Origin: Escherichia coli | GTDB taxonomy: Bacteria > Pseudomonadota > Gammaproteobacteria > Enterobacterales > Enterobacteriaceae | DNA length: 64,000 nucleotides | Assembly (NCBI RefSeq): GCF_030013595.1 | Contig: NZ_CP122768.1 | Strand: one strand, 5' to 3' | Shown here: positions 1-64,000 of the stretch, in pieces | How the letters are laid out: every line of letters begins with the position of its first letter | How positions within the stretch are numbered: position 1 is the stretch's first letter | Notes under the pieces: model-generated | What the model was told of the DNA's origin: nothing | Databases searched by the model: none | The model's input: the letters and a program-made list of their open reading frames with translations, nothing else | Program-made: the position numbers and the translations under genes

Positions 1-20172: not shown

Positions 20173-20450
20173 GAAAAGGCATTTACACAGAATCCTAAAC
20201 AGGTTCCGACATTCTTCACTCATACTAAACATCTTGTCACTTGACGCAGGGCTGAAAGTTCTACAACAACGGTATACCAATATGATATTGGTTTACTAAA
20301 TTTTTTGGGGATCCATCAGGGAATTTCTCCCTATATTTCCAGACTCCTGTTATCATTTAACCCATTACTGATCCGCTGCCACATATATACCTGCGGCGAG
20401 CGATAACCTAGAGCTATGCTGCATTGTAATGTTCGATCGCTACTGCATGG

Positions 20451-21151
20451 TTATGCAATGCCGTCATTAACATCTGGCTTGGGCATGAACACGATGTAGT
20501 CACGCTTTATCGTTTTCACGAAGCTCTCTGCTATTTTGTTACTCTCCGGACTCCGCACCGCCGTGTTCTTCGATTCAAGTCCCAACATCCGAGCGGACAG
20601 GCGTGTTTCATTAGCCCGGTAGCATGAACCATTATCTGTCAGCCACTCCACTGGAGACGCCGGAAGCTCGTTGCCGAAGCGGCGTTCCACCGCTCCTGGC
20701 ATGACGTCCTGTGCTGTTTCACTGTTGAAGCCGCCGGTAGTGACCGCCCAGTGCATCACCCCGGCAACAAGGGCGCGTGCGCTATCCACTTTTTGCACGT
20801 CCATATTCAACGGCTTCTTTAATGAGTTCATTTTCCATCGTTTTGTTCCGAGCAGGCGCTGGCGTTCTTTAATCTGCCTTATGGCAGCAGCAAGTTCAGA
20901 GGCAGGAACGATCTGTTCCCCAGCAGTCACCGCAGTAAGACTTCCCTCCTGGTATTGCTTGCGCCAGAGAAGTAACTGGCTGCTACACCATGTTGCCGGG
21001 CAACGAGGGAGACCATCATTCCTGGTTCAAAGCTCTTCTGAACATTAGCGATCTTTTCCTGTGCAGTACGCCGTCTGAGTTTCTCCGGTCCTGAGGCATC
21101 AATCATCTGTTTTCCAATGACCAGTCTAAAAACTAATATTAAGATTATCAC
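20451..21151 (-). mobile_element. IS2 (IS3 family) remnant with internal deletion
   Basis: InsC-like [30 protein letters not shown] and InsD-like C-terminus [16 protein letters not shown]...[22 protein letters not shown]; incomplete. Confidence 0.75.
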
Positions 21152-21326
21152 TTAAATAAGTGATACTGGTTGTCTGGAGATTCAGGGGGCCAGCCTATCC
21201 GGGAAAGTTCACTCACTTTGAATGAAGTAAATATTAAGTATCACATTTTGTGATGTAGCCATTATTTTTATAAAAAATCACCTGATAGGATTTATCATAA
21301 GTTAATGATAAGCAGAGTATTGATAG

Positions 21327-21767
21327 ATGAGCAAGAAGAAGTTTTCTGTTGAGAATGAAGATCTCGCTACTGTTCGTACATCACTTCTTAATTCCAACCT
21401 TGTCCGGAAGTTGATCATGGAAATGTCTGATGAAGACTTCAATCAAGTTAAGGATAACCTTGAAAAGGCCATTGAGCAGCGTAATGAGTTGAAGGATTCT
21501 TTGGCAATTATCAAAAAGTACATGGATGACGCAGGTGTAACGGCGGAAGATGTGTATCGTGAATTTGGCAAAAAATTACAGACGGGCAGAAAAAACGATT
21601 CAGGAGAGTCTAATAAGTACAGGTATGAGTATAACGGTCAAATAATGTACTGGAGTGGACAAGGTCGTCGGCCTTCTGTTATTGCAGAAGCAATAAAAGC
21701 CGGAGGTTCTCTTGATGATTTTCTTATATCTCAGGGCACATCATCATCTTGTTCTGATTATGAGTGA
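21327..21767 (+). CDS. H-NS family nucleoid-associated protein (146 aa)
   Basis: C-terminal H-NS DNA-binding signature YWSGQGRRPSVIAEAIKAGGSLDDFLI (H-NS: TWTGQGRTPAVIKKAM...SLDDFLI); divergent coiled-coil N-terminus. Confidence 0.8.
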   Translation: MSKKKFSVENEDLATVRTSLLNSNLVRKLIMEMSDEDFNQVKDNLEKAIEQRNELKDSLAIIKKYMDDAGVTAEDVYREFGKKLQTGRKNDSGESNKYRYEYNGQIMYWSGQGRRPSVIAEAIKAGGSLDDFLISQGTSSSCSDYE

Positions 21768-22034
21768 TACATCTAATCGGTTGAATGTTGCTGTAATGCT
21801 CGCTTTTGATGCTTATATGGCAGCGTTACCGTTTATTGTTTTAGTTACAAATTGGTCGTCATGGACATAACCTGAAATTATAACTATCATCGGGTCTTTC
21901 AAGTTGCTTATGCATATAACGCCAGGGAGGAAAACGAGAGTTAAAAAATTGAACTGTTCTCATAGAGACTGTAATTTAAATTGTGTAATTGCCGGTTTTG
22001 ATATGTTCGCTCCAACAACGTAGACAAGTAGATT

Positions 22035-22226
22035 GTGGACGAAAAGACGCTTAAAGTCCTTGCGGCTGAGCTGGCTAAAGGCCTCAAAACCGAGGCCGAC
22101 CTCAATCAGTTTTCCCGTATGCTGACGAAATTAACTGTCGTAACGGCGCTTAATGCAGAACTCGGTAACGGCTGCAGATGTTCCTGCTCTGGTTGTGGTC
22201 GGCCAGCAACAGGAATCCGGAGTTGA
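22035..22226 (+). pseudogene. IS1414/IS256-family transposase N-terminal fragment
   Basis: MDEKTLKVLAAELAKGLKTEADLNQFSRMLTKLTV matches the N-terminus of IS1414-like transposases; truncated by the IS21-family fragment. Confidence 0.6.
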
Positions 22227-22824
22227 ACACGACTTTCCCGTTGTTATTCTTCAGCACCGCAGCCTTCTGGTTATCAACCAGCACCGTTTTCACACAACCA
22301 CCGAAGTAGCGGAAGGCACGAACCAGTGATTCGTAGGTATGCTCAGCATCCTGTTTTGGTGCTGCGAAGACATGGAAGCGGCGGGAGAACCCCAGCGTAT
22401 TAACCGCAAAGTTAACTTTGCACCGTTGCCCGGCAACCTCCACCTCAACTTCGCCCCAGTCGTGCTGGAGCTGGTATCCAGGCTGAGTTTCGAAGCGAAC
22501 TGTTCTTTTTGACGGACGCATTTTACGTTTGGGCTGGATGTAGTAACGCAGCATGGAACGTCCGCCCGTATAACCCATTGCCTTAATCTCCGCGAAGATA
22601 ACCTCACTATTCCAGACATTCTCTGCCAGGCGCATGTCGATGTAATCCATAAACGGTTTCAGCTTAACCATTTTGTGGCGGGTCTTTCTGGCTGGCGGTT
22701 CAGGGTATTTGAGGTAGCGTCTGACCGTCCGTTCAGAGCAACCAATCTGAGTCGCAATATCGACAATGTACGCGCCCTGCTGGCGCATTTGCTTTATCAT
22801 GTAAAAGTCCTCTCTGCTCAGCAT
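22150..22824 (-). pseudogene. IS21-family IstA transposase, N-terminal fragment (C-terminus missing)
   Basis: HTH N-terminus and IstA-like core (VRFETQPGYQLQHDWGE...FRYFGGCVKTVLVDNQKAAV); C-terminus truncated and no istB follows. Confidence 0.75.
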
Positions 22825-23977
22825 GTTGATGTCCTTTCTGGTGTGAGAACCTTAAGGAAACAACATGTTGGGTGGAGCGGACAATCCAAATGGTGACCGT
22901 CTTATTATCGCTGGCGCTGACACCTGAGCGATCACCTTTAATATGGCAGCACTTACACTGAATTATTTACATATTCGTTATAACGAACTTCTGTACATAA
23001 TTATGAAACAGATTTGTATTTACATAAAACATGGATGTTTTTAATTTAGGTTTATTACTATTATTATACTCACTCCCTTTTTGATATAATCTCTATTGTT
23101 ATTTATTTCCTGTCTTCACTCACTCTCAATCTTTACATATTCCATTAGTATTACTCTTGTTATCGTATTCACTCCATCCCCCAATCATAATTACTGTAAC
23201 TCATATGATATTCAGATAAGCTATTCTCTACTACGCTATTGCTAATATCCATCTGTTATCAGTCTTCACTGAAACAGCAATTGATCTTAATCTTATTTAT
23301 CATGAACTGTATTTACTTAACGATAATTGTTTATCTGAAGTGTTTTAACTATTCTGGTGAACATCAATTCTTTTGTCATCACTGATTAACTGAATGTTTA
23401 CTCTTTGATACAGTATCCATGATTCCGTCATGTTTAACAGAGCTGGATAAACAACAGAATCAACAGAGTGAATTCCTGATTATGTTTGTTTCGGGTTGTA
23501 TTGTTTAAGATGCAGGGTAAAAATCATGCCAGTGGTATTTTTTACTCTGGTAATGTGTGCGGTTAACGTTCATGTCCTTAAGAACAGATTGGATGAGGGC
23601 GTATAAGTTTATTGCGTTGGCTTTGTACACGTTTTTTTTAGAACCACTGAGAGCAAGTTTGTAGTTTATGATGTGATTGGCCGTAATGCGCCAGTTAGTG
23701 GGGTTTTAGCGCGTATTTTACAGTATTTCGTGATGTTTTATTGAGTCTGTATTTTATTCGCTCCTCGTTTATCTCATTTCTTTAGTCAATGCCATCAGAT
23801 AACCTATTCCTTTCAGCACAACGCTACGCGTCGTTAATAACCCGTCGTATCCATTCTGCTACAGCATGCCTGATAAATACCGTCTGTAAGTTATTACCGT
23901 TTTAGATCTGATTATGAGCGAAAGCATTAATTCGCTCACAGAGCTTAAAACGTCATTAACTTTCAGGAGTCATCAAC

Positions 23978-24544
23978 ATGCCTAAATCTTACACACCAAA
24001 CTGGTTTTTTACCGCCTTACTTGACCATCACATCAATCAAATGATGGCACGCTATTCCTGCCTGCGGGCCTTACGGATGGATTTCTTCTACAGGAAAGAT
24101 ACGCCTGATTTCTTACAACCTGATCACCGCTGGCTTGAATTGCAGTTGCGTATGCTGCTGGAGCAGGTGGAACAATTTGAAAATATCGTTGGCTTCTTCT
24201 GGGTGATTGAATGGACGGCTGATCATGGTTTTCATGCGCATGCGGTTTTCTGGATCGATCGTCAGAGAGTTAAAAAAATATATCCCTTTGCGGAGCGGAT
24301 TACGGAATGCTGGCGGTCTATTACGCATAACAGCGGTTCGGTGCACCGTTGTACATATCAGCCGCATTATACATACAACATCAACATCCCCGTGCGTCAT
24401 AACGATCCCGGGAGCATCGATAATATTCGCGGTGTCCTGCATTATCTGGCGAAAGAAGAACAAAAAGACGGGCTGTGTGCCTACGGTTGCAATGAAGTTC
24501 CTGAACGGCCTGCTGCAGGGCGTCCTCGTAAGCCTCACTTCTGA
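23978..24544 (+). CDS. YagK/YfjJ-like (inovirus Gp2-type) protein (188 aa)
   Basis: ORF track; good RBS (CAGGAG); family from recall, one of several paralogs here. Confidence 0.5.
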   Translation: MPKSYTPNWFFTALLDHHINQMMARYSCLRALRMDFFYRKDTPDFLQPDHRWLELQLRMLLEQVEQFENIVGFFWVIEWTADHGFHAHAVFWIDRQRVKKIYPFAERITECWRSITHNSGSVHRCTYQPHYTYNINIPVRHNDPGSIDNIRGVLHYLAKEEQKDGLCAYGCNEVPERPAAGRPRKPHF

Positions 24545-24760
24545 AGCTTAAGGCCTGAGCCTCCGCTCCTGGAAACACTCCGTCGGTAAAACCTTACCGC
24601 CTTGATTAATGATGTGAACCGAAGTCAACGGAGATCATTCACCCTGAACCTGCATCCAGTGTTCTTTCCCTTATCTTCCCGTTCTGCTTCAGTTTTTCAC
24701 TTATTCCATCAATCTCATCCGCAAGCCATAACACGTCAGTTCATTCACGGGTAGGACGCA

Positions 24761-25366
24761 TTGTGGGTTGCGCATAACGGAACATATCTTATGAATGCTA
24801 TTCCTTATTTCGACTATAGCCTGGCCCCCTTCTGGCCGTCTTATCAGAGCAAAGTTATCGGCGTCCTTGAGCGTGCGCTGCGTGAGCAGTCCGGCTCCCG
24901 GATACGGCGGATCCTGCTTCGTCTGCCGTGTGAATATGACAATACCTTCAACAGCAGAACGACCTGGTTTGGTATGGATTTTATCGAAACCGTCAGTGCG
25001 CTGATGAATGCAACACCCGGACGTGACCTCTGCTGGCTCCTGACCCGTCATCCTGAAAAGCCGGAATACCACGTGGTGCTGTGTGTCAGACAGGAGTATT
25101 TCGATGGCCCTGAACTGGACCGGCTGATTCTGGATGCCTGGAGCAACGTACTGGGTTTCGCGTCACCAGGTGAAGCAAAGCCGTACCAGAAGCAGATCAC
25201 CCGGGATGTGGTATTGGACAGTCGTTCACCGGACTGTGAAGACATCCTCAAAGAGTTGATATGGGCGTTCAGTGATTTCGCCCGCGATCGTCGTGGTGTG
25301 TGCGATCCGGAAGCCCGTTGCCTCGCCGGTAATCCCGGCTATCCCGGATCTGCAGGACCGTTCTGA
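24761..25366 (+). CDS. YagK/YfjJ-like paralog (201 aa; true start possibly ATG at 24791)
   Basis: ORF track; weak similarity in architecture to the 23978 gene. Confidence 0.4.
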   Translation: MWVAHNGTYLMNAIPYFDYSLAPFWPSYQSKVIGVLERALREQSGSRIRRILLRLPCEYDNTFNSRTTWFGMDFIETVSALMNATPGRDLCWLLTRHPEKPEYHVVLCVRQEYFDGPELDRLILDAWSNVLGFASPGEAKPYQKQITRDVVLDSRSPDCEDILKELIWAFSDFARDRRGVCDPEARCLAGNPGYPGSAGPF

Positions 25367-25434
25367 AAGCTCGGTTCAGCATCTTTCCCTGCATTCGCAC
25401 AAACTTCATAAATCTCACAAAGGACATTCTGACC

Positions 25435-25668
25435 ATGTTGACCACAACAAGCCACGACAGCGTGTTACTGCGTGCCGACGATCCCCTGATCGACATGAAC
25501 TACATCACCAGTTTCACCGGCATGACCGATAAATGGTTTTACAAGTTGATCAGTGAAGGCCATTTCCCGAAACCCATCAAGCTGGGCCGCAGCAGCCGCT
25601 GGTACAAAAGTGAAGTGGAGCAGTGGATGCAGCAGCGAATCGAGGAGTCACGAGGAGCAGCAGCATGA
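25435..25668 (+). CDS. alpA: AlpA-family phage/island transcriptional regulator
   Basis: Signature HFPKPIKLGRSSRWYKSEVEQWM typical of AlpA-family proteins. Confidence 0.8.
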   Translation: MLTTTSHDSVLLRADDPLIDMNYITSFTGMTDKWFYKLISEGHFPKPIKLGRSSRWYKSEVEQWMQQRIEESRGAAA

Positions 25669-25924
25669 AACGTGTTGTAATGCCGGTACGCTGGCAATGT
25701 ACAAAATGCTGGCGCTGGTATTGTGGAACCCGGCCCTGCCCCTGGTGCTGGCGACACTCCCGCTTATCTTTCCGCTGACACCCTCCAGTCAGCCAACTGT
25801 TTGTACCTCTTTCCTGACTGATTCGTCATTCCATTCTTATTGATTATAACTGGCATTACACCGGTGCTGGCGTGCTTTCCTGCGTATCTGCACCGGTTTA
25901 ACAAAATTCAACGGGGATAAAATA

Positions 25925-26473
25925 ATGCAGATAACCGAAGCATTACTTGCAGAGCCGGGAGACATCCGGCGTTTTGTTCAGCAGGCGGTGGACCACTGGC
26001 CACATCTGTTGGCATTTCGTTTCACTCTCCGTTCGGCAGAAGGAAGCATCAACGGGCAACAGATTCAGGTATTCTGTACTTCTTTTTACCGACAGGTGCA
26101 CGAACGTATTACTGAGAGTAATCACATGCTCAGTCCATCATCGCCGGTGGTATTACGCTGGTTGCGGGAACAACATGGAGGGGCAACAATACGATGCCTG
26201 TTGCTGCTCAGCCAGGATCTTTTCTGCCATCCGCGAGCCAGTGCCACGGTTGATGAAGCATGTTCACAACTGGTAGATTTACTGCAACAGACCTGGCAGG
26301 TGATAAGCGCTGGCGGACAATGTCGGGTGGAAAAGCGTTTTCAGGTCGCCCGGGGTGATACATCTGGCCAGTATGTTGCGTTAAAAACAGTCGCATTGTC
26401 TCTGGGGTTACCGGTTGTGACCGCCATTACCCATCGTCCGGTACAGCGCTGTACACTGATTACAGCTCAGTGA
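25925..26473 (+). CDS. Hypothetical protein (182 aa), possibly another YagK/YfjJ-like paralog
   Basis: ORF track only. Confidence 0.4.
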   Translation: MQITEALLAEPGDIRRFVQQAVDHWPHLLAFRFTLRSAEGSINGQQIQVFCTSFYRQVHERITESNHMLSPSSPVVLRWLREQHGGATIRCLLLLSQDLFCHPRASATVDEACSQLVDLLQQTWQVISAGGQCRVEKRFQVARGDTSGQYVALKTVALSLGLPVVTAITHRPVQRCTLITAQ

Positions 26474-26491
26474 ATCAGCGCAGTTGTGTAG

Positions 26492-26836
26492 TCAACGAGG
26501 TTTTCTGGCTTTTTGTCGGTCATTCAGCACCATTAGCCGGGTCTCTGCCTCTTTCTGTTCCTGTGGAGTCACTTTCCCGCACGGCTGCCCCTTCAGGTCG
26601 TAACGGGCGCCGCCAGCCATTAACGCACGGTAATAGCGCGGAGACTGCACATAAGACGCTACTGCCGCGCGTAATGCACCTGCGCCAAACGCCAGTTCTC
26701 TGATGGCGATATCCTGTATCAGGTCGTTAGGTATCTCAACTTTAAGCGGTTGGATTTTTTCCCGGTTGAATAACTCAGGCCAGTGTTCCACAAGACGATT
26801 AATACGCTTACGGTTTTTACGCTGGCGTTTTGTCAT
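26492..26836 (-). CDS. FinO/ProQ-domain RNA-binding protein (114 aa)
   Basis: Aligns to the ProQ N-terminal FinO domain: LVEHWPELF...PLKVEI and LRAAVASYVQSPRYYRALMAGGARYDLKGQPCGKV versus ProQ [35 protein letters not shown]. Confidence 0.8.
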   Translation of the reverse strand: MTKRQRKNRKRINRLVEHWPELFNREKIQPLKVEIPNDLIQDIAIRELAFGAGALRAAVASYVQSPRYYRALMAGGARYDLKGQPCGKVTPQEQKEAETRLMVLNDRQKARKPR

Positions 26837-27851
26837 ATGCCGCCACGGTGTTTTTTCAGCAGAGCAGGGCTCTGTTTATCGTTCAACTGTGGTATCCGTT
26901 CCCTGGCCTTCACGTTGTGTGCAGTGTTCGTTTTATCCTGCAGCGGCGTTGCCGGTGATTTACTGAAAATGCCCTGTGGTTTACGGTTAATGGTCAGCGT
27001 TACCATCAGTATTGTTACCTCATGCTGTCAATGGAAGTAGTACCCCATCCAGAGCCTTGGCGACCCCGGGGCTGAAAACGAAACAATAACCCGCGCGCAG
27101 TGCGAGGAGCCCGGGCGTGAAGCAATCAGCAGGTAATATTAATGACAAGACCAGCAGGTTCTTTAGACAAACGAACAATATCAGCAAATACGACAGTTCC
27201 CGGAGAGGTAAAAAGTTTTTTACTTGCACAATTCTTAAAAAAATGGAGATGAACAAAAATGGGGCGACATACCTGGAAGGTTTCACCTCAGACAGAGAGC
27301 CAGGAACAAAAACAGTGTGCCGGAGCAAAGGACCGGGAGCTTACCGGCAATTCAACAGCGGCAGAATAATCTTTATGCCATGTATACTCCGGATGTTCAC
27401 TTATCAGCGGTCGTGGCTGAACATGGTTGTGCAGGTGAATATAATCCTGGTGAAAATGCCTTCTGACCGTTAAGCAGGTTATTGTGAACAGGAAAAAGAG
27501 AAGAACACGACCACGCCGTACGATGCCGCAACACTTTGAGTGGCACGTATGCTGGTGATATCGATAATGTTCTGTCATGGGGAGCGCAGCCCGTCCCCGT
27601 ACAACATGAACTGACCGACGTGTTTTGATAATCCGGAAATTGCGGATAAAACCTGCACAGAGTTGTTTCATCTGGTGGATATGACGGTGACGGATGGCGA
27701 TGAAATCATGCAGTATCGCCGTTAAAAACAGTTGTTCAGTCTTTGTCTTTTATGTTACCCGTTGTCAACGCTAGGGTTATTGGCAAAATCCGTTGGTAAT
27801 GGACGAGTGAATCATCTGTGCTTCCGTTGATTTTTATGGACTGATAAAGTT

Positions 27852-28511
27852 TTGTCAGATGAATTTTTATACGGAATTCTTTTCAGTATGCGTACACGAA
27901 TTGATTATCTGGCGGATAAATACTGTTTTACAGAACGGAACGAATCGCCCCGTCTTCGCCTGCAGTGGCAGGATGTTCTGGAGGAGTGCCGGCAGACAGA
28001 GGCCGGGCCAGAAGAACGGTTGCGTATTGCACTGCTGAATGTGGATTACGTCACCAGTTTTGAACTGCCTTTTCGCTTGCTGCTTACCCGGACACCGCAA
28101 TTGATTGCCGCGCTGCGTGAAGAATGGGGCATCAGCCAGAAAAATGTGGTGTTTAACGATAAACGGTTTGGCTGCGTGTACAGCCTGAAGGCCAGCCTTT
28201 CTGGTGTGCCGGATACATTCCGGTATCATCTGTCTCACCGTATTCGTCGCGTGGTTGGGAATGAAAACACATCATCGCCATATCAGCAGGTTGCCCGGAA
28301 AGTGAAAGCGCCCCGTGAACGGCTGAAGTATGCACTGGAGGCGGGTTTACTGGTGACTGCACTGGACGGCCTGTTCTGGTTTGGCAGTCAGCGTATTGCG
28401 GCTGATGTTCTGAGGCGGAGAAAGGCCGGAATGCCGGTGGTGACCACGACCGTGGAGGTGCACGATAACCTGACAGGAACAACCCGCAAAGTACCGGCAT
28501 ACCATCTCTGA
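27852..28511 (+). CDS. Hypothetical protein (219 aa)
   Basis: ORF track; no recognised family. Confidence 0.45.
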   Translation: MSDEFLYGILFSMRTRIDYLADKYCFTERNESPRLRLQWQDVLEECRQTEAGPEERLRIALLNVDYVTSFELPFRLLLTRTPQLIAALREEWGISQKNVVFNDKRFGCVYSLKASLSGVPDTFRYHLSHRIRRVVGNENTSSPYQQVARKVKAPRERLKYALEAGLLVTALDGLFWFGSQRIAADVLRRRKAGMPVVTTTVEVHDNLTGTTRKVPAYHL

Positions 28512-28559
28512 TACAACCATCAGGGGGAATATTGCTCTGGCAGCATGCAAAATGGCATC

Positions 28560-30266
28560 TGAATCGATCGCAGTTTGGCATTCGAATCGATCATGATTTG
28601 GCGGTGTTTTTCAAGGTAGTTGTCGCTTTTTGTAATAAAATTACGTTATGCAGCCTCTTTTTCTGGATTCAGGTAGACTTCTGATATGTAGTTCCAGTTA
28701 CGTAGATACTTGCCCCAACGTTCAGGATGTTGCTCGCGAGCTAGCTGGTATACCGCTTTTCAGGCTGCCAGTATTTTCATGTCATTACCTTGATGACGCT
28801 CGGCTGGCGTGACGTATTTGATCCCGCTGTGCTTATGTTCAAAGTTGTACCAGTTTACAAAACTGGTTTACCCATACTCTGGCATCATCAATAGTGCGAA
28901 AACCGTTCTCAGGCCACCAGGGACAATATTTGAGAGTCCGGAACAAAGATTCTGAGTAAGGATTATCATTACTGACTCTTGGCCGGGAATAAGAACTTAG
29001 CACACCAAGCGCATACATTTTCGCCAACAACGTGTCACTGTGCATGGGACCACCGTTATCAGAATGGAGTACCAGATTGTTGGATGAACATTTTTCATTC
29101 CATACTGCACGCTGGAGTAGTTCTGCTGCATGTTTTCCAGATTCGCTGGCAAATACCTCAGCAGCAATAATTTTGCGACTGTAAATATCGACGATCATAT
29201 AGAGGTAAAAATGCTGGCCTCTGACCCAGGACGGCAAATAGCTGATGTCCCAACTCCAGACTTGATTCGGTGCAACGGCCCTGAGTACATCAGGCCAGTT
29301 TATACTGGCATTCACGGGATCGTTTCTTCAACTGCTTGGCTGATTTCAGTACACGATAAAAACTTGATTCAGAAGCAATATAAATACCTCTGTCTGCCAG
29401 AGTTGGTACGATCACATTTGGAGGCAAGGATGCAAACTCTGGAGAGTTGCACAACTCCAGTATTCGCAATCTTTCCGCTTCTGACAGCTTATTTCGGGGA
29501 GAGCTGTTTACAGTATCGGATCTTCGGTCCGTGGTGATGATGTTGCCATTAGTCCAGCGCTGAAGTGTCCGAATAGAAATACCGATACACCTACAAGCCT
29601 GACCTTTCCGGGCGCCGTTGGCGACGGCCTCACGGACAAGAGAAATAATTTTATGCCGCTCCAGGAGAGGGGGCAGTCTTCCTCGCTGTTGTCCCAGAGG
29701 GCATTGAACTTTTCCCTTAATATAAGCAGGGCCGCAGCTTCCGCCAGAGCTTTATCTTTGCGCTTAAGCTCTTTCTCCAGTTCTCGTAACTTATTTTTTG
29801 CGTCACGCAATGCCCTGTCTGTTCGAATATTTTCCGTCAATTTTTTTCATGCGCCTGAATTGAGATAGCCCGCCATTCTTTAACCTGTTCAACAAACAAT
29901 CCCATGCGTCGGCAATAATCGGCAAGCTCCATTTCTGACAGTGTCAACGACGGATGAAAAGTGATCCACTATTGCACCGTTCGTGACAGACAGCGTAGCC
30001 GTCTCAAGAACAACTGAGAATCGACGCTCCGGTGTCCAGTCTTCAACATCAACGGAGGTAATCTTTTCATTTTCAGGTAAAAGTCCTTGCTCCACTAACT
30101 CACATCTCCATTTTGATACAACTGAGGCACTGATCTTCAGCTTCCGGGCTATCTGACGGTGTGACCAACAGTATGGTGGCAAAAGCCATATCAGTCCTTT
30201 TTCTTTGAGCTCATTTGGTATTGGTTGTCCTGGCATTGTTATCTCCTTAAAAAATTGAGGCGACAA
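28560..30266 (-). mobile_element. IS3-family insertion sequence remnant (frameshifted orfA, degenerate orfB)
   Basis: HTH fragment 29889..30266, leucine-zipper orfA part 29508..29840 (RELEKELKRKDKALAEAAALL), orfB fragment 28839..29315 with integrase-core residues; multiple frame breaks. Confidence 0.65.
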
Positions 30267-30305
30267 CTATGCTGACACAGGGGGGTTATTGAGTGATCTC
30301 CTTTC

Positions 30306-31021
30306 ATGAAAATACGCAGTATCAACCACACAGAGGATTATGTAATGACCAAAAATCATTCATTTTTAGAACAACAGATAGCTACATTTGGTGCAGCACT
30401 AAATGGGGGAAATCAACCGCAATCTGAGTACATAGAAGCCTTCTCAAAATCATTTAAAGGACTAGAAACACAAATTAATATTTGGGAAACCTTTATTGTC
30501 AATAGCACAAATGTTAATCAAGACGACGCAATGCTTTTTCCTTAACCATATCAGAGCAATATCTACACTACACCCATAAATCAACCGAAATAGAACAGCT
30601 CCGCTACTTCTACATAGCACAAAAAATTGCAGACTTGTTCTGGCTGAACAACGTTGCACATAGAGGTAAAAACTCTGAAGGCTACCCAGGTCATTTTGGT
30701 TGTCGTGTAAGGCAAAGAAACAAAAAACTCGAAATTTTCTGGGTTTACAACGAGTTTAAACCTAAAAAGAATTCTGACAAATACCAGGTGATCAGCCATT
30801 ACCTCCCCCGTGAGGGCAATTATCGCTATTCACAAAGCACCTTTACCCGAGCACAAGATTGGGAAAAATCGGTGATTACTGCTGTTGAAGATGCTTTCTC
30901 AATAATCCGCAGAGCCAACTCAAATCTAATGCGGGTTAGACAACTGTGCCGTTGGAATGACACCAATCTATTCAAAATGACAGGCGATATCGACGATTTT
31001 AAGATGGATAATCCTTTATAG
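30306..31021 (+). pseudogene. Hypothetical gene in two frames (30306..30545 and 30635..31021); possibly disrupted
   Basis: Two adjacent same-strand track ORFs in different frames; no family recognised. Confidence 0.3.
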
Positions 31022-31078
31022 TTATGATCTTACAACACAGCCCTCAACTCATTAGAGATCAGGGCTGTACTATATCGG

Positions 31079-32128
31079 CTATTTATCTTTTTTTAGTATG
31101 GCCTTGAGGGCTGCGATATTGGCCCGTGCGCCTTCGGCTTCTTTTAAACGACGGCGCTGCTGGGCAAAGCGGTCAAACTCCAATTTCGCTTTGTCATCAG
31201 CGTCTTTCTTGGAGATTTTTCCTGCACCGTTTAATACATCTCTATCGTTAAAACTCAAGAACTGGTCAAGCTTATCGGCCCAGTCCTGTAAAAATACCTG
31301 CTTGCGACGCAGTGCTTGGTCTTCAGCAAAGTCGAGCCACATATTGACGATGCGATTAAGCTCTTTGATTTCGTCTTCACGCAAATAGTTCTTGGCAACA
31401 GTAACGTCTGTCTTGCGCACTTCATCGCCTTTATAGCTGGTTAAGCCCATATCCGGCTTACTGGCATCCACACGGCTGGCGATAAGCTCAGCAGCCGTCA
31501 TATGCGTACAAGCATAATGCAGCTTATTCTGAATGGTTTGGAAGAAGCGGTTGGTCTCTTGGTTAGATGGCTCGTAATCAGCAGCCATGGTAAAGATTTC
31601 TTTGACTCGCAGATAAACGCGACGCTCACTAGCTCGGATATCACGAATGCGTTCCAGCATTTCATCAAAGTAATCTGGCACAGCAGAATGGCCAATGGGC
31701 GGATTTTTCAGGCGCTCGTCATCCATGACGAATCCTTTGATTAGGTATTCTTGCAACATTCTGGTTGCCCATTGGCGGAACTGGGTGCCACGTGTTGAGC
31801 GAACTCGGTATCCTACTGCAAGAATAACCGGAAGACTGTAGTGACGAATGCTTCGCTTTACTTCTCTGCCACCTTCCAGTTGAACTTGTAAGTAATCCTT
31901 ACAAGTTGAAATTTGCTCAAGCTCTTCTTCAGAATAGACAGCTTTTACGTGTTGGGTGATTGCTTGAGAGCTAACTTGATAAAGCTCTGCCATTGCAGCC
32001 TGAGAAAGCCACAAGGTGTCAGACTCAAAACGACACTCAACGCGGGTTTGACCATCAGCACTGGTGAAAAGAACAAACTCACCTTGAGGAGCTTGTGGGA
32101 TGTTATCGGCCATTGAATCAACCTTCAT
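31079..32128 (-). CDS. rhuM: RhuM-family protein (349 aa)
   Basis: Characteristic RhuM N-terminus (FVLFTSADGQTRVECRFESDTLWLSQAAMAELYQVS); directly downstream of the hsd operon. Confidence 0.85.
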   Translation of the reverse strand: MKVDSMADNIPQAPQGEFVLFTSADGQTRVECRFESDTLWLSQAAMAELYQVSSQAITQHVKAVYSEEELEQISTCKDYLQVQLEGGREVKRSIRHYSLPVILAVGYRVRSTRGTQFRQWATRMLQEYLIKGFVMDDERLKNPPIGHSAVPDYFDEMLERIRDIRASERRVYLRVKEIFTMAADYEPSNQETNRFFQTIQNKLHYACTHMTAAELIASRVDASKPDMGLTSYKGDEVRKTDVTVAKNYLREDEIKELNRIVNMWLDFAEDQALRRKQVFLQDWADKLDQFLSFNDRDVLNGAGKISKKDADDKAKLEFDRFAQQRRRLKEAEGARANIAALKAILKKDK

Positions 32129-32148
32129 ATGTTACTGATAATGGGCTA

Positions 32149-32991
32149 TTATTTATCCATAGCGGTTACAGAGTTAGCGAGCCTTTTTTCTTTGCCAAAC
32201 GGGGTCGTATAGAAGCGTTGTTCAATGCCATAAAGCAGTAACTTCAACTCATCGTCATTAGATATTTCAAACTTCTGATTTTCTTTATCGAATTTCAGCT
32301 TCTGTTCACCGCAGTAACCGTCGATATAATCAAGCATGTTAGCTTTATCGTCAGCAGACATCGCATCAAGTGTTGCCATAGCAAGGCCAATACGTTTTCT
32401 ATTAGGTTTTGAGACGCTATCTACGTTGTAGTCATTACCCAACTCTATAAACTGTGCATCTAAAAACTGCTCAACTTCTTCTTTTGTTGCTTCCTTGTAC
32501 AACTCATCGATACCTTTAAAAATGCTCGAGATCGTTGCCAGATTTTTGAATATCAAGGTATCGGCCACTTTGAAGTACACTGCATCAGGTAAGGCGTTTA
32601 TTACTAAACGTGTTTGGCTCTTCTCAATTTCTGCGGCTTCACCAAAAACAAGCGTTTTGCGTTTTACGAATAGGCTTGGAGTGATTTTTTGAAAGTAAAA
32701 ATCATTACCTTGAATTGCAAATAAGTAGGCGATCTTGGCGAAGTTATCTTTGGTTAAGTCATCGTAGTCTTTTGAATCATAGTCTTTTTTTAGCAGTTCA
32801 ATACAAAACTCTTTTTGACTAAAGTCTTCAATTTTAAACCATGAGTCTTCGTCAAGGTTATGGTCTGGATTGTATGGAATACAGGCATTTAAGTCGATTG
32901 TGACGGTATCAAAAAGAGATTGATCAGAAACCAATTTGAAAATGCGTTTTTTTGCTCTAGTTTTTATATGTGCCAGTACATGGTCCATCAT
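32149..32991 (-). CDS. Soluble 280-aa protein translationally coupled to the upstream membrane protein (KwaB-like position; defence candidate)
   Basis: ORF track; start ATG overlaps the stop of the membrane gene (TAATG); no family recognised by eye. Confidence 0.5.
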   Translation of the reverse strand: MMDHVLAHIKTRAKKRIFKLVSDQSLFDTVTIDLNACIPYNPDHNLDEDSWFKIEDFSQKEFCIELLKKDYDSKDYDDLTKDNFAKIAYLFAIQGNDFYFQKITPSLFVKRKTLVFGEAAEIEKSQTRLVINALPDAVYFKVADTLIFKNLATISSIFKGIDELYKEATKEEVEQFLDAQFIELGNDYNVDSVSKPNRKRIGLAMATLDAMSADDKANMLDYIDGYCGEQKLKFDKENQKFEISNDDELKLLLYGIEQRFYTTPFGKEKRLANSVTAMDK

Positions 32992-33545
32992 TATCCTCGC
33001 TCGATAAATGTGTAATTATTGATTCGATAAGCCAATGATATTTCGATGTCATCTGGCTTCTTGTAGCGCTCTCGGCTAATAAGGAAAATGGCCGTTCCGT
33101 TTTTGGTTGTAATGTTATAAAACTCATAACCAAACAGTAAAAACAATGGGTTAAAGTAGAGTGCTTGCGATAAGAGAGTAAAAACAAACAAAACGCCATA
33201 AACAAACCACAATGTCTCCCAGTTACCAATGCTCAACGCCACGAAAAAGTAACCCAAATAACTTGGTAGGAAGCTGTTATTGGCATGCTCAATACTCGCT
33301 ACTTCACCCGCCTTAAAATCGTCTTTACCCAAATACTTACTCAGCCAAATACTCAATCCAGTCGATAAAACAGGGATAAGAAAATAGAGTAAATATGATA
33401 CTGCGTTCGGAAGTGCTGCTATCCAATCGAAGCAAGCGAAACCACCAAAGAAATATCCGAGTGAGTACCCTTTTTGTACCGCAAAGATAATCACTAGTAG
33501 TGATGTTGCATTGAACGTAAGTAAAACCCGAAACGCAGTATTCAT
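32991..33545 (-). CDS. Small 4-TM membrane protein translationally coupled to hsdR (KwaA-like architecture; defence candidate)
   Basis: About four hydrophobic helices (aa 7-25, 29-46, 49-70, 93-125); start ATG overlaps the hsdR stop. Confidence 0.55.
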   Translation of the reverse strand: MNTAFRVLLTFNATSLLVIIFAVQKGYSLGYFFGGFACFDWIAALPNAVSYLLYFLIPVLSTGLSIWLSKYLGKDDFKAGEVASIEHANNSFLPSYLGYFFVALSIGNWETLWFVYGVLFVFTLLSQALYFNPLFLLFGYEFYNITTKNGTAIFLISRERYKKPDDIEISLAYRINNYTFIERG

Positions 33546-36500
33546 TATTTCACCGCCGCCTGTTCTGCACCTTGCTTCATCATGTCAAAAATCAACTCAA
33601 CATAACTTGCCATAACTTGTGGGTCTTTGAGTAGCGTTCGGGCTATATCACCTTCTTTCAGCAGAGCCTGCACAACGGCTTGCTTCACCGCTTGCGGCAA
33701 GTCGCCTTTGAGGGCAATCGACTTGTCGTGCTTTTCTATCTGCTCAACCACAATTGGATTTTGGGTGACACGCGTAATAGTACCGTTGGCAAAGTTTCGG
33801 CGACCGGGTTCGTCGCCGACATCGCCAAACAGTTCGTTTAGGCGGCGAATGATATCGGCAAGAAATGCCTGTTCACGATCCGCAGGGTCGTTATAGTTGG
33901 GGCGGATAGGTTCAAGTACCTGATTAAACGCTTCTGGAAGCGGCTCTTTGTCGTATTTGATTTTGAATTTTTCTAGTACCAGTGCACTGAGATCGATGTT
34001 TTCTGGTGTTACCCCTTTCAATCGACGTGATAGCAAATGAGCAAACGCGGCAAAGTTTTCCAGTTCAGGATCACCAAACTCAATCAATTGCGCCATATAG
34101 CTATAGTGCTTCACAAATCGAGCTAAATCTGACTTAAAACGCATTAGTGCTTCGCGCTGCTTGGTGAAATCACTGCGCTGAGATTCTGCGTAGTTCGCCG
34201 CTTTTTCATCACCCGCAAGGTGCGCTTTGTTGTATTGCTGATCCCAATGGTTTGCAGCATCAACCAGCTCTTTGAGCTTAACGTTGAACACATCGGTAGG
34301 GCGTTGTGTGGCAGCTAGCAGTTTCTTGTGCGCGTGTGACTTTTTGTCAGGTGATTGGCCGAGAATCGATTTACCACGCGCTTGCTTAAACAACTCTAAA
34401 TCTTGATGGTTGTATATGTTCTGTTCATCCAAAATATCTTTGATGTCATAGATGACGTTCACATCTTGCACTTCATTAAGCTGCGCGCCTTTGTCGTACT
34501 TTTTGAACGCATTGAGAATGGTTTGTGGATCGTTAACAAAATCAATCACGAAGGTTGTGTCTTTGCCTGGATAGGTGCGGTTTAGGCGAGACAGCGTTTG
34601 CACCGCTTCTACATCGGATATTTTCTTATCCAAATACATGGCAACCAGTTTTGGTTGATTAAAGCCCGTTTGGAACTTGTTGGCGACTAACATGACGCGA
34701 TATTCGGTATTCTCAAACTCATGGCGCAGGTCAGCCCCGTGCGTGTCTGGGTTTAAGTTGTACTCGGTGTACTCTTTATCGAAATCAATTTCTAGCGGGT
34801 CTTGGCTGTCTTCATCACCCAAATCTTTGCCGGGGACTTTGCCCGAGAAGGCAACCAAGGCTTGGATACCTTCAATACCATGCTTTTTAATGTATTTATC
34901 AAAAGCAAGCTTGTATTTCACCGCCTGTGGCCTGCCCGATGTGACCACCATGGCTTTGGCTTCACCTTCCAGTAGGTGAGCGATATTGGCCTTGAAGTGC
35001 TTAATAATAAATTCGACTTTTTGGCTGACCGTGGTTGGGTGCAGTGACATCCAGCGCGCCAACGCGCGGCGAGCTTGTTTGCTGTCTACGCGCTTCTCAT
35101 CCAGATTGTTCTCACCAATTTTGTAGGCTGTATCGTAGTGGGTGTAATTCTCCAGCACATCAAGAATAAAACCCTCATCAATGGCCTGACGTTGGGTGTA
35201 GAGGTGGAACGATTCAGGAAGATTGTCATCTGACACTGGTTGGTTAGGGTCTTTCGGGCGGCCAAACAACATCTTGGTGCTGTGCTTGGGTGTTGCCGTA
35301 AAAGCAAAGTGCGAAACGTTCTTGGGCATGGCGCGCGCTTCTTGCACCTTAGTAAGAATGTCCTCAATGCTCATTTGCTCCAACTCTTGAGGGCTAAGGT
35401 TTAGAGTAAGCGCTGCGCGTAACCCTTTGGCTGTAGAGCCTGTTTGCGAGGTGTGTGCTTCATCGATGATCACCGCAAAGTTACTTTGTGCCAAAGATTG
35501 ATTGGTCAGAATCGCTTCTAACGCATATGGGAAGGTTTGAATCGTCACTACAATGATCGGCGTGCCAGTCAATAGCGCTTCAGTCAGCTGTTTTGATTTC
35601 GACTCGCTGCTCTTTTCGCGATCAATCGCCTTAATCACCCCATATTGATGATCCAGCTGTTGCACCGCATCTTGCAACTGCGAATCCAGCACGGTGCGGT
35701 CGGTCACAATGATCACTGATTTAAAGACCGCTTTACCATCGGTGCTGCGTAAACGAATCAAATCATGGGCCGTCCAGGCTATGGTAGAGGTTTTTCCCGA
35801 ACCGGCGCTGTGCTCACAAAGATACTGCATGCCTGCGCCGTTCTGGCGGGCATCATCAATCATCTTGTTGACTGCGGCTAACTGATGATAACGCGGAAAA
35901 ATCTGTGTTTCCTTACGCTCAACCTTGCCATTGCTATCGGCAACCACTTTGGTTTCGACATACACAAAGCTGTAGAAAATGCGTAGCCAATTATCTTTTT
36001 GGGCAATTTCTTGCCAAAAATAGCTGACCGGATACTCTCCATCTTCACCCGGCAAGTTGATGTGTACAGGCAAATCAGAGGTAGAACCATCATGGCCTTT
36101 ATTGAAGGGCAGAAAATAGGTATTTTCTCCCGCCAGTTTGGTCGCCATGGCGATTTCTGTATCAGACATGGCAAAATGTACCACTGCACCGCGTTTAAAG
36201 GTTAACAGCGGCTCTTTACGCTTGGTTTTTGGGTCAACGGGCAGACGATCCTCTTTGTACTGCGCAATCGCCGATTCTAGCGACTGGGTAAAATCGGTTT
36301 TTAGCTCGGCGGTGGCAACGGGTAGACCGTTGATAAAGAACACCAAGTCAATTTCCCACTCGCGAGTCGGGCAATATTTCAGTTGGCGCACCACGCGCAA
36401 AATGTTGTGCTCATAACGGGCTATACGCTCTTCATTGCGCGCATCTTCGGGTTTGCGTTGGCCCATGGCAATCGTGCCGCAACCTGCAATGGTAAAGCCT

Positions 36501-36781
36501 TTACGCAGCACATTAATGGTGCCACCTGTTTTACTGCCAGCTTTGTGGGAAGAGAGGGCTTTTTCCAAACGCTCCAACAGCACCTGCTCGGCATTCACAC
36601 CATGCAGTTTATTCAGTTTGTGCCAGGCATCTGGCTGGGTGGCCTTTACCCAATCCATGACATCTTGCGGGTAAAGGGCGCGTTGCTGGTCATAGTGGCA
36701 GGAATGGCCTTCTTTCCAGCCATTGTTCACCAACTGCTCGGTAATATATTGTTCAAAATGCACTTCATGATGTGCAGCCAT
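33545..36781 (-). CDS. hsdR: Type I restriction enzyme R subunit HsdR (1078 aa)
   Basis: SF2 helicase motifs (GSGKT Walker A, DEAH-like region); length and operon context. Confidence 0.95.
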   Translation of the reverse strand: MAAHHEVHFEQYITEQLVNNGWKEGHSCHYDQQRALYPQDVMDWVKATQPDAWHKLNKLHGVNAEQVLLERLEKALSSHKAGSKTGGTINVLRKGFTIAGCGTIAMGQRKPEDARNEERIARYEHNILRVVRQLKYCPTREWEIDLVFFINGLPVATAELKTDFTQSLESAIAQYKEDRLPVDPKTKRKEPLLTFKRGAVVHFAMSDTEIAMATKLAGENTYFLPFNKGHDGSTSDLPVHINLPGEDGEYPVSYFWQEIAQKDNWLRIFYSFVYVETKVVADSNGKVERKETQIFPRYHQLAAVNKMIDDARQNGAGMQYLCEHSAGSGKTSTIAWTAHDLIRLRSTDGKAVFKSVIIVTDRTVLDSQLQDAVQQLDHQYGVIKAIDREKSSESKSKQLTEALLTGTPIIVVTIQTFPYALEAILTNQSLAQSNFAVIIDEAHTSQTGSTAKGLRAALTLNLSPQELEQMSIEDILTKVQEARAMPKNVSHFAFTATPKHSTKMLFGRPKDPNQPVSDDNLPESFHLYTQRQAIDEGFILDVLENYTHYDTAYKIGENNLDEKRVDSKQARRALARWMSLHPTTVSQKVEFIIKHFKANIAHLLEGEAKAMVVTSGRPQAVKYKLAFDKYIKKHGIEGIQALVAFSGKVPGKDLGDEDSQDPLEIDFDKEYTEYNLNPDTHGADLRHEFENTEYRVMLVANKFQTGFNQPKLVAMYLDKKISDVEAVQTLSRLNRTYPGKDTTFVIDFVNDPQTILNAFKKYDKGAQLNEVQDVNVIYDIKDILDEQNIYNHQDLELFKQARGKSILGQSPDKKSHAHKKLLAATQRPTDVFNVKLKELVDAANHWDQQYNKAHLAGDEKAANYAESQRSDFTKQREALMRFKSDLARFVKHYSYMAQLIEFGDPELENFAAFAHLLSRRLKGVTPENIDLSALVLEKFKIKYDKEPLPEAFNQVLEPIRPNYNDPADREQAFLADIIRRLNELFGDVGDEPGRRNFANGTITRVTQNPIVVEQIEKHDKSIALKGDLPQAVKQAVVQALLKEGDIARTLLKDPQVMASYVELIFDMMKQGAEQAAVK

Positions 36782-38067
36782 TACACCGCCTCCCTGACGT
36801 CTATTTTTCCTGTGACAGCCGCGTTGATCAGCGATGTGCGGTGTTCTTTTAGAAGATCAATCGATTTATCAGTCTCTTGAATCAGTAAATCAATGTTTAT
36901 CGTTGCTGCACTCAAGTAATTCGTTATTGTCTTTTGCTCATCAATTGGTGGGATAGCAATACTTGTATTAGCTAGTGAAGGAATGCTCAGGTTGTAGTTA
37001 CCTACCGATGTTCTTGACTGAAATGTTAATGCTTGACGAACAGATAGTGAGTTCATCGCTTCCACTAAGAAGCTAGTATCCACTCCTTGCTTTGGTGTTA
37101 ACTTTATTAGGTACGACGCAAATAAATACTGCCCATTTGAATCAAAAAGCGCGCTTTGGCCGACCAGATTAGGGTTACCGTTAGTTCTGATGACTAAAAT
37201 GTCGCCTCTTGATAAAAGATAAGTTAAAGCATCAACATCACTGATATTTGCATATTTGAGATCTTCAAAATCAACATTGGTACTCTTGATGTTTGGTATC
37301 CTGAGAACAGGATAGCCAACATCAGACTGGTTACAGTCTTGAGAGGTTCCATACATAAAGTTGGAGCAAATATGCTTTATCTTTTTGACTTCCCAATGCT
37401 TCGGCACTTGCCCAATCCACTCGATGCCAGAGTCCTGCATCTCCACATTGGGATAGAGCCCCTTTGTGACCACATGGCTGATCAGTGCTTGGCGTTTTTC
37501 TTTGAGCAGCTTAATAAAGGTCTGCTTTTCCTCGATCAGACTGTCGATGCGCTGGGTTTCGCGATCAAGGAATGTGCTAACCTGCTTCTGTAATGAAATA
37601 TCAATCAGTGGAACAGGTATTTCTAAAAGATCACCAGCTGTTAGGTTCTGACGAACTCCTCCACCCAGTTTGTTATAAATATTGGTTAGGTATAGAGCAA
37701 AAAAGTACCAGTAATAGAACCTTGGGTAGATGCTATTTGAACTCGCTGAAACACGGATGTATGCAGGGCTCATTATTCCTCGTTCATGCACAATCCCCAC
37801 TCGGCTAGTCTTTATATTTTCAAGATCTATGAGCTTAAAAACTAAGTCATCTTTTTCAAAAATCTGATAAACAGAGTAATCAGAAGATTGAAGTCCTTGT
37901 AAATCGTCTAACGAGCGGTTTATGACACCTTTCATTGTTAGTGCAAGACGATTAGATTCTTTCATTCCTTGATTGATTTCTTTGCTACTCGTAAATAAAC
38001 GTTTAGCTGGTACTGAGTTCCATTTCGAGTCAGATACGAAAGCATCTACTATGTTGCCAGCATTCAT
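36781..38067 (-). CDS. hsdS: Type I restriction-modification specificity subunit HsdS (428 aa)
   Basis: Two-TRD architecture with conserved central and C-terminal repeats; coupled between hsdM and hsdR. Confidence 0.9.
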   Translation of the reverse strand: MNAGNIVDAFVSDSKWNSVPAKRLFTSSKEINQGMKESNRLALTMKGVINRSLDDLQGLQSSDYSVYQIFEKDDLVFKLIDLENIKTSRVGIVHERGIMSPAYIRVSASSNSIYPRFYYWYFFALYLTNIYNKLGGGVRQNLTAGDLLEIPVPLIDISLQKQVSTFLDRETQRIDSLIEEKQTFIKLLKEKRQALISHVVTKGLYPNVEMQDSGIEWIGQVPKHWEVKKIKHICSNFMYGTSQDCNQSDVGYPVLRIPNIKSTNVDFEDLKYANISDVDALTYLLSRGDILVIRTNGNPNLVGQSALFDSNGQYLFASYLIKLTPKQGVDTSFLVEAMNSLSVRQALTFQSRTSVGNYNLSIPSLANTSIAIPPIDEQKTITNYLSAATINIDLLIQETDKSIDLLKEHRTSLINAAVTGKIDVREAV

Positions 38068-40046
38068 TACGCCACCTCATTCAGCAGAGCCTGAATGCGC
38101 GCTTCACATGCTTTTAGCTCACGATCAATCACACTCAACTCGCGTGGTGGCACGTATTGGTAGAAATAGCGGTTAAAGTTAATTTCATAACCGACAATGC
38201 CCACTTCGCCGTCTTTTTCATCACGCACTGAGTGATCAATAAAGGCATCCGGTACATGTGGCAGCACCTCTTGTGCGAAGTAATCTTCAACGTCGCGGTC
38301 AAAAGGAATGCTTTCGGTGTCTTTGAGTTTAGGGTCGGCGATCACTTGGCCTTTTTCATCCAGTGCAGGCTCAAATTGCGGATCAATTTTTACAAAGTGC
38401 GCAGTTAAGGCCGTAGCCAGTGCTTTTGAGCACTTACCAAAGTCACCCTTATTGTTATTCTTCTTAACCGCCAAACGTGCCCATTCATAAGGCTGAAGGC
38501 CAAGGTTATCGGTGAGGTATTGTACCCATGCCGCTTGTTGCTCTGGTTTGAGTTTTTTAAACGTATCTTGCTGCACAAATGCAGCAATGCCCGCAGCGGT
38601 AATATCTAGTTTGGCACGCAGTGGACGCTGAATGGTGACTTTACGGTAGGCAAAATCAGTAGTCTGGAAGATCTTACAGTTGTCACTGGCTTCAAAGCCA
38701 TCGTACGCACGGACAATATCGTCAATCTGTTCATCACTCAGGTACTTGCGCTTATCGCCTTGCGATTTACGCATGGGAGTCCAAATATCTGCCAAGTTAA
38801 TCAGTTGCACCTGATTCTTGCGTCTTGGCTCTTTATGGTTAGTCAAAATCCAGATGTAGGTGCCAATGCCGGTGTTGAAGAACATATCGGTTGGCAGGGC
38901 AACAATCGCTTCGACTAAGTCTTGTTCTAGCAGCCAACGGCGGATTTCTGATGGGCCTGAGCCTGCATCGCCATTAAACAGTGGCGAGCCAGAAAGGACT
39001 ATACCCACTCGGCCACCACCATTTTCCGGCGTTTCCATTTTTGATACCAAGTGCAGTAAAAACAGCATTGAACCATCAGAAATACTCGGCAGGCCTGGCC
39101 CAAAGCGTCCGGCGTATTTGAGCTGTTTGTGCTCACGTTCTACTTCTTTCTTGGCTTTTTCCCACTTAATGCCAAATGGCGGGTTGGCAAGGCCGTAGTG
39201 AAACTTGTCGGCACGTAACTGATCGTCTGATAAGGTGTTGCCTTGCTTGATGTTATTGGCATCAAAACCGCGGATCATCATATTGGTCAGCGCCATGGCA
39301 TGGGTCGCGGGGTCGAGCTCTTGACCAAAAGGCACGACTTTAGCGCTGCTGCCCATTTCTTCAATTTGGCTAATGGCATCGGAAAGGAAACCGCCCGTGC
39401 CACAGGTTGGGTCATAGATGGTGCGGATCACACCCTTTTCACTAAAGATATCTTCATCCGCCGCCAGCACCAGTTTGGTGGCAAGACGCACGGCATCACG
39501 CGGGGTCATAAATTCCCCGGCCTTTTCATTAACCGAACTGGCGAACTTTAGAATCAGCTCTTCATAAGCATCTGATAATACGCGGTCAGACACTACATCA
39601 GGATGCAAGTCGAGGTTGGCAAAATGGTTTACCATGCGATACAGCAACTTGGCTTTTTCCAGATCTTCTATGGTTTGACCAAATTTAAACTCATCAAAGA
39701 TGGTACGAACGTTTTTGCTGAACTGGCTGATGTAGTGTTCTAGGTTGTCGCCGGTGTCTGACGCGCCTAAGGTTTCTAGGCTATATTCACTGGTGTTGTA
39801 AAAGGCGAATCCCGCAATTTCTGGCAACACTAAACCAAGGTCTATGCCGGATTGTTTTTCGGCCAGATAGAACTTACGAACTTCCTCACGGGTGGGTTCT
39901 AACACGCATTCAATACGACGCAGTAGCAAAAATGGCAGGATAATCCGCGCAAAATCGGTGTGTTTGAAATCACCCCATAAATCATCTGCCATACGCCAAA
40001 TAGCACTGGAGAGTTTGGCGCTTTGTTCTTTGTCTTGTAAGTTCAT
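38067..40046 (-). CDS. hsdM: Type I restriction-modification N6-adenine DNA methyltransferase HsdM (659 aa, long C-terminal extension)
   Basis: NPPFG catalytic motif (LANPPFGIKW), HsdM N-terminal domain; first gene of the coupled operon. Confidence 0.95.
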   Translation of the reverse strand: MNLQDKEQSAKLSSAIWRMADDLWGDFKHTDFARIILPFLLLRRIECVLEPTREEVRKFYLAEKQSGIDLGLVLPEIAGFAFYNTSEYSLETLGASDTGDNLEHYISQFSKNVRTIFDEFKFGQTIEDLEKAKLLYRMVNHFANLDLHPDVVSDRVLSDAYEELILKFASSVNEKAGEFMTPRDAVRLATKLVLAADEDIFSEKGVIRTIYDPTCGTGGFLSDAISQIEEMGSSAKVVPFGQELDPATHAMALTNMMIRGFDANNIKQGNTLSDDQLRADKFHYGLANPPFGIKWEKAKKEVEREHKQLKYAGRFGPGLPSISDGSMLFLLHLVSKMETPENGGGRVGIVLSGSPLFNGDAGSGPSEIRRWLLEQDLVEAIVALPTDMFFNTGIGTYIWILTNHKEPRRKNQVQLINLADIWTPMRKSQGDKRKYLSDEQIDDIVRAYDGFEASDNCKIFQTTDFAYRKVTIQRPLRAKLDITAAGIAAFVQQDTFKKLKPEQQAAWVQYLTDNLGLQPYEWARLAVKKNNNKGDFGKCSKALATALTAHFVKIDPQFEPALDEKGQVIADPKLKDTESIPFDRDVEDYFAQEVLPHVPDAFIDHSVRDEKDGEVGIVGYEINFNRYFYQYVPPRELSVIDRELKACEARIQALLNEVA

Positions 40047-40112
40047 TGATACTACCTAAATGAAGTTAAATCGTTAAAAAATCAGTGTATTGTTTGGTTA
40101 TTATTTTGCGTT

Positions 40113-40619
40113 CTAGCTAAAGATGGCTTGCCAACGGCAAAATGCAGAACGATGTCTGTCGGTCCATTGGGTGCAAATAACATAGGTTTTTTCATCTCGC
40201 TGGGCCACTTTAGTGGTGGAGTAGCGGTTTCGCTCTTTGGCATCTTTGGCTGCACTGCGAATGTCTTCTGGCCGTGATGATTTAGCCAGTTTGAGCACGG
40301 GGAATGACAACCCAAAAATGTTGCGACAATAGGTTAGCTGCGTGAGGTTTTCTATTTCACTCAGTGGTAGAGCATGTTCAACCAAGTCTTGGATAGCTTC
40401 GGTTATCTCTGCATTGCTGATATTGTGTTGCGTTTGTGCAACTTCCCGTGTCTCTACTTCATTTTCAAGAGCAACAGAAAACGGAAAACCTTTGGCTTGA
40501 ACGGATTTAGCTAAAAAGACGTTAATAGCCTGCTCAATAGGTAAGCCCAACTCAGCAAAGATACTCGTGGCTTTTTCAAGCAGTTGAGGGTCTATATTGG
40601 TTGCCTTCATATGACTCAC
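40113..40619 (-). CDS. RelB/DinJ-like antitoxin-fold domain fused to an unknown C-terminal domain (168 aa)
   Basis: N-terminus LLEKATSIFAELGLPIEQAINVFLAKSV resembles DinJ/RelB; no adjacent toxin ORF; sits just upstream of hsdM. Confidence 0.5.
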   Translation of the reverse strand: MSHMKATNIDPQLLEKATSIFAELGLPIEQAINVFLAKSVQAKGFPFSVALENEVETREVAQTQHNISNAEITEAIQDLVEHALPLSEIENLTQLTYCRNIFGLSFPVLKLAKSSRPEDIRSAAKDAKERNRYSTTKVAQRDEKTYVICTQWTDRHRSAFCRWQAIFS

Positions 40620-40882
40620 AAAACCTACAAATTGTAATTTTTGTATCCTATAGGCTTTGCATTTTCACGGCTAGCAATAAAGTCAAAAAATGAGAAATAA
40701 TTGATCTTAAAAAACTTAAAACAGGCTAACAAATCAGCAGTTACACTTGTCATGCCCTGCTAGTGAGAGGATCTTATCACTTTCGATATTGATGCAATCA
40801 GGTGCCGCGATAGAGGAAGCTTGGTCAGGTAATGGTGCCAACTTACTGATTTAGTGTATGATGGTGATTTTAAGGTGCTTGC

Positions 40883-41158
40883 GTGGCTTCTGTTTCTATC
40901 AGCTGTCCCTCCTGTTCAGCTACTGACGGGGTGGTGCGTAACGGCAAAAGCACCGCCGGACATCAGCGCTATCTCTGCTCTCACTGCCGTAAAACATGGC
41001 AACTGCAGTTCACTTACACCGCTTCTCAACCCGGTACGCACCAGAAAATCATTGATATGGCCATGAATGGCGTTGGATGCCGGGCAACCGCCCGCATTAT
41101 GGGCGTTGGCCTCAACACGATTTTCCGCCATTTAAAAAACTCAGGCCGCAGTCGGTAA
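40883..41158 (+). CDS. insA: IS1 InsA
   Basis: [40 protein letters not shown]. Confidence 0.95.
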
Positions 41159-41580
41159 CCTCGCGCATACAGCCGGGCAGTGACGTCATCGTCTGCGCGG
41201 AAATGGACGAACAGTGGGGATACGTCGGGGCTAAATCGCGCCAGCGCTGGCTGTTTTACGCGTATGACAGGCTCCGGAAGACGGTTGTTGCGCACGTATT
41301 CGGTGAACGCACTATGGCGACGCTGGGGCGTCTTATGAGCCTGCTGTCACCCTTTGACGTGGTGATATGGATGACGGATGGCTGGCCGCTGTATGAATCA
41401 CGCCTGAAGGGAAAGCTGCACGTTATCAGCAAGCGTTACACTCAGCGAATTGAGCGGCATAACCTGAATCTGAGGCAGCACCTGGCACGGCTGGGACGGA
41501 AGTCGCTGTCGTTCTCAAAATCGGTGGAGCTGCATGACAAAGTCATCGGGCATTATCTGAACATAAAACACTATCAATAA
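41077..41580 (+). CDS. insB: IS1 InsB (expressed as InsAB' by frameshift)
   Basis: ORF track; IS1 transposase sequence. Confidence 0.85.
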
Positions 41581-41686
41581 GTTGGAGTCATTACCCCCCG
41601 GACGAGTGGGAATCCATGGTAGGGATTTTTACCGAAATGGAAGAACACTATTAGGGGGCACCTCAGAAAACGGAAAATAAAGCACG

Positions 41687-64000: not shown

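What the first reader, a model, noticed from the sequence alone, without database searches (positions are those of the whole stretch)
23978..26473. Cluster of YagK/YfjJ-like paralogs interleaved with AlpA, plus a frameshifted copy 6 kb upstream
Three same-strand ORFs (23978, 24761, 25925) and the split gene at 17629-18359 appear to belong to one family, with an AlpA regulator between them. Multiple tandem paralogs of a replication-initiator-like family are unusual and may mark nested satellite or island integrations.
Basis: inference. Interest (0 to 1): 0.35.

Follow-up and report, generated by a model that had tools for sequence, protein, structure and literature searches.

The report
Conserved array of Rep-like island paralogs
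Four very divergent copies of a rolling-circle-replication-initiator-like gene (YagK/YfjJ, "inovirus Gp2-like") sit with an AlpA regulator in an E. coli genomic island; this is an old, conserved gene array found in about one in six E. coli genomes, in which only two copies keep the catalytic residues, and it is not a sign of nested insertions.

Summary
D (17629-18359) is a canonical YagK/YfjJ gene. It is broken by a 1-nt deletion in an A7 run that no other complete E. coli genome carries. A (23978-24544), B (best start 24791, to 25366) and C (25925-26473) are not detectably similar to one another. Each matches a canonical YagK/YfjJ profile: hhalign 91.9, 96.9 and 96.7 % probability, against at most 4.1 % for reversed-profile controls. 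AlpA (25435-25668) lies between B and C.

"Nested integrations" is not supported. An uninterrupted E. coli relative has one co-linear array: D, a YfjI-type helicase, A, B, AlpA, C, then a convergent ProQ/FinO gene. In the window, a restriction-nuclease gene, IS fragments and an H-NS gene have replaced the helicase. Distant loci keep A- or D-type, B-type and C-type genes in the same order. All genes are under purifying selection (dN/dS 0.04-0.42).

Only A and D keep the HUH histidines and the Tyr-x-x-Lys motif. B has one His and Asp in place of Tyr; C has neither.

My inference is an AlpA-linked replication or nicking module of the island, with B and C as non-catalytic partners. The function itself has never been tested. 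The finding is ordinary to modestly interesting.

The parts
17629..18359 (+). D: canonical YagK/YfjJ (inovirus Gp2-like, HUH Rep-like) gene. It is inactivated here by a 1-nt deletion in a poly-A run (A6 at 17842-17847). The intact form is 243 aa with HUH = H-Y-H and motif III = S-Y-L-V-K.
   Evidence: Pfam PF11726: 1.5e-33 for the intact allele and 1.2e-6 / 4e-20 for the two window fragments. Alignment to strain 2009C-3133. About 30 % identical to K-12 YfjJ and YagK. The deletion is private to the window.
17566..17633 (+). About 65-nt 5' leader of D. It has a second copy in the A-B spacer, contains TCAACGGAGATC (which includes the likely ribosome-binding GGAG) and a short palindrome, and ends in D's ATG.
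   Evidence: blastn 75 % identity, E 4e-10. Conserved in L015 and L016. Motif count.
23978..24544 (+). A: 188-aa A-type paralog (Rep ORF2/G2P-like). HUH = H86-A-H88 and Y156-L-A-K159 are retained, so it is predicted to be the only intact catalytic copy in this window.
   Evidence: Pfam PF23343 4e-5 and PF11726 7.5e-4, both below threshold. Family members carry both domains and are named inovirus-type Gp2. hhalign to D-type 91.9 % over 173 columns. His/His/Tyr/Lys are conserved in 77, 77, 70 and 79 of 83 family members. dN/dS 0.10-0.18.
24586..24648 (+). Copy of the D leader inside the A-B intergenic spacer. The position equivalent to D's ATG is CTG here, and the copy lies 143 nt upstream of B's start.
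24791..25366 (+). B: 191-aa B-type paralog, annotated 'hypothetical' with no Pfam match. It has a Rep-like fold, but the HUH motif is reduced to E-Y-H and motif III reads S-D-F-A-R (Tyr replaced by an invariant Asp), so it is predicted to be non-catalytic.
25435..25668 (+). AlpA-family winged-helix regulator/excisionase-like gene
   Evidence: PF05930 2e-10. PHROG family 'excisionase and transcriptional regulator' 6.4e-10. 58-66 % identical to the AlpA genes of the distant arrays. dN/dS 0.12.
25925..26473 (+). C: 182-aa C-type paralog (Pfam PF27752 'UCP030791'). The N-terminal two thirds align with YagK/YfjJ. Neither the HUH histidines nor the motif III Tyr is conserved across the subfamily, so it is predicted to be non-catalytic.
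   Evidence: Precomputed PF27752. hhalign to D-type 96.7 %, E 3.6e-10. Canonical protein L017_g1 against the C profile 93.7 %. C-type L007_C against PF11726 9.3e-5 and against its D-type neighbour by blastp 5.7e-10. Motifs. dN/dS about 0.3. The AlphaFold2 model is unusable at pLDDT 49.
26492..26836 (-). ProQ/FinO-domain RNA-chaperone gene, convergent with C and 18 nt from it. It sits next to C in every E. coli copy examined.
   Evidence: PF04352 9.4e-23. Synteny.
18687..22824 (.). Insertion/replacement segment between D and A: an Mrr_cat restriction endonuclease gene (18687-19565), IS256-family and other transposase fragments, an H-NS gene (21327-21767) and a truncated IS21 istA (22150-22824, minus strand). 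It occupies the place of the YfjI/DUF3987 helicase gene of uninterrupted relatives.
   Evidence: Pfam Mrr_cat 1.3e-5. RefSeq (PGAP) annotation of near-identical strains. Uninterrupted array in L015 and L016. YfjI = DUF3987 1.6e-74 and PHROG family 'DNA helicase' 6.4e-43.

Best explanation
The region is the conserved 'AlpA plus Rep-like' core module of a CP4-57-related integrative genomic island of E. coli. The island lies next to yicL, on the selC side.

The module is one ancient same-strand array of four very divergent paralogs of the YagK/YfjJ (inovirus gpII-like, HUH rolling-circle initiator) superfamily. In its undisturbed form it reads D, YfjI-type (DUF3987) helicase, A, B, AlpA, C, followed by a convergent ProQ/FinO gene.

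D-type and A-type proteins keep the metal-binding His-x-His and the nucleophilic Tyr-x-x-Lys. B-type and C-type proteins have lost them but are still under purifying selection.

Most likely mechanism (inferred, not shown). AlpA-family regulators switch on excision, as AlpA does for CP4-57. The catalytic HUH paralog then nicks a specific site on the excised circle and, together with the YfjI helicase, starts replication or single-strand production. B and C would act as non-catalytic origin-binding or regulatory partners.

In this particular window the module is degraded: D is frameshifted and the helicase gene has been replaced by IS-borne cargo. Only A remains as a potentially active nickase.
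For: - Superfamily membership of all four: (A-D 91.9 %, B-D 96.9 %, C-D 96.7 %; reversed-profile controls at most 4.1 %).
- Rep-like fold of B.
- Catalytic motifs present in A and D, absent in B and C.
- Uninterrupted array with the helicase.
- Conserved order in distant loci. Orthology pairs A 59 %, B 32 %, C 26 %, AlpA 66 % identity.
- Purifying selection on all genes.
- Prevalence: 934 and 315 of 5426 E. coli genomes.
- The divergent junction with the GTPase/antirestriction/CbtA core block is also seen in Klebsiella and other loci, so this is one island architecture, not two islands.
- Pseudomonas islands share an intY + alpA + Gp2-like + RadC core that the authors consider core element functions (PMC12595487).
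- AlpA activating intA and CP4-57 excision, and HUH chemistry (His-x-His metal site, Tyr nucleophile), are established knowledge recalled from memory (Kirby, Trempy & Gottesman 1994; Chandler et al. 2013).
Against: - No member of the YagK/YfjJ family has a demonstrated activity. Published sources call the function unknown (PMC6174562), and no paper found here reports one.
- No nick site, origin or hairpin could be identified. Repeat, promoter and Rfam scans of 22850-27900 were at background.
- The structure of C could not be modelled, so its fold rests on sequence profiles only.
- A-type genes also occur without B or C next to defence cargo, so the partnership of A with B and C is not obligatory.
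- The loss of Tyr in B and C is read from alignments of proteins with about 20 % identity.
Confidence: 0.6

Rival explanations
1. Nested or tandem integrations: each Rep-like gene is the remnant of a separate satellite or island that inserted into or next to the previous one.
For: IS256, IS21 and other transposase fragments and foreign cargo lie between D and A. The island is mosaic: gene A is identical between the window and L015 while B has dS 0.31. E. coli genomes carry a median of two such modules each.
Against: No integrase, attachment repeat or tRNA fragment lies between the paralogs. The paralogs are distinct subfamilies, not recent copies. Their order is conserved across distant elements, and they are contiguous in relatives without IS elements.
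Confidence: 0.05
2. Mobilisation rather than replication: the catalytic paralog is a Rep-like relaxase that nicks an oriT on the excised island so that a helper conjugative plasmid can transfer it. B and C would be relaxosome accessory proteins.
For: The chemistry is the same HUH chemistry as in relaxases. Rep-related non-canonical relaxases are known in integrative mobilisable elements (own knowledge, Guedon et al. 2017). The same island carries a MobI(A/C) gene. The module also occurs on large Klebsiella plasmids.
Against: The adjacent conserved partner is a P4-alpha-type helicase (DUF3987), which fits replication better than transfer. No coupling-protein or type IV secretion genes accompany the array. 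MobI works with the IncC plasmid's own relaxase and lies 4 kb away among cargo. No oriT-like inverted repeat was found.
Confidence: 0.2
3. The paralogs are no longer nucleases. They are DNA-binding regulators or interference factors, for example decoys that bind the origins of incoming filamentous phages or plasmids, and they were co-opted as part of the island's defence load.
For: B and C lack the catalytic residues but are under purifying selection. The arrays sit directly upstream of defence cargo in several loci: Gabija-like, type I R-M, Kiwa, CHAT.
Against: A- and D-types keep the full catalytic set with high conservation. The genes belong to the conserved backbone next to AlpA and the helicase, not to the variable cargo. 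None was tested against defence-system models here, and no phenotype is reported.
Confidence: 0.1
4. B and C are unrelated small ORFs and their similarity to YagK/YfjJ is a chance profile match.
For: There are no direct Pfam hits for B or C, and pairwise comparisons among A, B and C are not significant.
Against: Independent lines converge. A B ortholog passes the Pfam threshold. hhalign gives 96.7-96.9 % against at most 4.1 % for reversed controls. A single canonical protein hits all four profiles. All motifs are co-linear in one MAFFT alignment. The fold of B matches replication initiators. RefSeq (PGAP) annotation itself names C-type proteins 'inovirus-type Gp2'.
Confidence: 0.03

Closest known systems
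E. coli K-12 YfjJ (CP4-57) and YagK (CP4-6); Pfam PF11726 YagK_YfjJ_C (formerly DUF3296 / Inovirus_Gp2)
   Same: D is the direct counterpart: 29-30 % identity over the full length, with the same H-Y-H and Y-x-x-K motifs and the G-x-G-x-R-N-F-G-C-S tail. The context is also the same, next to alpA and a YfjI/DUF3987 gene (alpA-yfjI-yfjJ in CP4-57).
   Different: The two K-12 regions examined each show a single canonical copy. Here there are three further subfamilies (A, B, C), two of them without catalytic residues. The array is divergent from the GTPase...CbtA block rather than co-directional with it. Neither YfjJ nor YagK has a known function.
Filamentous-phage gpII and Rep ORF2/G2P (Pfam PF23343), microvirus gpA, parvovirus NS1/Rep nickase domains (HUH rolling-circle initiators)
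   Same: A and D give weak to moderate PF23343 hits. They carry an HUH plus a single Tyr. The model of B superposes on NS1/Rep nickase domains and microvirus initiators.
   Different: These proteins are much shorter (180-240 aa against about 410 aa for gpII). No phage structural genes are present. No origin was identified. B and C lack the active site. Sequence identity to solved structures is about 10 %, and no solved relative is detectable by sequence.
Pseudomonas tmRNA-integrated defence islands I23/I44/I55 (PNAS 2025, PMC12595487)
   Same: The core gene set is intY + alpA + an inovirus Gp2-like protein + RadC, with variable defence cargo. The authors regard these as core element functions.
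   Different: These islands come from a different genus and integration site. The paper reports one Gp2-like gene per element, with no paralog array and no degenerate copies. They are transferred by jumbo-phage transduction, which has not been examined for the E. coli island.
P4-like satellites and PICIs (AlpA-controlled phage satellites)
   Same: An AlpA-family regulator, a tyrosine integrase at a tRNA-type site, and a P4-alpha-related helicase (YfjI/DUF3987) in undisturbed relatives.
   Different: No Psu, Sid, Delta or other capsid-redirecting or packaging genes are annotated anywhere in the island. P4 replicates by alpha primase-helicase and has no HUH Rep.

Membership tests
YagK/YfjJ (PF11726) / inovirus Gp2-like superfamily | Significant match to the curated family profile (Pfam gathering score 25.8 bits) | tested here: met
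   - D, intact allele: 116.6 bits. D, window fragments: 29.1 and 72.9 bits.
- A itself: 19.9 bits, below threshold, but its family members carry PF11726 and PF23343.
- B itself: no hit, but its ortholog P0308 scores 41.8 bits.
- C itself: no hit; its ortholog L007_C scores 22.9 bits, below threshold.
So the feature is met directly for D, and only by transitivity or profile-profile comparison for A, B and C.
YagK/YfjJ (PF11726) / inovirus Gp2-like superfamily | Profile-profile homology to canonical members, above controls | tested here: met
   hhalign against a five-sequence canonical profile: A 91.9 % (173 columns), B 96.9 % (109 columns), C 96.7 % (110 columns). Sixteen reversed-profile controls reach at most 4.1 %. 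The canonical Klebsiella protein L017_g1 hits all four profiles at 76-100 %.
HUH endonuclease (rolling-circle Rep) superfamily | HUH motif: two histidines separated by a hydrophobic residue on the central strand | tested here: not met
   Met by D (H-Y-H) and A (H-A-H; 77 of 83 family members). Not met by B (E/C/F-Y-H, first His lost in all B-type sequences) or C (T-I-R, E-C-G or L-H; not conserved). B and C are therefore homologs, but they cannot be filed as functional HUH nucleases.
HUH endonuclease (rolling-circle Rep) superfamily | Nucleophilic tyrosine in motif III (Y-x-x-K) | tested here: not met
   Met by D (S-Y-L-V-K) and A (H-Y-L-A-K; Tyr in 70 of 83 and Lys in 79 of 83). B has an invariant S-D-F/M-A/V-R. 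C has S, E or H at the aligned position. This rests on alignment at about 20 % identity.
HUH endonuclease (rolling-circle Rep) superfamily | Rep-type alpha/beta fold (antiparallel sheet flanked by helices) | tested here: inconclusive
C: pLDDT 49, with no meaningful matches.
HUH endonuclease (rolling-circle Rep) superfamily | Site-specific ssDNA nicking with a covalent 5'-phosphotyrosine intermediate at a cognate origin | not testable with these tools
   This needs biochemistry. No candidate origin or hairpin was found by the repeat, promoter or Rfam scans.
AlpA family (PF05930) | Match to the Phage_AlpA profile above the gathering score | tested here: met
   40.8 bits against a cutoff of 21, E 2e-10. 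PHROG family 'excisionase and transcriptional regulator'.
P4-like satellite / PICI | Capsid-size-redirecting or packaging genes (Psu/Sid/Delta, or PICI ppi/terS-type) | tested here: not met
   None are annotated in the island of near-identical strains over the whole window span. No profile search of every ORF was run.

The most novel reading that the evidence does not exclude
B-type and C-type proteins are dedicated pseudo-nuclease subunits that assemble with the one catalytic paralog (A- or D-type) into a hetero-oligomeric initiator, 'one live and two dead' HUH domains, that recognises the island's origin. Together with the neighbouring SF3-type YfjI helicase this would be a split, multi-subunit bacterial counterpart of the fused HUH-helicase Reps of ssDNA viruses. 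The shared 65-nt leader and the adjacent ProQ/FinO protein would provide post-transcriptional control.
Probability: 0.15. Interest if true: 0.55.

Novelty: new member of a known kind. Interest (0 to 1): 0.3.

Why it matters
YagK/YfjJ proteins belong to the uncharacterised 'y-ome' of E. coli, and they sit in the backbone of very common islands that carry defence systems, toxins and, as here, multidrug resistance.

Three points make the module experimentally tractable:
- A gene annotated 'hypothetical' (B) and the UCP030791 family (C) are degenerate members of the same Rep-like superfamily.
- The four types form a conserved array with AlpA and a helicase.
- Only two types keep the active site.

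Together these say which gene to test for nicking (A or D) and which to test as partners or regulators (B, C). The work also removes a false lead, because the paralog multiplicity does not mark nested integrations. For this strain it suggests that the island's replication module is decayed.

Tried and rejected
- Direct pairwise BLASTP and first-round hhalign among A, B and C gave nothing significant. The relationship appeared only after distant orthologs and canonical members were added.
- The exhaustive HMMER search with B found only 39 hits, two of them informative.
- The genome-contig scan with the C alignment returned only 2 loci, both close relatives. The back-translated patterns were too specific.
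- The AlphaFold2 model of C was too poor to use (pLDDT 49), and its Foldseek search gave no hit at or below 1e-3.
- The afdb50 fold library was unavailable.
- PDB sequence searches with C and D found no solved relative.
- Searches for an origin or nick site were at background: repeats, promoter/terminator consensus, Rfam on 14-31 kb with 0 hits, and comparison of the two AT-rich upstream regions.
- The TCAACGGRGAT motif and 65-nt leader were checked in distant loci and are not conserved there, so they are not a general feature of the array.
- The L010 177-aa ORF is not a detectable family member.
- Literature searches found no functional study of YagK/YfjJ or of such arrays.
Full report
**Where the window comes from.** It is an Escherichia coli chromosomal genomic island next to yicL/nlpA, on the selC side. 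Positions 7035-41675 are 99.98 % identical to strain 2009C-3133. The island has a minus-strand backbone block running from GTPase through DUF932, antirestriction, a RadC-like JAB protein and YeeU to CbtA. Diverging from it on the plus strand is the region of the finding. Cargo follows downstream: an ECs1377-family gene, MobI(A/C), RhuM, Kiwa, a type I R-M system, RelB, and a Tn21-like mercury-resistance and class 1 integron region.

**Checking the observation.** The ORFs are present as described.
- ORF D (17629-17940 plus 17865-18359) matches PF11726 YagK_YfjJ_C in both halves.
- D differs from the intact 243-aa gene of near-identical strains by a single missing A in an A7 run at 17842-17847.
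- No complete E. coli genome among the 1877 that carry this gene shares the deletion. It is therefore either a very recent mutation or a homopolymer sequencing error.
- ORF 25435-25668 is a bona fide AlpA-family gene (PF05930 2e-10).
- ORF A (23978-24544) gives only sub-threshold hits to PF23343 REP_ORF2-G2P (4e-5) and PF11726 (7.5e-4).
- ORFs B and C have no hit in the local Pfam or NCBIfam libraries.
- Direct pairwise comparison of A, B and C is not significant.

**Are they one family?** Yes, at superfamily level, with the canonical YagK/YfjJ type (D, K-12 YfjJ and YagK) as the hub.
- The family of A consists of proteins that carry PF11726 and/or PF23343 and are named inovirus-type Gp2 or rolling-circle replication-associated protein.
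- The family of B is almost confined to E. coli. Its only distant full-length relatives are P0308 and P0314 (34-35 % identity). P0308 passes the PF11726 gathering score (41.8 bits, 1.4e-10).
- C belongs to the newer Pfam family PF27752 'UCP030791'. A C-type ortholog (L007_C) scores 9.3e-5 on PF11726 over the whole profile. It also hits its canonical neighbour at blastp 5.7e-10.
- Profile-profile comparison against five canonical sequences gives A 91.9 % (E 6.9e-7, 173 columns), B 96.9 % (1.7e-10) and C 96.7 % (3.6e-10). Sixteen reversed-profile controls stay at or below 4.1 %.
- One canonical Klebsiella plasmid protein hits all four profiles.
- A single MAFFT alignment of 14 proteins is co-linear through motif I, the F-W-x-x-E strand, the HUH strand, the L-L-N-x-D turn and the A-W helix, and for A-, B- and D-types through motif III as well. 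The C-type C-terminal third is not conserved.
- C could not be modelled (pLDDT 49).

**Which copies keep the active site?**

| Type | HUH position | Motif III | Conservation |
|---|---|---|---|
| D | H-Y-H | Y-(L/M)-x-K | all five canonical sequences |
| A | H-A-H | Y-L-A-K | His/His/Tyr/Lys in 77, 77, 70, 79 of 83 |
| B | (E/C/F)-Y-H | S-D-(F/M)-x-R | Asp invariant in place of Tyr |
| C | T-I-R, E-C-G or L-H | S, E or H at the Tyr position | neither motif conserved |

B and C are nevertheless real genes. Their lengths and reading frames are kept in orthologs of 25-35 % identity. dN/dS among E. coli alleles is 0.04-0.24 for B and about 0.3 for C, against 0.10-0.18 for A, 0.12 for AlpA and 0.28-0.42 for D.

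**Nested integrations or one module?** One module.
- In E. coli CUVET18-1475 and E9 the genes form one same-strand array: a 376-aa hypothetical gene, D, YfjI family (DUF3987, 1.6e-74; PHROG family 'DNA helicase'), A, B, AlpA, C, then a convergent ProQ/FinO gene.
- In the window the helicase gene has been replaced by an Mrr-type nuclease gene, IS256/IS21/transposase fragments and an H-NS gene. This is why D lies about 6 kb upstream.
- Distant elements keep the order. L003 reads AlpA, A, (SH3 gene on the minus strand), B, C, DUF2913. L007 reads Zn-ribbon, AlpA, D-type, B, C. A Klebsiella IncFIB/HI1B plasmid reads D-type, AlpA, Zn-ribbon x2, C, DUF2913.
- In all three B-type lineages found, a C-type gene follows B. 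It is directly adjacent in L003 and L007, and in E. coli it is separated from B only by AlpA.
- The divergent junction with the GTPase block recurs in other genera.
- The A-B-AlpA-C-ProQ block is present at 80 % coverage or more in 934 of 5426 complete E. coli genomes, and the full D-to-C array in 315.
- No integrase, att repeat or tRNA relic lies between the paralogs.

**How it probably works.** What is shown: homology to HUH rolling-circle initiators, active-site retention in A and D only, linkage to AlpA and to a P4-alpha-type helicase, and purifying selection. The rest is inferred from established knowledge, recalled from memory: AlpA activates intA and CP4-57 excision (Kirby, Trempy & Gottesman 1994), and HUH enzymes nick ssDNA through a Tyr nucleophile at a His-x-His metal site (Chandler et al. 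2013). On that basis, after AlpA-dependent excision the catalytic paralog would nick the circular island and, with the YfjI helicase, start replication or single-strand production. B and C would act as non-catalytic DNA-binding or regulatory partners. I give the replication-module reading about 0.4-0.5. A Rep-like relaxase for mobilisation gets about 0.2, and co-opted regulators or interference factors about 0.1. No origin or nick site was found, and no family member has been characterised. In this window the module looks decayed: D is frameshifted and the helicase is lost. The related strain 2009C-3133 also has a truncated integrase at the far end of the island.

**Comparison with known systems.** D is the counterpart of K-12 YfjJ and YagK, and the alpA-yfjI-yfjJ arrangement of CP4-57 is the simplest version of the array. 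Pseudomonas tmRNA islands share an intY-alpA-Gp2-like-RadC core (PMC12595487). The region is not a P4-like satellite or a PICI, because no capsid-redirecting or packaging genes are annotated.

**What is new.** Three things are new here. B is recognised as a divergent family member. C is tied to the same superfamily; RefSeq (PGAP) annotation already names some C-type proteins 'inovirus-type Gp2'. The four types are shown to form a conserved array with two degenerate members. That is a modest advance on a known, uncharacterised family: new member of a known kind, interest about 0.3.

**Side observations.**
- A roughly 65-nt leader directly upstream of D (17566-17633) recurs in the A-B spacer (24586-24648). 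The two copies are 75 % identical (E 4e-10), far more similar than the proteins are. The exact 11-mer TCAACGGRGAT occurs three times in the window, each time 5' of a paralog. It is confined to the E. coli lineage.
- A ProQ/FinO-domain gene is always convergent with C in E. coli.
- A 48-aa hydrophobic ORF bracketed by a 12-nt inverted repeat lies between AlpA and C.

Noticed in passing
window 17566-17633 and 24586-24648: A roughly 65-nt segment immediately upstream of D, including D's start codon, is repeated in the A-B spacer at 75 % identity. This is far above the roughly 22 % protein identity of D and B. It contains a CGGTAA-N4-TTACCG palindrome and TCAACGGAGATC. The exact 11-mer TCAACGGRGAT occurs three times in 64 kb, each time 5' of a paralog (17610, 24625, 25908). 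It is conserved in E. coli relatives but absent from distant loci. It could be an operator, an RNA element or a relic of duplication.
   Followed up: partly
window 26492-26836 (-): A ProQ/FinO-domain RNA-chaperone gene is convergent with C, with 18 nt between the stop codons. It keeps this position in every E. coli copy examined and on an E. coli plasmid fragment. This suggests antisense or RNA-level control in the module.
   Followed up: partly
window 25676-25860: A 48-aa hydrophobic ORF (25697-25843, annotated in some strains) lies between AlpA and C. It is bracketed exactly by a 12-nt inverted repeat (25676-25687 / 25849-25860). The frame stays open in diverged copies but with many amino-acid changes. 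It could be a small membrane peptide, a type I toxin-like gene, or non-coding.
   Followed up: partly
window 17842-17847: The frameshift in D is a one-base contraction of an A7 run that none of 1877 E. coli genomes with this gene shares. A sequencing error in a homopolymer cannot be excluded.
   Followed up: yes
window ~30635-31021: A MobI(A/C) gene, the auxiliary transfer factor of IncA/C (IncC) plasmids, lies inside the chromosomal island. This hints that at least part of the island is, or once was, mobilisable by IncC helper plasmids, as SGI1/MGI-type islands are.
   Followed up: no
window ~31080-40050 (-): A defence cluster lies downstream of the module: RhuM, KwaB-like and KwaA (Kiwa), and a type I R-M system (R, S, M subunits), followed by a RelB/DinJ antitoxin gene.
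   Followed up: no
window 41675-56247: A Tn21-like region carries the mer operon, tni genes, IS1326 and a class 1 integron (dfrA1-aadA1-qacEdelta1-sul1). It is inverted relative to the otherwise near-identical strain 2009C-3133. G+C jumps to 0.6-0.68.
   Followed up: partly
window 14985-16115 (+): A 376-aa hypothetical protein with an N-terminal Cys-rich motif and no Pfam or PHROG hit precedes the array. A 418-aa protein with a visibly similar N-terminal motif precedes AlpA in the distant locus L003; the resemblance was seen by eye and not tested. It may be another conserved backbone gene of unknown function.
   Followed up: no
window 23978-25366 versus L015 6588-7973: Mosaic recombination inside the module. 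Gene A is identical between the window and strain CUVET18-1475, while the adjacent gene B differs with dS 0.31.
   Followed up: partly
L010 6924-9493; L008 6860-12516: In Klebsiella and Xenorhabdus, A-type genes occur without B or C, directly upstream of defence cargo: an OLD-TOPRIM ATPase plus UvrD-like helicase (Gabija-like), and DUF6361 plus a helicase.
   Followed up: no

What the first reader, a model, noticed from the sequence alone, without database searches (positions are those of the whole stretch)
27852..28511. 219-aa unknown protein between the FinO-domain gene and IS3 remnant
Intact ORF with no family I can recognise, in a region otherwise made of phage/island regulatory genes. It could be a replication or regulatory component of a degraded satellite-like element.
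Basis: inference. Interest (0 to 1): 0.3.

Follow-up and report, generated by a model that had tools for sequence, protein, structure and literature searches.

The report
Orphaned winged-helix gene from weapon locus
The ORF is real and encodes a DNA-binding protein with two winged-helix units, from a catalogued but unstudied family. In E. coli chromosomes this gene normally heads type VI secretion or contact-dependent-inhibition gene clusters, but here an insertion sequence has cut it off from any such cluster, so this copy is an ordinary leftover, although the family is a good candidate regulator of those weapons.

Summary
The ORF exists as described, but its conserved start is the ATG at 27888 (207 aa), not the TTG at 27852. 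It is not an IS fragment and not family-less. It scores 319 bits on NCBIfam NF052300 ('ECs1377 family protein', function unknown) and is identical to RefSeq WP_001385637.1.

The gene does not belong with the upstream AlpA/YagK/FinO module. In 10 of 12 sampled E. coli contexts it is the first, co-oriented gene of a T6SS (EAEC Sci-1) or a CDI/two-partner-secretion locus, or of remnants of one. A conserved block (gene, 78-aa ORF, DUF4222, leader) occurs in at least 1358 genomes.

In the window, homology stops about 34 nt after the stop codon at an IS3-family remnant. No T6SS or CDI sequence remains, so this copy is orphaned.

My best guess (about 0.5) is a cis-encoded transcription regulator of those loci. 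This is untested, and it is weakened by loci in other genera and by IncI-type plasmid paralogs that have no such neighbours.

The parts
27888..28511 (+). CDS of the ECs1377-family protein (207 aa plus stop).
   Evidence: ORF. RefSeq start and name, WP_001385637.1. NF052300 at 319 bits against a cut-off of 190. Homology to 80 loci is confined to 27887..28507. dN/dS 0.15-0.25.
28005..28187 (+). N-terminal winged-helix-like unit (residues ~40-100). It holds the most conserved motif of the family (RLRIALLNVDYVTSFELPFRLLL.R.PQ.I). It sits inside a larger alpha/beta domain (residues 1-128) that has an extra N-terminal strand and helix and a C-terminal strand.
   Evidence: AF2 model with pLDDT 92.5; secondary structure H41-51, H59-63, H69-80, E83-89, E92-99. 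Invariant L64, L65, P70, Q71, I73. hhalign against the C-terminal unit gives E 1e-4 to 4e-4, in register. The fold assignment of this half rests on these two results only.
28308..28508 (+). C-terminal winged helix-turn-helix unit of HTH_39 type (residues ~141-207).
27775..27887 (+). Upstream block conserved among E. coli copies, probably the gene's promoter and 5' UTR. It contains one sigma-70-like match (TTGTCA-16-CAAAAT with an extended TG) at 27762..27789.
   Evidence: blastn to the upstream flanks in 042, EDL933 and UPEC132. The conserved block starts at -68 to -115 relative to the ATG. The promoter-like site gave 3 hits in the region against 1.6 expected, so it is weak.
28512..28545 (+). 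Last 34 nt of the conserved cassette after the stop codon. Homology to all other E. coli copies ends at 28545/28546 (+/-3 nt). This is where the 78-aa ORF, the DUF4222 gene and the operon leader should follow.
   Evidence: Alignment A4 of the window with 042, UPEC132, EDL933 and E. albertii. No remnant of the 78-aa ORF, DUF4222, TssB/C/K, Hcp, VgrG, CdiB or CdiA anywhere in the window.
28546..30266 (-). Degenerate IS3-family element that truncates the cassette. It starts 'TGCAAAATGG', has a 2.2 x 23-nt tandem repeat at 28553..28602, and carries the transposase pseudogene at 28646..30236. The far end was not defined.
   Evidence: rve domain. RefSeq annotation 'IS3 family transposase, frameshifted; internal stop'. 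Multi-copy in E. coli, up to 34 places per genome; at least 80% of window 28540-30400 (this IS3 segment plus its right flank) is found as one place in 220 genomes. No clean terminal inverted repeats found.

Best explanation
The gene encodes a small cytoplasmic DNA-binding protein built from two HTH_39-like winged-helix units that arose by internal duplication. In E. coli chromosomes this subfamily is the 5'-most, co-oriented gene of a conserved cassette: the gene, a 78-aa ORF, usually a divergent DUF4222 gene, and an AT-rich leader. The cassette runs into either the Sci-1-type T6SS operon or a CdiB/ShlB-CdiA two-partner-secretion (CDI) operon.

I infer that the protein is a cis-encoded, locus-specific transcription regulator of those contact-dependent weapon operons. 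An activator or anti-silencer acting on the AT-rich leader seems more likely than a repressor.

In this window an IS3-family element broke the cassette about 34 nt after the stop codon, and the target locus is gone. This copy is an intact but orphaned regulator gene. It can at most act in trans on other copies' targets.

Shown: the ORF, family membership, the winged-helix fold of the C-terminal unit, the synteny, the truncation and purifying selection. The winged-helix nature of the N-terminal unit is supported only indirectly. Inferred: DNA binding at the leader, the regulatory role and its direction.
For: Fold:
- AF2 model with pLDDT 92.5 and pTM 0.85.
- The C-terminal unit superposes on phage HTH proteins.
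- PF14090 passes its gathering score in six orthologs.
- The two halves align in register.

Synteny in E. coli, 12 sampled contexts:
- 042: gene, then tssB-tssC-tssK-tssL-tagL-hcp-tssH.
- UPEC132, GPEC349 and SSGw2: gene, then cdiB/shlB followed by cdiA (UPEC132, SSGw2) or an IS66-truncated FHA-type exoprotein gene (GPEC349).
- E166 and O178: gene, then ShlB and a hemagglutinin-type exoprotein.
- ETEC1749, EDL933 and O145: degraded TPS loci.
- S88: POTRA and VasL fragments.
- The upstream genes differ in nearly every case.

Counts in complete E. coli genomes:
- Contiguous gene-to-tssB in 192 genomes and gene-to-cdiB in 403.
- The 78-aa/DUF4222/leader segment in 1358.
- Leader-to-POTRA/ShlB in 192, with partial matches in 1455.

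Shared block: one block from -70/-115 to +1639 relative to the ATG precedes both T6SS and TPS operons. It contains most of the published Psci1 fragment (PMC3145626).

Other genera: T6SS lies directly downstream in Kosakonia and Citrobacter at different chromosomal sites. T6SS genes follow in 7 of 79 loci and CdiB/CdiA-like pairs in 3 of 79.

Decay pattern: all three pseudogenised E. coli copies (w264, S88, 789) are ones whose downstream locus was lost or replaced.

Selection: dN/dS 0.15-0.25.

Against: - There is no experimental evidence for binding or regulation.
- Outside E. coli about 85% of loci have no T6SS/CDI gene within 10 kb. The neighbours are housekeeping or mixed cargo.
- About 500 IncI-complex conjugative plasmids carry a ~65%-identical paralog that passes the same NCBIfam model. 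It lies between nuc/trbA and excA/traY with no weapon locus nearby.
- No k-mer motif is shared by the leaders beyond shuffled controls.
- Published work explains Psci1 by Fur and Dam alone. A derepression screen of ~20,000 mutants in EAEC found only Fur. This argues against a strong repressor role and says nothing about activation.
- The gene often sits 28-86 bp from tRNA genes. Part of the adjacency could therefore reflect shared integration hotspots.
- My E. coli sample is 12 contexts, and some are the same locus type in different strains.
Confidence: 0.5

Rival explanations
1. It is a general DNA-binding accessory protein of mobile DNA, for example an anti-silencing or nucleoid-associated factor, or a regulator of island or plasmid functions, with no dedicated link to weapon loci. 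On this view, its position ahead of T6SS/CDI operons in E. coli arises because those loci land in the same tRNA-linked hotspots. The conserved gene would also serve as a homology arm for recombinational swapping of downstream modules.
For: - Same-family paralogs sit in the IncI-complex plasmid backbone without weapon loci.
- Most loci in other genera lack such neighbours.
- The gene lies 28-86 bp from tRNA-Arg(CCT), and near tRNA-Phe, tRNA-Sec and tRNA-Ser, in more than 10 loci.
- In Citrobacter the gene persists where the T6SS island is absent (L015, L016, L021 and L027).
- Homology breakpoints differ between locus types (+599, +1009, +1639), as expected for module swapping.
Against: - In E. 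coli the adjacency holds at many unrelated chromosomal sites with variable upstream genes. The gene is always 5' and co-oriented, for two unrelated secretion machineries.
- Copies that lost the downstream locus tend to be pseudogenes.
- By rough inference, a random gene should lie just upstream of tssB in well under 1% of cases, against 7 of 79 loci outside E. coli.
Confidence: 0.3
2. It is a non-transcriptional tandem-winged-helix protein: a replication initiator (RepE-like), a kleisin-interacting 'kite' protein (ScpB/MukE-like), or a recombination directionality factor of an integrative element.
For: - The gene lies next to tRNA attachment hotspots.
- It is present on plasmids.
Against: - No Rep_3 or other Pfam hit.
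- No iterons or tandem repeats next to the gene.
- Flanking DNA is not conserved between genera.
- No SMC/kleisin or integrase gene is consistently adjacent.
- On IncK2/Z plasmids it lies in the transfer region, not at the replicon.
Confidence: 0.07
3. In this window the gene is functionally dead weight: an intact-looking relic that is not expressed or has nothing to act on, and is on its way to pseudogenisation.
For: - The cassette is cut at 28546 and no target locus is left in 64 kb.
- The surrounding island is riddled with IS remnants.
- Other orphaned copies are pseudogenes.
Against: - The reading frame is intact and its upstream conserved block is retained.
- The closely related reference genome (collinear with the window over 7035-41675) has three places matching the gene, so trans action on other copies' targets is possible in such strains.
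- This rival concerns this copy only. It is compatible with the best explanation for the family.
Confidence: 0.1

Closest known systems
[not shown]
   Same: Full-length match well above the curated cut-off (319 bits against 190). The protein is identical to RefSeq WP_001385637.1. Older records call it 'DNA-binding protein'.
   Different: Nothing differs; it is a member. The family has no assigned function. The only paper naming ECs1377 lists it as a hypothetical protein at a deletion boundary (PMC1890555).
Pfam PF14090 HTH_39: small stand-alone winged-helix proteins of phages
   Same: The C-terminal ~67 residues have the same fold and sequence pattern. Orthologs pass the gathering score, and phage HTH proteins superpose at TM 0.74-0.85.
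   Different: The window protein itself gives no PF14090 hit. It carries a second, diverged copy of the unit embedded in a 128-residue alpha/beta N-terminal domain. HTH_39 proteins are themselves uncharacterised in the searched literature.
RovC of Yersinia pseudotuberculosis (PDB 6XZ5), cis-encoded activator of T6SS4
   Same: It is a small protein of previously unknown family encoded immediately upstream of a T6SS operon. It has an N-terminal alpha/beta domain (four helices, four strands) and a C-terminal HTH, and it binds the T6SS promoter (PMC7535981). This is the closest match for what the ECs1377 protein may work like.
Fur/Dam epigenetic switch of the EAEC sci1 promoter
   Same: It acts on the same DNA. 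Most of the cloned Psci1 fragment (-578..+18 of tssB) lies inside the conserved block that starts with this gene.
   Different: Fur and Dam are global factors encoded elsewhere. No role of the upstream gene has been reported.
Tandem winged-helix proteins (RepE/pi initiators; ScpB/MukE 'kite' proteins)
   Same: Two winged-helix units in one ~200-aa chain.
   Different: Only single-domain structural matches at low scores. No iterons, and no SMC or kleisin partners.

Membership tests
NCBIfam NF052300 ECs1377 family | Whole-protein HMM score at or above the curated cut-off (190 bits), with full-length coverage of the profile | tested here: met
   319.2 bits, E 6.8e-96, profile positions 1-190 of 190. 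RefSeq names the identical protein accordingly.
Pfam PF14090 HTH_39 (winged helix-turn-helix) | HMM score at or above the gathering score (21.3 bits) on the domain | tested here: not met
   The window protein gives no hit even at E<=10, either whole or as the C-terminal 73 aa. Six orthologs at ~70% identity score 24.6-30.2 bits at the homologous residues. The domain is therefore inferred by homology and structure, not by the HMM on this sequence.
Winged-helix DNA-binding fold (superfamily level) | Three-helix bundle plus beta-hairpin wing, superposable on solved wHTH domains | tested here: met
   [not shown]
Winged-helix DNA-binding fold (superfamily level) | The second (N-terminal) unit is also a winged helix | tested here: inconclusive
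   [not shown]
   No Pfam hit of any kind. The neighbouring ORF 28839..29315 (-) does hit rve, which shows the test can detect such domains.
Iteron-type replication initiators (Rep_3 / RepE-like) | Rep_3 family match, two-domain superposition on RepE, and iterons next to the gene | tested here: not met
   No Pfam hit. RepE54 matches have TM 0.15-0.18 and probability <=0.06. No direct-repeat arrays flank the gene.
RovC-type T6SS activators | Sequence or structural homology to RovC (6XZ5) | tested here: not met
   [not shown]
RovC-type T6SS activators | Binds the T6SS promoter and is required for its transcription | not testable with these tools
   Needs EMSA or reporter assays. Only synteny is available.
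Known anti-phage defence proteins (PADLOC) | Match to a defence-system HMM | tested here: not met
   No hit for this protein. KwaA and KwaB nearby were detected in the same call.

The most novel reading that the evidence does not exclude
The ECs1377 cassette (tandem winged-helix protein, 78-aa ORF, DUF4222 gene and leader) could be a portable common switch. E. coli and relatives would place it in front of otherwise unrelated contact-dependent weapons: Sci-1 T6SS, CDI and other two-partner-secretion toxins. One dedicated regulator family would then co-ordinate or phase-vary them, working with the Fur/Dam epigenetic switch already mapped on the same DNA. The IncI-plasmid paralog in the conjugation region would extend the same logic to another cell-contact machine.
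Probability: 0.2. Interest if true: 0.6.

Novelty: new member of a known kind. Interest (0 to 1): 0.33.

Why it matters
For this window it matters little. The gene is a stranded leftover in an IS-scarred island at the setC/selC locus.

At the family level it is a useful lead. [quoted passage not shown] The EAEC Sci-1 T6SS shows heritable ON/OFF heterogeneity, so far ascribed to Fur and Dam alone.

A conserved, purifying-selected DNA-binding gene heads both kinds of locus. Its downstream 78-aa/DUF4222/leader segment occurs in at least 1358 complete E. coli genomes. This gives a directly testable candidate regulator, and a simple annotation rule for finding degraded or orphaned weapon loci.

Tried and rejected
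- Pfam and PADLOC on the window protein gave nothing.
- PDB sequence search with the single protein and with a family profile gave only noise.
- Foldseek against the PDB gave nothing at E<0.1. AFDB50 was unavailable, so annotated distant structural relatives were not checked. All three fold-search jobs are now used.
- The deep representative search showed a narrow family: 113 representatives, mostly fragments. The contigs of two divergent members were too short for context.
- My first hypothesis was that T6SS adjacency is a family-wide rule. I rejected it: only 7 of 79 cross-genus loci show it.
- I looked for a conserved operon partner across genera. No neighbour cluster occurs in more than 10 of 79 loci.
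- I looked for a mobile mini-cassette with conserved ends. Between genera, only the CDS itself is conserved.
- A shared operator motif in 10 leaders (9- and 10-mers with one mismatch) did not exceed dinucleotide-shuffled controls.
- No iterons, no tandem repeats belonging to the gene, and no Rfam family in 26400-30700.
- No terminal inverted repeats of the IS3 remnant were found.
- The first search for related loci attempt with the divergent alignment failed for lack of a conserved stretch.

Full report
OBSERVATION

An ORF runs 27852..28511 on the + strand (219 aa from a TTG). The described flanks are correct. A ProQ/FinO-domain gene lies at 26492..26836 (-) (PF04352, E 9e-23). Downstream is a degenerate IS3-family transposase (rve domain; RefSeq pseudogene 28646..30236).

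The conserved start is the ATG at 27888, giving 207 aa. Three results support this:
- RefSeq uses that start.
- All aligned homologs begin there.
- Nucleotide homology to 80 loci from other genera is confined to 27887..28507.

The gene is real. dN/dS is 0.15-0.25 on diverged E. coli pairs. The CDS occurs in 2296 of 5426 complete E. coli genomes, with 2999 chromosomal places against 4 on plasmids at this similarity level.

WHAT THE PROTEIN IS

It has no Pfam or PADLOC hit, but it is not family-less. It scores 319 bits (cut-off 190) on NCBIfam NF052300 'ECs1377 family protein' and matches PHROG 24243. Both have unknown function. It is identical to RefSeq WP_001385637.1.

The family is narrow and essentially limited to Enterobacterales: 113 representatives at 50% clustering among 1.84 billion proteins, mostly fragments.

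An AlphaFold2 model built on an 18-sequence alignment is confident (pLDDT 92.5, pTM 0.85).
- Neither sequence, profile nor Foldseek searches find a solved relative for the whole chain.
- The C-terminal ~70 residues superpose on small phage 'HTH domain' proteins at TM 0.74-0.85.
- Six ~70%-identical orthologs pass Pfam's gathering score for HTH_39 (PF14090) at the equivalent residues, although the window protein does not.
- The N-terminal half contains the family's most conserved motif (RLRIALLNVDYVTSFELPFRLLL.R.PQ.I) in a helix-helix-helix-hairpin arrangement.
- That half aligns in register with the C-terminal unit (hhalign E 1e-4 to 4e-4, probability 35-58%).

I therefore read the protein as an internal duplication of an HTH_39-like winged helix. 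The first copy is embedded in a 128-residue alpha/beta domain. The second-domain assignment is less secure than the first.

WHERE IT BELONGS

The window is an IS-scarred CP4-like island beside nlpA-yicL-setC. It carries CbtA/YeeU, RadC-like, antirestriction and GTPase genes, YagK/YfjJ and AlpA. The window is collinear with E. coli 2009C-3133 only over 7035..41675.

Comparison says otherwise. In UPEC132 the same upstream module (YagK/YfjJ, hypothetical, AlpA-like, hypothetical) matches window 23023-26481 at 89% identity, and there it leads straight into this gene and then cdiB-cdiA. The ProQ/FinO segment (26482-27716) is an insertion in the window lineage.

I sampled twelve E. coli contexts evenly down the similarity ranking. 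The upstream neighbours are unrelated to each other: asrABC, a LacI/PTS cluster, grp genes, zinc-ribbon/Gp2 genes, and IS1. The downstream side is consistent:
- EAEC 042: Sci-1 T6SS, tssB onward.
- UPEC132, GPEC349 and SSGw2: cdiB/shlB followed by cdiA in UPEC132 and SSGw2, and by an IS66-truncated FHA-type exoprotein gene in GPEC349.
- E166 and O178: ShlB plus a hemagglutinin-type exoprotein.
- ETEC1749, EDL933 and O145: degraded TPS loci.
- S88: POTRA and VasL fragments.
- w264 (MADS defence) and 789 (sfa fimbriae): unrelated genes follow, and in both the ECs1377 gene is a pseudogene. It is also a pseudogene in S88.

Some of the twelve share a locus type, so they represent about six independent arrangements.

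A conserved block runs from -70/-115 to +1639 relative to the ATG. It comprises the gene, a 78-aa ORF, a divergent DUF4222 gene and about 440 bp of leader. The same block precedes either tssB or a TPS operon. cdiBA-type loci share it to +1009, and E166 to +599.

Counts in complete genomes:
- Gene-to-tssB contiguous: 192.
- Gene-to-cdiB contiguous: 403.
- The 78-aa/DUF4222/leader segment: 1358.
- Leader-to-POTRA/ShlB: 192 full, 1455 partial.

The cloned Psci1 fragment of Brunet et al. (-578..+18 of tssB, PMC3145626) maps to +1127..+1721. It therefore lies mostly inside this shared block.

THE WINDOW COPY

Homology to every other E. coli copy stops at 28545/28546, 34 nt after the stop codon. The IS3-family segment begins there ('TGCAAAATGG'). 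No trace of the 78-aa ORF, DUF4222, T6SS, CdiB or CdiA sequence exists anywhere in the 64 kb. This copy is an intact but orphaned first gene of a lost weapon locus.

At least 80% of window 28540-30400, which is the IS3 segment and its right flank and carries only 6 nt of the cassette, occurs as one place in 220 complete genomes. In the top matches it sits at the same position relative to the gene as in the window (compare the coordinates), so the arrangement is probably shared with other strains. I did not count the gene-to-IS3 junction itself.

OTHER GENERA AND PLASMIDS: THE LIMITS OF THE STORY

Orthologs in Kosakonia and Citrobacter lie directly upstream of T6SS clusters, at two different chromosomal sites. 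Of 79 usable loci from Enterobacterales species:
- 7 have T6SS genes downstream, co-oriented.
- 3 have CdiB/CdiA-like pairs downstream, co-oriented.
- 1 has a C39 bacteriocin exporter.

The rest have housekeeping or mixed cargo. No neighbour family recurs in more than 10 loci. In more than 10 loci the gene abuts the 3' end of a tRNA gene: tRNA-Arg(CCT) at 28-86 bp, and also tRNA-Phe, tRNA-Sec and tRNA-Ser. These are classic island hotspots.

About 500 conjugative IncI-complex plasmids carry a ~65%-identical paralog that passes the same NCBIfam model. It lies between nuc/trbA and excA/traY with no weapon locus nearby.

The tie to T6SS and CDI is therefore strong for the chromosomal E. coli subfamily to which the window copy belongs, but it is not a property of the whole family.

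MECHANISM

Best supported (confidence about 0.5): a cis-encoded transcription regulator of the downstream weapon operon, acting on the AT-rich leader (32-45% GC).

An activator or anti-silencer is more likely than a repressor, for two reasons. A derepression screen of ~20,000 EAEC mutants recovered only Fur. The functional analogue RovC is an activator (PMC7535981). RovC is an analogue only: 6XZ5 appears in none of my searches.

I found no shared operator motif, no iterons and no Rfam element.

Rivals:
- A general mobile-DNA DNA-binding factor whose adjacency reflects hotspots and module swapping (0.3).
- A non-transcriptional tandem-winged-helix role in replication, kite-type SMC binding or recombination directionality (0.07).
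- For this copy only, a functionless relic (0.1, compatible with the main explanation).

LITERATURE

ECs1377 is mentioned once, as a hypothetical protein at a deletion boundary in SpLE1 (PMC1890555). [quoted passage not shown] This is very probably the same family, since RefSeq long named it 'DNA-binding protein'. I could not verify the sequences. No functional study was found.

VERDICT

It is wrong about the module the gene belongs to and about replication.

This locus is ordinary, a stranded member of a catalogued family. The family-level synteny gives a concrete, testable candidate regulator for E. coli CDI and Sci-1 T6SS loci. Interest 0.33; novelty: new member of a known kind.

Noticed in passing
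window 32149-33545 (-): A two-gene Kiwa anti-phage system. KwaB is at 32149-32991 (PADLOC E 8e-14) and KwaA at 32991-33545 (E 1e-15). RefSeq annotates both as hypothetical proteins. They lie directly beside a type I restriction-modification system.
   Followed up: partly
window 33548-40610 (-): Type I R-M operon: HsdR 33548-36781, HsdS 36784-38067, HsdM 38070-40046. A RelB/DinJ-type antitoxin gene follows at 40116-40610. With Kiwa and RhuM (31079-32128) this forms a small defence island.
   Followed up: partly
window 30635-31021 (+): A 128-aa ORF that RefSeq names 'conjugative transfer protein MobI(A/C)'. It sits just after the IS3 remnant and before RhuM, Kiwa and the type I R-M genes. This hints at a fragment of an IncC-mobilisable genomic island fused to the CP4-like island. 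NCBIfam gave no HMM hit for it.
   Followed up: no
window ~41690-56042, and 58181-61078: A chromosomal Tn21-like resistance region. It carries merR (41690-42121) and merA (43342-45033), tniA (46428-48104), sul1 (52174-53010), aadA1 (53518-54306), dfrA1 (54402-54872) and intI1 (55032-56042). A Tn3-family transposase gene follows, only 88% identical to the one in the reference record. The whole block is inverted relative to E. coli 2009C-3133, so the window comes from a different strain.
   Followed up: partly
window 26482-27716: The ProQ/FinO-domain gene (26492-26836, -) and two small ORFs form a 1.2-kb segment. This segment is absent from the otherwise collinear UPEC132 island, where the preceding gene is followed directly by the ECs1377 gene. 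The FinO-like gene is thus a separate insertion.
   Followed up: partly
window 21327-21767 (+): An H-NS-family paralog is encoded inside the island. Hha/YmoA-family genes sit upstream of the ECs1377 cassette in 042 and O178:H19. Silencing modulators therefore travel with these islands.
   Followed up: no
window 4196-6411; no tRNA in the window: The island abuts yicL (4196-5116) and a Set-family sugar efflux gene (5227-6411, SetC by position), which is the selC neighbourhood. ARAGORN finds no tRNA in the 64 kb. The selC/integrase end must lie outside the window or be lost.
   Followed up: partly
window 28553-28602: 2.2 tandem copies of a 23-nt unit (TGGCATCYGAATCGATC...) lie immediately inside the IS3-family segment, right after the junction with the ECs1377 cassette. 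Their function is unknown, and they may be part of the IS end.
   Followed up: no
L095 9720-10197 (E. coli 042) and equivalents in L094, L096, L098-L100, L102, L103: A conserved 78-aa ORF with no Pfam or NCBIfam hit follows the ECs1377 gene in most E. coli copies, usually with a divergent DUF4222 gene. They may be co-factors of the cassette. Both are missing from the window.
   Followed up: partly
L060 11132-17825; L101 5330-9624: In a Pluralibacter MAG the family gene is followed by a Wadjet-like set: DUF3375/JetA-like, a 254-aa ORF, a 1095-aa AAA_29 protein and a 385-aa ORF. In E. coli w264 a MADS defence system replaces the weapon locus.
   Followed up: no
L063; L093 versus L089: Probable database contamination or mislabelling. 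A 422-bp 'Macrococcus carouselicus' contig is 94% identical to the E. coli gene. A 'Chryseobacterium sp. 18061' contig has the same gene order (same ORF clusters) around the family gene as one from Citrobacter sp. 18056.
   Followed up: no
L106 and L107 (IncK2/Z plasmids), match at 7001-7621: About 500 IncI-complex conjugative plasmids carry a 207-aa paralog (65% identity, NF052300 at 301 bits) in the transfer-region backbone between nuc/trbA and excA/traY. Its role in these well-studied plasmids appears undescribed.
   Followed up: partly

What the first reader, a model, noticed from the sequence alone, without database searches (positions are those of the whole stretch)
30306..31021. Possibly frameshifted unknown gene immediately upstream of rhuM
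Two adjacent same-strand ORFs in different frames (79 and 128 aa) may be one disrupted gene lying between the IS3 remnant and rhuM. Its position next to a defence operon makes the intact ancestor worth identifying.
Basis: seen in the sequence. Interest (0 to 1): 0.25.

Follow-up and report, generated by a model that had tools for sequence, protein, structure and literature searches.

The report
Frameshifted mobI gene, decayed mobilizable island
The two small ORFs are one broken gene, mobI, a helper that lets a genomic island hitch a ride on IncC plasmids. It was disabled by a one-base deletion and by an insertion sequence that removed its promoter and transfer origin, so this is an ordinary relic.

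Summary
ORFs 30306-30545 and 30635-31021 are the two halves of one gene. A repaired reading aligns end to end, at 86-92% identity, with intact 223-249 aa MobI proteins (Pfam PF19456). These are the MobI_M mobilization factor of MGIVchHai6-type, IncC-mobilizable genomic islands.

The lesion is one missing T. The window has T5 at 30535-30539, while six intact relatives have T6. The true start is ATG 30345.

A second lesion lies upstream. Homology to intact islands begins exactly at 30319, where the end of a degenerate IS3-family element abuts. Only 26 bp of the roughly 500-bp region that carries the AcaCD-dependent promoter and oriT survive.

All 71 complete E. coli genomes with this locus share both lesions, so this is not a sequencing error.

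Plesiomonas trmE islands carry the same cargo at 88-90% nucleotide identity: relB, hsdMSR, a Kiwa-like pair and rhuM. They also carry the intact int-xis-DUF927-alpA-oriT-mobI module. Window 30319-40756 is therefore the defence-cargo half of an immobilised island.

Two corrections: rhuM is convergent with the gene, not downstream of it, and the gene is not unknown. Interest is low.

The parts
28646..30318 (-). Degenerate IS3-family element. Its terminal inverted repeat ends at 30318 (reverse complement reads TGCGTATTTTCATGAAAGG...).
   Evidence: RefSeq annotates an 'IS3 family transposase, frameshifted; internal stop' at window 28646-30236. Thousands of E. coli places match only up to window 30318/30319. 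Homology to intact islands starts at 30319.
30319..30344 (+). The only surviving 26 bp of the mobI 5' leader, including the Shine-Dalgarno GAGGA at 30333-30337. The AcaCD-responsive promoter and oriT that lie further upstream in intact islands are missing.
   Evidence: Intergenic regions of six intact loci match the window only over their last 14-29 bp. Alignments to L002 and L006 start at 30319. The positions of the promoter and oriT come from PMC7449626.
30345..30545 (+). mobI pseudogene, N-terminal piece. It has native codons 1-65 (MTKNHSF...DDAMLF), then an out-of-frame Pro and TAA. RefSeq calls it a 66-aa hypothetical protein (WP_012311738.1).
   Evidence: The start matches the experimentally defined ATG118 start of the 225-aa MobI_M.
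30535..30539 (+). T5 run, the site of the single-T deletion that shifts the frame by -1. Relatives have T6.
   Evidence: Window GCTTTTT-CCTTAACC versus GCTTTTTTCCTTAACC or GCTTTTTTCATTA in L002-L007. All 71 E. coli genomes align with an 81-nt footprint to an 82-nt T6 query.
30536..31021 (+). mobI pseudogene, C-terminal piece in frame 2 (residues ~65-225 and stop). It contains the whole PF19456 MobI domain, which begins about 30614, upstream of the first canonical start (TTG 30635).
   Evidence: Pfam MobI E 4e-30, profile 4-116 of 116. Colinear alignment. RefSeq calls it mobI with either an ATA start (30548, 157 aa) or a TTG start (30635, 128 aa).
31037..31068 (.). GC-rich hairpin between the convergent stops of mobI' and rhuM. 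It is probably a bidirectional terminator.
   Evidence: RNA fold -18.3 kcal/mol, z = -3.98, 0 of 200 shuffles as stable.
31079..32128 (-). rhuM (PF13310-type; PADLOC PDC-S05), intact. It is the conserved neighbour of mobI in this island family.
   Evidence: 87% amino-acid identity with the rhuM of the V. cholerae trmE island L002. PADLOC E 8e-167. Synteny in L002, L006 and L009-L011.
32149..33545 (-). Kiwa-like pair: KwaB-like (32149-32991, 280 aa) and KwaA-like membrane protein (32991-33545, 184 aa). Both are intact.
   Evidence: PADLOC KwaB 7e-14 and KwaA 9e-16. The same pair occupies the same position in Plesiomonas islands.
33545..40046 (-). Type I restriction-modification operon: hsdR 33545-36781, hsdS 36781-38067, hsdM 38067-40046. 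All three are intact.
   Evidence: ORFs. RefSeq annotation. 88-90% nucleotide identity to Plesiomonas trmE islands, except the hsdS target-recognition domains.
40113..40756 (-). RelB/DinJ-like gene (40113-40619) and the right-hand limit (40756) of homology to intact trmE islands. An IS1 follows at about 40883-41580.

Best explanation
The 30306-31021 pair is a pseudogene of mobI_M. This gene encodes the island-borne mobilization factor of MGIVchHai6-type genomic islands, which are mobilized by IncA/IncC conjugative plasmids.

How the intact system works, from published experiments:
- The plasmid activator AcaCD switches on a promoter just upstream of mobI.
- The 225-aa MobI_M recognises the island's own oriT, which lies immediately upstream of that promoter.
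- MobI_M acts as an adaptor that brings in the plasmid's MOBH relaxase TraI. The excised island is then nicked and transferred through the plasmid's type IV secretion system.

In this window two lesions break that machinery:
1. A single-T deletion (T6 to T5 at 30535-30539) shifts the frame after codon 65. This splits the gene into a 66-aa N-terminal peptide and a start-less C-terminal piece.
2. An IS3-family element ends 26 bp upstream of the start codon. Everything that normally lies beyond that point is absent from the window: the AcaCD promoter, oriT, alpA, the DUF927 gene, xis, int and the trmE junction.

What remains (30319-40756) is the cargo half of the island, apparently intact: rhuM, a Kiwa-like pair, a type I R-M system and a relB-like gene. 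It is now fixed inside a larger E. coli chromosomal island.

Shown here: gene identity, the exact lesion, the IS boundary, the loss of the upstream region, the synteny with intact islands, and fixation in 71 genomes.

Inferred: that neither fragment has mobilization activity. This rests on homolog experiments in which constructs starting at the equivalents of M63 and L98 failed to complement. Also inferred: that the IS-associated deletion removed the mobility module, rather than the module never having been present.
For: - Pfam MobI PF19456 hit on the second frame, E 4e-30, covering profile positions 4-116 of 116. The domain begins before any canonical start codon.
- The repaired reading is 86-92% identical, over 94-98% of its length, to intact 223-249 aa MobI proteins. 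The junction sequence DDAMLFSLTISEQYLHY is identical in P0004 and P0005.
- T5 in the window versus T6 in six independent intact loci.
- All 71 E. coli genomes carrying the locus have T5 and the same IS junction.
- Homology to intact islands starts exactly at 30319. The roughly 500-bp intergenic region of intact islands has no counterpart anywhere in the window beyond its last 14-29 bp. There is no close relative of int, xis, DUF927 or alpA in the window; the only int and alpA hits are weak, 38-48% identical over about 50 aa at distant sites.
- Canonical architecture trmE-int-xis-DUF927-alpA-IG-mobI-rhuM-cargo is seen in L002, L006 and L009-L011.
- Plesiomonas islands share relB-hsdMSR-kwaAB-rhuM-mobI with the window at 88-90% nucleotide identity across 30517-40756.
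- Published function, 225-aa start, promoter position and oriT position are in PMC7449626. Its +304 ATG and +409 TTG constructs failed to complement. They map to M63 and to L98, which is the window's TTG 30635 (my mapping).
- MobI binds the TraI C-terminal domain and self-associates (bioRxiv 10.1101/2025.04.21.649884).
- No sigma-70-like promoter was found between the IS end and the ATG.
Against: - The C-terminal frame keeps a complete PF19456 domain with no further stops, and only one substitution at an otherwise invariant column (L to Q in CRVRLR). Decay is therefore slight, and residual expression or activity cannot be excluded from sequence alone.
- RefSeq annotates the C-terminal piece as a functional mobI CDS rather than a pseudogene.
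- The N-terminal third of the E. coli gene is of the 225-aa type, whereas the Plesiomonas islands with the best-matching cargo have a 197-aa MobI type. The exact ancestor is therefore a mosaic that I did not find intact.
- No attL or attR (trmE 3'-end repeat) survives in the window to prove former integration at trmE.
Confidence: 0.93

Rival explanations
1. These are two genuine, separately expressed genes: a 66-79 aa protein of unknown function plus a short but functional MobI of 128-157 aa. This is how RefSeq currently annotates the locus.
For: RefSeq gives two CDSs, neither flagged as a pseudogene. The whole Pfam MobI domain lies in the second frame. Plasmid-borne MobI_C proteins align only with the C-terminal two thirds of the repaired protein, residues 92-204.
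Against: - Every relative outside E. coli encodes one continuous protein across the junction.
- The domain starts upstream of the first ATG/GTG/TTG, so PGAP had to invoke an ATA start.
- Constructs of the close homolog starting at the positions equivalent to M63 and L98 did not restore mobilization (PMC7449626).
- No promoter-like site was found upstream and there is no cognate oriT in the window.
Confidence: 0.03
2. The split is bridged in vivo. A -1 ribosomal slip or transcriptional slippage on the T5 run yields some full-length MobI, as in a programmed frameshift.
For: The required shift is -1 and the frames overlap at a homopolymeric T run: CTT TTT CCT TAA, with the tRNA-Phe codon TTT able to re-pair at -1.
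Against: - The site is not a canonical X XXY YYZ heptamer in the zero frame, and T5 is short for transcriptional slippage (read directly from the sequence).
- The split is not conserved. All six intact relatives have T6 and a single ORF, which is the signature of a mutation rather than a programmed signal.
- Even if full-length protein were made, its oriT and the int/xis module are gone.
Confidence: 0.02
3. The frameshift is a sequencing or assembly error in a homopolymer, and the gene is really intact.
For: Homopolymer runs are a classic source of single-base indel errors.
Against: All 71 complete E. coli genomes from many laboratories carry the same T5 allele, and none has T6. The independent IS lesion is also shared by all 71.
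Confidence: 0.01

Closest known systems
MobI_M of MGIVchHai6 (Vibrio cholerae HC-36A1) and related trmE-inserted, IncC-mobilizable genomic islands (Rivard et al. 2020, mSphere, PMC7449626)
   Same: - Same protein family (PF19456), the same 225-aa form and the same start context.
- 86-92% identity to intact 223-249 aa island-borne MobI proteins.
- The same convergent rhuM neighbour and the same kind of cargo (type I R-M).
- Positions of the tested alternative starts (+304 ATG, +409 TTG) are conserved.

   Different: - The gene is frameshifted (T5 instead of T6).
- The AcaCD promoter, oriT, alpA, DUF927, xis, int and att sites are missing.
- The remnant sits inside a different E. coli chromosomal island instead of at trmE.
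- I did not align directly with the MGIVchHai6 sequence itself, only with family members returned by the searches.
Plesiomonas shigelloides trmE islands (loci L009-L011), the closest intact counterpart of the whole block
   Same: Same gene order, relB-hsdM-hsdS-hsdR-kwaA-kwaB-rhuM-mobI, at 88-90% nucleotide identity over window 30517-40756, with the same protein lengths.
   Different: - Their MobI is the 197-aa type, whose N-terminal third is not alignable at the DNA level with window 30319-30517.
- The hsdS target-recognition domains differ.
- They retain the full mobility module and the trmE junction.
MobI_C of IncA/IncC conjugative plasmids (for example pVCR94) and MobI of SXT/R391 ICEs
   Same: Same Pfam family. 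Same role as an oriT-recognition adaptor for a MOBH1 relaxase, with the gene sitting next to its oriT.
   Different: Only about 27-31% identical, over residues about 92-204 of the repaired protein. It is plasmid-borne and, as the paper reports, AcaCD-independent. There was no DNA-level match of this locus to any of 72,556 plasmids.

Membership tests
MobI protein family (Pfam PF19456) | Significant match to the MobI profile above the gathering score | tested here: met
   E 4e-30, 104.8 bits against a cutoff of 26.6, profile positions 4-116 of 116, on the frame-2 piece.
MobI protein family (Pfam PF19456) | A single uninterrupted reading frame encoding the protein | tested here: not met
   A one-T deletion at 30535-30539 splits the frame. 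Intact relatives have T6.
MGIVchHai6-type IncC-mobilizable genomic islands (group A, trmE) | Island-borne mobI_M of the 225-aa type | tested here: met
   The repaired reading is 86-92% identical to 223-249 aa island MobI proteins that lie in int-xis-DUF927-alpA-IG-mobI islands at trmE. It is present here only as a pseudogene.
MGIVchHai6-type IncC-mobilizable genomic islands (group A, trmE) | oriT in the intergenic region immediately upstream of mobI | tested here: not met
   Only 26 bp upstream of the ATG remain. Intergenic regions of six intact islands have no other match in the 64-kb window.
MGIVchHai6-type IncC-mobilizable genomic islands (group A, trmE) | AcaCD-responsive promoters upstream of mobI and of the 85-86-xis operon | tested here: not met
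   The published P84 promoter lies within the 117 bp upstream of the start, and that DNA is replaced by the IS end at 30318. I did not scan with an AcaCD motif matrix. Absence is inferred from loss of the homologous DNA.
MGIVchHai6-type IncC-mobilizable genomic islands (group A, trmE) | int-xis-DUF927(86)-HTH(85) recombination module | tested here: not met
   tblastn with the L002 proteins finds no xis or DUF927 homolog. The only int and alpA-like hits are weak (38-48% over about 50 aa) and lie elsewhere in the window.
MGIVchHai6-type IncC-mobilizable genomic islands (group A, trmE) | Integration at the 3' end of trmE, flanked by TTCTGTATYGGNAAGTAA-like repeats | tested here: not met
   No match to the repeat with up to 3 mismatches. 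There is no trmE in the window. In SMS-3-5 the surrounding island lies next to a tRNA-Leu gene.
MGIVchHai6-type IncC-mobilizable genomic islands (group A, trmE) | rhuM adjacent to mobI, and antiphage cargo such as type I R-M | tested here: met
   rhuM is convergent with mobI, and hsdRSM plus the Kiwa-like pair follow. This is the same order as in L009-L011 and matches the family description in PMC7449626.
MGIVchHai6-type IncC-mobilizable genomic islands (group A, trmE) | Mobilization by an IncC helper plasmid | not testable with these tools
   This needs mating assays. Sequence predicts no mobilization: there is no oriT, no int/xis, and mobI is broken.
Programmed -1 ribosomal frameshift genes | A conserved split-frame architecture with a slippery heptamer | tested here: not met
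   Relatives are single ORFs with T6. The zero-frame codons CTT TTT CCT do not form an X XXY YYZ motif.

The most novel reading that the evidence does not exclude
The start-less C-terminal fragment still contains the complete MobI domain. It might be expressed at a low level, through a non-canonical start or read-through from the IS. It could then act as a decoy that binds the MobI-binding domain of the IncA/IncC relaxase TraI without delivering it to an oriT. That would dampen IncC plasmid transfer from the E. coli lineages that carry it, a fertility-inhibition role analogous to CtiC of SGI1. In that case the pseudogene would be an exapted anti-plasmid factor kept alongside the anti-phage cargo.
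Probability: 0.03. Interest if true: 0.5.

Novelty: new member of a known kind. Interest (0 to 1): 0.18.

Why it matters
The practical value is modest.

- **Annotation.** RefSeq lists a 66-aa 'hypothetical protein' and a 128- or 157-aa 'MobI(A/C)' as two live genes in these E. coli genomes. They are one mobI_M pseudogene.
- **Origin of the defence block.** The adjacent rhuM, Kiwa-like pair, type I R-M system and relB-like gene are the cargo of an aquatic-type (Vibrio, Plesiomonas, Shewanella) IncC-mobilizable trmE island. That island landed in E. coli and lost its mobility half. It is an example of defence cargo being retained while the vehicle decays.
- **Mobility prediction.** IncC plasmids entering these strains should not mobilize this block.

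None of this challenges current understanding of the family.

Tried and rejected
- **NCBIfam scan** of both ORFs and the fusion gave no MobI model, only a sub-threshold PRK13672 hit. The RefSeq name 'MobI(A/C)' could therefore not be reproduced from that library. Pfam settled the identity.
- **DNA search of 72,556 plasmids** with the gene found no match. The locus is not a recent plasmid fragment.
- **Search for the trmE attachment repeat** in the window found none.
- **Inverted-repeat search** for the other IS3 end gave nothing convincing. The left end of the IS remnant is not defined precisely.
- **Structure.** The AlphaFold2 model of the repaired protein has pLDDT 79.9 and pTM 0.71. It shows a long helix (59-106) spanning the frameshift point, a three-stranded sheet (116-154) and a long C-terminal helix. 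Foldseek against the PDB found no credible relative: best E 0.12, TM below 0.3. Structure therefore adds nothing on mechanism.
- **Relaxed-selection check.** There is only one window-specific change at a column invariant in 12 other homologs. That is too little to date the inactivation.
- **Literature search** on 'rhuM' plus 'mobI' was swamped by word-start matches and was not useful.
- **Rejected readings.** I considered a sequencing error, a programmed frameshift and two independent genes, and rejected all three (see the rival explanations).

Full report
**1. What is in the sequence**

The two ORFs exist as described. They are 30306-30545 (+, 79 aa, ATG) and 30635-31021 (+, 128 aa, TTG), in frames 0 and 2. 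The frame of the second ORF is already open from about 30520, so the two frames overlap around a run of five T's at 30535-30539.

To the left lies an IS3-family remnant on the minus strand. To the right, rhuM (31079-32128) is also on the minus strand. The pair therefore converges on rhuM tail-to-tail, with a stable hairpin between the two stop codons (31037-31068, dG -18.3 kcal/mol, z -3.98). 'Immediately upstream of rhuM' is thus positional only, not transcriptional.

**2. Identity of the gene**

- Pfam places a complete MobI domain (PF19456, E 4e-30, profile 4-116 of 116) in the second frame.
- The match begins at about window 30614, which is upstream of the first ATG/GTG/TTG of that frame. 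This already suggests that a start codon is missing.
- RefSeq copes by calling 'mobI, conjugative transfer protein MobI(A/C)' in two ways. In SMS-3-5 it uses an ATA start at 30548 (157 aa). In strain 2009C-3133 it uses the TTG start (128 aa).
- In both records RefSeq adds a separate 66-aa 'hypothetical protein' at 30345-30545. Neither CDS is flagged as a pseudogene.

**3. Test of the frameshift idea**

I joined the two frames at the T run and searched the 5.8-billion-protein collection. Intact single proteins came back:
- P0001 (249 aa, 91% identity, 98% coverage)
- P0002 (225 aa, 92%)
- P0003 (Vibrio cholerae, 249 aa, 87%)
- P0004 (223 aa)
- P0005 (225 aa)

The alignment is colinear through the junction. 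P0004 and P0005 read DDAMLFSLTISEQYLHYTHK, exactly as the repaired window does.

At the DNA level the window reads GCTTTTT-CCTTAACC. Six intact loci (L002-L007) read GCTTTTTTCC... or GCTTTTTTCA.... The lesion is therefore the loss of one T from a T6 run, giving the observed -1 frame change.

The conserved start is ATG 30345 (MTKNHSF...), preceded by GAGGA at 30333-30337. The longer 249-aa calls are over-extensions, because L003 and L004 have in-frame stops there.

**4. Not a sequencing error, and not programmed**

An 82-nt query carrying T6 matched 71 of 5,426 complete E. coli genomes. All matches were chromosomal, with an 81-nt footprint at 98.8% identity, and none was at 99% or above. The T5 allele is fixed wherever the locus occurs.

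The split is absent from every relative outside E. coli. The zero-frame codons CTT TTT CCT are not a canonical slippery heptamer. A programmed frameshift is therefore unlikely.

**5. A second lesion**

Alignments of the window to intact islands begin exactly at 30319 (L002 and L006). Immediately to the left is the end of the IS. Thousands of unrelated E. coli places match the window only up to 30318/30319, and the reverse complement starts TGCGTATTTTC..., as IS3-family ends do.

The same IS|mobI junction is present in exactly the same 71 genomes.

The intergenic regions upstream of mobI in six intact islands are about 500 bp long and 72-90% identical to each other across the two island types. 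They match the window only over their last 14-29 bp.

tblastn with the int, xis, DUF927 and alpA proteins of L002 finds no close counterparts anywhere in the 64 kb. No sigma-70-like promoter was detected between the IS end and the ATG.

**6. What the gene does when intact (literature)**

Rivard et al. 2020 (PMC7449626) dissected MGIVchHai6, a trmE-inserted island mobilized by IncC plasmids. Their findings:
- ORF 84 encodes MobI_M, a 225-aa protein starting at ATG118.
- An AcaCD-activated promoter (P84) lies within the 117 bp upstream of that start.
- oriT lies in the intergenic region upstream of that, with a minimal 49-bp fragment.
- Deleting mobI_M lowers mobilization about 2,700-fold.
- Transfer also needs the plasmid's TraI, TraD and TraJ.
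- Constructs starting at +304 (ATG) or +409 (TTG) did not complement.
- rhuM is usually adjacent to mobI_M, and most trmE-type islands carry type I R-M systems.

The published truncations therefore cover all of the C-terminal sequence the window can still encode, and both were inactive. This mapping is mine. It assumes colinearity, which the shared 225-aa length and the conserved ATG and TTG support.

A 2026 preprint (10.1101/2025.04.21.649884) adds that the plasmid MobI self-associates and binds a C-terminal domain of TraI. This fits an adaptor role in oriT recognition.

**7. The wider element**

The 280-aa protein downstream of rhuM led to Plesiomonas shigelloides contigs (L009-L011). These show the complete island:
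trmE | int - xis - DUF927 - alpA - IG - mobI - rhuM - 280 aa - 184 aa - hsdR - hsdS - hsdM - relB - ...

These contigs are 88-90% identical in DNA to window 30517-40756, apart from the hsdS target-recognition domains. Protein lengths match those in the window.

The 280-aa and 184-aa proteins hit PADLOC KwaB (7e-14) and KwaA (9e-16). rhuM hits PDC-S05.

Window 30319-40756 is therefore the cargo half of a trmE-type, MGIVchHai6-family island. All its defence genes appear intact, and it is bounded by the IS3 remnant on the left and an IS1 on the right.

The N-terminal third of the E. coli mobI is of the 225-aa (Vibrio-like) type, whereas the Plesiomonas islands carry a 197-aa type. The precise ancestor is thus a mosaic that I did not recover intact.

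**8. Comparison and membership**

The gene belongs to the MobI family, but as a pseudogene. The block derives from an MGIVchHai6-type island, yet it no longer meets that family's functional definition. oriT, the AcaCD promoters, int/xis and the trmE att repeats all tested absent.

Plasmid MobI_C proteins are only 27-31% identical, and no plasmid carries this DNA.

The AlphaFold model of the repaired protein (pLDDT 79.9) places the frameshift inside a long helix (59-106). It has no credible PDB neighbour.

**9. Verdict**

The 'intact ancestor' is mobI_M. The finding is an ordinary pseudogene in a decayed mobile element.

Its value is in correcting the annotation and in explaining where the neighbouring defence operon came from. 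Interest is low (0.18). In novelty terms it is a new, degenerate member of a known kind.

The only non-trivial reading not excluded is that the domain-complete C-terminal fragment acts as a TraI decoy against IncC plasmids. I give that about 3%.

Noticed in passing
window 32149-33545 (-): Two overlapping genes between hsdR and rhuM are named 'hypothetical' in RefSeq, and 'ATP F0F1 synthase synthase' in other records. They match PADLOC KwaB (280 aa, E 7e-14) and KwaA (184 aa membrane protein, E 9e-16). This is a Kiwa-like pair embedded in the type I R-M/rhuM block. It has over 1,300 homologs, mostly in Vibrio, Shewanella, Aeromonas and Plesiomonas.
   Followed up: partly
window 36781-38067 (-), hsdS: Only the central conserved segment of about 180 bp (37390-37572) matches the Plesiomonas islands' hsdS. 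Both target-recognition domains differ, although hsdM and hsdR are 88-90% identical. This implies a swapped R-M specificity.
   Followed up: no
window 30345-31021; RefSeq records NC_010498.1 and NZ_CP013025.1: RefSeq annotates the same DNA inconsistently. mobI is 157 aa with an ATA start in SMS-3-5 and 128 aa with a TTG start in 2009C-3133. Each record also has a separate 66-aa hypothetical protein, and neither CDS is marked as a pseudogene.
   Followed up: yes
window ~40883-64000: To the right of an IS1 lies a Tn21/Tn2411-like block with the mer operon, tni genes, IS1326, sul1, qacEdelta1, aadA1, intI1, tnpR/tnpA and catA1. It is 99.8-99.9% identical to an IS1-bounded unit that sits next to glmS in E. 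coli 042. In strain 2009C-3133 a related class 1 integron region abuts the same IS1/relB end. MGIVchHai6 itself also carries an integron and a mercury transposon. I did not test whether that parallel is more than coincidence.
   Followed up: partly
window 6841-6969 (-): A second, short rhuM-like fragment, 63% amino-acid identity over 51 residues to the V. cholerae island RhuM.
   Followed up: no
window 26388-27776, compared with L001 (SMS-3-5) 12029-17527: SMS-3-5 carries about 5.5 kb that the window lacks: a canonical Kiwa system (kwaA, with kwaB interrupted by ISVsa5) and IS1203. The island is otherwise 94-99% identical on both sides.
   Followed up: no
window 31037-31068: A stable hairpin between the convergent stops of mobI' and rhuM (dG -18.3 kcal/mol, z -3.98). 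It is probably a bidirectional terminator.
   Followed up: partly
window 27852-28511 (+): A 219-aa ORF just left of the IS3 remnant is annotated 'ECs1377 family protein' in RefSeq. It is unrelated to the mobI island, so the IS separates two different pieces of DNA.
   Followed up: no

What the first reader, a model, noticed from the sequence alone, without database searches (positions are those of the whole stretch)
32149..33545. Two-gene membrane/soluble module translationally coupled to hsdR: Kiwa-like or undescribed R-M-guarding defence candidate
A 184-aa protein with about four TM helices and a 280-aa soluble protein sit directly after hsdR. Every junction in hsdM-hsdS-hsdR-membrane-soluble has overlapping stop/start codons (TAATG at 38067, 36781, 33545, 32991), so all five genes form one translationally coupled operon. 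A small 4-TM protein followed by a soluble partner is the Kiwa (KwaA/KwaB) architecture, but I cannot confirm DUF4868 by eye. Coupling to the restriction subunit suggests a guard that fires when phage anti-restriction factors disable the type I enzyme, analogous to PrrC within hsd loci.
Basis: partly seen in the sequence, partly recalled or inferred. Interest (0 to 1): 0.85.

Follow-up and report, generated by a model that had tools for sequence, protein, structure and literature searches.

The report
Divergent Kiwa defence pair in hsd operon
The two genes after hsdR are a distant branch of the known Kiwa anti-phage system (membrane sensor KwaA plus DNA-binding KwaB), carried as a small cassette that is habitually spliced into type I restriction-modification operons, so this is a known kind of system in a recurrent but little-discussed setting.

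Summary
On the minus strand, hsdM, hsdS, hsdR, a 184-aa membrane protein and a 280-aa soluble protein are joined by four TAATG stop/start overlaps. The pair is Kiwa, but a remote branch. PADLOC KwaA and KwaB models match both proteins over nearly full length (9e-16, 7e-14). AlphaFold models (pLDDT 91 and 89) find only solved KwaA and KwaB in the PDB. Pfam KwaB and the NCBIfam KwaA cut-off are not met, and RefSeq still calls the 280-aa protein hypothetical. The pair is a discrete 1.4-kb cassette. In 80 loci from different species, kwaA directly precedes kwaB wherever sequence exists. In 49 of 74 informative loci the pair lies in a type I R-M operon, in three gene orders and with about 11 Hsd lineages. 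Loci without intact type I genes still carry an hsdS 3' fossil overlapping the kwaA start. Three of five canonical Kiwa lineages sampled are also embedded between hsdS and hsdR. The pair also occurs without type I genes, so an obligate PrrC-like guard is unlikely. Most likely it is an autonomous Kiwa co-expressed with restriction; functional cooperation is untested.

The parts
32991..33545 (-). kwaA-like gene (184 aa): inner-membrane protein with 4 TM helices plus a six-stranded cytoplasmic beta domain
   Evidence: PADLOC KwaA PDLC00216 matches at 9.3e-16 over residues 2-182. The AF2 model has pLDDT 90.7, with helices 2-25, 47-71, 90-105 and 109-126, two strands in the intracellular loop and four C-terminal strands. 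Foldseek against the PDB finds only KwaA chains (9mrx_A E 2e-4, TM 0.62). NCBIfam KwaA scores 25 bits against a cut-off of 100. Recent RefSeq records name it 'KwaA family protein'.
32149..32991 (-). kwaB-like gene (280 aa; probable true start at 32988): soluble partner, presumed DNA-binding effector
33545..36781 (-). hsdR, type I restriction subunit; its stop overlaps the kwaA start (TAATG)
   Evidence: TIGR00348 matches at 1e-48 and PADLOC REase_I at 8.6e-30. The junction sequence is shown.
36781..38067 (-). hsdS, specificity subunit
   Evidence: PADLOC Specificity_I matches at 4e-97. The target-recognition regions differ from the Vibrio copies while the flanks are about 89% identical.
38067..40046 (-). 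hsdM, methyltransferase subunit
   Evidence: PADLOC MTase_I PDLC03029 matches at 1.9e-243 and TIGR00497 at 5e-29.
40113..40619 (-). RelB/DinJ-like N-terminal domain protein (168 aa), first gene of the conserved unit; possible regulator
   Evidence: TIGR02384 matches at 1.7e-10 over residues 7-78. It is 88% identical and in the same position in Vibrio loci L012 and L013.
31079..32128 (-). rhuM family gene (PADLOC candidate PDC-S05), 20 nt downstream of kwaB, same strand
   Evidence: PDLC04852 matches at 8e-167. It follows kwaB in L012, L013, L015 and L067 as well.
31080..40658 (-). Extent of the unit shared with Vibrio genomes at about 87-92% nucleotide identity; in this window it is flanked by a mobI(A/C) fragment (30548-31021) and IS1 (40883-41580)
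   Evidence: blastn of the window against L012 and L013; RefSeq annotation of the same island in E. coli SMS-3-5.

Best explanation
The two genes encode a remote branch of the Kiwa anti-phage and anti-conjugation system. They travel as a 1.4-kb kwaA-kwaB cassette that has been recombined onto the 3' end of a type I R-M operon, giving the unit relB-like, hsdM, hsdS, hsdR, kwaA, kwaB, rhuM.

Shown here:
- The genes are intact.
- The stop and start codons overlap at all four junctions.
- Both proteins match KwaA and KwaB profiles and folds.
- The pair is always found together.
- The cassette is linked to type I R-M operons in about two thirds of the species sampled.

Inferred by homology to the studied E. 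coli Kiwa (PMC11785009):
- KwaA forms a tetramer in the inner membrane that senses the membrane disturbance made by phage attachment, DNA injection or conjugation.
- KwaB dimers docked on KwaA's cytoplasmic beta-barrel then bind the entering DNA without sequence specificity.
- This binding stalls replication and late transcription.

Inferred from the operon structure: the pair is made from the hsd transcript by translational coupling. One promoter would then deliver two layers against incoming DNA. The type I enzyme cuts unmethylated DNA. Kiwa acts regardless of methylation and so covers phages that are modified or that carry anti-restriction proteins. The pair is most likely autonomous, meaning it does not need Hsd proteins to work.
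For: Identity of the two proteins:
- PADLOC KwaA matches at 9e-16 and KwaB at 7e-14, both near full length.
- The KwaA model reproduces the published architecture of four TM helices plus a six-stranded barrel built from the intracellular loop and the C-terminus. It hits only KwaA chains in the PDB.
- Close homologues of the 184-aa protein carry a precomputed Pfam PF28043 KwaA hit.

Pairing:
- A KwaA-like gene lies directly upstream of KwaB-like in all 79 loci that have upstream sequence.

Cassette behaviour:
- Nucleotide homology to other genomes stops at the two gene ends, window 32157-33553.
- kwaA and kwaB have 39% and 37% GC, against 48% for hsdR and hsdM.

Autonomy:
- The pair occurs without type I genes next to BrxL, a BbrUII-like enzyme, DarTG, PLD-helicase and DUF2357 genes.

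Linkage to type I R-M:
- 49 of 74 informative loci have same-strand type I genes directly flanking the pair. Most show 1-nt or 4-nt overlaps.
- The linked Hsd genes fall into 11 lineages at 40% identity.

Function of Kiwa:
- Five Kiwa operons from different clusters all gave anti-phage activity (PMC11785009).
Against: - Sequence similarity to the structurally studied Kiwa is very weak.
  - Profile-profile comparison of the KwaB-like family with canonical KwaB is not significant (E 0.09).
  - For KwaA only a 44-column motif aligns (E 1.6e-4).
  - Pfam KwaB misses the protein, and the NCBIfam KwaA score is far below its cut-off.
- The 280-aa protein is net acidic (39 K+R against 49 D+E), and DNA-contact residues could not be mapped. 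DNA binding is therefore assumed, not shown.
- No member of this branch is known to me to have been tested.
- No promoter or terminator signal above chance was found, so the transcript structure is inferred only from gene spacing.
Confidence: 0.7

Rival explanations
1. Functional cooperation. Kiwa and the type I enzyme work together on the same incoming DNA, so protection is more than additive. One possibility is that the membrane-anchored KwaAB complex captures or tethers entering DNA, slows replication, and so gives the slow, translocation-dependent type I enzyme time or topological constraint to cut. Another is that the two systems split phage DNA-mimic inhibitors between them, as reported for Kiwa and RecBCD with Gam.
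For: - The linkage is frequent and has been rebuilt many times: 49 of 74 loci, three gene orders (hsdRMS-kwaAB, hsdMSR-kwaAB, hsdMS-kwaAB-hsdR) and 11 Hsd lineages.
- KwaB proteins 82-83% identical to the window's sit beside HsdR proteins only about 21% identical to the window's.
- An hsdS 3' fossil still overlaps the kwaA start in loci that have lost type I genes (L018, L002, L010).
- Three of five canonical Kiwa lineages sampled are also embedded between hsdS and hsdR.
- Inhibitor partitioning between Kiwa and RecBCD is documented (PMC11785009).
Against: - Adjacency alone does not show interaction. The hsdS-hsdR gap and the 3' end of hsd operons are general landing sites for unrelated defence genes: DarTG2 (PMC12255303), PrrC and many others (10.1101/2024.01.29.577857), and here rhuM, RT-like, McrB-like and PtuA-like genes.
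- 23 of 74 loci lack type I genes.
- Protein roadblocks did not make EcoKI cut one-site linear DNA in vitro (PMC4231737).
- The section on DNA mimics reports inhibition of Kiwa by Gam and describes no effect of Ocr.
Confidence: 0.2
2. PrrC-like guard. KwaAB is held inactive by a working type I complex and fires, perhaps as abortive infection, when a phage anti-restriction factor such as Ocr, ArdA or Stp disables that complex.
For: - The position in or after an hsd operon matches that of prrC in EcoprrI (my knowledge; the PrrC embedding is also noted in 10.1101/2024.01.29.577857).
- The tight translational coupling would set the stoichiometry with Hsd proteins.
Against: - The pair is found without any type I genes in 23 of 74 loci.
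- It attaches to hsdS as often as to hsdR.
- It has been swapped between Hsd lineages about 21% identical to each other while staying more than 80% identical itself. This is hard to reconcile with a specific protein-protein guard interface.
- Studied Kiwa is triggered by membrane disturbance and works when cloned alone (PMC11785009).
- Neither protein has any similarity to PrrC.
Confidence: 0.05
3. Decayed or non-defence passenger. The two ORFs are hitch-hiking remnants with no current function in E. coli, or they serve a housekeeping membrane role.
For: - RefSeq names are uninformative ('hypothetical protein', 'ATP F0F1 synthase synthase').
- The island around the operon is littered with IS elements.
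Against: - Both ORFs are intact and at least 99.8% identical in all 76 E. coli genomes that carry them.
- The family is large and well conserved. The KwaA-like alignment has 52% mean column identity with invariant motifs.
- The neighbours in the loci examined are predominantly defence genes.
- No housekeeping family matches either protein.
Confidence: 0.05

Closest known systems
Kiwa (KwaA/KwaB) of E. coli O55:H7 RM12579, ECOR8, ECOR12 and ECOR49; structures 9mrg, 9mrr, 9mrx, 9mtn, 9nyu, 9o0i (PMC11785009)
   Same: Both are two-gene operons with kwaA before kwaB. KwaA is about 185-200 aa, with four TM helices and a six-stranded cytoplasmic barrel. KwaB is a soluble two-domain protein. The predicted folds match these structures and nothing else. 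Both are found on mobile elements and in defence islands.
   Different: KwaB-like is 280 aa rather than about 315-327 aa. It fails Pfam PF16162 and shows no significant profile-profile similarity to the canonical cluster. KwaA-like shares only one short motif with canonical KwaA. In this locus the pair has no promoter region of its own, because it overlaps hsdR. No experimental data were found for this branch.
DarTG2 embedded in a type I R-M system (RRDM island of EPEC E2348/69, regulated by RptR; PMC12255303)
   Same: A small two-gene defence system lies inside a type I R-M operon on the same strand, with a small regulator-like gene as the first ORF. DarTG also appears next to this Kiwa cassette (L002-L011, L033, L053).
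   Different: The embedded proteins are different. DarTG2 sits between hsdS and hsdR, whereas here the pair follows hsdR. The first ORF here is a 168-aa RelB/DinJ-like protein, not the 79-aa RptR, and homology between the two was not tested.
PrrC anticodon nuclease within the EcoprrI hsd locus
   Same: An extra defence gene is carried inside a type I R-M locus and is co-inherited with it.
   Different: PrrC is a single soluble ATPase-nuclease that is kept latent by EcoprrI and activated by the T4 Stp peptide (my knowledge). The pair here is a membrane protein plus a DNA-binding-type partner, it also occurs without type I genes, and it shows no PrrC similarity.
'Guilt-by-embedding' survey of genes inside Hma, BREX, DISARM and type I R-M systems (Payne et al., bioRxiv 10.1101/2024.01.29.577857)
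   Same: That survey gives the general rule that known and new defence systems are embedded, in the same orientation, within type I R-M operons. rhuM/PDC-S05 belongs to PADLOC's PDC (phage defence candidate) series, the candidate class this survey defines.
   Different: Kiwa is not named in that text. The survey counts strictly embedded genes, whereas in the window the pair is appended after hsdR.

Membership tests
Kiwa | KwaA: small inner-membrane protein with four TM helices, and an intracellular loop plus C-terminus forming a six-stranded beta-barrel (PMC11785009) | tested here: met
   The AF2 model (pLDDT 90.7) has helices 2-25, 47-71, 90-105 and 109-126, strands 73-76 and 82-87 in the loop, and four C-terminal strands. 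The only Foldseek PDB hits are KwaA chains, with TM up to 0.62.
Kiwa | KwaA sequence-family membership by defence-system HMMs | tested here: met
   Nine PADLOC KwaA models match. The best is PDLC00216 at 9.3e-16, residues 2-182 against model positions 3-170 of 173. Homologues 83-87% identical carry precomputed Pfam PF28043 KwaA hits.
Kiwa | KwaA at the NCBIfam equivalog cut-off (NF041622, 100 bits) | tested here: not met
   The score is 25.4 bits at E 1.1e-5. Profile-profile comparison with canonical KwaA aligns only 44 columns at E 1.6e-4.
Kiwa | KwaB carries the DUF4868 / Pfam PF16162 domain | tested here: not met
   Pfam gives no hit for the window protein. Only 2 of 45 family members reach E<=1e-3. 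hhalign against 30 canonical KwaB sequences gives E 0.09. A family profile finds no KwaB chain in the PDB by sequence.
Kiwa | KwaB recognised by defence-system HMMs over its full length | tested here: met
   PADLOC KwaB PDLC00222 matches at 7.1e-14, residues 33-276 against model positions 42-289 of 292. PDLC00234 matches at 1.2e-8 and PDLC00225 at 2.1e-6.
Kiwa | KwaB fold as in the solved structures | tested here: met
Kiwa | kwaA immediately upstream of kwaB, same strand, always together | tested here: met
   This holds in all 79 surveyed loci that have upstream sequence, with gaps of -4 to +6 nt in most. It also holds in distant members at 30-33% identity.
Kiwa | KwaA tetramer and KwaB dimers assemble into a membrane supercomplex | not testable with these tools
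   No multimer prediction was available. This needs AF3-multimer modelling or co-purification.
Kiwa | KwaB binds DNA; the system protects against phages and conjugation | not testable with these tools
   This needs experiments. Contact residues could not be mapped because no reliable sequence alignment to the solved KwaB exists.
Type I restriction-modification system | HsdM, HsdS and HsdR all present and intact in one operon | tested here: met
   NCBIfam TIGR00497, PRK09737 and TIGR00348 match. PADLOC MTase_I matches at 1.9e-243, Specificity_I at 4e-97 and REase_I at 8.6e-30. The ORFs are intact.
PrrC-type guard of a type I enzyme | ABC-ATPase plus anticodon-nuclease protein homologous to PrrC | tested here: not met
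   Neither protein gives a PrrC hit in PADLOC or NCBIfam.
PrrC-type guard of a type I enzyme | Obligate co-occurrence with type I R-M genes | tested here: not met
   23 of 74 informative loci have no intact type I gene within the flanks examined.
PrrC-type guard of a type I enzyme | Latency imposed by the R-M complex and activation by an anti-restriction factor | not testable with these tools
   This needs genetics with Ocr, ArdA or Stp.

The most novel reading that the evidence does not exclude
Kiwa and type I restriction form a functional partnership rather than a mere co-location. The kwaAB cassette has been selected again and again to be co-translated with Hsd subunits because the membrane-bound KwaAB complex, which seizes DNA as it enters the cell, makes type I restriction more effective. 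It could do this by tethering the DNA, delaying replication, or soaking up DNA-mimic anti-restriction proteins. The Hsd enzyme would in turn destroy the DNA that Kiwa only immobilises. On this reading the hsdS fossil that travels with the cassette marks the hsdS-kwaA junction as the ancestral state of this branch.
Probability: 0.2. Interest if true: 0.7.

Novelty: new member of a known kind. Interest (0 to 1): 0.4.

Why it matters
The practical result is an annotation fix. A protein family spread across Vibrio, Shewanella, Aeromonas, Proteus, Alteromonas, Bacteroidota, Firmicutes and 76 complete E. coli genomes is currently labelled 'hypothetical' or 'ATP F0F1 synthase synthase', and it is KwaB of a remote Kiwa branch.

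The broader point is that Kiwa, in this branch and in part of the canonical branch, sits inside type I R-M operons far more often than the occasional embedding that Payne et al. (bioRxiv 10.1101/2024.01.29.577857) report for many other known defence systems. I found no paper that discusses this. It gives a concrete, cheap experiment on defence-system synergy, using an isogenic set of hsd, kwaAB and both. It also gives a natural set of about 11 independent Hsd-Kiwa combinations in which to ask whether embedding reflects cooperation or only shared regulation and transfer.

Tried and rejected
- Pfam-A scans of both proteins gave nothing above noise.
- Sequence searches of the PDB with the single proteins and with family profiles found no KwaA or KwaB. 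Only fold comparison did.
- hhalign of the KwaB-like family against single canonical KwaB fragments and against a 30-sequence canonical alignment was not significant.
- The operon is absent from the plasmid collection (8 partial hits only), so a current plasmid origin is rejected. In E. coli it is chromosomal in all 76 genomes.
- The promoter and terminator scan found fewer sites than the shuffled controls and no terminator between hsdR, kwaA, kwaB and rhuM. It is therefore uninformative about the transcript.
- The 45-sequence alignment was too diverse for the search for related loci, so an 8-sequence alignment was used instead.
- The Kiwa paper's supplementary table of 9,797 PADLOC Kiwa operons is not held. 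I could not check whether this branch is one of its three clusters, or whether any of the five tested operons belongs to it.
- Literature searches for Kiwa with hsdR, type I R-M or embedding found no paper describing the association.
- I considered the idea that KwaB acts as a roadblock that triggers type I cleavage and downgraded it. A resolvase roadblock did not make EcoKI cut one-site linear DNA (PMC4231737).
- PHROGs gave only an unnamed family for KwaA-like (phrog_7312, 4.6e-12) and nothing for KwaB-like.
Full report
**1. The observation**

On the minus strand the window carries five contiguous ORFs: hsdM (38067-40046), hsdS (36781-38067), hsdR (33545-36781), a 184-aa ORF (32991-33545) and a 280-aa ORF (32149-32991). 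Each of the four junctions reads TAATG, so every stop codon shares its last base with the next ATG. Homologues of the 280-aa protein begin at what is here the second ATG (32988), 2 nt after the kwaA stop. The coupling is just as tight either way.

The Hsd identities are solid. PADLOC gives MTase_I 1.9e-243, Specificity_I 4e-97 and REase_I 8.6e-30, and NCBIfam hsdM, hsdS and hsdR models also match. The 184-aa protein has four long helices, and the 280-aa protein has no membrane-grade hydrophobic segment.

A 168-aa RelB/DinJ-like gene precedes hsdM. A rhuM family gene (PADLOC candidate PDC-S05, 8e-167) follows the 280-aa gene after 20 nt on the same strand.

**2. What the two proteins are**

PADLOC's Kiwa models match both proteins nearly end to end:
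- KwaA PDLC00216 matches at 9.3e-16 (residues 2-182), and eight further KwaA models also match.
- KwaB PDLC00222 matches at 7.1e-14 (residues 33-276 against model positions 42-289 of 292), and two further KwaB models also match.

Other libraries do not reach them:
- Pfam-A finds nothing.
- NCBIfam KwaA scores 25 bits against a cut-off of 100.
- Neither the proteins nor family profiles find any PDB chain by sequence.

I therefore built family alignments and predicted both structures.

The KwaA-like model (pLDDT 90.7) has four TM helices, two strands in the intracellular loop and four C-terminal strands. This is the published KwaA plan of four TM helices plus a six-stranded barrel made from the loop and the C-terminus (PMC11785009). 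Foldseek against the PDB returns six KwaA chains (probability 1.0, TM up to 0.62) and nothing else.

Profile-profile comparison with canonical proteins is weak:
- For KwaB it is not significant (E 0.09).
- For KwaA one motif aligns, YFNPLFLLFGYxFY against FYANPSLALLGFxIY (E 1.6e-4).
- Only 2 of 45 family members reach Pfam KwaB PF16162.

My reading is that these are true Kiwa homologues on a remote branch. Databases reflect this only partly. RefSeq calls both proteins 'hypothetical' in most genomes. The newest records name the 184-aa protein 'KwaA family protein'. Many species carry the meaningless name 'ATP F0F1 synthase synthase' for the 280-aa protein.

**3. Where the locus comes from**

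The window is E. coli chromosome. The 9.2-kb operon is present at 99-100% identity in 76 of 5,426 complete genomes. It is always chromosomal and always in this context. In strain SMS-3-5 it lies in an IS-rich island next to tRNA-Leu.

Two Vibrio genomes (L012, L013) share the whole unit from the RelB-like gene to rhuM, at about 87-92% nucleotide and 88-97% protein identity. Only the hsdS target-recognition regions differ. Homology ends at window 31080 and 40658. In E. coli the unit is bracketed by a mobI(A/C) fragment and IS1, so it arrived by horizontal transfer.

**4. The pair is a cassette, and it recurs**

KwaB-like has 1,334 relatives in the 90% clustered collection and falls into 534 clusters at 50% identity.

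I scanned one genome per species and obtained 80 loci with flanks. I annotated these with iterated HMMs built from the window's own proteins. The results are:
- A KwaA-like gene lies directly upstream of KwaB-like in all 79 loci that have upstream sequence.
- Nucleotide similarity between the window and every locus other than L012, L013 and L015 is confined to window 32157-33553, which is exactly the two genes.
- kwaA and kwaB have 39% and 37% GC, against 48% for hsdR and hsdM.

The pair therefore behaves as a 1.4-kb cassette.

**5. Linkage to type I R-M**

Of 74 informative loci, 49 have type I genes directly flanking the pair on the same strand:

| Arrangement | Loci |
|---|---|
| hsdS immediately upstream (order hsdR-hsdM-hsdS-kwaA-kwaB), all with a gap of 150 nt or less, most with 1-nt or 4-nt stop/start overlaps | 27 |
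| ...of which hsdR also directly downstream (hsdM-hsdS-kwaA-kwaB-hsdR) | 5 |
| hsdR upstream, as in the window | 21 (16 with a gap of 150 nt or less) |
| hsdMSR downstream only | 1 |
| hsd genes nearby on the opposite strand | 2 |
| No intact type I gene in the flank | 23 |

The linked Hsd proteins fall into 11 lineages at 40% identity. The two phylogenies are discordant. KwaB proteins 82-83% identical to the window's sit beside HsdR proteins only about 21% identical to the window's. Conversely, a Dysgonomonas locus has an HsdM that clusters with the window's at the 40% threshold (38% by best local alignment; its HsdR does not cluster), plus rhuM, but a KwaB only 47% identical. The association has therefore been rebuilt many times.

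Loci without intact type I genes still carry, overlapping the kwaA start, a fossil of the conserved hsdS C-terminus:
- L018 carries ...LRDWLLPMLMNGQVTVK*.
- L002 and L010 carry a degraded ...LSDWLFSIVVNELVRVK*.

This shows that those copies descend from an hsdS-kwaA junction.

The remaining contexts are predominantly defence genes: BrxL, a BbrUII-like type II enzyme, PtuA/SMC-like ATPases, Fic, DarTG, a PLD-DEAD-DUF3427 helicase and a DUF2357-PDDEXK protein.

**6. Control with canonical Kiwa**

I sampled five PF16162-positive KwaB lineages related to the canonical copy in SMS-3-5. Three are embedded as hsdM-hsdS-kwaA-kwaB-...-hsdR. Two enterobacterial ones sit in P4-like satellite hotspots. 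Very distant members of the window's family (30-33% identity) were not next to type I genes.

Linkage to type I R-M is therefore a frequent property of Kiwa in general. It is neither universal nor peculiar to this branch.

**7. How it most likely works**

Shown here:
- The genes are intact.
- The stop and start codons overlap.
- Both proteins have the KwaA and KwaB folds.
- The pair is obligately paired.
- It behaves as a cassette.
- It is recurrently placed in operons with type I R-M.

Inferred from the studied E. coli Kiwa (PMC11785009):
- KwaA tetramers in the inner membrane sense the disturbance caused by phage attachment, DNA ejection or conjugation.
- KwaB dimers docked on KwaA bind the entering DNA and stall replication and late transcription.
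- The lambda DNA mimic Gam inhibits KwaB.

Inferred from the operon: one transcript supplies a methylation-dependent cutter and a methylation-independent DNA-arresting layer.

I put about 0.7 on this reading of an autonomous Kiwa co-expressed with restriction.

A true functional partnership (tethering or delay that helps the slow type I enzyme, or partitioning of DNA-mimic inhibitors) fits the repeated re-association, but nothing here shows it. I put it at about 0.2. A simple roadblock version is disfavoured, because a protein roadblock did not induce EcoKI cleavage of one-site linear DNA (PMC4231737).

The pair lives without type I genes in a third of loci. It follows hsdS as often as hsdR. 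It swaps between very different Hsd lineages. It has no PrrC similarity.

**8. Comparison with what is known, and novelty**

The system is a new, remote member of a known kind, Kiwa. The general phenomenon of defence genes embedded in type I R-M operons is established:
- PrrC.
- DarTG2 in the RRDM island (PMC12255303).
- The guilt-by-embedding survey, which notes that many known systems are embedded only a few times and that PrrC is an extreme case (10.1101/2024.01.29.577857).

Neither that text nor the Kiwa paper mentions Kiwa in this role, and three further literature searches found nothing. I could not consult the Kiwa paper's supplementary operon table. The pattern may therefore be present in existing data sets without having been discussed.

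**9. Caveats**

- The 80 loci are the best 80 of 137 found with one peptide pattern, so they are a biased sample.
- 'Type I' labels come from HMMs iterated within the sample.
- Flanks are 8 kb.
- The canonical control has only five lineages.
- No baseline rate for other defence systems was computed.
- Structural similarity for KwaB is moderate.
- DNA binding, complex formation and anti-phage activity of this branch are untested.

Noticed in passing
window 31079-32128 (-): A rhuM family gene (PADLOC candidate PDC-S05, 8e-167) lies 20 nt after kwaB on the same strand. The same gene follows kwaB in L012, L013, L015 and L067, and it sits inside the hsd operon (between hsdM and hsdS) in L065. It may be a third recurrent passenger of these operons.
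   Followed up: partly
window 40113-40619 (-): A 168-aa protein with an N-terminal RelB/DinJ antitoxin-like domain lies 66 nt upstream of hsdM. It is conserved at 88% identity in the same position in two Vibrio genomes, and no partner toxin is present. It could be the operon's regulator, analogous in position to RptR of the RRDM island. Homology to RptR was not tested.
   Followed up: partly
L001 3924-6857 (E. coli SMS-3-5, same island, about 8 kb from the operon): SMS-3-5 carries a second, canonical Kiwa in the same island. Its kwaA is intact, but its kwaB is split by an ISVsa5 insertion. This copy is absent from the window, whose island is about 4 kb shorter in that stretch.
   Followed up: partly
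L018 about 7360-7446; L002 and L010 about 8360-8444: A fossil of the conserved hsdS C-terminus (DWLLPMLMNGQVTVK*), with its stop overlapping the kwaA ATG, persists in loci that have no intact type I genes. It is a molecular scar showing that the cassette was lifted out of an hsdS-kwaA junction.
   Followed up: yes
KwaB-like residues 262-280 (window 32149-32208): The C-terminal tail is the only low-confidence part of the AF2 model (pLDDT below 50). It nevertheless holds some of the family's most conserved residues (E/KRLANSV; A272 nearly invariant across 45 sequences, and R270, N273 and S274 invariant among the eight closest). A disordered but conserved tail suggests a docking peptide for KwaA or another partner.
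   Followed up: no
L016 5450-8653; L025 8147-12982; L078 9325-13998; L041 9002-10642; L087 8839-10692: Genes directly downstream of kwaB in other species are large defence-type proteins: a 1,067-aa protein with a retron/DRT-like reverse-transcriptase region, proteins of 1,557-1,611 aa with a sacsin-like P-loop, a McrB-like GTPase and a PtuA-like ATPase. The 3' end of these operons looks like a stacking site for cassettes.
   Followed up: partly
L100-L104, about 6969-7091 in L100: In canonical Kiwa loci embedded between hsdS and hsdR, a conserved 40-aa ORF sits between kwaB and hsdR, with overlapping junctions on both sides. Its function is unknown.
   Followed up: no
L100-L104, genes at about 3266-5420 in L100: The hsdS of those canonical embedded loci is fused to a nucleotidyltransferase (Polbeta/NTP_transf_2) domain and is preceded by an NTase substrate-binding (PF08780) gene. 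This appears to be a MNT/HEPN-like pair merged into a type I operon.
   Followed up: no
window 30548-31021 (+), 40883-41580 (+), 41687 onward: The operon is bracketed by a mobI(A/C)-like fragment and an IS1 copy. A merR-like gene, probably the start of a mercury-resistance operon, begins right after IS1. IS3-family fragments lie at 28839-29840. Together they indicate a mosaic resistance and defence island.
   Followed up: no
protein clusters P0001-P0120: The NCBI product name 'ATP F0F1 synthase synthase' is attached to this KwaB-like family in many genera, including Vibrio, Shewanella, Aeromonas, Proteus, Alteromonas and E. coli. It is a propagated misannotation with no support from any profile search run here.
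   Followed up: yes

What the first reader, a model, noticed from the sequence alone, without database searches (positions are those of the whole stretch)
40113..40619. Antitoxin-fold fusion protein at the head of the hsd operon with no toxin partner
The N-terminus resembles RelB/DinJ antitoxins, followed by about 110 aa of unknown function (ends KTYVICTQWTDRHRSAFCRW). No toxin-like ORF is adjacent. It lies 67 bp upstream of hsdM on the same strand, so it may act as a controller of the R-M operon rather than as a TA component.
Basis: inference. Interest (0 to 1): 0.5.

Follow-up and report, generated by a model that had tools for sequence, protein, structure and literature searches.

The report
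Antitoxin-like regulator heading phage-defence operons
This small gene looks like a toxin-antitoxin remnant, but it is most likely a self-regulating DNA-binding switch that, with its conserved binding site, sits in front of many different anti-phage defence operons and carries an undescribed second domain.

Summary
A conserved gene lies on the minus strand at 40113-40610 (165 aa from the ATG; the ORF reaches a GTG at 40619). It ends 66 nt upstream of hsdM, and no toxin gene is nearby. Residues ~4-50 are a RelB/DinJ-type ribbon-helix-helix. After a variable linker, residues ~66-168 form a confidently predicted globular domain (pLDDT 96.5). That domain has no Pfam, NCBIfam, PADLOC or PDB match.

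The gene is not specific to hsd. In Vibrio, Photobacterium, Shewanella, Aeromonas and Lonsdalea, homologues are the first gene of at least five kinds of defence operon. HsdM relatives at ~54% identity exist without it.

A 29-bp palindromic operator-like site (TACAA-N4-TACAA-N1-TTGTA-N4-TTGTG, 40617-40645) directly follows a conserved -10 box. A relaxed form of this motif sits 33-49 nt before the start codon in 18 of 20 homologous loci. It occurs nowhere else in 450 kb, and once in the window.

Best reading: an autoregulated repressor of the operon hsdMSR-Kiwa-PDC-S05. It is analogous to RptR, BrxR/CapW and C proteins but not homologous to them.

The C-terminal domain also occurs fused to HNH, McrB, KAP and TIR proteins. 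It is probably a sensor or nucleic-acid reader. No function has been tested experimentally.

The parts
40113..40610 (-). Leader gene: two-domain RHH-X protein (165 aa from ATG 40610; the ORF extends to GTG 40619; stop codon 40113-40115)
   Evidence: ORF; RefSeq start and product name; 61 homologous clusters; alignment
40470..40610 (-). N-terminal RelB/DinJ-type ribbon-helix-helix domain (residues ~4-50 in the 168-aa numbering)
   Evidence: Pfam RelB E 4.6e-5; NCBIfam TIGR02384 E 1.7e-10, below cut-off; PDB DinJ E 1e-4; Foldseek 4ml0 prob 0.91
40425..40469 (-). Variable, low-confidence linker (residues ~51-65)
   Evidence: pLDDT <50 for residues 51-63; column conservation 0.35 against ~0.7 in both domains
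40116..40424 (-). C-terminal 'X' domain (residues ~66-168): a1-a2-a3-b1-a4-b2-b3-a5; conserved motifs FG(L/I)xFPVLK, NRYST, CTQWTDRHR
40617..40645 (-). Putative operator: TACAA(40645-41)-AAAT-TACAA(40636-32)-T-TTGTA(40630-26)-GGTT-TTGTG(40621-17)
   Evidence: Sequence; the core palindrome TACAANTTGTA occurs once in 64 kb, expected 0.03; a relaxed form of the motif is present at -33..-49 in 18 of 20 homologous loci and nowhere else in 251 kb + 199 kb
40645..40650 (-). Putative -10 hexamer TAGGAT (TAnnAT in all 11 aligned homologous loci, several with an extended-10 TGn)
   Evidence: Invariant T and A columns in alignment A5; sequences. The generic promoter scan did not call it, so this is an inference
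40047..40112 (-). 66-nt gap between the leader gene and hsdM, without terminator or stable structure
   Evidence: Terminator scan; RNA fold -2.9 kcal/mol, z +1.6
38067..40046 (-). hsdM (Type I methyltransferase)
   Evidence: PADLOC MTase_I E 1.9e-243
36781..38067 (-). hsdS (specificity subunit); its start overlaps the hsdM stop
   Evidence: PADLOC Specificity_I E 4e-97
33545..36781 (-). hsdR (restriction subunit); its start overlaps the hsdS stop
   Evidence: PADLOC REase_I E 8.6e-30; RefSeq annotation
32149..33545 (-). Kiwa-like pair: KwaA (32991-33545) and KwaB (32149-32991), joined to hsdR by overlapping stop and start codons
   Evidence: PADLOC KwaA E 9e-16, KwaB E 7e-14
31079..32128 (-). 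PDC-S05 / RhuM-family gene, last co-directional gene of the array
   Evidence: PADLOC PDC-S05 E 8e-167; RefSeq 'virulence RhuM family protein'
40828..40850 (+). Terminal inverted repeat of an IS1 copy; it limits the native upstream region to ~208 bp
   Evidence: IS1 transposase annotated

Best explanation
The gene encodes an autoregulatory transcription factor, not an antitoxin. Inferred mechanism: the N-terminal ribbon-helix-helix dimerises. Two dimers occupy the four TACAA/TTGTA half-sites that start at the last base of the -10 box and cover the transcription start and 5' leader. This represses a promoter that drives the regulator itself and, by read-through, hsdM-hsdS-hsdR-kwaA-kwaB-PDC-S05. 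Negative feedback keeps a potentially toxic defence array at a low, steady level, and allows a burst of expression when the cassette enters a naive cell. The conserved C-terminal domain is proposed to be the input module: a sensor or nucleic-acid reader that changes operator occupancy in response to an infection-related cue. Shown here: domain composition, operon position, conservation of the site, portability across defence systems, absence of a toxin. Inferred: DNA binding to that site, repression, co-transcription, and any signal sensing.
For: (1) The RHH DNA-binding fold is shared with DinJ and RelB, antitoxins known to bind their own operators (the DinJ/RelB operator binding is established knowledge, not tested here). 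(2) Homologues occupy the first position of co-directional operons. They often overlap or nearly abut the next gene: stop/start overlap in L001-L004 and L013, 3-15 nt gaps in L009 and L011. In the window the 66-nt gap has no terminator. (3) The operator-like palindrome and adjacent TAnnAT box persist across proteins only 45-55% identical, while the surrounding intergenic DNA is unrelated. A regular expression for the motif hits 18 of 20 family loci at -33 to -49 from the start codon. It hits nowhere else in 251 kb of those loci, never in 199 kb of control loci, and once in the window. (4) The downstream cargo is always known or candidate defence: Type I R-M + Kiwa + PDC-S05; Type I R-M + GmrSD; HKD/Snf2 + DUF4391 + methylase + Res; HEC-03B/NsnB-like ATPase + RNA ligase; PDC-S06 + Septu. 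(5) The C-domain is 93% identical between proteins that head unrelated cargo, which argues against a cargo-specific partner. (6) A precedent exists: RptR, an unrelated small repressor encoded first in Type I R-M islands, represses their promoter, and hsdMSR or darTG2 could not be cloned directly downstream of that promoter without it (PMC12255303).
Against: There is no experiment: binding, repression and co-transcription are all inferred. The generic sigma-70 scan did not call a promoter here, and no good -35 is evident. The residues of the short N-terminal beta-strand vary (KATN, KDSK, ELN, KAQ, LTQ) while the half-site stays TACAA, so which domain reads the operator is uncertain. The role of the C-terminal domain is unknown. 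In the wider X-domain superfamily the neighbourhoods of small DBD-X proteins are mixed and not all recognisably defence. In the window an IS1 lies 208 bp upstream and could supply or disturb transcription.
Confidence: 0.65

Rival explanations
1. The protein takes part directly in defence as a DNA reader or sensor subunit rather than mainly as a regulator. The C-terminal domain would recognise foreign or modified DNA, or methylation state, in a SeqA-like layout of RHH oligomerisation domain plus C-terminal DNA binder. It would mark or recruit targets for whichever system follows.
Confidence: 0.13
2. It is a genuine antitoxin-type neutraliser. The C-terminal domain would bind and inhibit a toxic product of the downstream operon, or an unlinked toxin, in the manner of promiscuous antitoxin domains such as Panacea. 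The RHH would provide conditional autoregulation.
For: The N-terminal modules paired with X (RelB/DinJ, Phd/YefM, CopG-like RHH) are typical antitoxin DNA-binding domains. The gene is tightly coupled to the following gene.
Against: No toxin-sized gene is adjacent in the window or in 20 homologous loci. A C-domain 93% identical precedes unrelated cargo. There is no PADLOC or TA-family match for the C-domain. The downstream proteins of three other X-domain loci are unrelated to each other.
Confidence: 0.1
3. It is a host-protecting restriction-alleviation or anti-restriction factor that dampens the activity of the neighbouring systems after transcription, during establishment in a new host.
For: Promoter-proximal position in horizontally transferred cassettes carried by a Tn3-family element, a Tn7-like element, a P4-like satellite and a selC island.
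Against: No similarity to ArdA, ArdB/KlcA, Ocr or other known families. One protein would have to inhibit mechanistically unrelated systems. The operator conservation is left unexplained.
Confidence: 0.05
4. It is a decaying orphan antitoxin gene with no current function.
For: RefSeq names it a RelB/DinJ antitoxin, and no partner toxin is present.
Against: The full-length two-domain protein is conserved in several genera, with 29 invariant positions. Both domains are conserved and only the linker is free to vary. The upstream site is conserved as well.
Confidence: 0.03

Closest known systems
RptR (RMS-proximal transcriptional regulator; EPEC RRDM island, PDB 9R2Z; PMC12255303)
   Same: A small protein encoded as the first gene of a Type I R-M-containing defence island. 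RptR represses the island promoter by binding short repeats, and both the regulator and its site are conserved in Gammaproteobacteria.
   Different: RptR is a single-domain dimer of four-helix monomers that binds TAGCTA. Neither the protein nor the family profile matched any RptR chain in the PDB sequence searches, assuming 9R2Z is in that PDB copy. No TAGCTA occurs in the 208-bp upstream region (read). The protein here has an RHH plus an extra ~100-aa domain and heads non-R-M systems as well.
BrxR / CapW (wHTH-WYL-WCX regulators of BREX, CBASS and other defence islands; PMC9122601, PMC9122588)
   Same: One-component layout (DNA-binding domain plus putative sensor domain). Encoded at the head of many different defence systems. 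The sensor-type domain is also found fused to effectors.
   Different: Different folds in both domains; no WYL or HTH hit. In V. parahaemolyticus a BrxR-headed Wadjet operon lies immediately upstream of an operon headed by this family, so the two families are separate regulators that can sit side by side.
RelB/DinJ type II antitoxins
   Same: Homologous N-terminal RHH domain. Operator binding at the own promoter is expected.
   Different: No cognate RelE/YafQ toxin gene. The extended toxin-wrapping C-terminus is replaced by a globular domain. The score is below the NCBIfam family cut-off (41 vs 45.65 bits).
Controller (C) proteins of Type II R-M systems
   Same: A dedicated small regulator inside an R-M operon with palindromic operators overlapping the promoter.
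   Different: C proteins are Xre-type HTH proteins, usually upstream of the restriction gene, and act as activator/repressor switches. The protein here has an RHH, sits upstream of the methylase gene of a Type I system, and is not restricted to R-M systems.
SeqA

Membership tests
Type II TA antitoxin, RelB/DinJ family | N-terminal ribbon-helix-helix domain with sequence similarity to RelB/DinJ | tested here: met
   Pfam RelB E 4.6e-5; PDB DinJ E 1e-4 with the family profile; Foldseek 4ml0 prob 0.91. NCBIfam TIGR02384 gives 41 bits, below its curated cut-off of 45.65.
Type II TA antitoxin, RelB/DinJ family | Adjacent co-transcribed cognate toxin gene (RelE/YafQ/ParE superfamily) | tested here: not met
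   No such ORF in the window, in the RefSeq annotation or in 20 homologous loci.
Type II TA antitoxin, RelB/DinJ family | Short, extended C-terminal segment that wraps and neutralises the toxin | tested here: not met
   The C-terminus is a compact ~100-aa a/b domain (pLDDT 96.5) that no searched library annotates as an antitoxin family; AFDB homologues labelled antitoxin owe the name to their N-terminal domains.
Type II TA antitoxin, RelB/DinJ family | Binds a palindromic operator in its own promoter | not testable with these tools
   A conserved four-half-site palindrome next to the -10 box is consistent with this, but binding was not measured.
RptR family | Sequence or fold homology to the RptR four-helix dimer (PDB 9R2Z) | tested here: not met
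   No RptR chain appears among the PDB sequence hits or the fold hits; this assumes 9R2Z is in the PDB copy.
RptR family | TAGCTA repeats in the island promoter | tested here: not met
   No TAGCTA in 40620-40827, read; the conserved motif is TACAA/TTGTA.
BrxR/CapW family | wHTH plus WYL domain | tested here: not met
   No HTH or WYL Pfam hit on the protein or on 70 diverse C-domain segments.
R-M controller (C) proteins | Xre-type HTH fold and a C-box upstream of the restriction gene | tested here: not met
   The domain is an RHH, not an HTH; the gene precedes hsdM.
SeqA-like | C-terminal domain homologous to the SeqA DNA-binding domain (PF03925) | tested here: not met
Defence-operon leader regulators (functional class) | First gene of co-directional defence operons of more than one type, with a conserved cis site | tested here: met
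   Five cargo types; conserved site.
Defence-operon leader regulators (functional class) | Demonstrated transcriptional control of the downstream genes | not testable with these tools
   This needs reporter assays, EMSA and RNA assays.

The most novel reading that the evidence does not exclude
The C-terminal 'X' domain is a previously undescribed invader-sensing module, possibly a reader of foreign or modified nucleic acid. Bacteria would use it in two ways. Fused to small DNA-binding domains (RelB-type RHH, Phd/YefM, CopG/SeqA-N-like RHH, Xis-type HTH), it would de-repress defence operons on infection. Fused to HNH, PD-(D/E)xK-like, McrB, KAP and TIR effectors, it would target or trigger them. 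That would make it a functional counterpart of the WYL domain.
Probability: 0.3. Interest if true: 0.8.

Novelty: new variant of a known kind. Interest (0 to 1): 0.6.

Why it matters
How defence islands are kept quiet and then switched on is a current open question, and only a few regulator families are known (C proteins, BrxR/CapW, CapH/CapP, RptR). This locus adds a candidate family with a precisely defined, easily testable 29-bp operator. The operator travels with the regulator in front of at least five unrelated defence systems. Public genome annotation currently labels the regulator as an antitoxin. The C-terminal domain has no name, no solved structure and no Pfam model, yet it occurs in about 400 representative clusters (50% identity) and is fused to classic defence effectors. 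Working out what it binds could reveal a new infection signal. The practical points are re-annotation, a marker for finding new defence cargo downstream of the gene, and a portable promoter/operator/repressor cassette.

Tried and rejected

(2) Pfam SeqA and DUF1413 hits among multi-domain X proteins. They lie outside the X domain: the domain segments alone give no such hit, and the SeqA-like stretches sit N-terminal to X.

(3) PDB Foldseek with the full-length model matched only DinJ for the N-terminus. The AFDB50 search of the C-domain returned only uncharacterised proteins.

(4) A toxin partner or a conserved partner protein. None is adjacent. The ~390-400-aa genes downstream of three other X-domain proteins are unrelated to each other.

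(5) An RNA element. There is no credible Rfam match. The 61-nt region around the operator folds with z -3.0, but the left arm lies upstream of the putative -10 box, so it is more likely a DNA palindrome than an RNA structure.

(6) Phage origin. No match in phage genomes or in IMG/VR contigs.

(7) Plasmid origin of the window. There are no near matches; the window is an E. coli chromosomal island.

(8) Strict coupling to this hsdM subtype. Rejected.

(9) The species-representative genome scan gave only six full-length relatives. The other 20 loci were ordinary RelB antitoxins that matched only the N-terminus.

Full report
1. What is in the sequence

The finding's coordinates delimit a minus-strand ORF, 40113..40619, of 168 aa from a GTG. 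RefSeq annotates the identical gene in E. coli from the ATG at 40610 (165 aa, WP_000648433.1, 'type II toxin-antitoxin system RelB/DinJ family antitoxin'). Homologues start at the equivalent Met, and the GTG lies inside the putative operator. I therefore take 40113-40610 as the gene.

Several genes follow on the same strand. hsdM is at 38067-40046, after a 66-nt gap. hsdS (36781-38067) and hsdR (33545-36781) come next. They are joined through overlapping stop and start codons to a Kiwa-like pair, KwaA (32991-33545) and KwaB (32149-32991), and then to a PDC-S05/RhuM-family gene at 31079-32128. The gap to hsdM has no terminator-like site and no stable RNA structure (-2.9 kcal/mol, z +1.6).

An IS1 end lies at 40828, 208 bp upstream of the gene. 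A Tn21-like mer/tni region lies beyond it. The window matches an E. coli chromosomal island: leader and hsdM occur together in 76 of 5,426 complete genomes. In strain Eco889 the island lies next to tRNA-Sec. It is not on plasmids.

2. The protein has two domains and is not a canonical antitoxin

Residues ~4-50 resemble RelB/DinJ:
- Pfam RelB, E 4.6e-5.
- NCBIfam TIGR02384, E 1.7e-10 but 41 bits, below its curated cut-off of 45.65.
- PDB DinJ, E 0.009 with the single sequence and 1e-4 with the family profile.
- Foldseek 4ml0, probability 0.91.

A ~15-residue linker follows. It is variable (column conservation 0.35) and of low confidence (pLDDT <50).

Residues ~66-168 are as conserved as the RHH (0.70 against 0.68). 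Invariant motifs include NRYST and C-x-QW-x-x-RH. With a 70-sequence alignment the domain is predicted very confidently: pLDDT 96.5, pTM 0.87, topology a1-a2-a3-b1-a4-b2-b3-a5.

No RelE/YafQ/ParE-like gene is adjacent here or in any homologous locus. Two of the defining features of a RelB/DinJ antitoxin are therefore not met: a partner toxin and a toxin-wrapping tail.

3. Homologues head many different defence operons

Sixty-one protein clusters of ~160-170 aa were found, in Vibrio, Photobacterium, Shewanella, Pectobacterium, Dickeya, Aeromonas and Lonsdalea. In every locus examined the gene is the first gene of a co-directional array, often overlapping or nearly abutting the next gene. The cargo varies:
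- Type I R-M (window, L014, L016, L019).
- Type I R-M with two GmrSD genes, in a Tn7-like element (L005).
- An HKD/Snf2 helicase + DUF4391 + N6/N4 methylase (+ AAA_21/DUF4276) + Res-type helicase-nuclease array (L001-L004, L009-L013, L017, L018, and the L044 plasmid next to a Tn3-family transposase).
- A HEC-03B/NsnB-like ATPase + RNA ligase (L006).
- PDC-S06 followed by a PtuA-type Septu ATPase (L015).

The L015 protein is 85% identical to the window protein overall and 93% identical in the C-terminal domain, yet its cargo is unrelated. Conversely, HsdM relatives at ~54% identity occur on 816 plasmids. Only one plasmid carries this family's RHH-X gene (a second hit is an HNH-X protein), and there it heads the Snf2 array. 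Two inspected hsdMSR operons have no such gene upstream. The gene is therefore a portable head module, not a component of one hsd subtype.

It was not found in phage genomes or viral contigs. Only six full-length copies turned up in one-genome-per-species bacterial genomes.

4. A conserved cis element travels with the gene

In 11 aligned upstream regions, from proteins as divergent as 45-55% identity, the intergenic DNA is unrelated except for one block just before the start codon.

In the window, read on the minus strand, that block is TAGGAT (40650-40645) overlapping TACAA(40645-41)-AAAT-TACAA(40636-32)-T-TTGTA(40630-26)-GGTT-TTGTG(40621-17). More distant members show the same four-half-site symmetry:
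- L005: TACAA-ATC-AACAA-AT-TTGTA-TTT-TTGTA.
- L011: TACAA-CACT-TACTA-T-TTGTA-AAT-TTGTA.

The hexamer fits TAnnAT, with its first two and last positions invariant. Several loci have an extended-10 TGn.

The core palindrome TACAANTTGTA occurs once in the 64-kb window, against 0.03 expected. A relaxed regular expression hits 18 of 20 family loci at -33 to -49 from the start codon. It hits nowhere else in 251 kb of those loci, apart from the opposite-strand reading of the same site, and never in 199 kb of unrelated loci.

A palindrome of four 5-bp half-sites with ~9-bp spacing, immediately downstream of a -10 box, is the classic layout for a dimer-of-dimers RHH repressor (established knowledge of Arc, MetJ, CopG and DinJ). 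That this protein binds it is an inference.

5. The C-terminal domain elsewhere

A profile of the domain finds 404 representative clusters (50% identity level) at E<=1e-3. The commonest architecture is again ~160-195 aa with the domain at the C-terminus. The N-terminal module varies:
- Phd/YefM-like, the most frequent.
- A CopG/SeqA-N-like RHH.
- An Xis/MerR-type HTH_17.
- RelB-like.

Other architectures fuse the domain to HNH nucleases, including an unannotated 237-aa ORF on IncC plasmid pKAZ2. Fusions also occur to a predicted PD-(D/E)xK-like module and to the N-terminus of a McrB-type AAA_5 protein, in two copies. Further partners are KAP NTPases, TIR, DUF3427, DUF6946, HSDR_N_2 and SMC/AAA_15. 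One example lies in a Priestia plasmid R-M island between Sau3AI-family, dcm and SNF2 genes.

In characterised Type IV restriction enzymes and McrB homologues, these fusion positions are occupied by DNA-reader domains (established knowledge). The domain is therefore most plausibly a nucleic-acid-binding or other invader-sensing module.

The neighbourhoods of the few non-RelB DBD-X proteins I could retrieve are short and mixed: some look defence-like and some do not. Their downstream partners are unrelated to each other. Their upstream palindromes differ from TACAA/TTGTA, which fits operator specificity residing in the N-terminal module.

6. Most likely mechanism and its rivals

Best reading (confidence ~0.65): an autoregulated repressor. 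Its RHH occupies the operator over the transcription start, and its promoter drives the regulator and, by read-through, hsdMSR-Kiwa-PDC-S05. The X domain would act as the input module.

This parallels RptR, a non-homologous helical repressor encoded first in Type I R-M islands. RptR binds TAGCTA repeats. Without it, hsdMSR or darTG2 could not be cloned directly downstream of the island promoter. hsdM rises more than 15-fold on infection by an unknown trigger (PMC12255303). It also parallels BrxR/CapW (listing).

The rivals are:
- A direct DNA-reader or sensor subunit (0.13).
- A true neutralising antitoxin (0.10).
- A restriction-alleviation factor (0.05).
- A decaying orphan (0.03).

The near-identical C-domain in front of unrelated cargo, the absence of any toxin, and the conserved operator weigh against the last three. 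The first cannot be excluded and could coexist with regulation.

7. Caveats

8. Verdict

This is a new variant of a known kind, the defence-island leader regulator. It is built from an antitoxin-type RHH and an undescribed domain, and it has a sharply defined, testable operator. Interest 0.6.

Noticed in passing
window 31079-33545 (minus strand): Kiwa-like kwaA/kwaB and a PDC-S05/RhuM-family gene are appended to hsdR. Stop and start codons overlap at 33545 and 32991. Three defence systems therefore appear to share one transcription unit headed by the RHH-X gene.
   Followed up: partly
window 40828-41600 and 62609-62631; 41687-49000: An IS1 copy sits 208 bp upstream of the leader gene, and a second IS1 end lies at 62609. 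Between them are a Tn21-like mer operon (merR, T, P, C, A, D, E), tniA/tniB and IS21-type genes, possibly forming an IS1-bounded composite. The GC content jumps from ~0.43 to ~0.60 at 41000.
   Followed up: no
L045 7770-8483 (IncC plasmid pKAZ2, KR827391.1): An unannotated 237-aa ORF encodes an HNH nuclease fused to the same C-terminal X domain (28.5% identity to the window protein over 94% of it).
   Followed up: partly
proteins P0103, P0142, P0160, P0094; P0199, P0167, P0166: Some X-domain proteins have an N-terminus that by eye resembles the SeqA N-terminal RHH (IRISENLYTRL...NVIERLL against IEVDDELYSYI...DILRRML). Others carry a SeqA-C-like stretch (GK/RxRxYF) N-terminal to X: phmmer E 0.015-0.14, and Pfam SeqA hits in 2-4 members. 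The link between X and SeqA-type modules is unexplained.
   Followed up: partly
L002-L004 1371-7879 and 8001 onwards (V. parahaemolyticus): A divergently encoded BrxR-type WYL regulator and the adjacent Wadjet (MksB/E/F + JetD) operon lie immediately upstream of the RHH-X-headed Snf2/DUF4391/methylase array. In L001 the same slot holds DUF4747 genes instead. This looks like a hotspot with exchangeable regulator-plus-cargo cassettes.
   Followed up: no
L040 (E. coli Eco889, NZ_CP015159.1 516203-545133): The island lies next to tRNA-Sec and an integrase gene. It also carries tia, a phosphoethanolamine transferase gene and a mobI(A/C) gene downstream of the defence array, which hints at an IncC- or SGI1-related origin.
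   Followed up: no
window 40600-40660 (minus strand): A longer imperfect inverted repeat (GCAAAGCCTATAG ... TTGTAGGTTTTGT) brackets the -10 box and the operator. As RNA it folds at -13.8 kcal/mol (z -3.0). L001 shows a comparable outer repeat. Whether it extends the protein-binding site or is incidental is unclear.
   Followed up: partly
L011/L012 571-6882; L005 1-1300; L044 4900-8752: The leader-plus-cargo unit sits in different mobile contexts: a P4-like satellite (integrase, AlpA, primase), a Tn7-like element (TnsA/TnsB) and next to a Tn3-family transposase and resolvase.
   Followed up: no
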